Shown here: in pieces, positions 1 through 37,548 of the stretch | Layout of the letters: every line of letters starts with the position of its first letter | How positions within the stretch are numbered: position 1 is the first letter of the stretch | Source of the DNA: a virus | DNA length: 37,548 bases | Strand: one strand, 5' to 3' | Virus record (IMG/VR): IMGVR_UViG_3300045988_026391 | Location: 1 to 37,548 of that record | The notes under the pieces: model-generated | Seen by the model: only the letters and a program-made list of their open reading frames with translations | Told to the model about the DNA's origin: nothing | Databases searched by the model: none | Program-made: the position numbers and the translations under genes

Positions 1-55
1 AAAGAGATTGATCAAGAAGGCAAAGATTACAGCTATATTTGGACGAAGACAGATG
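1..55. repeat. Terminal overlap: bases 1-55 are identical to 37494-37548, marking closure of a circular or circularly permuted genome
   Basis: Both ends read aaagagattgatcaagaaggcaaagattacagctatatttggacgaagacagatg. The frame of the ORF starting at 34758 is preserved across the junction. Confidence 0.9.
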
Positions 56-180
56 CTGACGGTGAGCCTGATGTGATTTGGAATCAAACGCATAGTTATT
101 CAACTAAAACAATCAAAATCACGCAGCAAGACGTATTTAGGCGTGCTCAATTTGAATGTAACGTTGCACCGTTAGGTTAA
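1..180 (+). CDS. 3' end (59 codons + stop) of the tail-associated lysin gene that starts at 34758 and wraps through the terminal overlap
   Basis: Frame 1 is open from base 1 to TAA at 178-180. Base 37548 is codon position 1 of the 34758 ORF, as is base 55 here. The sequence completes an Ig-like module (..WRGGKEIDQEGKDYSYIWTKTDADGEPD..RAQFECNV). Confidence 0.85.
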   Translation, partial: KEIDQEGKDYSYIWTKTDADGEPDVIWNQTHSYSTKTIKITQQDVFRRAQFECNVAPLG

Positions 181-221
181 TGTGATACAATAATAAAAGA
201 AGCAAGAAAGGTTTTTAAGAA

Positions 222-1349
222 ATGGGAATTATTTCATCTGGACAGATTACAATCACAGACTTGTCAGATGCGCCAGTCTTAAGCGCATTTATCACAGCAA
301 GTCAAACAACAACACAAGTATTTGACCAAACAGCCAATACTTACAACCCATCATACACAAGTACACCTCAAACATTAACGTTAAACTTGACCAAAGCAGG
401 TCAATCAACCTCAATTTTGGGGCAGGTTGGTAAGGTTTCTTGGTACGAATATAACGGATCTACTAAAACGGCCATTACAAGCACTACAAACACAGATAAC
501 CAGTATTTATCAGGTACGTATAATGAAGTATTGAATACTAAAGTAAATGTACCAGCCAGTGCAGGCGCTAAACGCTACGAAGCTGTTGGTACATGGACTG
601 ACCAAATTACTGGGTTGAAAGTTGATTTTCGTGCGACTATTGACTTATTGGTTGTTCAGCTTGGTAAACAAGCTCTTATTTTGAATGTGTATACGGGTAA
701 AGGTAATACATTTTATAATAATCAGCCAGCAAACTTGACAGTAAATGCTGACCTTTACAAAGGTAACGCGCTTTCAGGTGGTAACAAACAATTCAAATTC
801 TTTTATGCTGATTCAGCAGTAACAGGTTCAAGCTCGGCTGGTTATGATGCAGACGGTGGAATCGGTTGGCATTTGTGCTCATCTAACACTACTGGTCAAA
901 CTCCAAACGTTGCTGCAGATACTAACACGACCGCACAAGGAATTTTAACGGTTACTCCAGACGTGGTCATTAACTCCCAAACATTTAAAGTCGTATGTAT
1001 TGACCAAGACGGCGGGACTTCTGGGCAGAAAGCTATTGGAATTGCTACAATTCTTGACTTTTCAGACCCTGTTGTAGTTGTAGTAGAGTCGTCAGCTGGG
1101 GATACTTTCAAGAATTCAACTGGCTCAACAACGCTAAAAGCTCGACTTTATCGCAAAGGAGAAGAATTAGACGTTGACGGTACTAATACAAATTACACAT
1201 ATAAATGGTCAAGACGTGATAAAAACGGTACTTTAGATGCTAACTTTGGCGGAACAGGAAACCAGTACAAGCTTGGTAAGTCTATTGCCATTTCAGCAAG
1301 CAACGTTAGCGATAAAGCTGTATTTACATGCGAAGTCTTTGAAAATTAG
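222..1349 (+). CDS. Tail-tip/baseplate-associated structural protein built of three tandem Ig-like modules
   Basis: 375-aa ORF directly after Tal. Its C-terminal module (SSAGDTFKNSTGSTTLKARLYRKGEELD..YTYKWSRRDKNG..AVFTCEV) matches modules at the Tal C-terminus. The composition is T/S/N-rich and beta-type. Confidence 0.6.
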   Translation: MGIISSGQITITDLSDAPVLSAFITASQTTTQVFDQTANTYNPSYTSTPQTLTLNLTKAGQSTSILGQVGKVSWYEYNGSTKTAITSTTNTDNQYLSGTYNEVLNTKVNVPASAGAKRYEAVGTWTDQITGLKVDFRATIDLLVVQLGKQALILNVYTGKGNTFYNNQPANLTVNADLYKGNALSGGNKQFKFFYADSAVTGSSSAGYDADGGIGWHLCSSNTTGQTPNVAADTNTTAQGILTVTPDVVINSQTFKVVCIDQDGGTSGQKAIGIATILDFSDPVVVVVESSAGDTFKNSTGSTTLKARLYRKGEELDVDGTNTNYTYKWSRRDKNGTLDANFGGTGNQYKLGKSIAISASNVSDKAVFTCEVFEN

Positions 1350-1360
1350 GAGGTGTGAAT

Positions 1361-1591
1361 ATGATTAGAGCTGAATTAACACTAGGTGGACAACTTGAAG
1401 TTGTCAATTTTGATGTTGAAACAAAATCAGGAGCTATCGAGAAAGTTTGGAACACTTACGGATATTTAACAACAATCGAAAGATTAAGTGAGGTGGAAGA
1501 TGAAGCTGATAGCGTCAAATCAATTGACAGTGACGAACCTGCTGGAGCGAGCGGAGACGAGAAAGGAGACGTTTTACAAACTAACGAATAG
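1361..1591 (+). CDS. Small hypothetical protein (76 aa) with an acidic C-terminal tail; overlaps the next gene by 92 nt
   Basis: GGAGG at 1349-1353 lies 7 nt before ATG 1361. The last ~30 codons overlap the 1500 gene out of frame. Confidence 0.45.
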   Translation: MIRAELTLGGQLEVVNFDVETKSGAIEKVWNTYGYLTTIERLSEVEDEADSVKSIDSDEPAGASGDEKGDVLQTNE

Positions 1592-3449
1592 CGCTGACGT
1601 GCCAGAAGCCCCGAGCGGAAACAGAAACCTATACACTTTATCTAAAAATAATTCTATAGGCACAAATCACATCAGCGAATTTAGTCAAAATATTTCAACT
1701 GGCGAGATTAGTTTCAAAGTCTCTGGCGCAGACCCGTATTTCGGTGCTATAACCAATAAAGGTGATGCGTTTAGTTCATTTCGAGGTGTCAAAATACCTG
1801 TCAAAACTGGACAAGGGATTGCGGTTTATCTGACAAATGAACTATTCGTCAAAAATTTTGTAAGTTATTTTGGTTCAGATGATATAGCTGTTAAGAATTA
1901 CAAAGGTTATCAGAATAACAAGTTTGTAATTCCAGCTAGCGAACTTCAGGATGTTTCGTATGTAACTTTTCGTTTTGGTATTAAAGAAAATACGCAGCCA
2001 GTTGGAAGTGCGCACTTAACTAAAGTTAAAGTAGAATACGGGAATGAGTATACTGACTGGTCTCCAGCGCCAGAAGACCTTGGTTGGTCAATGGCTACAC
2101 TCGTACCAACACAACAACAGCGCTACCTCTGGAAATTTGAGTATATATATTACTCAGATGGCTCATTTGAAGTTACACAGCCAGTAAACCTATCAATCGC
2201 AGGCTCTGACGGCGCGCAAGGTATTCCTGGTCCAAAAGGAGAAGATGGGAAAATTCCATATATCCACTTCGCTTATGCTGATGACAATAAAGGTACTAAC
2301 TTCAGTTTAACCGATAATAACCAGCAATATCAAGGCTATTACAGCGACTACACGCAAACTGATAGTACAGACCCAACGAAATACAAATGGGTTGATAGGT
2401 TAGCCAATGTGCAGGTTGGTGGGCGGAATCTTTTTCTAAATTCAAAGTTTAATTTTGAGTTAACAAAGCAATATTCAACGTATTACATGGACGCAAGCCA
2501 ATCGCAAACACAAGGTCAATTGGCTCCAAGTATTGACAAAAATACAACTTTCAAAGGCGCAAATACCTTGAAGATTGTTTCAACGTTTAACGGTACTAGA
2601 AACAATCAAAAAATAACTTTTAGGACTGGAGGAGACGACAGGACTGGAGCCGTTGACGAAATGAAAAACCAAAGTGTTATGATGAGTTTCTGGGCTAAGT
2701 CAACGGTTGCAAATACGACTATGAGCTGGCGAACTGGCTTCCGCAGCCCAACTAGAGAATTATCAATCGGGACAGATTGGGCTTATTATAGCTTTCAGCT
2801 GATATCCCCAGAAAATAGTAACGCAACAAACGAAGCTATTTTACACATATGGACCGCTGCAACTGTTTGGGTAGCTTTCCCTAAGGTAGAGCGTGGGACA
2901 ATAAGCACTGACTACTCAGAGGCGGACGAAGACACACAAGAACAAATCGACAGCAAAGCAGACCAAGCTCTAACTCAAGACCAATTGAATGCGTTGGCTG
3001 AAAAGAACAACCTTATCAAAGCCGAGATGGAAGCCAAGGCAACCATTGACACTGTTAATCAATGGATTACAGCCTATCAAAACTACGTTAACGCTAACGA
3101 TGCAGACAAAGCTAGATCGGAACAAGCTTTGAAAGACGCTTCAGAACGAATCTTGGGGATTAGATATGAAGTCGATAATTTAAAAGTTGTTTGGGACGCA
3201 ATTGATACATACATGAGCTTTCAAAATGAAGGTCTAGTCATCGGAAAAAAAGACGGTTCGGCTTATGCTAAGTTTAGTGACGATAGAATCAGCTTGTTCT
3301 CTGGAAGTAGCGAGGTAATGTACATCTCACAAGGTACGTTAAACATTGCTAACGGTATTTTCACAAAAACTATTCAAATCGGACGTTTTCGTTTTGAAAC
3401 ACACCCAGCAGATGCAGATATGCTGGTAGTAAGATTCGTAGGAGGTTAA
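1500..3449 (+). CDS. Tail fibre / host-specificity protein with a short collagen-like stretch and a coiled-coil region
   Basis: ATG 1500 is preceded by GAGGTGG. There are six G-X-Y triplets (GSDGAQGIPGPKGEDGKI, nt 2202-2255) followed by IPYIHFAYADDNKGTNFS..YQGYYSDYTQTDSTDPTKYKW, a motif I recall from Gram-positive phage fibre and antireceptor proteins. Position is in the tail module. Confidence 0.65.
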   Translation: MKLIASNQLTVTNLLERAETRKETFYKLTNSADVPEAPSGNRNLYTLSKNNSIGTNHISEFSQNISTGEISFKVSGADPYFGAITNKGDAFSSFRGVKIPVKTGQGIAVYLTNELFVKNFVSYFGSDDIAVKNYKGYQNNKFVIPASELQDVSYVTFRFGIKENTQPVGSAHLTKVKVEYGNEYTDWSPAPEDLGWSMATLVPTQQQRYLWKFEYIYYSDGSFEVTQPVNLSIAGSDGAQGIPGPKGEDGKIPYIHFAYADDNKGTNFSLTDNNQQYQGYYSDYTQTDSTDPTKYKWVDRLANVQVGGRNLFLNSKFNFELTKQYSTYYMDASQSQTQGQLAPSIDKNTTFKGANTLKIVSTFNGTRNNQKITFRTGGDDRTGAVDEMKNQSVMMSFWAKSTVANTTMSWRTGFRSPTRELSIGTDWAYYSFQLISPENSNATNEAILHIWTAATVWVAFPKVERGTISTDYSEADEDTQEQIDSKADQALTQDQLNALAEKNNLIKAEMEAKATIDTVNQWITAYQNYVNANDADKARSEQALKDASERILGIRYEVDNLKVVWDAIDTYMSFQNEGLVIGKKDGSAYAKFSDDRISLFSGSSEVMYISQGTLNIANGIFTKTIQIGRFRFETHPADADMLVVRFVGG

Positions 3450-3450
3450 T

Positions 3451-5514
3451 ATGGCAACAGCAATTTTTAGCGGACAGTACGGCCACAATATGACGCTTGA
3501 AGTCTGGTCCGATTGGAACAGTCAAGATATAGCAAGCAATAGCTCTACAGTTAACGTGCAAGCACGACTTAGGACTAACAGTTATGCTAGTCTTTGGGGA
3601 GTGACAGCACCTGTTACGGTTACAGTAAATGGGAATAGCGATTCATTGAATGTACCTGTCAATATTGGTACAAACTCATCTTTTCTTTTCTACGGAAAGG
3701 ACTTCGTTGTTCCTCATAATTCTGATGGGACAAAAACAGCTGATATTAATATCTCTGTAGGTTTAAATGCTGGTGGTTATGGCAGCTCGACAGCTGCTTT
3801 CAGCTTGCCACTACCAACAATTCCCCGAGCTAGCACAGTTAATGACGTGGCTGGCACGCTTGGGAGTTCAATGACTATTAATATCAATCGTAAAAATGAT
3901 AGTTTTAAGCATACAGTAAAATATAATTTTGGTTCATTGTCTGGGACAATTGCAACGAACGTTGACACGTCTGTTAGCTGGATACCTCCAATTAATCTTG
4001 CTACAGCTATACCAAACAAAACAAGCGACTGGGGTAATATTACTGTAGAGACTTATAGCGGCTCTAGTAAGATTGGTACATCAACGTGCCGTCTTACTTT
4101 GAACGTTCCTGACAGCATTAAACCAACACTTGACAGTATAACGCTTACAGATAGCAATTCAACAGTTCAAAACCTATTAAATACAGCTAACACATTTGTT
4201 CAAATTATGTCAAATGTCCAAGTTGGATTCAGCGGTGCTAGTGGTGCTTACGGGTCTACTATTTCAAGTTATCGAGCCGAAATAGTAGGAAGAAATCAGA
4301 ATACAAATTCAAACAATGGTCTACTTGGGATGATGAACTTCAGTGGCTCGGTGACTATTCGGGCAACAGTAACAGATAGCCGTGGAAGAACATCTGACCC
4401 AGTTGACGTCCAAGCTACAGTACTTGAATATTTCACCCCGCAGTTGTCGTTCTCTGCAAGTCGTAGCGGTTCTTCTGGCACGACTGTTACCGTGGCTAGA
4501 AATACCAAAATAGCGCCTTTAACGGTCGGTGGTAATCAAAAGAACACAATGAAACTGACTTTCAAATACAAAGAGCATTCAGATACCAGTTTTACAACTG
4601 ACACAGGGAGCGCAGGAGGAACGTGGACTACTATAAGTAACTTAACTAATTCAAGTGCAAATTTAGGAGCTTCTTTCAGTGTTTTAAAAAGTTATGATAT
4701 CATCGGAACAATTGAAGATTCTTTTACAAGCTACGAATTTTTGATTACAATTGGAACTGAGAGCTTCCCGCTTGCTCTGAAAGTGGATAGAATGGGCCTC
4801 GGTAAGTTGCCAGAACAATCTGGGATCATCGATAGTGCTTGGCAATATTACTATGATAATAAACCAATCCAACACTATCAGCTAACAAGTAATGCTGGAC
4901 GTTCGCCTTATAATGCAACTGGTACAGTTGACTTGAATACAAAGACAATTAATAGCTTCTTTTCATGTAATTCACCTATTAATGGCCCAATTGTTGGAAC
5001 AGGTATGAATGAGTTTTATGTTTCAGTCTATTCAGAAAGCGACAACTATTTAGCACAGCAGCTGATTCAAAAAGGTAGCGGTCGTATGTTCACTAGGACA
5101 AGACATAATGGAACGTGGACAAACTGGATTGAATACGCACTGTTAAATAATGTAGCTAACTTCACTGCAGTCAATCAGACTAAAGTATATAGCAAAACAA
5201 TAGCTATGCCATACTCAAACACAGCAACCGTTACAAGAATTGGGAATCAAGTTCAATTTACTTGGAATAGAGCTATTTCAAATATTAGTGCACAGTACCA
5301 GTACGAGAGTGTTAACGAAACAGTCCCTCTCGGTTACAGACCTGCTAACGAAGCGCATATGACATTGAACGGGAACGCAGCTAAAAGCGTTGTTGGACGA
5401 TTTATTTTGCACATTGAGCAAAACGGGACACTCTTGTTAACAGGCGACAGCACAGGTAACTATGTGTGGACTGGTACAACCACTTATCTCACATCTGACC
5501 CATTCCCAAATTAG
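3451..5514 (+). CDS. Large distal tail protein; receptor-binding protein candidate
   Basis: 687-aa ORF with ATG 1 nt after the previous stop. It is the last big structural gene before the lysis cassette. The N-terminus (FSGQYGHNMTLEVWSDWNSQDIASNSSTVNVQARL) is reminiscent of siphovirus DUF859-type tail proteins (unverified recollection). The C-terminus is beta-rich. Confidence 0.55.
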   Translation: MATAIFSGQYGHNMTLEVWSDWNSQDIASNSSTVNVQARLRTNSYASLWGVTAPVTVTVNGNSDSLNVPVNIGTNSSFLFYGKDFVVPHNSDGTKTADINISVGLNAGGYGSSTAAFSLPLPTIPRASTVNDVAGTLGSSMTININRKNDSFKHTVKYNFGSLSGTIATNVDTSVSWIPPINLATAIPNKTSDWGNITVETYSGSSKIGTSTCRLTLNVPDSIKPTLDSITLTDSNSTVQNLLNTANTFVQIMSNVQVGFSGASGAYGSTISSYRAEIVGRNQNTNSNNGLLGMMNFSGSVTIRATVTDSRGRTSDPVDVQATVLEYFTPQLSFSASRSGSSGTTVTVARNTKIAPLTVGGNQKNTMKLTFKYKEHSDTSFTTDTGSAGGTWTTISNLTNSSANLGASFSVLKSYDIIGTIEDSFTSYEFLITIGTESFPLALKVDRMGLGKLPEQSGIIDSAWQYYYDNKPIQHYQLTSNAGRSPYNATGTVDLNTKTINSFFSCNSPINGPIVGTGMNEFYVSVYSESDNYLAQQLIQKGSGRMFTRTRHNGTWTNWIEYALLNNVANFTAVNQTKVYSKTIAMPYSNTATVTRIGNQVQFTWNRAISNISAQYQYESVNETVPLGYRPANEAHMTLNGNAAKSVVGRFILHIEQNGTLLLTGDSTGNYVWTGTTTYLTSDPFPN

Positions 5515-5530
5515 TAGAAAGGAAAAATAT

Positions 5531-5872
5531 ATGAAACTAAAATTTAGCTCAAAGTCTCAAGAATTTGAAGTTGATGGAACTGTCAAAGGTACAAAAGTGA
5601 TTTTATCAAATGACGATGGCGCAATCTATCCAGTTATGTTACCAGCTGACAAAATCGGCTTATCAAATAGCGAGCTGGAAAAGTTAGCACTTGACGTCAT
5701 TTATCAGGAAAACTTCCCGCAACGTGCTGAAAATGAGAAGTTCGCTGAAATTGCAAAAGATCTCACTAGCTACAAAGAGAATTCTGGAGTAGCACAAGCT
5801 ACTTTATTAGACGTTGTCACTCAACTTTACGACAAAGGGGTGCTGACTGATGAAACTACTGCACAAAATTAA
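5531..5872 (+). CDS. Hypothetical protein (113 aa) between the tail and lysis modules
   Basis: AAAGGA RBS precedes ATG 5531, in frame with track ORF 5462-5872. No motif recognised. Confidence 0.5.
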   Translation: MKLKFSSKSQEFEVDGTVKGTKVILSNDDGAIYPVMLPADKIGLSNSELEKLALDVIYQENFPQRAENEKFAEIAKDLTSYKENSGVAQATLLDVVTQLYDKGVLTDETTAQN

Positions 5873-5897
5873 AGACAAATTAGAAAGAGGAATAGAC

Positions 5898-6056
5898 ATG
5901 ATGATCAAACTTTACGCAATTAACGTTATTTCAGGAAACTACCAATACACCAAAATTCCAAAAGTGCTTAAACCAAAAGTAAAAGCGCAAATCGCTTTAA
6001 TGGTCGAAGATGACGAACTGTTAGCTGAATTGACTAAAGAATACGCCGCCGAATAA
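5898..6056 (+). CDS. Small hypothetical protein (52 aa) of the kind often found upstream of holins
   Basis: AGAAAGAGG lies 7 nt before ATG 5898 (the track start at 5850 has no RBS). The sequence KLYAINVISGNYQYTKIPKVLKPKVKAQI resembles small pre-holin phage proteins I recall (XkdX/CD1375-like), unverified. Confidence 0.4.
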   Translation: MMIKLYAINVISGNYQYTKIPKVLKPKVKAQIALMVEDDELLAELTKEYAAE

Positions 6057-6080
6057 CGGTTTAGGAAGCGAGAGGAGATT

Positions 6081-6305
6081 ATGCATGTTGAAATTTTAAC
6101 GGGAATATTCTCGTTGATTGCAAGCTTGGTTGGTACGTTTGGCGGTATTTTAACAAGTACAAAACTAACTAATTATCAAATCAACGAGCTTAAAAAACAG
6201 GTTGATAAACATAACAGTGTCATCGAACGTACCTTTAAGCTGGAAGAACACAGTAAGTATGTTGATGAACGCATTTCACGATTGGAAAGTGAGACTGAAA
6301 AGTGA
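6081..6305 (+). CDS. Holin-like / lysis-accessory membrane protein (one N-terminal TMD plus a coiled coil)
   Basis: A hydrophobic span (ILTGIFSLIASLVGTFGGILT) is followed by a charged heptad-like region. The gene sits immediately upstream of the holin and lysin. Confidence 0.5.
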   Translation: MHVEILTGIFSLIASLVGTFGGILTSTKLTNYQINELKKQVDKHNSVIERTFKLEEHSKYVDERISRLESETEK

Positions 6306-6499
6306 AAAAGTATTTTGAAAAGTTAGGAGTTAAGGTTTTGAAAACCATGGCACAATCAGCAGTTGGTGTCATTGGTGCCAGTACATTAATTAGTCAGGTG
6401 GATTGGAGGGTTGTTGTTTCAACCGCCCTCTTATCTGGATTAGTTTGTGTACTTACTAATTTGTCTGATTTGAAGGAGGAAGATATTAATGAAAATTAA
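6302..6499 (+). CDS. Holin (two predicted TMDs, charged C-terminus)
   Basis: 65 aa with TMDs [14 protein letters not shown] and [18 protein letters not shown] and the tail [11 protein letters not shown] start in a GTGA overlap with the upstream stop. It overlaps the lysin start by 11 nt. Confidence 0.65.
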
Positions 6500-7763
6500 A
6501 CGATTTTTAACAGGAGCACTTTTGAGTGTTAGCTTATTGTTCCAGTCTGTTGCTTATGCGGCTGTCGGGGATCAAGGTGTAGATTGGTCACGATACCAAG
6601 GCCCTAACGGTGTCTTCGGTTACGGTCATGATAAGTTTGCAATTGCTCAAATTGGCGGTGTTAACGGCGATGGAATTTACAAACAATCAACATATGAAAC
6701 GCAAGTGGCATCAGCAATTGCACAAGGCAAGCGTGCCCACACGTATATTTGGTACCAAGTTGGTAGCAATGCAAGCTTAGGTGAGCAAGTATTAAATACA
6801 TTTTTACCACAGGTTCAAACACCCAAAGGCTCAATCGTAGCGCTTGACTATGAAAGTGGTGCTAGCCCCGATAAACAAGCGAATACTAACGCAATTTTGC
6901 ATGGCATGCGTATGATTAAAGCTGCAGGTTATACACCAATGTATTACAGCTACAAGCCTTTCACGTTAGCTAACGTATATACGGATCAGATTATCCGTGA
7001 GTTCCCTAATTCGCTTTGGATGGCTGCGTACCCAAGTTACAATGTAACTCCAACACCAAATTATGACGTTTTTCCATCAATGGATGGGGTGTCTATCTAT
7101 CAGTTTACCTCGACTTATATCGCAGGAGGTCTTGATGGTAATATCGACCTAACTGGTATCACGGATAATGGTTATACCGCGAACAACAATCCAGCAACAC
7201 AAACGCCAGCAATTTCCCAAGGTCAACAAGCAGAAAGTACTCCTAATGCTGATATTGCTGTAGGAAACCAAGTAAAAGTCAAATTTAGCGCAAACGCATG
7301 GGCTACAGGACAAGCTATTCCAAGCTGGGTCAAAGGCCGAACATACAGCGTCGCACAAGTGTCTGGAAATCGTGTGTTGCTGGCGGATATTAATTCATGG
7401 ATCAACAAATCAGACACTGAAATTTCTTCAGTATCATCTGCACCAATTCAAGCCCCAGCTACTAGCACATATACAGTACGTTCTGGCGATACACTTTCTA
7501 GCATTGCTTCCAAATTTGGAACAAGCTACCAAGCGTTAGCAAGTTTGAATGGTATTTCAAACCCGAACCTCATCTTTGTTGGTCAAACCTTGCGTGTCAA
7601 CGGTTCAGCAAGTACTGGTTCAGTTTACTATACAGTGCGTGTTGGTGATAACTTGTCAGCAATTGCAAGTCGCTACGGAGTAAGCTACCAATCAATCGCA
7701 GCATTGAACGGGCTATCGAACGCCAATTTGATATTCCCAGGTCAAACGCTTAAAATTAAATAA
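6489..7763 (+). CDS. Endolysin: Sec-type signal peptide + GH25 muramidase + SH3b-like linker + 2x LysM
   Basis: The N-terminus [26 protein letters not shown] has n-, h- and c-regions and an AxA site. GVDWSRYQG and ALDYE fit GH25 motifs. Two LysM repeats are present ([43 protein letters not shown] and [43 protein letters not shown]). RBS is GAAGGAGG. Confidence 0.9.
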
Positions 7764-7774
7764 ACACTTTAACA

Positions 7775-7805
7775 CCCCTAGTCTTTGATTACTAGGGGCT
7801 TTTTT
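7775..7805 (+). terminator. Rho-independent terminator after the lysin gene
   Basis: CCCCTAGT (7775-7782) pairs with ACTAGGGG (7791-7798) across an 8-nt loop, followed by C + T6 (7800-7805). Confidence 0.8.
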
Positions 7806-7813
7806 GGTATAAT
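7785..7813 (+). promoter_or_regulatory. Sigma-A-type promoter embedded in the lysin terminator (TTGATT-17-TGgTATAAT)
   Basis: -35 TTGATT at 7785-7790 (terminator loop), 17-nt spacer, extended -10 TG at 7805-7806, TATAAT at 7808-7813. Confidence 0.55.
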
Positions 7814-7819
7814 GAATAA

Positions 7820-7884
7820 GAGGAAACAAGACTCGACTCTTGGCTCATGATGAGTTTATGGCTAGCATTTGCTAGCCCTTTTTT
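7820..7884 (+). ncRNA. Candidate ~65-nt short transcript or attenuated leader, from the 7785 promoter to the 7860 terminator
   Basis: Predicted start is ~7 nt after the -10 and the end is at the T-tract of the second terminator. No ORF longer than 12 codons. Purely predicted. Confidence 0.3.
7860..7884 (+). terminator. Second rho-independent terminator
   Basis: GGCTAGC (7860-7866) pairs with GCTAGCC (7871-7877) across loop ATTT, followed by C + T6 (7879-7884). Confidence 0.7.
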
Positions 7885-7894
7885 GTGCAAAAAT

Positions 7895-8162
7895 AGACCA
7901 GCCGTTTGTGGTTTCGTACTGGTCATGACCAGCTAAATTAGTTAACCAGATAAGTAATGACCAGCAATTACGTGGTCAAAACCAGCTAATGACCATCTTA
8001 CGTGGTCACCTCAAAACGTTGATATATAAGGATTTTATAGCATATATTATATATATAACCATTAAAAATAATATATATTATATATTTATTTATTATATTT
8101 AATTATTATATATTGTTTTTATTTTATTTATATAGCGAAAAAATAAGTGGTTACATGGTCAT
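7895..8162 (+). repeat. Iteron / AT-rich / 16-mer module, copy A (paralogue of 18516-18870)
   Basis: Half-sites (A/T)GACCAGC at 7895, 7926, 7958 and 7979-7986 (AAACCAGC). Palindrome TGGTCATGACCA at 7920-7931. TGACCA-N9-TGGTCA at 7958-7978 and TGACCA-N7-TGGTCA at 7990-8008, both containing TTACGTGGTCA. About 110 bp of almost pure A/T with (TA)n at 8037-8146. GTGGTTACATGGTCAT at 8147-8162. Confidence 0.8.
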
Positions 8163-8205
8163 TTTATAAAAAAATAAAAAATTTTAAAAAAGTTTTATTT
8201 TTCTA

Positions 8206-8234
8206 TTGACTTATAACACAAGATGTTGTATACT
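8206..8234 (+). promoter_or_regulatory. Early promoter P1 (TTGACT-17-TATACT) with an upstream A/T tract
   Basis: -35 at 8206-8211, -10 at 8229-8234, followed by a 5' UTR ending in AAAGGAGAAAGAAATG. Confidence 0.7.
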
Positions 8235-8261
8235 AAGAACATAAAGATAAAGGAGAAAGAA

Positions 8262-8489
8262 ATGAATAAGTATCTAGCTTTTGAAAGAAAACTACCAGAT
8301 GGGTTCCAAAAAATCTATTTCTTTACAAATGGTTTTGGTACATCGGTTGTTAAATTGGAATATACGCCTGGTTTTGAGGTTGCTATCCTAAAAGGTAATA
8401 TCAAGCATTATTCAATAGTAGACATGCCAAGCTACTATCTAACAGATGAAGAATTAGAAGACTTGTTAAAAGAAATTAAAAACTATTAA
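8262..8489 (+). CDS. First early gene, hypothetical 75-aa protein
   Basis: AAAGGAGAAAGAA precedes ATG 8262. The track start at 8223 lies inside the promoter and has no RBS. No motif recognised. Confidence 0.6.
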   Translation: MNKYLAFERKLPDGFQKIYFFTNGFGTSVVKLEYTPGFEVAILKGNIKHYSIVDMPSYYLTDEELEDLLKEIKNY

Positions 8490-8501
8490 AGGAGAAAAAA
8501 T

Positions 8502-8564
8502 ATGTGGGTTACGTTTACATTTTTAATATCACTAGGGGTGTTTGTTTTAATTCTAGATAACTAA
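8502..8564 (+). CDS. Possible 20-aa hydrophobic micropeptide (MWVTFTFLISLGVFVLILDN)
   Basis: Strong RBS AAAGGAGAAAAAATATG and a single TMD-like sequence. Caveat: the start region (GTGGGTTACGTTTACAT) resembles the 16-mer GTGGTTACRTGGTCAT of the iteron modules, so it may be a DNA site rather than a gene. Confidence 0.3.
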   Translation: MWVTFTFLISLGVFVLILDN

Positions 8565-8710
8565 TCACTGGAATGCTCTTATAAGGTTCTGATAGGCTCT
8601 CTAATGAGTTTTAACTGATAAGCTTAGTATTTATATGTTAAACATAACAAACGCTTTAGAAAGCAAAATAGAAGCGTATATAAATAGCACTGGAATGATA
8701 AGGAGAAAAA

Positions 8711-8938
8711 ATGGAAGCAAAAGAAAGATTGGAACAAATAAGACAAGATTGGTTGAATCAACCAAATTTGACAGATACTCTAAAAGAATACTTAAATAAC
8801 TATTATTATGACGATTATTCATACTGTGAAGAATGCGACATGATTGATCACGATTCTAATTGGTTTTGGTATGACGGTGATGAATATACTGATTATCTGC
8901 ATATTAAATGCAACAAAGATAAATATTTGGAACAATAA
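8711..8938 (+). CDS. Small, strongly acidic, Tyr/Trp-rich early protein (75 aa) with a CxxC..HxxC putative zinc site
   Basis: RBS AAGGAGAAAAA precedes the ATG. About 19 D/E against 7 K/R by eye. Motif YCEECDMIDHDSNWFWYDGDEYTDYLHIKC. No homologue recognised. Confidence 0.6.
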   Translation: MEAKERLEQIRQDWLNQPNLTDTLKEYLNNYYYDDYSYCEECDMIDHDSNWFWYDGDEYTDYLHIKCNKDKYLEQ

Positions 8939-9006
8939 AAAACCTCCGCTTGGAGGGGCGGAGGAACATAAGGAGAAAAAATAAACCAAGGTATTCACGT
9001 AAACCA

Positions 9007-9033
9007 TGTAAACACTGTTTTTATATGTTTACA
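9007..9033. promoter_or_regulatory. Inverted repeat TGTAAACA-N11-TGTTTACA upstream of the HTH gene; candidate operator
   Basis: Perfect 8-bp arms at 9007-9014 and 9026-9033, with an extra GTAAAC half-site at 8999-9004. It lies 40-65 nt upstream of ATG 9073. Confidence 0.45.
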
Positions 9034-9072
9034 AGAATATTATATCATAAAATATTAAAGGAGTAAAATGGA

Positions 9073-9294
9073 ATGCAACCAAAAACACTTGGGAGACGCT
9101 TAAGACGTTTGCGAAAAATCAACGGAGAAACACAAAAAGAATTTGCTGAGAAATTTGGCAGACATTACAGAACTGTTCAAAACTGGGAGCTTGGATTATC
9201 TGTACCAGATGTATTTACAGCAGAGAAATTGGCAAAGTATTATAACATGGATATTAAAGAATTAGTAAACGAAGGAGATGATCATGACGAATGA
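9073..9294 (+). CDS. XRE-family helix-turn-helix transcriptional regulator (Cro/Aca-like, 73 aa)
   Basis: LGRRLRRLRKINGETQKEFAEKFGRHYRTVQNWELGLSVPDVFTAEKLAKYYNMDIKEL fits the HTH_3 pattern (..TQ.E.A......T...WE.G...P). AGGAG lies 9 nt upstream. Confidence 0.8.
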   Translation: MQPKTLGRRLRRLRKINGETQKEFAEKFGRHYRTVQNWELGLSVPDVFTAEKLAKYYNMDIKELVNEGDDHDE

Positions 9295-10018
9295 GCTTTG
9301 GAAACCCGTCAAAGGGTATGAAGGATTTTATGAAGTTTCAAGTGAGGGACGTGTACGAAGCGTTGAACGTATAGATGCTCGTGGGCAACATCGAAAAAGT
9401 AAAATATTGAATATCAACAAAGCACAACAAGTTTGTTTTTTCCGAGATGGCAAGCGAAAGAATTATCTAGTTCGAAAATTAGTAGTGGAAGCGTTTTTGG
9501 AAAAACCAAAAGCCAATGAGAAACTAGTGCATGTGGATGGCAATCTAGAAAACAATTGCGTTGAAAACTTAAAATGGCAAAAGAGATCAAAAAGAAAGCG
9601 CAATATCTATAGTTTTGAAGATAATAAAACAGGCGAAGTCTTTGAAGGTTCAATCAGTGATTGTTGCGAAGCTTGGGGATTGACAAAATCGGCTTTGCTT
9701 AACCGAACAAATAGGGGACGTGTAACGAAAACGTTAATTGGTGCGCAAGGATTACGTACATTCACAAACACCGAAACAGGAGAAGAATTTTATGGTACCA
9801 AACAGCAAGCGCTGGCATACTTTCATATTAGCTGGTCAACGCTATATGATCGTATCGATTCTGGATTAATTAAAATGTTTCCAGAGGATGAGGTTACAGA
9901 CGACAGCGAAGATAAAATCTCAGACCCAAAAACAAAGCGATTGTTAACTAAATATTATATTATGAAAATTAATGAATTAGGAAGCTTAGGAGGAAATGAA
10001 TATGACGAAGAATTTTAA
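9284..10018 (+). CDS. Free-standing HNH homing endonuclease 1 (NUMOD4-like N-terminus + HNH_3-like core + two C-terminal HTH-like repeats)
   Basis: ELWKPVKGYEGFYEVSSEGRVRS (NUMOD4-type), VHVDGNLENNCVENLKW (H-N-N core), and two ~40-aa repeats (F.D/N..TGE.F.G.......L.......L..R). GAAGGAG lies 6 nt before ATG 9284. Overlaps the end of the HTH gene. Confidence 0.8.
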   Translation: MTNELWKPVKGYEGFYEVSSEGRVRSVERIDARGQHRKSKILNINKAQQVCFFRDGKRKNYLVRKLVVEAFLEKPKANEKLVHVDGNLENNCVENLKWQKRSKRKRNIYSFEDNKTGEVFEGSISDCCEAWGLTKSALLNRTNRGRVTKTLIGAQGLRTFTNTETGEEFYGTKQQALAYFHISWSTLYDRIDSGLIKMFPEDEVTDDSEDKISDPKTKRLLTKYYIMKINELGSLGGNEYDEEF

Positions 10019-10346
10019 AGGGCTAAGCGGCGGAACACAAAACTGGTATGAAAAAGAGTTTGAAAGAATTTTTGGAGAAGTTATAACTAACATAGAACTT
10101 GAGGGCAAAAAAACTAAAAATGAAGACAACATAACTAGTCCGAACCACTATGTAACTGATAAAGGTTTCGAGGTGTTTGACGTACAAGAAGCATTCATAC
10201 ACGAATTAAAAGGAATGGCAGCAAGTTATTGGTGTAATGTTGTAAAATATATCTTACGTTTTCAAAGGAAGAACGGTGTTGAAGATTTGAAAAAGGCAAG
10301 ATATTATCTAGATAAATTAATCGAGGAGGAGTCTGATAATGAATAA
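10002..10346 (+). CDS. DUF3310-like protein
   Basis: SPNHYV..EVFDV.....WCNVVKYILRFQRKNGVEDLKKARYYLDKLI matches my recollection of the DUF3310 (SaV-like) signature. GGAGG lies 8 nt before ATG 10002. Confidence 0.6.
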   Translation: MTKNFKGLSGGTQNWYEKEFERIFGEVITNIELEGKKTKNEDNITSPNHYVTDKGFEVFDVQEAFIHELKGMAASYWCNVVKYILRFQRKNGVEDLKKARYYLDKLIEEESDNE

Positions 10347-10890
10347 ACAAGAATTAATCGATAAATTAAAAAATGATTTAACAGCTATGTCTGGATTCAA
10401 AGGCATAAAACACGAATACGACAAAGGTTATGAATGGGCTACTAAGCAACACCTTGAAATTATTGCCAATTTAGACGAACCACAGAAAGTGGTAGTGCCC
10501 CAATATGTAGCAGATTGGTATGAGGCTATTAAATATGATTTTGAGTATAGCTTATACAAACTTTGCATTGATTTTAACAAACGAGAGTTGCGGGATGACT
10601 TAGGTGGGTGGTTCGATTCCCCTGTAAATAAACCAATTGAGACACTTGTGAAAATGAAACTTTATGGTTATGAAGTTGAGAAAGAGAAGCTTTACACGGT
10701 TGAGATACCGAATCCTAATTCAAAAGGTATAAATAAAATATACTTATGTAAGGAAAATAATACTGGAAAAGTATATCTTTGCAAAGGAAACTTCAACCCT
10801 AGTAAAAATAAAAATTTAAAACTAACAGAAGCCGAGATCAAAAAAGATTTTGACTGGGCTTGGCGGTTTGCGAAAGAGGTGGAAGAATGA
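10339..10890 (+). CDS. DUF1642-like early protein
   Basis: MNKQELIDKLKN...VVVPQYVADWYEAIK resembles DUF1642 proteins of streptococcal and lactobacillal phages (recollection). ATGA overlaps at both ends. Confidence 0.5.
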   Translation: MNKQELIDKLKNDLTAMSGFKGIKHEYDKGYEWATKQHLEIIANLDEPQKVVVPQYVADWYEAIKYDFEYSLYKLCIDFNKRELRDDLGGWFDSPVNKPIETLVKMKLYGYEVEKEKLYTVEIPNPNSKGINKIYLCKENNTGKVYLCKGNFNPSKNKNLKLTEAEIKKDFDWAWRFAKEVEE

Positions 10891-11036
10891 ACGTAAGAGA
10901 AGTATTTTGCATTGACTGTTATGAGTGGAAAAAACGAGAAGATTTAGTTGAATCACAACAGCGTGCTAGAGAATTATACTGCAAAGAGTGCGGCGCCGTT
11001 TTGATTCGCACAGATGAGTACAAAGAGGTGGAATAA
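10887..11036 (+). CDS. Small zinc-ribbon protein (49 aa; CxxC-N19-CxxC)
   Basis: Not in the ORF track (<60 aa). ATGA overlap with the upstream stop, RBS GAGGTGG. Sequence FCIDCYEW...YCKECGAVL. Confidence 0.55.
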   Translation: MNVREVFCIDCYEWKKREDLVESQQRARELYCKECGAVLIRTDEYKEVE

Positions 11037-11206
11037 TGATTTATATCTATGATAGACTATCGCACCAATTTTTATATGTTAACAAAAACCACGTTATCCA
11101 CGCTAGTAGGTGGAAAGGCACTGAAATATATAAAGTATATTTAACAAATGGTAGAAAGCTTCTTATAGATGATTATGAATTTAACAAAATTTTGAAAGAT
11201 GCGTGA
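11036..11206 (+). CDS. Hypothetical 56-aa protein
   Basis: TAATG coupling to the previous gene, RBS GAGGTGG. Open to TGA at 11204-11206, followed by a terminator. Confidence 0.45.
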   Translation: MIYIYDRLSHQFLYVNKNHVIHASRWKGTEIYKVYLTNGRKLLIDDYEFNKILKDA

Positions 11207-11262
11207 GAAGCAAAAAATAACCCACAATGGTATCTAACGCATAAATGATAAGCACGTTTTGA

Positions 11263-11289
11263 GCTAACGAAAGTTAGCCCTTTTTTATT
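11263..11289 (+). terminator. Rho-independent terminator ending early unit 1
   Basis: GCTAAC pairs with GTTAGC across loop GAAA, followed by CC + T6 (11281-11286). The stem is short. Confidence 0.55.
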
Positions 11290-11337
11290 TCTGTTATAAC
11301 AAAAAAATAAAGTTTTTTATAAAAAAGATAAAAAATG

Positions 11338-11366
11338 TTGACAAAGTACAAAAGTTTGTGTATAAT
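11338..11366 (+). promoter_or_regulatory. Early promoter P2 (TTGACA-17-TATAAT)
   Basis: Perfect consensus hexamers at 11338-11343 and 11361-11366, with an upstream A/T tract AAAGTTTTTTATAAAAAAGATAAAAAATG. Confidence 0.8.
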
Positions 11367-11394
11367 AAGTATATAAAATAAAGGAGAAAGACAT

Positions 11395-11685
11395 ATGAGA
11401 ATTTATGTGAACAAACGCAAAAAATTGATTTTAGCACCCGAGCCCTATGAAAAATTTGGCGGTGTAAGTAATGAAACTATGCAAATTAAGAATGGCAAAT
11501 TTACAAAAGAAATTGAAAAAGAAGTTTCTGAAGCTATGCAAGAAATTATAGAACGATGGCAACCAATTTTTGATAATATCCCAACTGAAGAGCTCTTTGC
11601 TGAGAAGCAAAAACAATTAAGAATGTTTAGTGATTTTGATGAAACACTAACAGTTTTCGTAGAAAATAGCTTTAATGAAATGTGA
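11395..11685 (+). CDS. Hypothetical protein (96 aa)
   Basis: AAAGGAGAAAGACAT precedes the ATG. No motif recognised. Confidence 0.55.
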   Translation: MRIYVNKRKKLILAPEPYEKFGGVSNETMQIKNGKFTKEIEKEVSEAMQEIIERWQPIFDNIPTEELFAEKQKQLRMFSDFDETLTVFVENSFNEM

Positions 11686-11699
11686 GGAGAGGTAATGAA

Positions 11700-11843
11700 A
11701 TGAAATATAAAATTTATTATTCCATTCCTGAGGATATTTATTATTACACAATGAATGCAAAAGACGAAAAACAGCTAGTGAGGTTCCTTAAAATGCTTAC
11801 GGACGAGAAAGCTTATATCTTTACAATTAAGTTAATAAAATAA
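11700..11843 (+). CDS. Hypothetical 47-aa protein (MKYKIYYSIPEDIYYYT...)
   Basis: Not in the track. GAGGAGAGG lies upstream of ATG 11700. Confidence 0.4.
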   Translation: MKYKIYYSIPEDIYYYTMNAKDEKQLVRFLKMLTDEKAYIFTIKLIK

Positions 11844-11872
11844 TGAAGTATAGATTAATTTATACGCTATAA
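11843..11872 (+). pseudogene. 9-codon vestigial ORF (MKYRLIYTL*) resembling the start of the preceding gene
   Basis: TAATG-coupled. MKYRLIYTL compared with MKYKIYYSI of 11700. It sits just upstream of HNH-2. Very short, so it could be chance. Confidence 0.2.
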
Positions 11873-11888
11873 CAGATGAGGATTGCAA

Positions 11889-12407
11889 ATGAGTGAAGAA
11901 TGGAGAGACGTGGTCGGATTTGAGGGGCTGTATCAAGTTAGCAGTGAGGGCCGTGTAAAGAGTTTGAAACGAAATGAAGAACGTTTTTTAAAGCCAAGCA
12001 TAGACAGAGGTGGTTATTTGCTTGTTGGCTTATGCGCTGGAGGAAAACAAAAAACTTATAAAGTTCACAGACTAGTCTGCCAAGCGTTCCATGAAAATCC
12101 AGAAGGAAAGCCACAAGTTAACCATATCAATGAAGATAAGACAGACAACAGAGTTGAAAATCTCGAATGGTGCACAGCAAGAGAAAATTGCAACCACGGA
12201 ACACGTAACGAGCGTTCTGCAAAAAATATAAGCAAAGCTCTTAGCAAACCAATTGGTCAATATACATTAGATGGAAAGCTTGTAAAAACATGGGTATCAC
12301 TTTCTGAAGTCGAAAGACAAACTGGATTCAGTTTCGGCAATATAAGTCAAGTCGCCAACGGGAAACGTAAAAAGGCTTATAACTTCATCTGGAAATACGT
12401 TGATTAG
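11889..12407 (+). CDS. Free-standing HNH homing endonuclease 2
   Basis: EEWRDVVGFEGLYQVSSEGRVKS (NUMOD4-type), VNHINEDKTDNRVENLEW (HNH_3-type), and a C-terminal IENR-like segment (TLDGKLVKTWVSLSEVERQTGFSFGNISQV). GAGGA lies 7 nt before ATG 11889. Confidence 0.85.
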   Translation: MSEEWRDVVGFEGLYQVSSEGRVKSLKRNEERFLKPSIDRGGYLLVGLCAGGKQKTYKVHRLVCQAFHENPEGKPQVNHINEDKTDNRVENLEWCTARENCNHGTRNERSAKNISKALSKPIGQYTLDGKLVKTWVSLSEVERQTGFSFGNISQVANGKRKKAYNFIWKYVD

Positions 12408-12416
12408 GAGGTTTAA

Positions 12417-12881
12417 ATGACTGTTATTCTATCTATTGATCCAAGCTCTAACAAGGCGGAAAAGTCAAATACTGGGATTGTAGTAATCGAAAATGGCAAG
12501 CTGATTAACTATTGGGTAGCCAGTTATGGCGTGCGAGGTTTTAAAGAATGGTTTGATAACAATTATTCTAACATTGAATATGATGTGGCTGTTTTTGAAC
12601 ACTTCGAAGCTAGAGACAATTCAAAATCTAAAGACAACACAGTTATCGAAACAATCGAAGAAATAACAAAATTAATTCCTGATATTAAACCATTCAGGAA
12701 TGGCGGGTATAAATCAGATGTTCCAGATAGCCTTTTAAAGGCGCTAGATCTTTGGAAGTTCGGAAAATCACACCACCAGGACGTAAGGGCAGCAGCAAGA
12801 TTGGCTTTATTTTACGCCATGAGGACTGACATAGAAGACTTTATAAATGGAGTAGGTAAGGAATTATATGAAAGAATTTAA
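12417..12881 (+). CDS. RuvC-like Holliday-junction resolvase (phage type)
   Basis: ILSIDPSSN...TGIVVI (N-terminal Asp), FEHFE (acidic), and a HHQDVRAAARLALFY C-terminal helix, consistent with an RNase H-fold resolvase. It lies between recombination and replication genes. Confidence 0.5.
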   Translation: MTVILSIDPSSNKAEKSNTGIVVIENGKLINYWVASYGVRGFKEWFDNNYSNIEYDVAVFEHFEARDNSKSKDNTVIETIEEITKLIPDIKPFRNGGYKSDVPDSLLKALDLWKFGKSHHQDVRAAARLALFYAMRTDIEDFINGVGKELYERI

Positions 12882-14055
12882 AGCTCGCAGATGGCAAAAA
12901 GAGGCGATTAAACGCTCAATAAACGACACCAGTGGTGGAATATTCCTCGAAGCGGCTGGAGGCCGTGGGAAAACGTTATGCACGTTAGAAATTGCCAAGC
13001 AAAAAAAAGCCAAAAAGGTTATCATTGTTAATAATAGATTAAGCATTTTAAATGGCTGGGAAAAAGCTTACAAGGACTTTGGCTATGATAAGTCGTTTGA
13101 ATTAGTTACAATTACGGATAGGAAACTCTCTAATTTAGTCAAAGAAGGCTCTAAATTAGCTTGTGACGTATTAATTCTCGATGAATGGCAAAATATAAGC
13201 TCTAATAGCTGTGTTAGTGCATACGCTAAAATAAAGCGCGATTACACAATCGGTTTAAGTGCTACACCGATTAGAAAGAAAGGGCAGAATTTTTATCCAC
13301 TCGAGAAAACACTTTGGAAGAAAGCAAACCCGAATAGAAAGTTCGATTGGCAGCTTGCACATGGCGCGATGATTTATGACCCGTACTCATATTCCAAAAC
13401 CAAATGGAAAGACTTCAAGAATTACGAATCTTATGTTTCTAATTTACCAAATTTTATGCGGTACGAAGAAGTTGAGAGAATCGAGGATGCAGAAGAAAAC
13501 AATGGCTTTGAGATTAAATTTTTCAAAAAAACGTTACCAGTCGCAAATCCTAAGGCGCTTGAAATGTTGAATACTTATAACGTTGTAACGAAGAATAACA
13601 AGTCTGCTATGAGTAAACTGTCATTTGGTAAAATAGCGTTTGAAAGGATTCTTAATCAGACTGGATTTGATATTGACTTCCCTAAGTTAAAAGCAGTTAA
13701 CGAAGACACACCAATGTTGAAAGAAGTTGATAGACTAATCAATAAAGCGCCTCACGAGATGCTTATCGTGACTAAAAGTGTGCAAATAGCTAACATTATA
13801 AAAGAGAGGAACCCAAAAATTGGAATTTGGACTGGCGCTACTAAAGAGTTACTTGACGCACCTGTTGTCGTTGCGACATCTCAAACGCTAGGTGTTGGGG
13901 TTGATGGTCTTCAGGATAAATTTAAAACGCTTGTTGTCCTTGACCCAGTAGACGAAGACAGCGGTGAATATGACGACTATCGTCAATTACTTTGGCGAAT
14001 AACAGGAAGCCGTCAAAAACACGATGTCAATATTTTAGAATTCTATTTTAAATAA
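12868..14055 (+). CDS. Superfamily-2 (DEAD/SNF2-like) DNA helicase
   Basis: Walker A EAAGGRGKT, motif II LDEWQ, motif III SATP. Confidence 0.75.
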   Translation: MKEFKARRWQKEAIKRSINDTSGGIFLEAAGGRGKTLCTLEIAKQKKAKKVIIVNNRLSILNGWEKAYKDFGYDKSFELVTITDRKLSNLVKEGSKLACDVLILDEWQNISSNSCVSAYAKIKRDYTIGLSATPIRKKGQNFYPLEKTLWKKANPNRKFDWQLAHGAMIYDPYSYSKTKWKDFKNYESYVSNLPNFMRYEEVERIEDAEENNGFEIKFFKKTLPVANPKALEMLNTYNVVTKNNKSAMSKLSFGKIAFERILNQTGFDIDFPKLKAVNEDTPMLKEVDRLINKAPHEMLIVTKSVQIANIIKERNPKIGIWTGATKELLDAPVVVATSQTLGVGVDGLQDKFKTLVVLDPVDEDSGEYDDYRQLLWRITGSRQKHDVNILEFYFK

Positions 14056-14080
14056 TTTTAAACTTTTTTCAAAAAAATTG

Positions 14081-14109
14081 TTGACAAAATAAAAGTAAAG
14101 AGATATAAT
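14081..14109 (+). promoter_or_regulatory. Promoter P3 (TTGACA-17-TATAAT) with a conserved upstream cassette
   Basis: 14056-14086 reads TTTTAAACTTTTTTCAAAAAAATTGTTGACA. The -10 is at 14104-14109. Confidence 0.8.
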
Positions 14110-14136
14110 TAATACATAAACATAAGGAGAAATATT

Positions 14137-14766
14137 ATGACTGTTTACAAAAAACTTATCGAAGTTCAAAAAGAACTCAAAGCACCTAAGAACCAGAGGA
14201 ATACTTTCGGGAATTATAATTATCGCTCTTGTGAAGACATTCTCGAAGCGTTGAAACCAGTTTTATCAGAACATGGAGCGACTGTCTTTATCTCAGATAA
14301 GCCAGTGGTTAAAGAAAATTTATGGTCTTATATCGAGGCTACAGCAACTTTTGTTGATACTGAATCAGGTGACTCTGTTAGTGTGACAGCATACGCAAGG
14401 GAAGCAGATACGAAGAAAGGTATGGACGTTTCTCAAATTACTGGTTCAGCCAGCTCTTATGCTAGAAAGTACGCTCTGAACGGGTTGTTTCTTATCGATG
14501 ATTCGGTTGACGCAGATACAGATGAGCACCAAAAGATTACTGGCGGTGAATCACAAGGTTCAAATAGGAAGTTCTCAAAAGACGATGTAACTGCCTTGCG
14601 TTTGGATCTAATTAAAGTAGCAATGGCTACTAAGAAAGATGTTAACGACTTAGAGTCATGGGTTGCTCAACAAATCGGATTGAATAACTTCGAATCAATT
14701 AATCAATCAAGCTTTGCAAAAGCAAATGCGCTAGTAAAACAATTGATGGCAAAAGCTAAAGTTTAA
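14137..14766 (+). CDS. erf: Erf-family single-strand annealing recombinase
   Basis: KAPKNQRNTFGNYNYRSCEDILEALKPVLSEHG and GSASSYARKYALNGLFLIDDSVDADTD match the ERF-family pattern as I recall it. Confidence 0.7.
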   Translation: MTVYKKLIEVQKELKAPKNQRNTFGNYNYRSCEDILEALKPVLSEHGATVFISDKPVVKENLWSYIEATATFVDTESGDSVSVTAYAREADTKKGMDVSQITGSASSYARKYALNGLFLIDDSVDADTDEHQKITGGESQGSNRKFSKDDVTALRLDLIKVAMATKKDVNDLESWVAQQIGLNNFESINQSSFAKANALVKQLMAKAKV

Positions 14767-14786
14767 ACTAAAAGGAGAATAATACA

Positions 14787-14810
14787 ATGGAAATTATTAA
14801 TAAAGGAGAA
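14787..14810 (+). pseudogene. Possible vestigial duplicate of the ssb RBS and first 7 codons, upstream of HNH-3
   Basis: GGAGAATAATACAATGGAAATTATTAATAAAGGA (MEIINKG) compared with GGAGGAAAAATAATTATGGATATTCAAAACCGTGGA (MDIQNRG) at 15378-15413. Confidence 0.25.
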
Positions 14811-14820
14811 AAAAATAATC

Positions 14821-15390
14821 ATGAAAGAAATTTGGAAGCTAGTTGTTGGGTATGAGGGGCTCTATGAAGTATCAAACATTGGTAGAGTGAGGAGCTTAGC
14901 CAGAATCGTTGAATGTAATGATGGCCGCAAGCGTAAAATAAAAGATAGAACACTCAAAAGCTCCCGTAACAGTGGTGGTTATTCTGGAATCACTCTTCAC
15001 AAAGACGGTTTTACAAAATCCGTTAATATTCACCGTATTGTCGCCGAAGCATTTGTTCCTAACCCCTTAGAAAAGGAAGAGGTGAACCACAAGGACGAAA
15101 ACCCAAGCAACAATCACGCAAACAACTTAGAATGGGTGACTCACAAAGAAAATTTAAATTACGGCAAGCGTTCGGAACGGGCGAGGAAGGCAATAGTTGA
15201 AGCACAAGGAAGGGCAGTGCGGCAGCTATCTAGAGATGGTGAGTTAGTTGCAGAATACGAAAGTTTGTCTGCGGCTTGTAATGCAACAGGCACTCATGTG
15301 TCTAATATAGTAAAGTGCGCCAAGGGTATATACAAAACAGCTGGCGGGTACATTTGGAAATATAAAAAAGAAACAATGGAGGAAAAATAA
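14821..15390 (+). CDS. Free-standing HNH homing endonuclease 3, inserted between erf and ssb
   Basis: EIWKLVVGYEGLYEVSNIGRVRS, VNHKDENPSNNHANNLEW, and C-terminal RQLSRDGELVAEYESLSAACNATGTHVSNI. Confidence 0.85.
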   Translation: MKEIWKLVVGYEGLYEVSNIGRVRSLARIVECNDGRKRKIKDRTLKSSRNSGGYSGITLHKDGFTKSVNIHRIVAEAFVPNPLEKEEVNHKDENPSNNHANNLEWVTHKENLNYGKRSERARKAIVEAQGRAVRQLSRDGELVAEYESLSAACNATGTHVSNIVKCAKGIYKTAGGYIWKYKKETMEEK

Positions 15391-15392
15391 TT

Positions 15393-15731
15393 ATGGATAT
15401 TCAAAACCGTGGATGGATTAACTTCAACGACAAATACAACAAAAAAACTGACAAATTCATGTCAGCTAGTATGTCTTTCTCAAATGGGAAAGACGAACAA
15501 GGCAATTGGGTGAACGGTTATATCAATATTGTCGCTTTTGGTGACAATATTGCAAAACTAGAAGCATCAATTGGTAACCTTGTTGAAATCAAAGGTCGCT
15601 ATTCTCACAAGAAAGCGGATGAAAAGGGGGTGTATCCACAAATCGCAATTACAGAATTCTTAACAGAAGTTGAAACAAATCCATTTGGTAGTCAATCTGT
15701 TGATATTTCAGATATTGATATGCCATTTTAA
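15393..15731 (+). CDS. ssb: Single-stranded DNA-binding protein (short OB-fold type)
   Basis: The acidic C-terminal tip ..VDISDIDMPF is typical of the SSB protein-interaction tail. Position is next to erf. Confidence 0.7.
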   Translation: MDIQNRGWINFNDKYNKKTDKFMSASMSFSNGKDEQGNWVNGYINIVAFGDNIAKLEASIGNLVEIKGRYSHKKADEKGVYPQIAITEFLTEVETNPFGSQSVDISDIDMPF

Positions 15732-15788
15732 ATCGTTAATAAAATAAAATAAATTATAGAATAAAATCGTTATCTTTTTTTTAAATTA

Positions 15789-15813
15789 GGGGAGTGAAAA
15801 CTTCCCTTTTTTT
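15789..15813 (+). terminator. Rho-independent terminator after ssb
   Basis: GGGGAGT pairs with ACTTCCC (one G-U pair) across loop GAAA, followed by T7. Confidence 0.7.
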
Positions 15814-15823
15814 AGGTTTACTA

Positions 15824-15853
15824 TTGACAATCATACACAATATAATGTATAAT
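15824..15853 (+). promoter_or_regulatory. Promoter P4 (TTGACA-18-TATAAT)
   Basis: -35 at 15824-15829 and -10 at 15848-15853. A second TATAAT at 15841 has only an 11-nt spacer. Confidence 0.65.
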
Positions 15854-15881
15854 TAAATTATAAAAAAGGGGTGGTTTATTA

Positions 15882-16043
15882 TTGAAAGAGAGACGAAAAG
15901 TTAAGCATTACAGAATGTACATGCAAAGTATGAATTGGAAGTATGGTGGTTATTCCGATTATGAGTGGGACTTTTATAGGAAAGTTCAAAAATCATGGAA
16001 ATACCAAAGTAAAAGAAAGAGACAATATAAAGGAGAAAACTAA
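15882..16043 (+). CDS. Possible small, very basic protein (53 aa, TTG start)
   Basis: GGGGTGG lies before TTG 15882. Open to TAA at 16041-16043, which overlaps the prim-pol ATG (TAATG). K/R/Y/W-rich. The start is uncertain. Confidence 0.35.
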   Translation: MKERRKVKHYRMYMQSMNWKYGGYSDYEWDFYRKVQKSWKYQSKRKRQYKGEN

Positions 16044-16870
16044 TGGAGAATATGTTACGATTTGCGCTAGGTTATGCTCGAAGAGGGTTTGATGTTGTTC
16101 CGTTGATACCAAATACTAAACGCCCAATACAGAAGTTTGCTGACAGACCACCAATGACTGAAGAAGAAATTATAGAGGTATGGACAAAGACACCAAATGC
16201 AAACATTGCCTTAAAGACAATAGATTTTTTTGTAGTTGATATTGACACGCACGGAGAAGCAAACGGATACCAATCATTAAAAAACTGGGAACACGTCAAA
16301 AAGATACCTCGCACAAGCCAAGTTATCAGTGCTAGTGGCGGTAAGCACTTATATTTTAAGAAGCCAGTTGGGTTCGAATTACCGCAAAAAATTGCATTTT
16401 TAGACGGTGTAGACATCAAAGCTCATGTTAATAATTATGTCGTAGCGCCACCAAGCGTTATCGGTGATTCATTTTATAAGTGGGATATGGATAATTCTCT
16501 GGATAACCTAGAGTTTGCCATGGCTACAGATGAATTTGTCAAGGCGATTAAGGAGACAGATGGTATTGAGGACGAGAAAAACCAATACAAAGGTGCTCTT
16601 AGCAAGTTTAAAGGAGACGGTCAGAAGGTTTCTAAAGTGACACAAGCTGTCAATGAGTGTCTTAAAGGGCTAGGTGGTGAAGGCGCTCGGAATAATACAG
16701 TGGCAAGTTATGTTGGTAAACTTATTTCGATGGGTATTGAAAAAGAAATTGTTGTTGTATTAGTCAATATCATGAACAGCAAGAGCCAAAAGCCACTTGG
16801 AGCTAAGGAACTACACAATACAATTGAGTCTATGTACAATACAGATAGAAGATATAGTAAAACGCAGTAA
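16043..16870 (+). CDS. Bifunctional primase-polymerase (prim-pol) domain protein
   Basis: FALGYARRGFDVVPLIPNTKRP, FVVDIDTHG (DxD) and SGGKHLYF motifs are typical of the archaeo-eukaryotic-type prim-pol N-terminal domain. Confidence 0.75.
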   Translation: MENMLRFALGYARRGFDVVPLIPNTKRPIQKFADRPPMTEEEIIEVWTKTPNANIALKTIDFFVVDIDTHGEANGYQSLKNWEHVKKIPRTSQVISASGGKHLYFKKPVGFELPQKIAFLDGVDIKAHVNNYVVAPPSVIGDSFYKWDMDNSLDNLEFAMATDEFVKAIKETDGIEDEKNQYKGALSKFKGDGQKVSKVTQAVNECLKGLGGEGARNNTVASYVGKLISMGIEKEIVVVLVNIMNSKSQKPLGAKELHNTIESMYNTDRRYSKTQ

Positions 16871-16898
16871 ATAAATTTAAACTTTTTTCAAAAAAGTG

Positions 16899-16926
16899 TT
16901 GACAATATATAAAAATATGATATACT
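16899..16926 (+). promoter_or_regulatory. Promoter P5 (TTGACA-16-TGaTATACT) with the conserved cassette
   Basis: 16876-16904 reads TTTAAACTTTTTTCAAAAAAGTGTTGACA. Extended -10 TG at 16918-16919, TATACT at 16921-16926. Confidence 0.75.
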
Positions 16927-16958
16927 ATATATATAAAGAAACAAAGGAGAAAACAAAA

Positions 16959-17123
16959 ATGAAAGAATTTGAAGTAAAATTTATCGAAAACGGAAAAGAA
17001 ATTGACAATTTTGTTATCGATGCCGATAACATCGAAGAAGCAAAAACAACTGCTTTAGAACTAGCTCATGCAGATGGTGTATGGAGTGACAAACTTGAAA
17101 TTAAAGTAGCGAAGGAGTTTTAA
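16959..17123 (+). CDS. Hypothetical 54-aa acidic protein with its own promoter, lying between prim-pol and the primase/helicase
   Basis: AAAGGAGAAAACAAAA precedes ATG 16959. The track start at 16896 lies in the promoter. Confidence 0.55.
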   Translation: MKEFEVKFIENGKEIDNFVIDADNIEEAKTTALELAHADGVWSDKLEIKVAKEF

Positions 17124-17127
17124 AATC

Positions 17128-18477
17128 ATGGGAGAAGTAGTTAAAATGGAAAAAACAGTTAGCAATTCGTCTTTAAAACTGGATAAGAACGGAATTCCAG
17201 TTAGCAATTCTATTTATAACGTTAAAACGTTACTTTTAAACGCAGATGTATTCGCTGATAATTTAGCATTCAACGAGTTCACGCAAGAGCCAGAGGTAAT
17301 CAACGACTTTTATTTGAATGGCACTTTAATTCCAAAAGGCTCAATCAAACCAAGTTTTGAGGATATCCTTTCAGAATATTTTGAAACAGAGCTTGATGTC
17401 GTGTTCAAACCAACTGCAATCACTGGAGCGCTCAATATTTTTTGGGATACTAAGAAGTACAATCCAGTTAAGGAGTATATGGAACAAGCCTTAGAGAGCT
17501 GGGACGGAAAAGAACGACTCAAAACAGTGTTTAATTACTGGCTTGGTGCTGAAGTTAATGAAACGACAGAAACTATTGCCAAGGTATTCTTTACAAGCGC
17601 CGTAGCCAAGGTTTACGAGCCACTCACAAAGGTGGATACAGTCCTAGACTTAGTCGGTGGGCAAGGCGTTGGGAAGACTTCATTCTTAGCTAAGATTGCC
17701 CGTGGCTGGTATACTTCCAACGCCATTAGCTTTACGGATAAGGACTCTTATAACGTTATGCTTAAAGCTTTAATCGTGAATGATGACGAGATGACAGCTT
17801 CTAAACGAATGAATTTTGAGGAAACCAAGTCTTTTATTTCTAAGACGGTTTTGGAGTTCCGCAAATCTTATGATAGACGTGGTGCTTCATACGCAAAGAA
17901 CTTTGTTATTGCACGAACAACAAACAATATTGAATATTTAAAAGACAACACTGGTGACCGACGATTTATGCCGATTTTAGTGAATCCAGAAGAGCAAAAG
18001 AAGCATCCAATGCAGATGACTGAAGAGGATATCATCCAAATTTGGGGCGAAGCGGTTTCACTTTATAAAAATGGATATGACTTAGACAGTTTTGATAAAC
18101 TGGATACAGAGCGTATTGAATACCAAGAAAACTTTAAGTACATCGACCCAATGGTTGAAGAAATTAACCAATATTTAGATTTGCTACTACCTGAAAACTT
18201 CAGTGAGTTAAATATCACACGACAAAGACAGCTAGCACAAAGCCAGCTTTACGGCTTTAAATACCAGTTGGTAGAAGATGGCACCTATGAACTAACTACT
18301 AAGCAAGATTTTGTGACTTTGAAGCAAATCGCTTACAACGTCTTTAATAAAGAAGCAACGGACAAAAAAATAATTAGCAGAATTAAAATTTGGATGGATA
18401 ACAATCCAGATTTTAAGAATACACGCAAAGCAGTGAGAGGCGGATATATTCGTGGGTATGAGCGAATCGAAAAGTAG
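17128..18477 (+). CDS. VirE-family (P4-type) primase-associated helicase / NTPase
   Basis: Walker A GGQGVGKTS and Walker B LIVNDDEM, followed by ..TTNN..YLKDNTGDRRFMPI, as in virulence-associated protein E-type phage primases. Confidence 0.75.
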   Translation: MGEVVKMEKTVSNSSLKLDKNGIPVSNSIYNVKTLLLNADVFADNLAFNEFTQEPEVINDFYLNGTLIPKGSIKPSFEDILSEYFETELDVVFKPTAITGALNIFWDTKKYNPVKEYMEQALESWDGKERLKTVFNYWLGAEVNETTETIAKVFFTSAVAKVYEPLTKVDTVLDLVGGQGVGKTSFLAKIARGWYTSNAISFTDKDSYNVMLKALIVNDDEMTASKRMNFEETKSFISKTVLEFRKSYDRRGASYAKNFVIARTTNNIEYLKDNTGDRRFMPILVNPEEQKKHPMQMTEEDIIQIWGEAVSLYKNGYDLDSFDKLDTERIEYQENFKYIDPMVEEINQYLDLLLPENFSELNITRQRQLAQSQLYGFKYQLVEDGTYELTTKQDFVTLKQIAYNVFNKEATDKKIISRIKIWMDNNPDFKNTRKAVRGGYIRGYERIEK

Positions 18478-18515
18478 TAAAGAATAAATATTCATTTATG
18501 CAGTAAAATGTATAA

Positions 18516-18870
18516 AAAAGTGACCACCAACTACGTGGTCATCGTAAAAAGTGACCACCAAACACGTGGTCATAATTCAATTTTTTTAGCAAAAAACCAT
18601 TAAATGACCAGCAAATTTAAAAAGTGACCAGCTTACGTGGCCGCCTCTTGAAGCCAGTTATACCAATGGTTTTGGCTATTTTATGGTAAAATAGTGACCA
18701 GCTTACGTGGTCATCGTAAAACCCAATAGTATCAAGGGTTTAAGCTATATAATATATAATATAACCACTAAATATAATATATATAATATATTTTAATTAT
18801 TATATATAATATTTATATATTGTTTTTATTTTATTTATAAGAGGTAAAAAAATGGTGGTTACGTGGTCAT
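18516..18870 (+). repeat. Iteron / AT-rich / 16-mer module, copy B (candidate origin and/or regulated promoter region)
   Basis: Four ~31-bp units start at 18516, 18547, 18619 and 18689, reading AAA(A/T)AGTGACCA(C/G)C..ACGTGG(T/C)C... The first two are exactly tandem. About 105 bp of A/T with (TA)n lies at 18745-18850. GTGGTTACGTGGTCAT lies at 18855-18870. Confidence 0.8.
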
Positions 18871-18879
18871 AAGTATAAA
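18855..18879 (+). promoter_or_regulatory. Conserved 16-mer followed after 3 nt by TATAAA; candidate factor-dependent middle promoter
   Basis: The same arrangement occurs at 8147-8170 (16-mer + 2 nt + TATAAA). There is no recognisable -35. It is the only promoter-like element upstream of gene 18908. Confidence 0.4.
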
Positions 18880-18907
18880 ATATGCAAACATACAATAGGA
18901 GAATAGA

Positions 18908-19315
18908 ATGGATAAAATGATTATTTTGAAAGAAGAAGAATACTTGGAACGCTGCTGGCAAGCAGAAACATGGAAGGAACTAGCTGGGGTAATTACTAAT
19001 TACACCTGGATTGCTACAGATGGGAATTCAGTAAGTATGCAACGTAAAATCACACGCACTAAACAGTATCTGAAGAACCGTATCTTGACTGAGAGCAAAA
19101 TCAGGAAACTAACTGGTGAGAGATTTGAGAAGCGTAAGGAACAAATTAAATTAACGTTTGTCATGGAAATTGATGAACAGCTTGGGAAAGCTACTCAACT
19201 TTGGCATTACAACAAGAAAGCTGATGAGGCTGGAATTCCAGAGAAAGAACGCATGGAATATTTTGTGAACAAAGCAACCAAGAAAGCAGAAAAATATTTT
19301 AAACTTTTTCAATAA
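18908..19315 (+). CDS. Hypothetical protein (135 aa), first middle gene
   Basis: AGGAG RBS. No motif recognised. The C-terminal codons (KYFKLFQ*) double as the upstream half of promoter cassette P6. Confidence 0.55.
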   Translation: MDKMIILKEEEYLERCWQAETWKELAGVITNYTWIATDGNSVSMQRKITRTKQYLKNRILTESKIRKLTGERFEKRKEQIKLTFVMEIDEQLGKATQLWHYNKKADEAGIPEKERMEYFVNKATKKAEKYFKLFQ

Positions 19316-19320
19316 AATAG

Positions 19321-19348
19321 TTGACAAATTAAATTATTTTGTTATAAT
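19321..19348 (+). promoter_or_regulatory. Promoter P6 (TTGACA-16-TGtTATAAT) with the conserved cassette
   Basis: 19297-19326 reads TTTTAAACTTTTTCAATAAAATAGTTGACA. Extended -10 TG at 19340-19341, TATAAT at 19343-19348. Confidence 0.8.
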
Positions 19349-19379
19349 GTATATATAAAGTAAAACAAAGGAGAGATGG

Positions 19380-19709
19380 ATGAATTTACTAGATAAAAAA
19401 CAGTATCAAGCTATCTTAATTAATTCAATCGGGAATGCTGAACGGTTTAAATTCTTGGTTGAAAATAATACATTTAAAAACTATGCTGGTGATCCAGTTG
19501 GAAAGGTTGTAAAGCTAAAAGCGACCGTAGACGTCCTAGAAACGTTTCTAAGCGTGGTTAAACATGGTAACGGAGAATTTGCCACGGAAGTCAAAGAGGA
19601 GCTTACAGAGCTTCTGAGAGCCTATCAGAGCGATTTAGAAAAAGCACGTGATAAGAAAGAGTATCATAAGAATTATTACAAAGAGCACAAAGGACAAAAA
19701 GGAGAATAG
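19380..19709 (+). CDS. Hypothetical protein (109 aa)
   Basis: AAAGGAGAG RBS. No motif recognised. Confidence 0.55.
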   Translation: MNLLDKKQYQAILINSIGNAERFKFLVENNTFKNYAGDPVGKVVKLKATVDVLETFLSVVKHGNGEFATEVKEELTELLRAYQSDLEKARDKKEYHKNYYKEHKGQKGE

Positions 19710-19711
19710 CT

Positions 19712-20029
19712 ATGTTTGGCAAGAAGAAAGAAACTAAGGAAGAAAAATTTGAAACATTGGTAGAACGTGCAGGTCTTGCAGGTTTGTTGAATGAAGCTAG
19801 CTCAAAGTTGTTTAAACGAGTGCATGACTCTAAAAAAGGCGTTGGGTTAATGGAAACATCAAATATCCTGACGGGTTCCGAACGTAACTGCCTTCGTACG
19901 ATTGTGGCTCAAAACAGTGTCATTCGAGAACAAAACGATATGATCATCCAACTGCTGGCACAAATTGCAAATAATACAAAACAAAGCGAAGGCATTAAAG
20001 TAGAGGTACGAGATGGACAAAGTTACTAA
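19712..20029 (+). CDS. Hypothetical protein (105 aa)
   Basis: ATG lies 2 nt after the previous stop, with an RBS inside the upstream gene (AAAGGAGAA). Confidence 0.55.
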   Translation: MFGKKKETKEEKFETLVERAGLAGLLNEASSKLFKRVHDSKKGVGLMETSNILTGSERNCLRTIVAQNSVIREQNDMIIQLLAQIANNTKQSEGIKVEVRDGQSY

Positions 20030-20351
20030 ACAATTTTATGAAGCCATGAAAGATGTTTTGCCACAACTTATTTTGAGTGATTCAAATTACAAGCGCTATC
20101 AAGTGGCTAGAGCTAAAGAAATTATTCCTCCTTTTGAATTGTTAATTGAATTGGTTGATTATATCCCAGCTGATATTGCCTTATCTGTTTTAAGAGCTAA
20201 AGAAGATTTTATTAATTACGGCTGGGAAATGGATGTGTATTTATACGCTATCAAGAAATTTGATACCGAGGAAACAAAACGACTTCGCCAAAAGCGCCGC
20301 AAAGCCGAACGTGATGCAAAGATTGCTAAATTAGGCTTAGATGAAGACTAA
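20013..20351 (+). CDS. Hypothetical protein (112 aa) with a basic C-terminal helix
   Basis: Overlaps the upstream gene by 17 nt. C-terminus KRLRQKRRKAERDAKIAKL. Confidence 0.5.
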   Translation: MDKVTKQFYEAMKDVLPQLILSDSNYKRYQVARAKEIIPPFELLIELVDYIPADIALSVLRAKEDFINYGWEMDVYLYAIKKFDTEETKRLRQKRRKAERDAKIAKLGLDED

Positions 20352-20362
20352 AGGGGAAAAAG

Positions 20363-21529
20363 ATGGAAAGTACTGAAAGAGATGAAATTATCAAGTCAAT
20401 GCTTGACCAAAATAAAAGCTGGTCTGAAATTGCTGAAGCTACTGGATACACACGCGCTGGAATCCGTTCATATGCTTACCGACAAGAATGGTATAAAGAC
20501 TTTAAGCGTGAAATTGGACGTCATTCAAATGAAGAACACAGAGACAGCTCAAGTTCTGTCACAAGTGAAATTATTCTGCAACGCAACGCAAAGGAATTGT
20601 TCACTGAAGCTGAACTACTGGAATTACACGGGTTTGACCCTAAGGAATTCAAAATTAAACATGTAACGTCAAACGAATGGACTACCCCACAAGATGAAGG
20701 CCAGTTTTATAACTACCAATCAAAAATTAGTGTAGTTCCTATTGCAGACGATGAAAAAACGCAAACAGAATTTTTTGAAGCACTTAAAGCAGAAGTGAAA
20801 CCCATCACGGTGAAACAAACGAGATTCGGAAAGAATAACGTCATTATCGCCTTGTCTGACATGCACTTCGGTGAAACAAAGATGCAAGATTTACAAGACA
20901 AACTAGTTGAAATAACTCAAACGTTGCAAAAAGGTTATAATAAAGTCGTCATCATGAACGCTGGTGACTTCTTCCATTCTGACGATATGTTCAGCAGTCG
21001 AACAATCTCTGGAACAGTATTAGAAACGGTCGACATGGTTAGCGCTGTCAATGATGCAAAGGCATTTATGGACGTTGTATTCAAATCTGCGCTTGAAAAT
21101 TCAAATCAAGTCGAATATCAATATGTAGCAGGAAATCATTCATCGTTCGAGTATTTCTTTAATGAGTATCTAATTGTTAAATATCCCGAAGCTACCATTG
21201 TCCAACATAACGAACTTTCAACCGCTTTCATGCTTGATAACGTTCTGATTGCGCTTGCTCATGGTCACAAAATTAAAAAGAATAATTTATCACAAGTTAT
21301 TTCATTTGAACACAGAGAGCTATGGGGACGTGCTTCAGAGGTACATTGCTTCACTGGTCACTATCACCAATTAGAAAGCCAGTCATTAAACGGTGTTATT
21401 GTTCACCAACTCGGAACACCAAAAAAAGCTGACACTTATGAACGCCAAAATGGTTGGATTGCAAGCCGTAAGTTAATTCAGCTATTCGAATTTGATTCGG
21501 ATAAGATGAAAACAGTCTATTACATTTAA
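20363..21529 (+). CDS. N-terminal HTH domain fused to a calcineurin-like metallophosphoesterase
   Basis: HTH-like KSWSEIAEATGYTRAGIRSYAYRQ. Metallophosphatase motifs in order: SDMHFG (DxH), AGDFFH (GD), AGNHS (GNH), LAHGH (H), TGHYH (GHxH). Confidence 0.7.
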   Translation: MESTERDEIIKSMLDQNKSWSEIAEATGYTRAGIRSYAYRQEWYKDFKREIGRHSNEEHRDSSSSVTSEIILQRNAKELFTEAELLELHGFDPKEFKIKHVTSNEWTTPQDEGQFYNYQSKISVVPIADDEKTQTEFFEALKAEVKPITVKQTRFGKNNVIIALSDMHFGETKMQDLQDKLVEITQTLQKGYNKVVIMNAGDFFHSDDMFSSRTISGTVLETVDMVSAVNDAKAFMDVVFKSALENSNQVEYQYVAGNHSSFEYFFNEYLIVKYPEATIVQHNELSTAFMLDNVLIALAHGHKIKKNNLSQVISFEHRELWGRASEVHCFTGHYHQLESQSLNGVIVHQLGTPKKADTYERQNGWIASRKLIQLFEFDSDKMKTVYYI

Positions 21530-21534
21530 CAAGC

Positions 21535-21559
21535 GAAGAGCGTTAGCTCTTTCTTTTTT
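21535..21559 (+). terminator. Rho-independent terminator ending the middle unit
   Basis: GAAGAGC pairs with GCTCTTC across loop GTTA, followed by T6A. Confidence 0.75.
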
Positions 21560-21560
21560 A

Positions 21561-21589
21561 TTTACAAAAATGTTGATAAATGGTAACAT
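21561..21589 (+). promoter_or_regulatory. Weak, extended -10 promoter candidate (TTTACA-17-TGgTAACAT) before the late operon
   Basis: -35 at 21561-21566, TG at 21581-21582, -10 TAACAT at 21584-21589. Clearly poorer than P1-P6. Confidence 0.4.
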
Positions 21590-21595
21590 ATTTAT

Positions 21596-21664
21596 AAATA
21601 GATGCCGTAAAGCATACGAATTAAAGCACAATATCAACGGGCGGTGTCATCACCGCTTTTTTTT
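21596..21664 (+). ncRNA. Candidate ~70-nt terminated leader or short RNA upstream of terS
   Basis: Runs from the predicted start to the T8 tract of the 21641 terminator. No ORF. Purely predicted. Confidence 0.3.
21641..21664 (+). terminator. Rho-independent terminator 24 nt upstream of terS
   Basis: GCGGTG pairs with CACCGC across loop TCAT, followed by T8. Confidence 0.75.
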
Positions 21665-21687
21665 AATACACGAAAGGGAAGAAAAGG

Positions 21688-22170
21688 ATGCAGAAATACG
21701 AAGAACGAATTAAACGGCTAGAAAAAGAAATGACAAAGCAAGAAATCAAGTTTGCTAACGAATATCTGGCAAACGGATACAATGTAACTAGAGCATATGA
21801 AGCAATCGGGACATCTAAGAGCCGTGGGGCTATGTATCAAGCTGGTGCAAGAATCAAGCGCAAGCCACGGGTTAAGGAATACTTAGAACTTAAATTTAAT
21901 CGAATGATTAACGAACAAGAAATCACAGCTGAAGACGTAGTCAAACGATTGGTAGAGATTGCATTTGCAAGACCACAGGAAGGTATCAAGACTGAGTTTG
22001 ATAATCTAGAGAATGTAGTTAAAGAAGATAAAACATACTCTTACACACCGTCTCAAGATGCGCAACTTAGAGCGCTTGAAATGCTTGGTAAAAACTTTAA
22101 AATGTTCACTGATAAGATTGAAACAGATGTTAATATTGAGAGCGTGGTGTTTAAAGATGACATTGATTAA
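21688..22170 (+). CDS. terS: Terminase small subunit
   Basis: FANEYLANGYNVTRAYEAIG..SRGAMYQAGARIKRKPRVKEYL matches the Terminase_2-type N-terminal HTH. Lies immediately upstream of and overlaps terL. Confidence 0.8.
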   Translation: MQKYEERIKRLEKEMTKQEIKFANEYLANGYNVTRAYEAIGTSKSRGAMYQAGARIKRKPRVKEYLELKFNRMINEQEITAEDVVKRLVEIAFARPQEGIKTEFDNLENVVKEDKTYSYTPSQDAQLRALEMLGKNFKMFTDKIETDVNIESVVFKDDID

Positions 22171-23434
22171 ATTAAGTCAATTGTTACCATCTAAATTTCA
22201 CAGTGTATGGAAGGCTTCTAACTCAAAGGAAATTCTTAACGTTGTCTGCTCAGGTGGCCGTGGATCGGGTAAGTCATCTAACGTGGCTCATATTATTACA
22301 CAATTACTCATGCGGTATCCAGTTAATGCTGTTGGTATTCGTAAGATTGATAATACGCTTGAGCAGTCTATCTATGAACAAATGAAATGGGCTATTGAAG
22401 AACAGAAAGTTACTCACCTATTTAGATTTAATAAAAGCCCGTTGAGAATTACTTACTTACCTCGTGGAAATTACATGGTGTTTCGTGGGGCTCAGTACCC
22501 TGAACGAATCAAGTCGTTGAAAGATAGTCGTTTTCCATTTGCTGTTTCATGGGTGGAAGAGCTTGCTGAATTTAGAACAGAGGACGAAGTAACAACGATT
22601 ACAAACTCTTTGCTTCGTGGTGAGCTAGACGAAGGTTTACAATATAAATTCTTCTTCACATACAACCCACCAAAAAGGAAACAAAGCTGGGTTAATAAGA
22701 AATACGGGACACAATTCGTGAGTGGTAATACATTTGTTCACCATTCGACTTACTTAGACAATCCATTTATTGCAAAAGAATTTATTAAAGAAGCTGAAGA
22801 AACTAAGAAGAAGAATGAGATGAAGTACCGTTGGGAATACATGGGTGAAGCCATCGGTTCTGGTATTACACCGTTCAATAACTTGCAGTTCCGTGAAATT
22901 ACAGACGAAGAAGTAGCTAACTTTGATAATATCAGGAATGCGAACGACTTTGGTTACGCCACAGATCCGAATGCGTTTGTCCGAATTCATTACGATAAGA
23001 AGAAGAATGGTATCTATATTTTTGATGAATTGTATGAACATCAATTATCTAATAGAAAATTAGCTGAATGGCTTAAGGAAAAAGGGTATGATAATGATGT
23101 AATCTTTGCAGATAGTGCCGAGCCTAAATCAATTGCTGAACTGAAAAATGACTTTGGTATTAGTAAAATCAAAGGCGTTAAGAAAGGGCCTGACTCAGTT
23201 GAGTTTGGGGAACGCTGGTTAGATGATTTAGACTTCATCTGTATTGACCCAAAACGAACACCGAAGACAGCGTTTGAGTTTGAGAATATCGACTATCAAA
23301 CAGACCGAGACGGGAACCCTAAGCCTCGATTGCTGGACAAAGACAATCATAGTATTGATGCTGTTCGATATGCAATGAGCGAGGACATGAGAAGCAATAA
23401 AACGAAAGTTAAGACATTTAGAGGGAGCTTTTAA
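22157..23434 (+). CDS. terL: Terminase large subunit (PBSX/Terminase_3-like, headful type)
   Basis: Walker A CSGGRGSGKS near the N-terminus when started at ATG 22157 (14-nt overlap with terS). C-terminal nuclease-like DKDNHSIDAVRYA. Confidence 0.85.
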   Translation: MTLIKLSQLLPSKFHSVWKASNSKEILNVVCSGGRGSGKSSNVAHIITQLLMRYPVNAVGIRKIDNTLEQSIYEQMKWAIEEQKVTHLFRFNKSPLRITYLPRGNYMVFRGAQYPERIKSLKDSRFPFAVSWVEELAEFRTEDEVTTITNSLLRGELDEGLQYKFFFTYNPPKRKQSWVNKKYGTQFVSGNTFVHHSTYLDNPFIAKEFIKEAEETKKKNEMKYRWEYMGEAIGSGITPFNNLQFREITDEEVANFDNIRNANDFGYATDPNAFVRIHYDKKKNGIYIFDELYEHQLSNRKLAEWLKEKGYDNDVIFADSAEPKSIAELKNDFGISKIKGVKKGPDSVEFGERWLDDLDFICIDPKRTPKTAFEFENIDYQTDRDGNPKPRLLDKDNHSIDAVRYAMSEDMRSNKTKVKTFRGSF

Positions 23435-24729
23435 TGGCATTTTATAAAACGATGGACGCTGCTACAGAGTTCAGCACAGCACTGATTCAAGAATTAATTT
23501 CAGAGCATAAGGAATATATCAAAGCTTACAACGAATTGAAAGATTTCTACACGGGCAATCATGCAATTCTGAAACAGAAAGCAAAAGAAAAGTATAAACC
23601 TGATAATCGCTTAGTCGTTAACTTTGCTAAGTATATCGTGGACACATTCAACGGTTACTTTATCGGTAATCCCGTTAGCTTATTCCATGAGAATGAAACG
23701 ATTAATGATTACCTAGCTTATATCGATGGTTATAATGACCAATCAGACAACAATGCAGAGCTATCAAAAATCTGTTCGATTTATGGGCACGGATTTGAAT
23801 TGTTATTCAATGATGAAAATTCAGAAGTTGGAATCACTTATATGACGCCAATTGACGGCTTTGTTATCTATGACAATACTATTCAAAATAAACCGCTGTT
23901 CGCTTGTCACTATGGTTTGAACGATGATGACGAAGAAGTCGGTTACTTTTATACAAAAGATTCTGTCTATCAATTTGCCGTAGTTAACGGTGCTTATACA
24001 ATTGTGGAAGAAAATCCGAATGTATTTAGTGATATTCCTATGATTGAATACATCGAAAACGAAGAACGACAATCCATTTTTGAAAACGTTAAAACGTTGA
24101 TTAACGCATTCAATAAAGCATTATCTGAAAAAGCGAATGACGTAGAATATTATGCAGATGCTTATTTGAAAGTGTTGGGCGCTGAAATCGATGAGTCAAC
24201 ATTGCAATCTTTGCGTGATAGCCGTATTATCAACGTATCTGGAGACGATACTTTAACAGTTGAATTCATGACTAAGCCGAGTGCAGACGGGACTCAAGAA
24301 AATCTTTTGGAGCGTTTGCAAAAATTAATCTTTGAGATTAGTATGGTCGCAAATATTTCAGATGAAAACTTTGGTAACTCAAGCGGTATTTCACTTCGCT
24401 ATAAATTGCAATCAATGGACAACTTGGCGAAGAATAAAGAACGTAAGTTCCAAGCTGGTATGTCAAGACGTTATCGTTTAATCAGTAACTATCCGACCTC
24501 TAAAATTGGCGAAAATGAATGGGTAAATATTCAATATAAATTTACTCGCAACGTTCCAGCAAACTTGGCTGAAGAAGCTGATATTGCTCAAACGCTTAGC
24601 GGTATTGTATCGGAAGAAACTCAAGTTGGTGTTCTATCAATCGTGCAAAACGCAAAAGAAGAAGTCCAACGCAAGAACGAAGAGATTGAATCAACAGATA
24701 CGTTCACAAGGACAGCAGAGGTGGAATAG
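23434..24729 (+). CDS. Portal protein (SPP1 gp6-like)
   Basis: 431 aa, TAATG-coupled to terL. Size and position are right, and the sequence style fits SPP1-type portals (..NRLVVNFAKYIVDTFNGYF..). Confidence 0.8.
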   Translation: MAFYKTMDAATEFSTALIQELISEHKEYIKAYNELKDFYTGNHAILKQKAKEKYKPDNRLVVNFAKYIVDTFNGYFIGNPVSLFHENETINDYLAYIDGYNDQSDNNAELSKICSIYGHGFELLFNDENSEVGITYMTPIDGFVIYDNTIQNKPLFACHYGLNDDDEEVGYFYTKDSVYQFAVVNGAYTIVEENPNVFSDIPMIEYIENEERQSIFENVKTLINAFNKALSEKANDVEYYADAYLKVLGAEIDESTLQSLRDSRIINVSGDDTLTVEFMTKPSADGTQENLLERLQKLIFEISMVANISDENFGNSSGISLRYKLQSMDNLAKNKERKFQAGMSRRYRLISNYPTSKIGENEWVNIQYKFTRNVPANLAEEADIAQTLSGIVSEETQVGVLSIVQNAKEEVQRKNEEIESTDTFTRTAEVE

Positions 24730-25545
24730 ATGGCTGATGTTTTCGATGACTACTGGGACGATCTAGAGAAAGACGAAAAGAGTCTATTTGATGAAATGAG
24801 TGAAATTATTGGGGGCAACTGGATTGCAGTCGCTTCAGTAATCTCTTTCTTTTATCTCTACAATATGAAAGATAACACAATTAAATACAATACCTTTATG
24901 CAACGGGCAAGCGACAAAGAGAAGCGCTATGTTAAGAAATTAATGAGTCAGTACGGTAAGTCTGACTTATATAAAAAAAGTGACATTAAAGGCACTAAGA
25001 TTAATGTGTTGAAGATTGCTATTGATCTCACGGAAGAAGTAGGCGCTAAAGGTATGAGCGCAGCGCTCGAGAAACACTTCGGCGAGATGGCTACTAAAGT
25101 CGATAAGTATATCAAAAATAAATACGATATCAAGGCTGATGGAAAAGTAAAATTACCAGACATTTATGAGAACCAATTGGCGAGTTCTCAAAGAGTTTCA
25201 CTTAAATTGTTTGAAGAGCTTAAAAATGGTATTATCAAAGGCGAAAGGTATGAAGATATTTCCGAAACGTTGAAAAAAGGCTATGAAAAACGTTCCTTAT
25301 CAGACGTTAAGAAGATTGTTCGTACTGAGGGAACAGCCATCACTAATGCTGTAGGGCTTGACATGTTCAAAGAAGAAGGATATACAGAATACAAATACAG
25401 CTCTGTTATTGATTCAAGAACAACACCAATATGTAGGAGCTTGGACGGTGATGTTTTTAAAATCTCACAAGCTGAACGTGGGATTAATTTTCCGCCGATG
25501 CACGTAAATTGTCGTAGCGGGTTTGAAATTATCTTGGAGAAATAA
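24730..25545 (+). CDS. Minor head protein (MuF / SPP1 gp7 family)
   Basis: The C-terminal signature SVIDSRTTPICRSLDGDVF......FPPMHVNCRS is typical of the Phage_Mu_F domain. Confidence 0.8.
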   Translation: MADVFDDYWDDLEKDEKSLFDEMSEIIGGNWIAVASVISFFYLYNMKDNTIKYNTFMQRASDKEKRYVKKLMSQYGKSDLYKKSDIKGTKINVLKIAIDLTEEVGAKGMSAALEKHFGEMATKVDKYIKNKYDIKADGKVKLPDIYENQLASSQRVSLKLFEELKNGIIKGERYEDISETLKKGYEKRSLSDVKKIVRTEGTAITNAVGLDMFKEEGYTEYKYSSVIDSRTTPICRSLDGDVFKISQAERGINFPPMHVNCRSGFEIILEK

Positions 25546-25546
25546 G

Positions 25547-25711
25547 ATGTGGATAGTACAATATAAAGATAGTAGCGGGTTTTACTATAGCGAAGCCAAA
25601 ACAAGCCGATTATCATTGATTTTTGACTTGGTAAATGACGGATTTGATAGAGTAACTTCCGATACATATAAATTGAAGGGACATGCAACTGCAACGTTGA
25701 TCAAGTTATAG
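25547..25711 (+). CDS. Hypothetical 54-aa protein
   Basis: ATG lies 1 nt after the MuF stop, with a GGAGAAATAAG RBS-like sequence. Confidence 0.4.
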   Translation: MWIVQYKDSSGFYYSEAKTSRLSLIFDLVNDGFDRVTSDTYKLKGHATATLIKL

Positions 25712-25822
25712 TGAATTGTTACCACCCGACTTATCCAATGTCACTAAACTTGGACATTTTTCGTTGGTGAACGTAAAACACAAATATTTCGGGTGACGGC
25801 GTAACTGTTGAAAGGAAACAAA

Positions 25823-26401
25823 ATGGAAGAAGAAAACAAAGTAGTTGAAACTTCAACTGAAGAAGTAGAAGCGCAAACAAAAGAAACTGAAAAAGAGGCT
25901 GCTAAAGAGGTCAAACAAGAAAAGACCTTTAGCCGTGACGAGCTAGCTAAGATTATGGCGGCTGAAAAAGAAAAGTGGCAAGCTGAACTCGAAGCTGAAA
26001 AAACGCAAGCAGAGAAACTGGCCAAAATGAATGCAGAAGAAAAGATTGCATTCGAACGAGACCAACTTAAAGCAGAGCTTGAGTCACTACGCCAAGAAAA
26101 AGCTAAAGCAGACATGACAAAAACAGCTCGCGGAATGCTAGCAGAAGCAGATGTCAATATTTCAGAAGATTTACTTGCATCTCTAGTTACTGAGGAGGCT
26201 GAAGCAACAAAAGCAAATGTTGATTCATTTATCAAATCTTTTAAAGATGAGGTTGACAAAGCAGTTAAAGAAGCGCTAAAAGGCAAAGTAGCTAAGAAGC
26301 CAGCAACACCAGCTGGATTGACTAAAGAAGCTATTTTGGCAGTGAAAGACCGTTCTGAACGCTTGCGACTAATCGAAGAAAACCAAGGATTATTTAATTA
26401 A
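25823..26401 (+). CDS. Scaffolding protein
   Basis: E/K/A-rich coiled-coil protein directly upstream of the capsid gene. AAAGGA lies 6 nt before ATG 25823. Confidence 0.75.
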   Translation: MEEENKVVETSTEEVEAQTKETEKEAAKEVKQEKTFSRDELAKIMAAEKEKWQAELEAEKTQAEKLAKMNAEEKIAFERDQLKAELESLRQEKAKADMTKTARGMLAEADVNISEDLLASLVTEEAEATKANVDSFIKSFKDEVDKAVKEALKGKVAKKPATPAGLTKEAILAVKDRSERLRLIEENQGLFN

Positions 26402-26437
26402 AATTAGTAATATTAAAAAGAAAGGTCGTATATAAAT

Positions 26438-27334
26438 ATGGCAACAACACAAACTTTCCCAGAAGCAAATTTGACAGGTAAGGCAGATTTAAAGAATGCT
26501 ATCACAATTGACGTAACAAATACGTTTAAAGAAAACCTAACAAAACTTATTGAGATGCTCGGTGTCACACGCAAGATTTCATTGACTTCAGGCTCTACAA
26601 TTAAAACTTATAAAGGGTATACAGCAACACTTGAAGATGGAACTGTTCCAGAAGGTGAAGTTATTCCATTGTCAAAAGTGACACAAGTGGAAGCAGCAAC
26701 AAAAACAGTTAACTTGAAGAAATACCGTAAAGCAACTTCTGGAGAAGCTATTGCACTTTACGGAACTGACAACGCTATTGCAAACACTGATGAGGCTCTT
26801 ATCCGACAAATTCAAAAAGGTATCCGTACTTCACTTGTAGCAGGAATTAAAGCAGGGACAGGAACGCAAACAGCTTTGGGCAATGGATTCCAAGGCGCAT
26901 TGGCTTCAGCTTGGGGTCAACTCCAAGTTCTATTTGAAGACTATGGTGTTGAAAATGCAGTAGTATTCGCAAACCCACTTGATATTGCTGAGTACGTGGC
27001 TAAAGCTCAAGTAACTACACAAACAGCGTTCGGTCTTACTTACTTGGTGGACTTCACTGGCACAATTATCATTTCAACAACAGATATTGCAAAAGGTGAA
27101 ATTTGGGCAACTGTTCCAGAAAATATTGTATTTGCCTACATTAATCCATCACAGTCTGATGTGGCTAAAGCGTTTGGGCTTGCAGCAGATGAAACTGGTT
27201 ACATCGGTATGACTCACTTCACTGATGAGAAAACACTCACATACCAAACATTGGTATTGTCTGGTATTGAAATCTTTGCAGAACGTCTTGACGGTATTGT
27301 CAAAGTTCAAATCACTAACGCACCAACAGTTTAA
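26438..27334 (+). CDS. Major capsid protein
   Basis: 298 aa. Follows the scaffold gene and is followed by a strong terminator. Compositionally typical. Confidence 0.8.
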   Translation: MATTQTFPEANLTGKADLKNAITIDVTNTFKENLTKLIEMLGVTRKISLTSGSTIKTYKGYTATLEDGTVPEGEVIPLSKVTQVEAATKTVNLKKYRKATSGEAIALYGTDNAIANTDEALIRQIQKGIRTSLVAGIKAGTGTQTALGNGFQGALASAWGQLQVLFEDYGVENAVVFANPLDIAEYVAKAQVTTQTAFGLTYLVDFTGTIIISTTDIAKGEIWATVPENIVFAYINPSQSDVAKAFGLAADETGYIGMTHFTDEKTLTYQTLVLSGIEIFAERLDGIVKVQITNAPTV

Positions 27335-27349
27335 TTTATAAATCAACAG

Positions 27350-27376
27350 CCTAGCCCGTCTGGGCTGGGTATTTTT
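27350..27376 (+). terminator. Rho-independent terminator (probably partial) after the capsid gene
   Basis: CCTAGCCC pairs with GGGCTGGG (one G-U pair) across loop GTCT, followed by TATTTTT. Confidence 0.7.
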
Positions 27377-27392
27377 ATAGAAAGGAGCAAGC

Positions 27393-27545
27393 ATGGCACA
27401 CAAAGTTATTGCAGATTTTAAAGATAAAAATGACGATGAATACCTTTACAAAATTGGTGATGAGTTCCCGCGCAAAGGAAAGCGACCGACAAAAGCACGT
27501 AAAGATGAATTAGTAGATAAAGGATTCTTGAAAGAGGTGGAATAA
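27393..27545 (+). CDS. Hypothetical 50-aa protein
   Basis: Not in the track. AAAGGAG lies 5 nt before ATG 27393. TAATG-coupled to the next gene. Confidence 0.5.
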   Translation: MAHKVIADFKDKNDDEYLYKIGDEFPRKGKRPTKARKDELVDKGFLKEVE

Positions 27546-27871
27546 TGGCAATTATCGACCGCGTTAAAGTACGGATTCCAGAGGCTAAAGAAGCCGTCCT
27601 TGGGGAATTAATTGTTAGTGCAACAGATAGAATTCTTCTACGAATTGGCAAAGATGAATTGCCACCAAAAATAGAGACAATCGCTGTTGAGATTGTAACT
27701 AAAATGTACCGTCGTATGATGTATGAGGGTATCTCCAGCGAGTCAGCTGATACTTTGAACGTATCGTTTATCGATGATATCTTCTCAGAGTATGAAGAAG
27801 AATTTCAGCGCTGGATTAAACTCGATGACGAAGCCGAAGGAAAGAATAAACTGAAAGTGAGGTTTATTTGA
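27545..27871 (+). CDS. Head-tail connector (gp6-like / DNA-packaging adaptor)
   Basis: The N-terminus IIDRVKVRIPEAKEAVLGELIVSATDRILLRIG is typical of gp6-like head-tail connector proteins. Synteny agrees. Confidence 0.65.
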   Translation: MAIIDRVKVRIPEAKEAVLGELIVSATDRILLRIGKDELPPKIETIAVEIVTKMYRRMMYEGISSESADTLNVSFIDDIFSEYEEEFQRWIKLDDEAEGKNKLKVRFI

Positions 27872-28182
27872 TGCAGTGGTTACCAGTTAAATTAACAATT
27901 AAGTCAACGAGCGAAAACACAGATGCACTTGGCAATCCTATTTATAAAACACTAGAAGACGATGGGTATATTGGTCGGTATACTGAATTTAATCAAAATG
28001 ACTTCCAAATGCTTGGATACGAAACGTATTCGGATGTCCGTAAGATACTAATTCCGAACATTGATAGGCTAAAAGCGAAGTCAGTTATTAAAATAACAGT
28101 AGAAGACGAAGTATATAACGTAGATAAATACAAAGACTTAAGAAAATACGGACTATTCTACATCTCGAGGTATCGCAAATGA
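27868..28182 (+). CDS. Head-closure / head-tail adaptor protein
   Basis: ATGA overlap, size and synteny only. Confidence 0.45.
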   Translation: MMQWLPVKLTIKSTSENTDALGNPIYKTLEDDGYIGRYTEFNQNDFQMLGYETYSDVRKILIPNIDRLKAKSVIKITVEDEVYNVDKYKDLRKYGLFYISRYRK

Positions 28183-28529
28183 CAACAAGCGGGTTTGAAA
28201 GCTTCTTGAATAAACTAGAGAATACTGATAGTATTAAAGCAGGAGTTGATAAAGCTGTAGCTGATTCACTCACAAGAATGTATAACCGAGCTTCTAAACG
28301 TCCATATACTCCAATTGACACTGGTGAATTGAAGAATTCACGTACCAAAACGAGGGTTGCTAATGGTAGTGGCGAATTCGGTTATAACAAAGTTTATGCA
28401 AGGCGTGTTGAATACGGCGGTCGAGACAAAAAAGGTCGCTATATTGCGCCACGAAGGTACTTGCAAAGCAATATTAATTTGGAAAAGACACAATTTCCGA
28501 ATGATTTAAGGAAGGCACTAGAGGATTAA
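28179..28529 (+). CDS. Tail-completion protein, HK97 gp10-like
   Basis: Synteny plus the PIDTGELKNS motif common in gp10-family proteins. Confidence 0.5.
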   Translation: MTTSGFESFLNKLENTDSIKAGVDKAVADSLTRMYNRASKRPYTPIDTGELKNSRTKTRVANGSGEFGYNKVYARRVEYGGRDKKGRYIAPRRYLQSNINLEKTQFPNDLRKALED

Positions 28530-28535
28530 CGGACT

Positions 28536-28946
28536 ATGTTAAGGAAGCTTGGTTTGGTAGACTTCCATAAAGCTTTAAAAGGAAACATTGAGCACTTCAC
28601 AAATAAGAAAGCCTATGATTATGTACCAGACGGTGCGCCAGCCCCATTTTATGTAATTGAGGTGGTTGACAAGTACCCTGAAGATACCAAAGTCATGTGG
28701 GGTGAGGTTTTCAGTGTTTGGATTCATGCAATTGCAGAAGAAAACGAATCAAAAATAGGTGTTTATAATCTAGTCCAAGAGCTTGAAGAAGCTCTAACCA
28801 TGGAGCTTAATTTACCCGAAGGATTCGAATTGCTTCGCCAAAACCAAACTGGAATTCAGTCTTTACAAAAAGACGAATCTGGTGAATGGCATGCAATTGT
28901 TACTTATGACTTTAAAGTAGCTTATGGATTTAAGTCTAAAATTTAA
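28536..28946 (+). CDS. Tail terminator / neck protein
   Basis: Synteny: the last gene before the major tail protein. Confidence 0.4.
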   Translation: MLRKLGLVDFHKALKGNIEHFTNKKAYDYVPDGAPAPFYVIEVVDKYPEDTKVMWGEVFSVWIHAIAEENESKIGVYNLVQELEEALTMELNLPEGFELLRQNQTGIQSLQKDESGEWHAIVTYDFKVAYGFKSKI

Positions 28947-28967
28947 TAAAGAAAAGGAAAATTAAAA

Positions 28968-29474
28968 ATGGCAGAATACGAAAATGGAGCATACTGTAAC
29001 TTTGACAGCTCAACTACTAAAGCAGTAGCTGGTAAAGATATTATTTTGGCTGTGTTTGATGCAACAGGAACAGATTTGTTGGCTATCAGCGGACAAAAAG
29101 GTTTGACAATCAATCGCTCAGCTGATTCTATCGAGGTTACCTCTAAAGATACGCAAGGCGGTTGGAAGTCTAAAATCGCTGGGATGAAAGAATGGTCAGT
29201 TGATAACGATGGTTTCTACGTTCCATCACATGCTTCACATAAAGCGCTTGGAACAGCGTTCCAAAACAGCGACCCAGTTTGCATTAAAATTGTAAATGGT
29301 AAGACAAAAGTTTCAATGTTTGGTGGGCTTGCTTATGTAACTGACTACTCACTTGAAGCACCATACGATGACGGTATGACGTATTCAATTTCCCTTGACG
29401 GTAATGGGGCACTAGTAGACTTCTCACTAGTAACAGAAAACACAAGTACACAAATGCCTAAAGGAATGGAATAA
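28968..29474 (+). CDS. Major tail protein
   Basis: ISGQKGLTINRSADSIEVTSKDTQGGWKSKIAGMKEWSVDNDGFYV resembles the phi13-family major tail signature. Lies upstream of the G/GT chaperones. Confidence 0.8.
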   Translation: MAEYENGAYCNFDSSTTKAVAGKDIILAVFDATGTDLLAISGQKGLTINRSADSIEVTSKDTQGGWKSKIAGMKEWSVDNDGFYVPSHASHKALGTAFQNSDPVCIKIVNGKTKVSMFGGLAYVTDYSLEAPYDDGMTYSISLDGNGALVDFSLVTENTSTQMPKGME

Positions 29475-29498
29475 TAAATAGAAAAGGATTTTAAATAA

Positions 29499-29813
29499 AT
29501 GGCAGATATTATTACAGTTGATGAAAAGAATTACACACTAAAATATAACGAGCAAGTTATTGAAACAATTGAAGCAATTACAGGTAAAGGGTTCATGGAA
29601 ATTCTAATTGATAAAAAACCAGTCCTTTCTCTAGCGGATTTGAAACAATACATTGCGAATGCTCTCTATGCTGAAGATAATGGAAAAATCCCACAGGTGC
29701 AAGGTGTTAAAATTTATGAAGCGCTGTTGCACTCAAAAGGGTACATGTTCTTGAATATGCTTGTTATTGAATCTATTCAACGTGATTGCCCTTTTTTCTT
29801 CCTAGCCAACTAG
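29499..29813 (+). CDS. Tail assembly chaperone (gpG-like)
   Basis: Positioned between the major tail protein and the tape measure. Contains the slippery site near its 3' end. Confidence 0.75.
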   Translation: MADIITVDEKNYTLKYNEQVIETIEAITGKGFMEILIDKKPVLSLADLKQYIANALYAEDNGKIPQVQGVKIYEALLHSKGYMFLNMLVIESIQRDCPFFFLAN

Positions 29814-30238
29814 TTGACTTTGAATACTTCGGAGACAATTCGGGTGAAGTTGATGAATCGTACAATGACCTCGCAAAAGGTTATGAGCGAGACATTGACT
29901 TCGCTTTTTTCTTTGTTAATTTTGGCACTTCTAAACGGGACTTCATGGAACTGACTAAGCGTGAAAAGATTTTTATCCGCAAAGCTTGGGAAGAGAAAGA
30001 AGTTAGGGAAAGCACTTTCATGCGTAACGCAGTTATGAACGCAGTAGCTAATGCCATGAGAGACAAGAAAACACCGTTTAGGGACTTGTGGAAGAAAAAA
30101 CAAAGACCAGTTGACTTTGATGAGGTCGAGGTTAATCTGGATGTTGTTGAAGAAAGTAATAAAGTTGACGAATTCGACTGGGTGGCAGAAATTTATAAAG
30201 CAAACGGGTTTAATAAGCCCATAGAAAGAGGTAATTAA
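29499..30238 (+). CDS. Tail assembly chaperone frameshift product (gpGT-like, ~246 aa) made by -1 slippage at 29792-29798
   Basis: The downstream ORF has no RBS or ATG of its own, lies in the -1 frame, and ends by overlapping the TMP start (TAATG). Confidence 0.65.
29792..29798 (+). promoter_or_regulatory. Programmed -1 ribosomal frameshift heptamer T TTT TTC
   Basis: The zero frame reads CCT TTT TTC. The -1 frame (track ORF 29786-30238) stays open to 30238. Confidence 0.7.
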
Positions 30239-32454
30239 TGGCTGATTATACATTAAGTGCCAAAGTAACTGCGGACATCAGTTCGCTAGAAAAATCGTTT
30301 CAGAGCGCTCAAGACAAAGCAAAAAGTTTGCAAAAAAGTCTCGATAGCCTAGATTCTGGTAGCGGTTTTAAAAACCTAGGGTCTAGTCTGGATAATGTCG
30401 GTTCAAAAATATCAAGTGTCGGCGACAGCATTAGTAAAGTTTCTGACAAAGCAAAATCAGTCGGAGACTCAATGACGGGTATGTTTACAGCTCCAATTGT
30501 GGCTGGACTTACTTCCGTTGTTTCCGCAGCAGCTGACATTGAACAGTCAATTGGCGGTGTAGAAACATTGTTTAAAGATAGCGCCGGAGACGTTGTAATG
30601 AATGCGACTCAAGCATTTGCCACAGTAGGGATTAGCGCTAACGAATACATGGAACAAGTTACTTCATTCTCTGCTAGCTTGTTGCAATCGCTAGGTGGAG
30701 ATACTGCCAAGGCTGCTTCCTACGCAGACAGAGCGATGAAGGACATGTCCGACAACGCCAATAAATTCGGTACAGATATCGAAAATATTCAAAATGCTTA
30801 CCAAGGGTTTGCAAAGCAAAATTATACCATGCTCGATAACTTAAAACTTGGATATGGTGGTACTAAAGAAGAGATGCAACGGCTTATTGCTGACGCAAGC
30901 AAGATGACAGATGTCCAAGAACAACTCGGTGTGACCGTTGACAGTAGTAGTATGTCATTCGGAAATATTGTTAACGCTATTTCTGTGATGCAACAAAGCC
31001 TTGGTGTTACAGGAACAACCGCTAAAGAAGCTTCCACTACTGTATGGGGTTCGTTTAATCAAATGAAAGCTTCGGCCATTGACTTTGCGGCGAGTCTAGG
31101 CCAAGGAGACGCAGCTATCGAAGTAACATTTGATAATATGTATCAAAGCGCTGTTGCTTTTGCAACTAACGTAAAAGGTGTTTTGAAAAATGTTTGGGAT
31201 AATCTACCGTTGACAGATTTTCAAAAGACGCTTATTGCAACGGTGGCAGTAGCTGGACCAGTATTGTCTATACTTGGTAGAATTGGGAGCGCCATTGGTG
31301 GAATGGCAAGTGGTATAGGTGCTCTCACTAAAGGTTTTGGTAAATTGGCAACTTGGTTTGGGACTCTAGTAACTAACGCTGGTGGTTTGCTACCTTTGTT
31401 ATCAGGGTTGATTACTCCATTATTAATCATTGGTGGTGTAGCAGTCGGAGTCGTTGCTCTAGTCACTGCGTTCCAAAATCTATATAATAGTTCTGAAAGT
31501 TTTAGGACAAGTGTAGACACGTTAGTTTCTACTGTCCAAGAAAAATTCGCTCAAATTCTTGCAGCTATTCAACCAATGATTGGACCTATTCAAGAAGCAT
31601 TCACGGCTATTTGGGAAGCTATTGTGGGCGTATTTGAAACATTGTTGCCTTATATTATTCCAATTATCACAAATATTATTACAATCGTTGCTGACGTTAT
31701 AACGGCTATCATTAATGTCGTTACCCCTATTATCACAATTATCTCTGGTATTATCCAAGCGATGATTGACGTCATTAGCCCGATTATCAACGGTATTGTT
31801 CAAGTATTTGGTGCTGTTATCGAAGGAGTAACTGGATTATGGTCTGCATGGTCTGGCACTGTAGGCGGAATTATCCAAAAAGTCGCAGATAAAGCTCAAG
31901 ACGTAGCTGTAAAAATTAAAGACTTCTTCAAAGGTGCTTTTGATGCAGTAGCTGGCTGGGCTAGCTCTATTTTCGGAGGGATTGCAGATACCATCACGGG
32001 AGCTTTCTCTGGGGCTATGAATGGTGTGAAAGGGATTATTAATACTGTAATTAACGGCATGAATGGCGCCACTGGAATCATGAATAAAATTCCAGGTGTT
32101 AGTATCCCTAAAATTCCAAACTTGCTACATGGTACGGACAACTGGGCTGGTGGGTTCGCTCGTATGAATGAAGGTGGACGTGGTGAATTGACGTACTTAC
32201 CAAGCGGGACGGTTGTTGTGCCTCACGATATTTCAATGAAATACGCTCGAGAAGCTGGGCAAAGTAATAACGTGGTTGCGATTTCTAGCGGAAATGATAC
32301 AAGTACAATTCTTTCAGCTATTAAATCAATTGCAAACCGTCCAACAGTGTTAAATGTCAACGGTCGCAGATTCGCAGTGGCGACGGCTGACGATTACTCG
32401 ACTGTAAACGCAAGAAATGATATGATAGTAAATAGAATGAGCGGAGGACTTTGA
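30238..32454 (+). CDS. Tape measure protein
   Basis: 738 aa. Coiled-coil N-terminus, central G/A/I/V-rich hydrophobic segments, and the conserved block EYMEQVTSFSASLLQSLGG..NAYQGFAKQNYTMLDNLKLGYGGTKEEMQRLI. Confidence 0.9.
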   Translation: MADYTLSAKVTADISSLEKSFQSAQDKAKSLQKSLDSLDSGSGFKNLGSSLDNVGSKISSVGDSISKVSDKAKSVGDSMTGMFTAPIVAGLTSVVSAAADIEQSIGGVETLFKDSAGDVVMNATQAFATVGISANEYMEQVTSFSASLLQSLGGDTAKAASYADRAMKDMSDNANKFGTDIENIQNAYQGFAKQNYTMLDNLKLGYGGTKEEMQRLIADASKMTDVQEQLGVTVDSSSMSFGNIVNAISVMQQSLGVTGTTAKEASTTVWGSFNQMKASAIDFAASLGQGDAAIEVTFDNMYQSAVAFATNVKGVLKNVWDNLPLTDFQKTLIATVAVAGPVLSILGRIGSAIGGMASGIGALTKGFGKLATWFGTLVTNAGGLLPLLSGLITPLLIIGGVAVGVVALVTAFQNLYNSSESFRTSVDTLVSTVQEKFAQILAAIQPMIGPIQEAFTAIWEAIVGVFETLLPYIIPIITNIITIVADVITAIINVVTPIITIISGIIQAMIDVISPIINGIVQVFGAVIEGVTGLWSAWSGTVGGIIQKVADKAQDVAVKIKDFFKGAFDAVAGWASSIFGGIADTITGAFSGAMNGVKGIINTVINGMNGATGIMNKIPGVSIPKIPNLLHGTDNWAGGFARMNEGGRGELTYLPSGTVVVPHDISMKYAREAGQSNNVVAISSGNDTSTILSAIKSIANRPTVLNVNGRRFAVATADDYSTVNARNDMIVNRMSGGL

Positions 32455-32457
32455 TAG

Positions 32458-34758
32458 ATGGTTTTAATGACTTACAATGGCAAAGACTTATCTGAATTAG
32501 TTACAATTCAAGAAGTCTTGCGAAACGTCGGAAATGAGAGGAGTGTCACAACTGACGACTCCCCCTCGCTTGGGGTTAACATTACACAATTGAAAACTTC
32601 AGCGAAGATTATCTCAGTAAGCTTTTACATGAAGAATAAATTTAACAAATATGCTTTGAATCAAGACAAACATACGCTTGCTGGGATTCTAAACGTTGAT
32701 GAACCAGTTAAAATTACATTCGACGACGAACCTGACAAGTATTACATTGGCTACGTACAAGGTCTTCCAGACATTGAAGACCCTATTGCATGGCTATCTG
32801 TTTTAAAAATGGAGCTTATAATTCCAGATGGGGTTGCACACTCGACCACTTATAAAAGTTTTTCGGATTATACGTTCGAAACACCAGACGTAAATATTGA
32901 CAACGGAACGCAGTTACTGAACAATGCAGCTGGACCATTTGAACCTAAAATCACTCACGATGTTAACCCGTCCGACAACTTTGACAATTATGAATATTAT
33001 TATACGACAAATATTCAAATGACTAGAGATAAGACATATGCGTTACAAGCTAAGACTAATGGGGTATTCTCTGGGCATCACGATGTCGAAACGGAAAGCG
33101 ATAGAGTTCTGATTTGGCTAGCTAGATATGAAGGTGGTAAATTGACCGGAGACCACCGAATCATCTCTGATGAGAACACAGGTACGCAAACCAACTTTAA
33201 ATGGAATTTACCGACAGGGAATTATGTTTTGCGTATCAATAGCTATCATAGGACTGATGAATTACTTAAAAAAGCTTGGGACGTTAAAATCGTAGAAACT
33301 GGTGGAACTGTCAATCTAATCAAAATGGATGTTGATAACAAAGGAAACGTTGACGCAAAACCAATCATTACAATTAAGTCAACAGCCGAAAATGGATATT
33401 ATGGAATAGTTAATAAAAATGGTGTTAGCTCTGTCGGGAACCCTGAAGAGAGCGATGGTAAAATTGTAGAAAATCAAGAAGTTGAAATGAACTACAATCT
33501 AAGTTACTGGAAAGGCGCTAACATATTACAAAATCCTAGCGGACCATTTGAACCAAATTCTAATCCAATCAATGACTATAATAATGTCGGAATTTACAAA
33601 GAAACAAAGGTCTATTTAAAAAGTGGGCAATGGTACAGTCTCAAAGCTAGAACTGATGGAAATTTCCATTGGGAGCACAATGGCGGAGTCGAAAGTGATA
33701 AAGTCTTGCTATGGTTCGCGAACGAAAGCGGCACAGTTAATCAAATCGTTTCTGACAGCGCAACAGCCAATGAAAGCAGATTTTTATGGGGCCATGAAGA
33801 TGGGTACTATTACTTACGTGTCAATACTTACCACAAGTACGCAAGTCATAGCGTGAGCGATATCGAAGTTAGAACATTTTTTGGCGATAATAACAAATTC
33901 TTAGAATACGCTTTAAGTGATGCAAGAATCAATCAAGCTGTCGTCAATGACAAAGCGAGCGATTTAACATGGACTAGCTCTTACGTTTTGGGTCTTTGGG
34001 GCAGACAACATCTGGCGCATAAACCATCGAATGAATTATCTACTTATTTTGGTATCAGTTCGTTAACTTACGACGTCACACCAACACAGTACGAATATTT
34101 CTGGTGGAGACAAATTTTCTGGTGCGAGAATCCGAACCATTGTGGAATTTTAAAGATAATTTTTTCAGACGATGATGACAATTGGCTATATATAATTGAA
34201 ACAGATAAGCGCTCAAGTTCTTTTGATTCAAACTTCAATTTGCTTGTCACTGATAACAAAGGTGGATATAAAATGGCAAAAAACTTCAAATTTAATTCAA
34301 TAAACACATTGTCAGAGAACCCATTTTATCAAGATGGCGGTTGGTGTGATGTCATTAGAGAAGATAGCAAAATTCAACTTTATTGGTATGGTTCAAGATA
34401 TACTGTTGAAGTTCCTGAGTTGCACGAACGGAGAACGACAAAAATTCATTTTGTTTGGCAGAGTGTTCGTCAGAAAGATTTTGTAGCATATGCTTATATC
34501 GATGCTTTTAAATATATCAACAATAAAGGGACATTAATTCAAGATGTTCCAAACAGGTATCACGCTGGGACTGAACTGGTGTTAAATAGCGAAAATAAGA
34601 CAATTCAATTAGATAGGATTTATGACATTTCTCAAAAAAATGTAGGAAGCGACTTCATCACAATTCCACCAGGTGAAAGCCAATTGGAATTCTATACTTC
34701 TAGCTGGTCTAACGACTTGCCAGATATCGAAGTCAAATTTGAAGAAAGGTATATATAA
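32458..34758 (+). CDS. Distal tail protein (Dit), extended form with two CBM-like insert modules
   Basis: The N-terminus MTYNGKDLSELVTIQEVLRNVGNERS is typical of siphovirus tail-component (Dit) proteins. At 766 aa it is about three times a minimal Dit. Internal duplicated ~105-aa modules lie at nt ~32920-33250 and ~33530-33840. Confidence 0.75.
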   Translation: MVLMTYNGKDLSELVTIQEVLRNVGNERSVTTDDSPSLGVNITQLKTSAKIISVSFYMKNKFNKYALNQDKHTLAGILNVDEPVKITFDDEPDKYYIGYVQGLPDIEDPIAWLSVLKMELIIPDGVAHSTTYKSFSDYTFETPDVNIDNGTQLLNNAAGPFEPKITHDVNPSDNFDNYEYYYTTNIQMTRDKTYALQAKTNGVFSGHHDVETESDRVLIWLARYEGGKLTGDHRIISDENTGTQTNFKWNLPTGNYVLRINSYHRTDELLKKAWDVKIVETGGTVNLIKMDVDNKGNVDAKPIITIKSTAENGYYGIVNKNGVSSVGNPEESDGKIVENQEVEMNYNLSYWKGANILQNPSGPFEPNSNPINDYNNVGIYKETKVYLKSGQWYSLKARTDGNFHWEHNGGVESDKVLLWFANESGTVNQIVSDSATANESRFLWGHEDGYYYLRVNTYHKYASHSVSDIEVRTFFGDNNKFLEYALSDARINQAVVNDKASDLTWTSSYVLGLWGRQHLAHKPSNELSTYFGISSLTYDVTPTQYEYFWWRQIFWCENPNHCGILKIIFSDDDDNWLYIIETDKRSSSFDSNFNLLVTDNKGGYKMAKNFKFNSINTLSENPFYQDGGWCDVIREDSKIQLYWYGSRYTVEVPELHERRTTKIHFVWQSVRQKDFVAYAYIDAFKYINNKGTLIQDVPNRYHAGTELVLNSENKTIQLDRIYDISQKNVGSDFITIPPGESQLEFYTSSWSNDLPDIEVKFEERYI

Positions 34759-37548
34759 TGCTTTTAAATATCCATAATAAAAACCTTGAAATCATTGGCG
34801 TATTAGACAATGAATCACAAGACGCCATTGGATACAGCGAAGACAAGTGGACAAGAGACCTAGAAACTGGGTCTTCTGTCTACGAGTTTACCGCTTTCAA
34901 TAGAAAATTATCTTATGAAACAGTATATACCAATCCTTTCAACTGTTTAAATGTTGGTAATTATGTTTCATTTAACTATCACGGCGAAGACCATGTTTTT
35001 AAAATTATGTCGGTTGAGAAAACGGGCAAAAATACGTACTGTTATTGTGAGAATCTTAACCTAGAGCTACGAAACGAAATGGTAGGAGCTTACGATTCTG
35101 GTAAAGATGCGTTAACCATCGAAGAACATATCTCAAAGATGGCTTTACTAAACTTCACTAACATGACTATTGGTTTGAATGAGCTGTCAAACGTTGGTAA
35201 AGTTGTTAGTTTTACAAATGAGGAAACAAAGCTTTCCCGCTTGCTAGCACTTTTTAAAGCTTTTGGCGCTGAACATAAATTCACAACTAAATTAAATTCA
35301 AGTGGAAAAGTAAAAGAATTTAGAGTTGACATCTACAAAAAAAGGGGATCTGACGGCACTGGCGGAGTTGGTAGGTTTGTCAAAGACAAGGTTTTGCGAA
35401 AAGGCGAAAACATTAAGTCTTTGAAAGAAAAACAAGATATTCTTGAAATCTTCAATATGACATTGCCGAAAGGTGTCAAAAAAGTCACACGAGTAACCCA
35501 AGACAAAAAACCAACTGTCAACTCTAACGAGGTTGTAGTTAGCTCAAACATGATTAACGCTAACGGTACTCTGTCAATCGAGAATATTCAAACTATTTTA
35601 AAATTGTGTTATGAGTATCGTTTGTTACCGTCTGGTGTTATCTCCCAACTATACCTAGAAAGCTTTTGGGGTAATTCCAATGTTGCTAGAGTAGATAACA
35701 ACTGGTCTGGTATGACATGGACAGGCAATCCAAACAGACCATCTGGCGTAGTTGTTTCGCAAGGTAGTGCACGTCCTTCAAACGAGGGCGGGTATTATAT
35801 GCACTTCGCAAACACGGGCGACTTTTTTAAAGATTATTTCTATCTTCTTGCTAAACAAGGCATTTACAACGTAGCTAACAAGAATAATATTTCAGATTAT
35901 ACCAAAGGTCTATTTAGAGTCGGTGGGGCTACATATGACTATGCTGCAGCTGGTTATGACCACTACAATAGTTTGATGTCAGGCATACGTAATGGGATTA
36001 ATGCAAAAAACGGCAACGTACTAGATACGTATGATAATGATTGGAACAATCCTCGTGTCGTAACATCAACTACAGTAGAGCAAGCTGGCGCACCTAACAC
36101 AAAAAGAGCGCTAGAAGGATTGTCATCACTTGTCGGGAGTACTGTTGGTAATGGGCAGTGTTACGCAGTACCAGCTTGGTTATCTTACAAGCTAGGCGGC
36201 GCTGGGCTAGGCTGTGGACTTGGCAGTTTCTCTGGGTTAGTTGGCTCTGGTATTCGTGCTTGTGACATCGGGACTGACTACAACTGGGGGAACTTCGGAT
36301 GGGGAGTTGCTGGTTCTGGATTCTCTGGGGCAAACATTGTAGCCGGTACTATCTTAAATATTAAACCAAACTATGGTTCGCCTTGGTATACTGGATACTA
36401 TGGGCACACAGTAGTAGTTGAGTCTGTAAACGGCGATACTGTAACCGTCCTTCAACAAAACTACGCAGGCAAGCAATATGTCACACGTGACAAATATAGT
36501 CTTTCTGCTATCATTCCAAGCATCCAAACGTTAGTGCATCCATCAGAACTAGCTAAAGGTGGACGAGTAGATGGCGGTAACGCAGTAGTCAAAGTTGACG
36601 GAGTTGACAGATATGTTAATGTTGATTTGCCTACTGACGTCAAAACTACGGAAGAGACGGAAGAATTTTATATCCCAGAAGACTACGCAAGAGAATGGTA
36701 TGATGAAAACGGTAATTTAGAATTCTACATTAAAAAATCAGAAATTTATGCACCGCAAAGCGCAAATAATTTTCCTATTGCATTCGTTTCAAATGATAAT
36801 AGAGACAGATGGATTCGAAGAGATTTCGAATACGAAGTTGACAGTATTGAAGAACTAATCGAAAAATCTCTCGAAGATTTAAAAAAATCTTGCTATCCAA
36901 CTCTTGACTATGAAGTAGATGGATTCTTTGAGGCCTCGATTGGTGACACTTATCTCATTGAAGATGACGACTTTGAACCAAAGCTGACTATTAAAGCGCG
37001 TGTAATTAATCAAGAAATTTCACATACCCGACCAGAAATTAACAAAACAACACTATCAAATTACATTAAATTAAAATCTGAAGTACCAGATGCCCTCACA
37101 AGTAGACTCCAACAACTGATTGACGCTTCCATACCATACGAAATCAGAGTTACCGCATCAAATGGTACGTCTTTCAAGAATAGCGAAGGTGAAAGCGAAA
37201 TCACAGTAGAGCTTTTAAAATCTGGTATCACTCAAGAAGCTGAATTTTTATTCAAAGATGGGGATTCAATTGTCGGAAAAGGTACAAAATTTCTTGTCAA
37301 ATCATCTGCTTTTGAAGGCTTATTCAATCTGACAATTTCAGCGTACACAGGTAATGAAGAAGTGGCTACAAAACAAGTGTCGTTCACAAACATGGTCGAG
37401 CCGACAAATATAATCATCAAGACGTCAAGCGGAAATATTTTCAAAAATAATCTTATCAACACCACTCTTACAGCTACATTATGGCGAGGTGGCAAAGAGA
37501 TTGATCAAGAAGGCAAAGATTACAGCTATATTTGGACGAAGACAGATG
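34758..37548 (+). CDS. Tail-associated lysin (Tal), 971 aa in total with 56-180: N-terminal tail-endopeptidase-type domain, embedded glucosaminidase-like and CHAP domains, C-terminal Ig-like modules
   Basis: I translated it by hand from ATG 34758 (TAATG overlap with Dit) and found no stop to the window end; it is absent from the track only because it runs off the end. The N-terminus MLLNIHNKNLEIIGVLDNE..YEFTAF is typical of phage minor structural / prophage-tail proteins. QLYLESFWG (Glu301) is glucosaminidase/lysozyme-like. GNGQCY (Cys468) and GHTVVV (His550) indicate CHAP. Confidence 0.85.
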   Translation, partial: MLLNIHNKNLEIIGVLDNESQDAIGYSEDKWTRDLETGSSVYEFTAFNRKLSYETVYTNPFNCLNVGNYVSFNYHGEDHVFKIMSVEKTGKNTYCYCENLNLELRNEMVGAYDSGKDALTIEEHISKMALLNFTNMTIGLNELSNVGKVVSFTNEETKLSRLLALFKAFGAEHKFTTKLNSSGKVKEFRVDIYKKRGSDGTGGVGRFVKDKVLRKGENIKSLKEKQDILEIFNMTLPKGVKKVTRVTQDKKPTVNSNEVVVSSNMINANGTLSIENIQTILKLCYEYRLLPSGVISQLYLESFWGNSNVARVDNNWSGMTWTGNPNRPSGVVVSQGSARPSNEGGYYMHFANTGDFFKDYFYLLAKQGIYNVANKNNISDYTKGLFRVGGATYDYAAAGYDHYNSLMSGIRNGINAKNGNVLDTYDNDWNNPRVVTSTTVEQAGAPNTKRALEGLSSLVGSTVGNGQCYAVPAWLSYKLGGAGLGCGLGSFSGLVGSGIRACDIGTDYNWGNFGWGVAGSGFSGANIVAGTILNIKPNYGSPWYTGYYGHTVVVESVNGDTVTVLQQNYAGKQYVTRDKYSLSAIIPSIQTLVHPSELAKGGRVDGGNAVVKVDGVDRYVNVDLPTDVKTTEETEEFYIPEDYAREWYDENGNLEFYIKKSEIYAPQSANNFPIAFVSNDNRDRWIRRDFEYEVDSIEELIEKSLEDLKKSCYPTLDYEVDGFFEASIGDTYLIEDDDFEPKLTIKARVINQEISHTRPEINKTTLSNYIKLKSEVPDALTSRLQQLIDASIPYEIRVTASNGTSFKNSEGESEITVELLKSGITQEAEFLFKDGDSIVGKGTKFLVKSSAFEGLFNLTISAYTGNEEVATKQVSFTNMVEPTNIIIKTSSGNIFKNNLINTTLTATLWRGGKEIDQEGKDYSYIWTKTD
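37494..37548. repeat. Second copy of the 55-bp terminal overlap
   Basis: Identical to 1-55. Confidence 0.9.

Follow-up and report, generated by a model that had tools for sequence, protein, structure and literature searches.

A paralogous iteron and AT-rich module upstream of the early region of a P738-group Streptococcus phage is a candidate second replication origin of the SaPI type

The locus and the two modules

The window analysed here, i.e. the whole stretch of 37,548 nucleotides, begins with 55 bases (1–55) that are repeated exactly at its end (37494–37548) and therefore represents a circularly closed, complete genome of 37,493 bp. BLAST comparison with GenBank phages identified it as a Streptococcus siphophage of the P738 group, whose other members include P738 and D4446 from S. 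thermophilus, Mushu and CSJC from S. lutetiensis, Taco from S. equinus, and SG586P1 and SG586P3 from S. pasteurianus; the phage is complete and virulent (lytic). Every large ORF lies on the + strand. The GC skew of the genome rises monotonically and carries no signal on origin use, since all genes are encoded on one strand, and neither an Rfam family nor a tRNA was matched anywhere in the window. The structural genes occupy the stretch from 21688 to the window's end and, across the junction of the circle, that from position 1 to approximately 5500 (+ strand). They are followed by genes for a holin (6302–6499, +) and for a lysin with a GH25 and two LysM domains (6489–7763, +), and by two canonical terminators recognised by the terminator scan (7775–7798 and 7860–7877). 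The module under study (7895–8162, hereafter copy A) lies beyond these terminators, with the lysin gene as its left flank, and precedes the first early promoter, which is the position given in the original prediction. This promoter (8206–8234, + strand, TTGACT-17-TATACT) is of the sigma-70 type and has an orthologue annotated in the GenBank record of P738. Together with an A/T palindrome just before it (8176–8195), it adjoins copy A outside the module, and the distance from the end of copy A to the -35 element is 45 bp.

The early region runs from the promoter at 8206 to approximately 21530. It encodes an XRE-type helix-turn-helix protein (HTH_3; 9073–9294, +) that is kept in all relatives, three HNH/NUMOD4 endonucleases, a ResIII/DEAD helicase (12868–14055, +), an ERF annealing protein (14137–14766, +), a primase with Prim-Pol and PriCT_1 domains (16043–16870, +), which is the equivalent of the pri gene discussed below, and, after a single intervening ORF of 75 aa, a VapE-type SF3 helicase of 449 aa with a winged-helix-like domain at its C-terminus (17128–18477, +; PF05272). 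Near the end of the region there is a gene for a metallophosphatase-family protein (20363–21529, +), annotated in relatives as a DNA repair exonuclease. The second module (18516–18870, copy B) follows directly 3' of the helicase gene: the stop codon of the helicase ends at 18477 and the first iteron starts at 18521, which leaves a gap of 43 nt. The two modules are 10.7 kb apart in 37.5 kb and have the same (direct) orientation.

Copy A is built of short iterons related to TGACCA/TGGTCA. Its outermost pair, AGACCA-N19-TGGTCA (7895–7931, +), has orthologous sites in 7 relatives and is a degenerate form of their TGACCA-N17-TGGTCA; it is overlapped by a 12-bp back-to-back palindrome, TGGTCATGACCA (7920–7931). 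Then follow a variant iteron TAACCA on the - strand (7943–7948), embedded in a conserved block TTAACCAGATAAG whose TTAACCAG core is invariant in eight aligned copy A orthologues, and two iteron palindromes, TGACCAgcaattacgTGGTCA (TGACCA-N9-TGGTCA, 7958–7978) and TGACCAtcttacgTGGTCA (TGACCA-N7-TGGTCA, 7990–8008), both of which contain TTACGTGGTCA. Between the palindromes there is a degenerate half-site on the - strand (7979–7986), which reads AAAACCAGC in most relatives. A conserved linker, AAAACGTTGAT...TATAG (8009–8055, +), leads from the iteron array to an inner left iteron TAACCA (8056–8061, -; TGACCAcaTGACCA in the P738-clade relatives), which bounds an AT tract of 86 nt with 94% A+T (8062–8147, +), a putative DNA unwinding element. 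The module is closed by a right tandem iteron pair with an 8-bp period, TGGTTAcaTGGTCA (8148–8161, +), inverted with respect to the left iterons and contained in the terminal 16-mer GTGGTTACATGGTCAT (8147–8162). The palindromes, the spaced half-site pairs and the terminal 16-mer are thus found exactly where the original prediction had located them. Among the four TGACCAGC-type half-sites that it listed, those at 7926 and 7958 are exact, and those at 7895 (AGACCAGC) and 7979 (AAACCAGC) are degenerate.

Copy B contains an iteron array (18521–18713) with two N9 palindromes (18521–18541 and 18552–18572), a single TGACCA (18605), TGACCA-N7-TGGCCG (18625–18643) and TGACCA-N7-TGGTCA (18695–18713), followed by an inner left iteron TAACCA (18762–18767, -), an AT tract of 88 nt with 92% A+T (18768–18855, +) and the right tandem pair TGGTTAcgTGGTCA (18856–18869, +). 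Sites of the TGGTNA type number 10 in copy A and 12 in copy B.

Paralogy, geometry and duplex stability

The AT-rich tracts of the two modules had been proposed to align block by block, with about four-fifths of the positions identical by eye. The local alignment of 8019–8162 with 18725–18870 gave 118 identities in 137 positions (86%), with a score of 84 compared to 28.2 +/- 3.5 in 1000 dinucleotide-preserving shuffles (z = 15.8), and the AT tracts aligned alone, with the boxes removed, still gave z = 10.2. The likeness of the two copies therefore reflects homology and not just AT bias, and the possibility that it is a low-complexity effect, for which the formal alignment had been suggested as the check, is ruled out. 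Column identity over the whole modules is 74% in a MAFFT alignment, while the left, iteron-bearing arms share a common vocabulary and are not collinear. This vocabulary is strongly concentrated: 16 of the 34 TGACCA/TGGTCA hexamers of the genome fall in the 657 bp (1.75% of the genome) occupied by the two modules (binomial P = 1.3e-19). TGACCA-N9-TGGTCA has 3 matches in the window against 0.05 expected, one of them in copy A and two in copy B, and TGACCA-N7-TGGTCA has 2 against 0.04 expected, one in each copy (7990 and 18695).

A common plan was read from the modules of 15 related genomes, and a matrix built from 103 sites gave the iteron consensus TTAnG-TGGT(C>A,T)A-T. The left part consists of several TGACCA-N7..9-TGGTCA palindromes, in which the hexamers are conserved and the spacers drift. 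Next comes the inner left iteron, represented by a pair (TGACCAcaTGACCA) in the copy A of the P738 clade and by a single TAACCA at both 8056 and 18762 in the window, and then an AT tract of 84–88 nt with 88–97% A+T. At the right end, two iterons on the opposite strand follow each other with an 8-bp period; they read ttACGTGGTCAcgTGGTCA in relatives and GTGGTTAC(A/G)TGGTCA in both modules of the window (8148–8161 and 18856–18869). The pattern TGGT[CTA]A-NN-[TC]GGT[CTA]A matches the right ends of the modules only, two per genome in the genomes seen across both positions. In the lineage of the window, a single degenerate TAACCA, and no pair, adjoins the AT tract on the left; the remaining left-pointing iterons lie 48–130 bp further out, and the AT tract is situated near one end of the iteron array instead of in its centre.

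The spacing of the core is nearly constant. Measured from start to start, the inner left iteron and the right pair are 90–94 nt apart in 24 of 24 P738-type modules, and the length of the AT tract is 84–88 nt in all 24, in A and B alike. Since this spacing is kept although the A and B cores of the P738 clade are only about 55% identical, the two copies share a geometric constraint, and a common length constraint across such diverged sequences argues that both may do the same physical job. In terms of nearest-neighbour stability, calculated in 100-bp windows (genome mean -127.7 kcal/mol, sd 6.9), the AT tracts are the two least stable segments of the genome, with dG of -88.0 (copy A) and -88.2 kcal/mol (copy B), i.e. 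5.7 sd from the mean, and the next lowest value is -102.7. Conservation is higher in iteron columns than in other columns of the alignments of both modules (0.915 vs 0.789 in copy A and 0.918 vs 0.804 in copy B), so that by this measure selection acts on the iterons. Position 5 is variable: TTACCA/TGGTAA occurs throughout copy B in one contig and in copy A only in another, and the iteron, as judged from these variants, tolerates variation at one position.

A SaPI-type helicase and the distribution of the modules

The VapE-type helicase (17128–18477) matches PF05272 with an E-value of 1.2e-62, and a phmmer search against solved structures returned a single match, 7PDS (E = 1.2e-38), the complex of SaPI1 Rep1 with DNA. 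The AlphaFold2 model, built on 42 homologues, has a mean pLDDT of 84.7 and ends in two helices (398–406 and 413–424) and a β-hairpin (429–446) that together resemble a winged helix. The Foldseek match between the model and 7PDS covers the full length (447–453 columns, TM 0.68–0.73, E ~1e-30). By this comparison the helicase is predicted to be structurally homologous to SaPI1 Rep1 over its full length.

In the replicons of SaPIs (Staphylococcus aureus pathogenicity islands), rep is preceded by pri and followed at once by the ori; Rep combines the functions of initiator and self-loading helicase, its C-terminal winged-helix domain reads penta- or hexanucleotide iterons, and the ori comprises 6–12 iterons around an AT-rich centre, at least two per side and in opposite directions (PMC9371898, which also presents the structure 7PDS). 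Most of these features are found in the window: a VapE/SF3-type helicase with a predicted winged-helix-like domain at the C-terminus, a Prim-Pol gene upstream of the helicase gene with only the 75-aa ORF between them, the number of iterons, and an AT-rich region with a right tandem pair facing several oppositely directed sites on the left. Only copy B occupies the position directly 3' of the helicase gene; copy A is located 9 kb upstream of that gene, outside the replication gene cluster. At the level of sequence, copy B thus fits the whole description of a SaPI ori and copy A fits all of it but the position. The resemblance extends to the order of primase gene, SF3/VapE-type helicase gene and origin and to hexanucleotide iterons arranged in opposite sets around an AT-rich centre. 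It differs in that SaPIs are satellites and the present genome is that of a complete virulent siphophage, in that many iterons are here arranged in palindromic pairs with variable spacers, and in that SaPIs have one ori per element (PMC9371898), whereas here there is a second complete module 10.7 kb away.

The comparison of related genomes for one versus two copies, which had been proposed along with the prediction, revealed both modules in each of the 10 P738-type genomes in which both positions could be inspected. The set comprises the window, P738, D4446, Mushu, CSJC, Taco, SG586P1 and three metagenomic contigs, the last with helicases 89–96% identical to that of the window; over the ten genomes the helicases diverge down to about 80% identity, and the GenBank isolates that carry both modules come from at least four Streptococcus host species. 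SG586P3 matches SG586P1 in the BLAST results, and its modules stand outside the count. Judging from this distribution, both modules are ancestral to the P738 group. At the positions of the modules, the GenBank record of P738 carries promoter and terminator annotations alone, and the records of the relatives mark no origin.

The history of copy A appears composite. The core of the window's copy A is 79% identical to its own copy B, 70–72% to the copy B of the P738 clade and only 56% to the copy A of that clade, and the same B-like core is present in copy A of the contigs UViG 058181 and ERR12816291_858. The left arm of copy A is nevertheless still orthologous to that of the relatives' copy A (about 77% identity), and the junction of A-type with B-type sequence falls within the linker 8009–8055. 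As the A core of this lineage groups with the B-type cores, a B-type core would evidently serve at the A position, and it was probably copied there in the lineage of the window. Pairwise global alignment gave a weaker contrast with the P738 clade (86% vs 73%), and copy A may instead have diverged faster in the P738 clade; either this or a single older exchange could account for the pattern. Ongoing concerted evolution of the two copies within each genome is not supported, because copy A of the window is no nearer to its own copy B than to those of sister genomes.

In five more distant homologues of the helicase (42–50% identity), the Prim-Pol and VapE genes are directly followed by one module each time. 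Their iterons are different (GATGTAACA, CGGTAAC, CGGTTAC, CGGTTGCA and GATGTCACA), and the plan recurs, with palindromes, a left iteron, an AT-rich region of about 100–130 nt and a right tandem pair with a 7–8-bp period. All five loci are on phage-like contigs, three of which encode an integrase and a repressor/cro switch. No second iteron cluster was found in the 17–21 kb seen of each, a span that reaches from the integrase through the repressor/cro switch in these three. From these genomes, the architecture appears to be general and the duplication specific to the P738 group. The original remark that two copies are unusual in such a phage holds with regard to these distant relatives; within the P738 group, two modules are the rule, and the oriL/oriR pair of phage SPP1 (see below) is a precedent. 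Between iteron classes, the helicases are 22–33% identical in the C-terminal domain, 28–38% in the N-terminal domain and 53–64% in the ATPase core. The divergence of the C-terminal domain is consistent with a role in specificity; the iteron class tracks the phylogeny of the whole helicase, however, and hence the co-variation does not single out this domain, and the class probably tracks other early genes as well.

Searches for the same origin elsewhere were carried out in three ways. The exact 17-mer of the right end gave 113 chance matches in species-representative bacterial genomes, none of them with an AT-rich tract upstream, and thus no satellite or prophage with the same origin was detected there. 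A scan of the viral collection for copy A loci with the pattern AAAAGTTT-N6-10-CTATTGAC proved too unspecific and returned only chance matches. Searches with the two genes that lie 3' of the modules, which encode unrelated proteins and are not paralogues of each other, led to contigs that were already known and to one short contig.

Function of copy A and relation to other systems

The paralogy of the two modules, their architecture, their conservation and the homology of the helicase together suggest that copy A is most likely a second Rep-bound origin module of the SaPI type, with a putative 86-nt unwinding element flanked by iterons; we estimate the probability of this reading at about 0.6. 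The original proposal of a paralogous second origin-like module is strengthened accordingly by the relationship of the helicase to SaPI1 Rep1, by the SaPI-ori-like architecture and by the group-wide conservation. In such a scheme, the winged-helix domain at the C-terminus of the helicase would probably recognise the iterons of the modules, and, if SaPI Rep is a guide, helicase hexamers would attach to the iterons of opposite orientation that flank the AT tract; the helicase would then melt the tract and load itself in the absence of a separate loader, and the Prim-Pol primase (16043–16870) would prime the synthesis. Copy B, directly 3' of the helicase gene, would be the canonical origin, and copy A its paralogue, which may fire as well. 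Copy A occupies the position where temperate relatives carry the lysogeny module, which suggests that it was acquired when the lineage became virulent. Its role may be that of a second firing origin, of a barrier comparable to SPP1 oriR or of a damper of the early promoter.

Phage SPP1 is the closest precedent for the layout. It is a lytic siphophage of Firmicutes (Bacillus) with two origins, oriL and oriR, about 13 kb apart on a 44-kb circle; both consist of repeats and an AT-rich unwinding element and both are bound by gp38. An account of SPP1 replication puts forward that stalling at gp38-bound oriR triggers concatemer synthesis (PMC3485210), and the proposed switch to concatemers would use a single-strand annealing protein, an exonuclease, a resolvase and an SSB. 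The common feature is the presence in a lytic phage of two modules of repeats plus unwinding element, one within and one outside the replication region. On the other hand, SPP1 employs gp38 together with the gp39 loader and the DnaB-type helicase gp40, in contrast to the SF3 Rep-like and predicted self-loading helicase encoded here; its oriL lies inside gene 38 and its oriR among late genes, and the modules of SPP1 and of the window are not similar in sequence. Scans of 20 early-region ORFs with Pfam, ten of them also with PHROG, found no DnaB-type helicase or loader and instead detected the VapE helicase, the Prim-Pol primase and the ResIII/DEAD helicase, so the resemblance to SPP1 is functional only.

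Two further systems invite comparison. The origin of Sfi21-type S. thermophilus phages is a single non-coding element of 302 bp that confers phage-encoded resistance (PER); as described, it too is origin-like and comes from a phage of dairy streptococci, where it forms part of the replication module, but it belongs to another phage group and another replication module, and the replication module of P738 has been called unique among dairy phages in a review. Satellite phage P4 has the same short iterons at two loci several kb apart, ori and crr, both bound by the alpha primase-helicase. It differs in that crr does not serve as an origin, in its Gram-negative host, in its octamer iterons and in the fusion of primase and helicase; the likeness lies in the two-part cis system and in a primase-helicase of a related superfamily.

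These precedents lend substance to the strongest alternative, which we regard as possible but rather unlikely, namely that copy A binds the Rep helicase without initiating and acts in cis. It could convert theta replication to concatemeric replication as a fork barrier, as proposed for oriR and gp38 of SPP1; it could act from afar as an enhancer that loops to the true origin, as crr does in P4; or its occupancy by Rep could turn down the adjacent early promoter as Rep accumulates. The spacing of 10.7 kb in 37.5 kb resembles the approximately 13 kb between the two similar modules of SPP1, an ERF annealing protein and an exonuclease-like metallophosphatase are encoded, only 45 bp separate the end of copy A from the -35 element of the first early promoter, and of the left iteron pair of copy A one variant site survives in the lineage of the window. 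Yet the AT tract of copy A is held to 84–88 nt exactly like that of copy B and is among the least stable DNA of the genome, and a pure roadblock or operator needs neither a fixed tract length nor a low stability; moreover, copy A of the P738 clade is more canonical, with two iterons per side.

A broader and more speculative proposal, which we consider improbable, combines these elements: the P738 group would have become obligately lytic when a duplicated, Rep-dependent origin replaced the lysogeny module and provided paired control of the early and replication block. Two directly oriented origins would bracket the entire block of early and replication genes, and copy A, 45 bp upstream of the first early promoter, would couple its occupancy by Rep to the shut-off of that promoter. 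Copy A would fire together with copy B, so that the early region is amplified first, or alternatively copy A would stall the forks coming from copy B and lead to ERF-dependent concatemer synthesis. If true, a control circuit with two origins would thereby be described for the first time for a self-loading SF3 helicase.

Less probable still is that both modules are operator arrays of a small factor, such as the XRE-type protein encoded at 9073–9294, with the AT tract as an upstream promoter element; the original prediction had likewise considered binding arrays for a single early or middle regulator. The sites are palindromic, the HTH_3 protein is conserved in all relatives, one gene follows each module, and a promoter overlapping the right iteron pair of copy A is annotated in the GenBank record of P738. 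We do not accept that promoter as a general feature of the modules, because its -35 element has not been kept in the window and the corresponding spacer in copy B would be too short. Against operators, the spacing of the half-sites (N7, N8, N9, N17 and N19) is unlike that expected for a rigid HTH dimer, and the iteron identity shifts with the lineage of the helicase. The five other strong early promoters (11338, 14081, 15824, 16899 and 19321) are devoid of TGGTCA sites; immediately before the -35 element of four of these five, as well as of the promoter at 8206, there is a palindrome of a different kind, the A/T sequence ACTTTTTTCAAAAAAGT (14 matches in all, against 4.1 expected). In addition, within the 17–21 kb seen of each locus, the iterons of the temperate relatives occur only after the helicase gene and are missing from the region of the repressor/cro switch, and the genes that follow copies A and B are unrelated. 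The regulator reading is thus disfavoured, and nothing in the analysis supports the partition-like role that had also been suggested.

It is very doubtful that copy A lacks a function and is just a duplicate, or a scar of recombination at a module boundary, that persists because it is recent or neutral. Both modules do lie at mosaic boundaries: the lysin gene to the left of copy A lacks a homologue in the relatives, the megablast similarity to the P738 clade begins inside copy B (at 18633 of the window), and the core of copy A was apparently exchanged for a B-type core in one lineage. However, copy A is present in ten of ten genomes whose helicases diverge to about 80% identity, its iterons are better preserved than their surroundings, and the length of its AT tract is fixed within +/- 2 nt. 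The idea that the palindromes are transcription terminators or RNA hairpins can be dismissed almost entirely: several of them were flagged by the terminator scan and fold at -7 to -11 kcal/mol (z from -2.8 to -4.1), but these are moderate hairpins whose stems have no directly adjoining U-tract, copy A already lies behind the two canonical terminators at 7775–7798 and 7860–7877, the hexamers are found in tandem direct repeats and singly as well, and there is no Rfam match.

Returning to copy A as a second Rep-bound origin module, both the SaPI type of origin and the presence of two origins in one lytic phage (SPP1) are already known. What appears to be new is a candidate origin for a predicted self-loading helicase that is present twice, throughout a phage group, under the same length constraint in both copies and with evidence of core exchange between them. 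The SaPI-type combination of self-loading helicase and iterons would thereby be extended from satellites to complete phages, with at least six iteron specificities, and the series of iterons provides a natural set for studying how a winged-helix domain reads its iteron. Phages of the P738 group attack S. thermophilus dairy starters and streptococci of the gut or rumen. Cloned phage origins, e.g. the Sfi21 origin element, are proven means of starter resistance; the origin modules of the P738 group would therefore be directly usable in the same way, and the existence of two copies matters for the design of decoys. Finally, the dual-origin layout offers a second system, mechanistically unrelated to SPP1, for understanding the role of a second origin in a small lytic phage.

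Genome ends and mosaic boundaries

The window is a complete, circularly closed phage genome of 37,493 bp, because an exact repeat of 55 bp is found at both of its ends (positions 1-55 and 37494-37548). Both origin-like modules, copy A (7895-8162) and copy B (18516-18870), each composed of iterons and an AT tract, are located at mosaic boundaries (6489-7763 and 18633-21998). The GH25 + LysM lysin encoded to the left of copy A (6489-7763) has no homologue in the related genomes, and one metagenomic relative possesses a CHAP + SH3 lysin at this position instead. The megablast similarity to the P738 clade starts within copy B, at position 18633.

Between the lysin gene and copy A (7785-7896), the first lysin terminator has a TG-extended promoter-like site (TTGATT-17-TATAAT, 7785-7813) embedded in it, with a second terminator (7860-7884) on the 3' side of this site. 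The promoter-like site, which is absent from the closest relative (L008), could yield a transcript of ~60 nt or a hydrophobic ORF of 16 codons.

Internal repeat and iteron variants of the two modules

Copy B contains an internal repeat, whose units (18622-18652 and 18692-18722) are spaced by 70 bp. In each unit a conserved hairpin-like element, CCAnTAGTAnCAAGGGTTT, comes after an iteron palindrome; AAACCC...GGGTTT at 18718-18741 is an example of this element. A related block, beginning with AAAACGTTGAT, occupies the equivalent place in copy A. The hairpin-like element CCAnTAGTAnCAAGGGTTT may act as a single-strand initiation signal, or another factor may bind to it.

Iteron variants were read in related genomes and contigs (L010, 11385-11745; L141, 840-1110; L011, 100-150). 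In the contig of one relative all palindromes of copy B have the form TTACCA/TGGTAA, while the right end of the module is still TGGTCAtgTGGTCA; another contig exhibits TTACCA/TGGTA(A/G) in copy A versus TGACCA/TGGTCA in copy B. In L011, which begins at its contig end, the AT tract seen for copy A measures just ~35 nt, and upstream of this tract a minus-strand gene appears to start. Hexamers of the TGACCA/TGGTCA type also occur elsewhere in the window: the ORF at 222-1349 harbors seven of them within 900 bp (323-1206), mostly in the TTGGTCAA context and with the extended iteron consensus in one of the seven, and they probably reflect coding bias or chance.

Genes around the modules and the palindrome of early promoters

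The ORF directly 3' of copy B (135 aa, 18908-19315) shows no match in Pfam, PHROG or PDB, although few proteins of the early and middle region are as well conserved (84-96% identity in the relatives). Directly downstream of the first early promoter, the relatives (L002, 21113-21175, and the equivalent places in L003-L007) encode a hydrophobic mini-ORF of ~20 codons, MWTMIIFLLSLGAFALLLDN, in place of which the window carries an unrelated gene for a 75-aa protein (8262-8489), matched only in L008 among the related genomes examined. Three homing-endonuclease-like genes with NUMOD4 (9278-10018, 11883-12407 and 14821-15390), two of them also with HNH, are located in the early region, and their presence across the relatives is patchy.

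Most early promoters exhibit an A/T palindrome, ACTTTTTTCAAAAAAGT, directly 5' of the -35 box; this sequence and its variants are found at 8176-8195, ~11305-11325, 14060-14079, 16879-16899 and 19301-19318, and the count amounts to 14 matches compared to 4.1 expected. The palindrome is a second, distinct element of operator-like or UP-like character, which the XRE-type HTH protein encoded at 9073-9294 may recognize.

Follow-up and report, generated by a model that had tools for sequence, protein, structure and literature searches.

We have identified a candidate SaPI-type replication origin and a paralogous second module in the genome of a virulent streptococcal siphophage of the P738-like group. 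The window, by which we mean the whole 37,548-nucleotide stretch that was analyzed (IMGVR_UViG_3300045988_026391), represents one circular phage genome. The non-coding gap that follows its Rep/VapE helicase gene, here called module B, is probably a SaPI-type origin cognate to the Rep encoded at 17128-18477, while module A, located between the endolysin gene and the early promoter, would be either a second origin or a Rep-bound cis element. Judged from sequence homology and from analogy with SaPI replicons, we give this reading a probability of roughly three in four. The clustering of repeats and an AT-rich tract in 18478-18907 is far beyond chance. An origin of the SaPI kind is already known; its conserved duplicate is undescribed. 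To our knowledge, two origins have not been described for SaPI-type replicons, and we know of no description of a conserved, recombining second module for Rep/VapE replicons.

Characteristic of SaPI-type origins are ATP-independent binding and melting by Rep and the replication of an origin plasmid that is supplied with pri-rep. SaPI Reps are self-loading initiator helicases whose C-terminal winged helix recognises penta- or hexanucleotide iterons (PMC9371898). Directly after rep, SaPI origins contain six to twelve iterons arranged around an AT-rich centre; at least two per side point in opposite directions, half of them being described per side, and two Rep hexamers probably load, one per side (PMC9371898). 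For most Streptococcus phages, the origin is predicted to lie downstream of the replication module (PMC13575424). In phage Sfi21, the replication module contains a 302-bp non-coding element that acts as an origin and, when cloned, provides copy-number-dependent phage resistance and is amplified upon infection (PMC6356513). The replication module of P738-like phages has been described as unique among dairy phages (PMC8470116), and a description of the origin of P738-group phages was not found in the literature searched.

Bases 1-55 of the window are identical to bases 37494-37548, giving a circular genome unit of 37,493 bp. According to the ORF list and annotation of the window, the + strand carries all identifiable genes, so GC and cumulative skew are uninformative on the origin; cumulative GC skew rises monotonically over the window without an origin signal. 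Domain scans found an SF2 helicase, Erf, Prim-Pol and VapE as replication genes, and none of the 20 early and middle ORFs scanned matched a gp38-type origin-binding protein, a gp39 loader or a DnaB-type helicase. The genes and signals relevant to the two modules are as follows.

6489-7763: endolysin gene, upstream of module A
7775-7798 and 7860-7877, + strand: two intrinsic terminators (-13.2 and -12.3 kcal/mol)
8206-8234, + strand: early promoter TTGACT-17-TATACT, 44 bp downstream of the module A doublet
9073: gene of a 73-aa HTH_3 (XRE-type) protein, early region
14137: Erf gene (annotation)
16043-16870, + strand: Prim-Pol primase with a PriCT_1 domain (domain scan), the partner of Rep as in SaPI pri-rep
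17128-18477, + strand: Rep/VapE helicase gene (449 aa, Pfam VapE-like_dom), proposed self-loading initiator
18908 (start): clade-specific ORF with a 135-aa product, the first ORF after module B
20363: exonuclease gene (annotation)
21688: small-terminase gene (annotation)

The preliminary description of this DNA had reported four units of about 31 bp, an AT-rich tract and a conserved 16-mer in a 430-bp gap after ORF 17128-18477, and all of these elements were recovered at their positions, as was the gap itself. The first two units, at 18516 and 18547, are indeed tandem (31 bp apart and 93% identical over 28 nt), and those at 18619 and 18689 match at 95% over 22 nt. Palindromes of the form TGACCA-N7/9-TGGTCA were found at three of the four units, the one at 18625 having a degenerate right arm, and the tract taken to be nearly pure A/T proved to be 92.5% A+T. 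Two of the earlier readings were revised. The 31-bp units exist, but the repeat is a 6-7-bp site in mixed orientations, and the 16-mer is present but is composed of a tandem doublet of an 8-bp unit. Module B consists of the following features.

18478-18907 (430 bp), + strand: module B, the complete non-coding gap following the Rep/VapE gene, proposed SaPI-type origin
18521-18541: palindromic iteron pair B1, TGACCAC-N7-GTGGTCA
18552-18572: palindromic iteron pair B2, 31 bp (three helical turns) from B1
18594: extra site
18605-18611, + strand: single half-site TGACCAG
18625-18643: iteron pair B3, TGACCAGCTTACGTGGCCG, with degenerate right arm (TGGCCG)
18695-18713: palindromic iteron pair B4, TGACCAGCTTACGTGGTCA
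18745-18850 (106 bp): AT-rich tract, proposed DNA unwinding element
18762-18768, + strand: inner-left site TAACCAC at the left edge of the AT tract, oriented opposite to the right doublet
18855-18870, + strand: right doublet GTGGTTACGTGGTCAT, direct 8-bp repeats GTGGTTAC and GTGGTCAT

The rep stop codon is at 18477, the first site of the module at 18521 and the next ORF at 18908. Module B contains nine exact TGACCA/TGGTCA hexamers, or 13 sites under the relaxed pattern WRACCAB, of which about 10-11 lie to the left of the AT tract and two to the right. The inner-left side of the tract carries one degenerate site in the window; at this position (18762-18768) the relatives read AATGACCAC in the alignment. 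The sequence AAATGACCA around the half-site at 18605-18611 is invariant in 7/7 aligned genomes. Module B thus has the features of a SaPI origin in that it lies directly downstream of rep, carries six to twelve short iterons and follows the gene of an initiator homologous to SaPI Rep. Its sites also flank the AT tract, with the right doublet inverted relative to the inner-left site, but they are distributed at about 11:2. Placement right after rep is a property of module B only and not of module A. As in S. thermophilus phages, the element is non-coding and downstream of the replication module. A sigma-70-type promoter was sought in module B and none was found; since the promoter search placed no promoter between the one near 16900 and ORF 18908, module B would be transcribed through.

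The true repeat is the 7-mer TNACCAC/GTGGTNA, which occurs in inverted, everted and direct arrangements, rather than a 31-bp iteron. B1 and B2 are each a composite palindrome with a conserved unit of 6-7 bp in mixed orientation. Tandem direct repeats of 17-22 bp in a single orientation, as in iteron plasmids, do not occur, only B1/B2 being tandem, at 31 bp, and module B is not a plasmid-type iteron array. In the window, TGACCA-N5-11-TGGTCA is present five times versus none in 100 shuffles, TGACCASC eight times versus 0.9 expected, and the 9-mer ACGTGGTCA, with one mismatch or fewer, 13 times versus 4.7 expected. Two of the five palindromes and three exact ACGTGGTCA 9-mers fall in the second module at 7890-8165. 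The density of WRACCAB per kb is about 45 in module A and about 35 in module B, compared to 2.3 genome-wide. The AT tracts of modules A and B are the least and second least stable 100-bp windows of the genome, with duplex free energies of -88.0 and -88.2, respectively; both lie 5.7 sd below the genome mean (-127.7, sd 6.9), and the next lowest value after the modules is -102.7. A scan of species-representative genome contigs for ACGTGGTCACGTGGTCA gave 91 matches, none of them in Streptococcus. These look like chance matches, most of them falling in unrelated high-GC genomes, and species-representative genomes therefore gave no indication of chromosomal decoys or of satellites with a module-type origin.

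The earlier account had described one array, in the 430-bp gap. That array is there, and it has a paralogous copy at 7890-8165 which the first reading did not mention. The features of this copy, module A, are listed below.

7890-8165, + strand: module A, paralogous to module B and flanked by the endolysin terminators and the early promoter
7920-7931: everted pair TGGTCATGACCA, with a GTC-TGACCA core invariant across aligned module A copies
7958-7978: palindromic iteron pair A1
7990-8008: palindromic iteron pair A2, 32 bp from A1
8030 to ~8146 (~117 bp): AT-rich tract, 90.7% A+T
8056: inner-left site TAACCAT
8147-8162, + strand: right doublet GTGGTTACATGGTCAT, composed of GTGGTTAC and ATGGTCAT

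Modules A and B share one grammar, consisting of a left site cluster, an AT tract and a right doublet, and module A likewise has 13 relaxed sites. Module A is situated 10.6 kb upstream of module B and 9 kb upstream of rep; the two are directly oriented and bracket the early and replication cluster (8.2-18.5 kb). The two terminators (7775-7877) shield module A from late-gene transcription, and module A sends no transcript into itself.

No binder could be named in the preliminary description, a view that can now be replaced by a specific candidate. The 17128 product matches Pfam VapE-like_dom (E 1.2e-62) and SaPI1 Rep1 of PDB entry 7PDS (E 1.2e-38; profile E 3.6e-53 over residues 69-425), an entry that represents SaPI1 Rep1 bound to DNA (PMC9371898). 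Its AF2 model (pLDDT 85.6) was matched to 7PDS by Foldseek with an E of 5e-31 and a TM of 0.67-0.70 over ~450 columns; the next matches were NrS-1, poxvirus D5/E5, SaPI5 PriRep5, papillomavirus E1, AAV Rep40 and MCM. By alignment and predicted fold, the 17128 product is a full-length homologue of SaPI1 Rep. In the model, the C-terminus consists of helices 398-406 and 413-424 and a beta-hairpin at 429-446, i.e. a helix-helix-beta-hairpin at 398-446. Because the C-terminal winged helix of SaPI Rep binds iterons, the C-terminal domain of the 17128 product (approximately aa 336-449, nt 18133-18474) can be named as the candidate iteron binder.

Conservation was assessed in the P738-like clade. The module B gap shows 69-75% DNA identity to seven GenBank records (SG586P1, SG586P3, Mushu, CSJC, Taco, P738 and D4446), and whole genomes were compared for six of these (all but SG586P3), which together with the window gives seven aligned genomes. 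The search of related phages for such iterons that had been suggested in the preliminary description found the sites kept: in the six relatives, palindromes and ACGTGGTCA 9-mers are confined to the two modules, with two in module A (one in D4446) and three in module B. When module B was aligned with the six relatives, column identity was 86%; half-sites are invariant and spacers and flanks vary. The window's module B is only ~78% identical to the other six copies. From the last palindrome to the doublet, the distance in module B is exactly 176 bp in 7/7 aligned genomes. In module A, aligned over the seven genomes, most half-sites are invariant, spacers and flanks again vary, the early promoter at 8206-8234 is kept, and the copies of the relatives have a doublet at the inner-left side of the AT tract. 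Both modules also occur in two metagenomic relatives, L022 and L023, whose Reps are 89% and 93% identical. In L023, module A has GTGGTA-type sites and module B retains GTGGTCA, which means that either position 6 is unread by the protein or the modules differ in affinity. Module A is kept in 9/9 P738-like genomes examined and absent from three other lineages; a lineage with a Rep 69% identical has TGGTCA sites after rep and no module upstream of the early promoter. Judged from its presence in all nine clade genomes and the invariance of most half-sites across the seven aligned, module A is under selection.

The two modules have also exchanged sequence. In the P738 subclade, modules A and B of one genome are 63-66% identical, compared to 79% in the window. 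The window's module A is 72-75% identical to B-type cores versus 64-65% to A-type cores, although its left half is still A-type. Its AT tract and doublet were thus replaced by B-type sequence, suggesting that the two modules are interchangeable. A window-specific GGTTAC variant is found in both modules, and in L022 the palindrome and doublet are identical between modules A and B. Such genome-specific variants common to both modules indicate gene conversion between them.

All members of the P738 clade, down to 69% Rep identity, keep TGGTCA-type sites, and analysis of covariation between site and helicase needs lineages of 50% identity or less. A viral-contig scan with the Rep protein provided four near-identical relatives, and tblastn against GenBank phages was used instead. 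This identified VapE helicases of streptococcal phages that are 42-49% identical and in which the gap after the gene again consists of a left cluster, an AT tract and a right 8-mer doublet. Altogether, five streptococcal phage lineages share the post-helicase layout, with the hexamers TGGTCA, GGTAAC, TGTCAC, TGTAAC and GGTAGCA, so that the hexamer changes with the helicase lineage. The four other lineages are represented by the following phages.

SW30 (Moineauvirus): hexamer GGTAAC, right doublet TACGGTAACTCGGTAACC
Javan414: hexamer TGTCAC, right doublet GATGTCACAATGTCACA
SMP: hexamer TGTAAC, right doublet ATGTAACCTTGTAACC
PH15: GGTAGCA, inverted doublets flanking the AT tract on both sides

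In SW30, 6/8 motif copies fall in the post-VapE gap, and in Javan414 9/9 do. This confinement to one gap makes a single module the norm and two modules particular to the P738-like clade. Compared with Javan414 and SW30, the helicase is 59-62% identical in the ATPase core, 27-31% in the N-terminal domain and 25-36% in the C-terminal domain; specificity could therefore reside in the N-terminal domain, which is as divergent as the C-terminal one. The ORF just downstream of the module was considered as a conserved origin partner and rejected, since these ORFs are unrelated between helicase lineages.

The Rep homology, the SaPI-like layout, the conservation and the recurrence in other lineages support the proposal of the preliminary description that the gap after the primase/helicase genes is the phage origin and/or a protein-binding platform. 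We hypothesize, by analogy with SaPI replicons, that the C-terminal winged helices of Rep would recognise the 7-bp TNACCAC/GTGGTNA sites, which cluster left of the ~105-bp, 92% A+T tract and form the tandem doublet right of it. Rep hexamers would assemble on either side and the AT tract would melt without a separate loader, after which Rep would unwind the DNA and the adjacent Prim-Pol (16043-16870) would prime synthesis. Module A would presumably be bound by the same protein, because its grammar is the same as that of module B.

By analogy with known replicons, module A may serve as a second origin, may block forks in the manner of SPP1 oriR, or may be an enhancer element like P4 crr. We regard it as possible, if somewhat doubtful, that module B is the working origin and module A a Rep-binding cis element that does not fire, acting either as a fork roadblock leading to recombination-dependent concatemers or as a titration or autoregulatory site by the early promoter. 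Stalling at gp38-bound oriR has been proposed as the concatemer switch of SPP1 (PMC6316719), and Erf and an exonuclease are encoded by the present phage. The transcriptional setting, with module A shielded by terminators and module B transcribed through, would fit such a division of labor, as would the three other lineages that manage with one module. However, module A lacks nothing that module B has, its AT tract being equally unstable and its doublet present, and the B-type replacement of its AT tract and doublet suggests interchangeability. A further consequence of the duplication, which we consider very unlikely to be realized, is that Erf-mediated recombination between the modules or firing at both could release or over-replicate a 10.6-kb self-replicating circle and amplify early gene dosage. 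If so, the circle would hold one origin, rep, pri and all early genes, a 27-kb late-gene circle would keep the other origin, and recombination of this kind would have left its footprint in the A/B gene conversion of the window and L022.

Readings in which the modules have no part in initiation were also weighed. It is unlikely that they are operator arrays for a regulator, either the HTH_3 protein of 9073 or the 18908 product, controlling the early promoter and the genes after module B. Module A does end 44 bp upstream of the early promoter, TGACCA-N7-9-TGGTCA resembles a dimer operator, and the early region includes the gene of an XRE-type HTH protein; ORF 18908 occurs in TGGTCA lineages only, with 84-90% conservation. 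Both proteins, being clade-restricted and co-occurring with TGGTCA, may be alternative binders. Nevertheless, the hexamers are 7 to 9 bp apart depending on the site and the genome, single, everted and direct 8-bp doublet sites are unsuited to a fixed dimer, module B lacks a detectable sigma-70-type promoter, the grammar recurs after VapE genes where the downstream ORFs are unrelated, and extreme ~100-bp AT tracts flanked by sites are not an operator feature. That the palindromes act as hairpins, whether minus-strand intrinsic terminators or other structural RNA or ssDNA elements, is highly improbable. On the minus strand, B1 and B2 do fit the formal pattern of a terminator, with T runs behind them and a folding energy of -10.8 kcal/mol, comparable with that of real terminators (-12 to -13 kcal/mol). 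But no minus-strand gene turned up in the annotation, T runs are missing from the module A palindromes, and the arms keep their sequence unchanged, with no compensatory changes. In Javan414 and PH15, direct repeats account for many of the equivalent sites, and an Rfam scan of the whole window matched no family. Repeated short motifs and bent AT-rich DNA are typical of small-terminase binding sites, yet the notion that the modules are packaging (pac/cos) or terminase-binding sites is hardly credible, given that 2.8 kb and 13.5 kb separate them from the small-terminase gene downstream, that the element goes with the helicase even in lineages whose packaging modules differ, such as the cos-group Moineauvirus SW30, and that its hexamer changes with the helicase lineage. 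The preferred reading remains that module B is a SaPI-type origin and that module A is a second origin or a Rep-bound cis element.

On this reading, P738-like streptococcal phages, which infect S. thermophilus, S. lutetiensis, S. equinus and S. pasteurianus, gain a candidate origin and a named candidate initiator. The origin fragment is also a candidate for conferring Per-type (origin-titration) resistance on dairy starters. The second module offers a system in which to ask, for a self-loading SF3-type helicase, whether there are two origins or a fork barrier that turns theta replication into concatemer formation, and the five lineages, each with its own hexamer, are a natural set for mapping winged-helix specificity.

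The modules can be compared with several known systems. Iteron-type theta plasmids (lactococcal pCI305-type, RepA/pi-type) likewise have initiator sites adjoining an AT-rich unwinding element, but their iterons are tandem, direct and 17-22 bp long and their Rep recruits the host helicase, whereas the sites here are of 6-7 bp in mixed orientation and the initiator is the helicase. In satellite phage P4, the alpha protein binds the same short iterons at ori and crr, which are a few kb apart and both needed in cis; crr consists of repeated iteron blocks and is not a second origin-like unit. The alpha protein combines primase, SF3 helicase and a C-terminal winged-helix DNA-binding domain (PMC2777425), whereas in our phage primase and helicase are separate proteins and a full AT tract is present in each module. 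The two origins of SPP1, oriL and oriR, are organised alike, each with repeats and an AT-rich unwinding element; they lie ~13 kb apart on the circular genome and are served by one origin-binding protein, and restart after fork stalling would use a single-strand annealing protein, an exonuclease, SSB and a resolvase (PMC6316719). The present genome likewise contains two similarly organised repeat and unwinding elements and encodes Erf and an exonuclease. It differs from SPP1 in having a self-loading SF3-like Rep in place of gp38, the gp39 loader and the DnaB-type gp40, and in that both elements are intergenic and bracket the early operon, while oriL lies inside gene 38.

The known or predicted origins of S. 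thermophilus phages (the Sfi21 PER element and the predicted origin of 2972) are likewise non-coding elements of ~300-430 bp downstream of the replication module (PMC13575424, PMC6356513). Moineauvirus SW30 has the same grammar after VapE and differs by GGTAAC in place of TGGTCA and by its single module. The closest likeness is to the origins of SaPI1 (Rep1) and SaPIbov1 (Rep) (PMC9371898), with which the present system shares an initiator homologous from end to end, in sequence as well as in fold. In both, the origin or proposed origin comes right after the rep stop, short iterons (6-7 bp) lie on both sides of an AT tract, here with the right doublet inverted relative to the inner-left site, and a Prim-Pol primase gene is found just upstream of rep. 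The present system differs in belonging to a virulent streptococcal siphophage and not to a satellite island, in having ~11 sites on the left versus two on the right, and in possessing a second complete module 10.6 kb away, for which SaPIs have no described counterpart. In this way, the SaPI Rep/iteron rule would be extended to at least five streptococcal phage lineages.

The paralogous module A (7890-8165) of the window is a chimera, in which the left half is A-type and the AT tract and right doublet of direct 8-bp repeats are B-type (7985-8165 vs. 18690-18870 of module B, the proposed SaPI-type origin at 18478-18907). A 27-nt run, TTATATATTGTTTTTATTTTATTTATA, is common to both modules within these regions. 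The presence of a B-type AT tract and doublet in module A is evidence for gene conversion within the genome. In L023, a metagenomic relative that carries both modules and encodes a Rep 93% identical to that of the window, module A (830-1110) has GTGGTA/TACCAC-type sites and the doublet CTGGTTACGTGGTAAC, whereas module B (11390-11745) retains GTGGTCA. This implies either tolerance at position 6 of the site or unequal affinity of the two modules.

Features in and around the modules and in the early region of the window.
18661-18675, 18729-18744 and 8026-8041: motif RGGNTTTA..RGC, e.g. TATCAAGGGTTTAAGC; also in three further sequences (L013, L014 and L017)
18496-18503 and 18880-18889: TTATGCAG and ATATGCAAAC, respectively, on either side of module B
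18908-19315: ORF 18908, directly after module B; 135 aa, lysine-rich
14049-14076, 16868-16895 and 19290-19317, also about 11300-11330: 28-nt A/T element TAAATAATTTTAAACTTTTTTCAAAAAA
9278-10018, 11883-12407 and 14821-15390: three inserted ORFs for HNH-type homing endonucleases, early region

The RGGNTTTA..RGC motif is placed in the interval that separates the last left-hand iteron from the AT tract, frequently within a small AACCC..GGGTT hairpin, and is found in every lineage despite differing iterons. It might serve as a priming site or as a site for a host factor.

The product of ORF 18908 had no match in searches of Pfam and PHROG. Its conservation in the clade is 84-90%, higher than that of Rep, and the ORFs at the equivalent position in other lineages are unrelated to ORF 18908. 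The A/T element lies 7-8 nt 5' of GTTGACA-17-TATAAT promoters, which precede Erf, the VapE operon, ORF 19380 and ORF 11395; it looks like an UP-element coupled to strong internal promoters.

Since bases 1-55 are identical to bases 37494-37548, the window represents a phage genome of 37,493 bp whose assembly closes into a circle. Part of its larger size is accounted for by the endonuclease genes, as these are missing at corresponding positions in some relatives.

Motifs similar to those flanking module B border the module in other phages, taking the form (T)ATGCAA in P738 and in Javan414 and SMP, which belong to other helicase lineages, vs. TATACAA in the P738-like relatives Mushu, CSJC and Taco. 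These flanking motifs appear weakly similar to a DnaA box.
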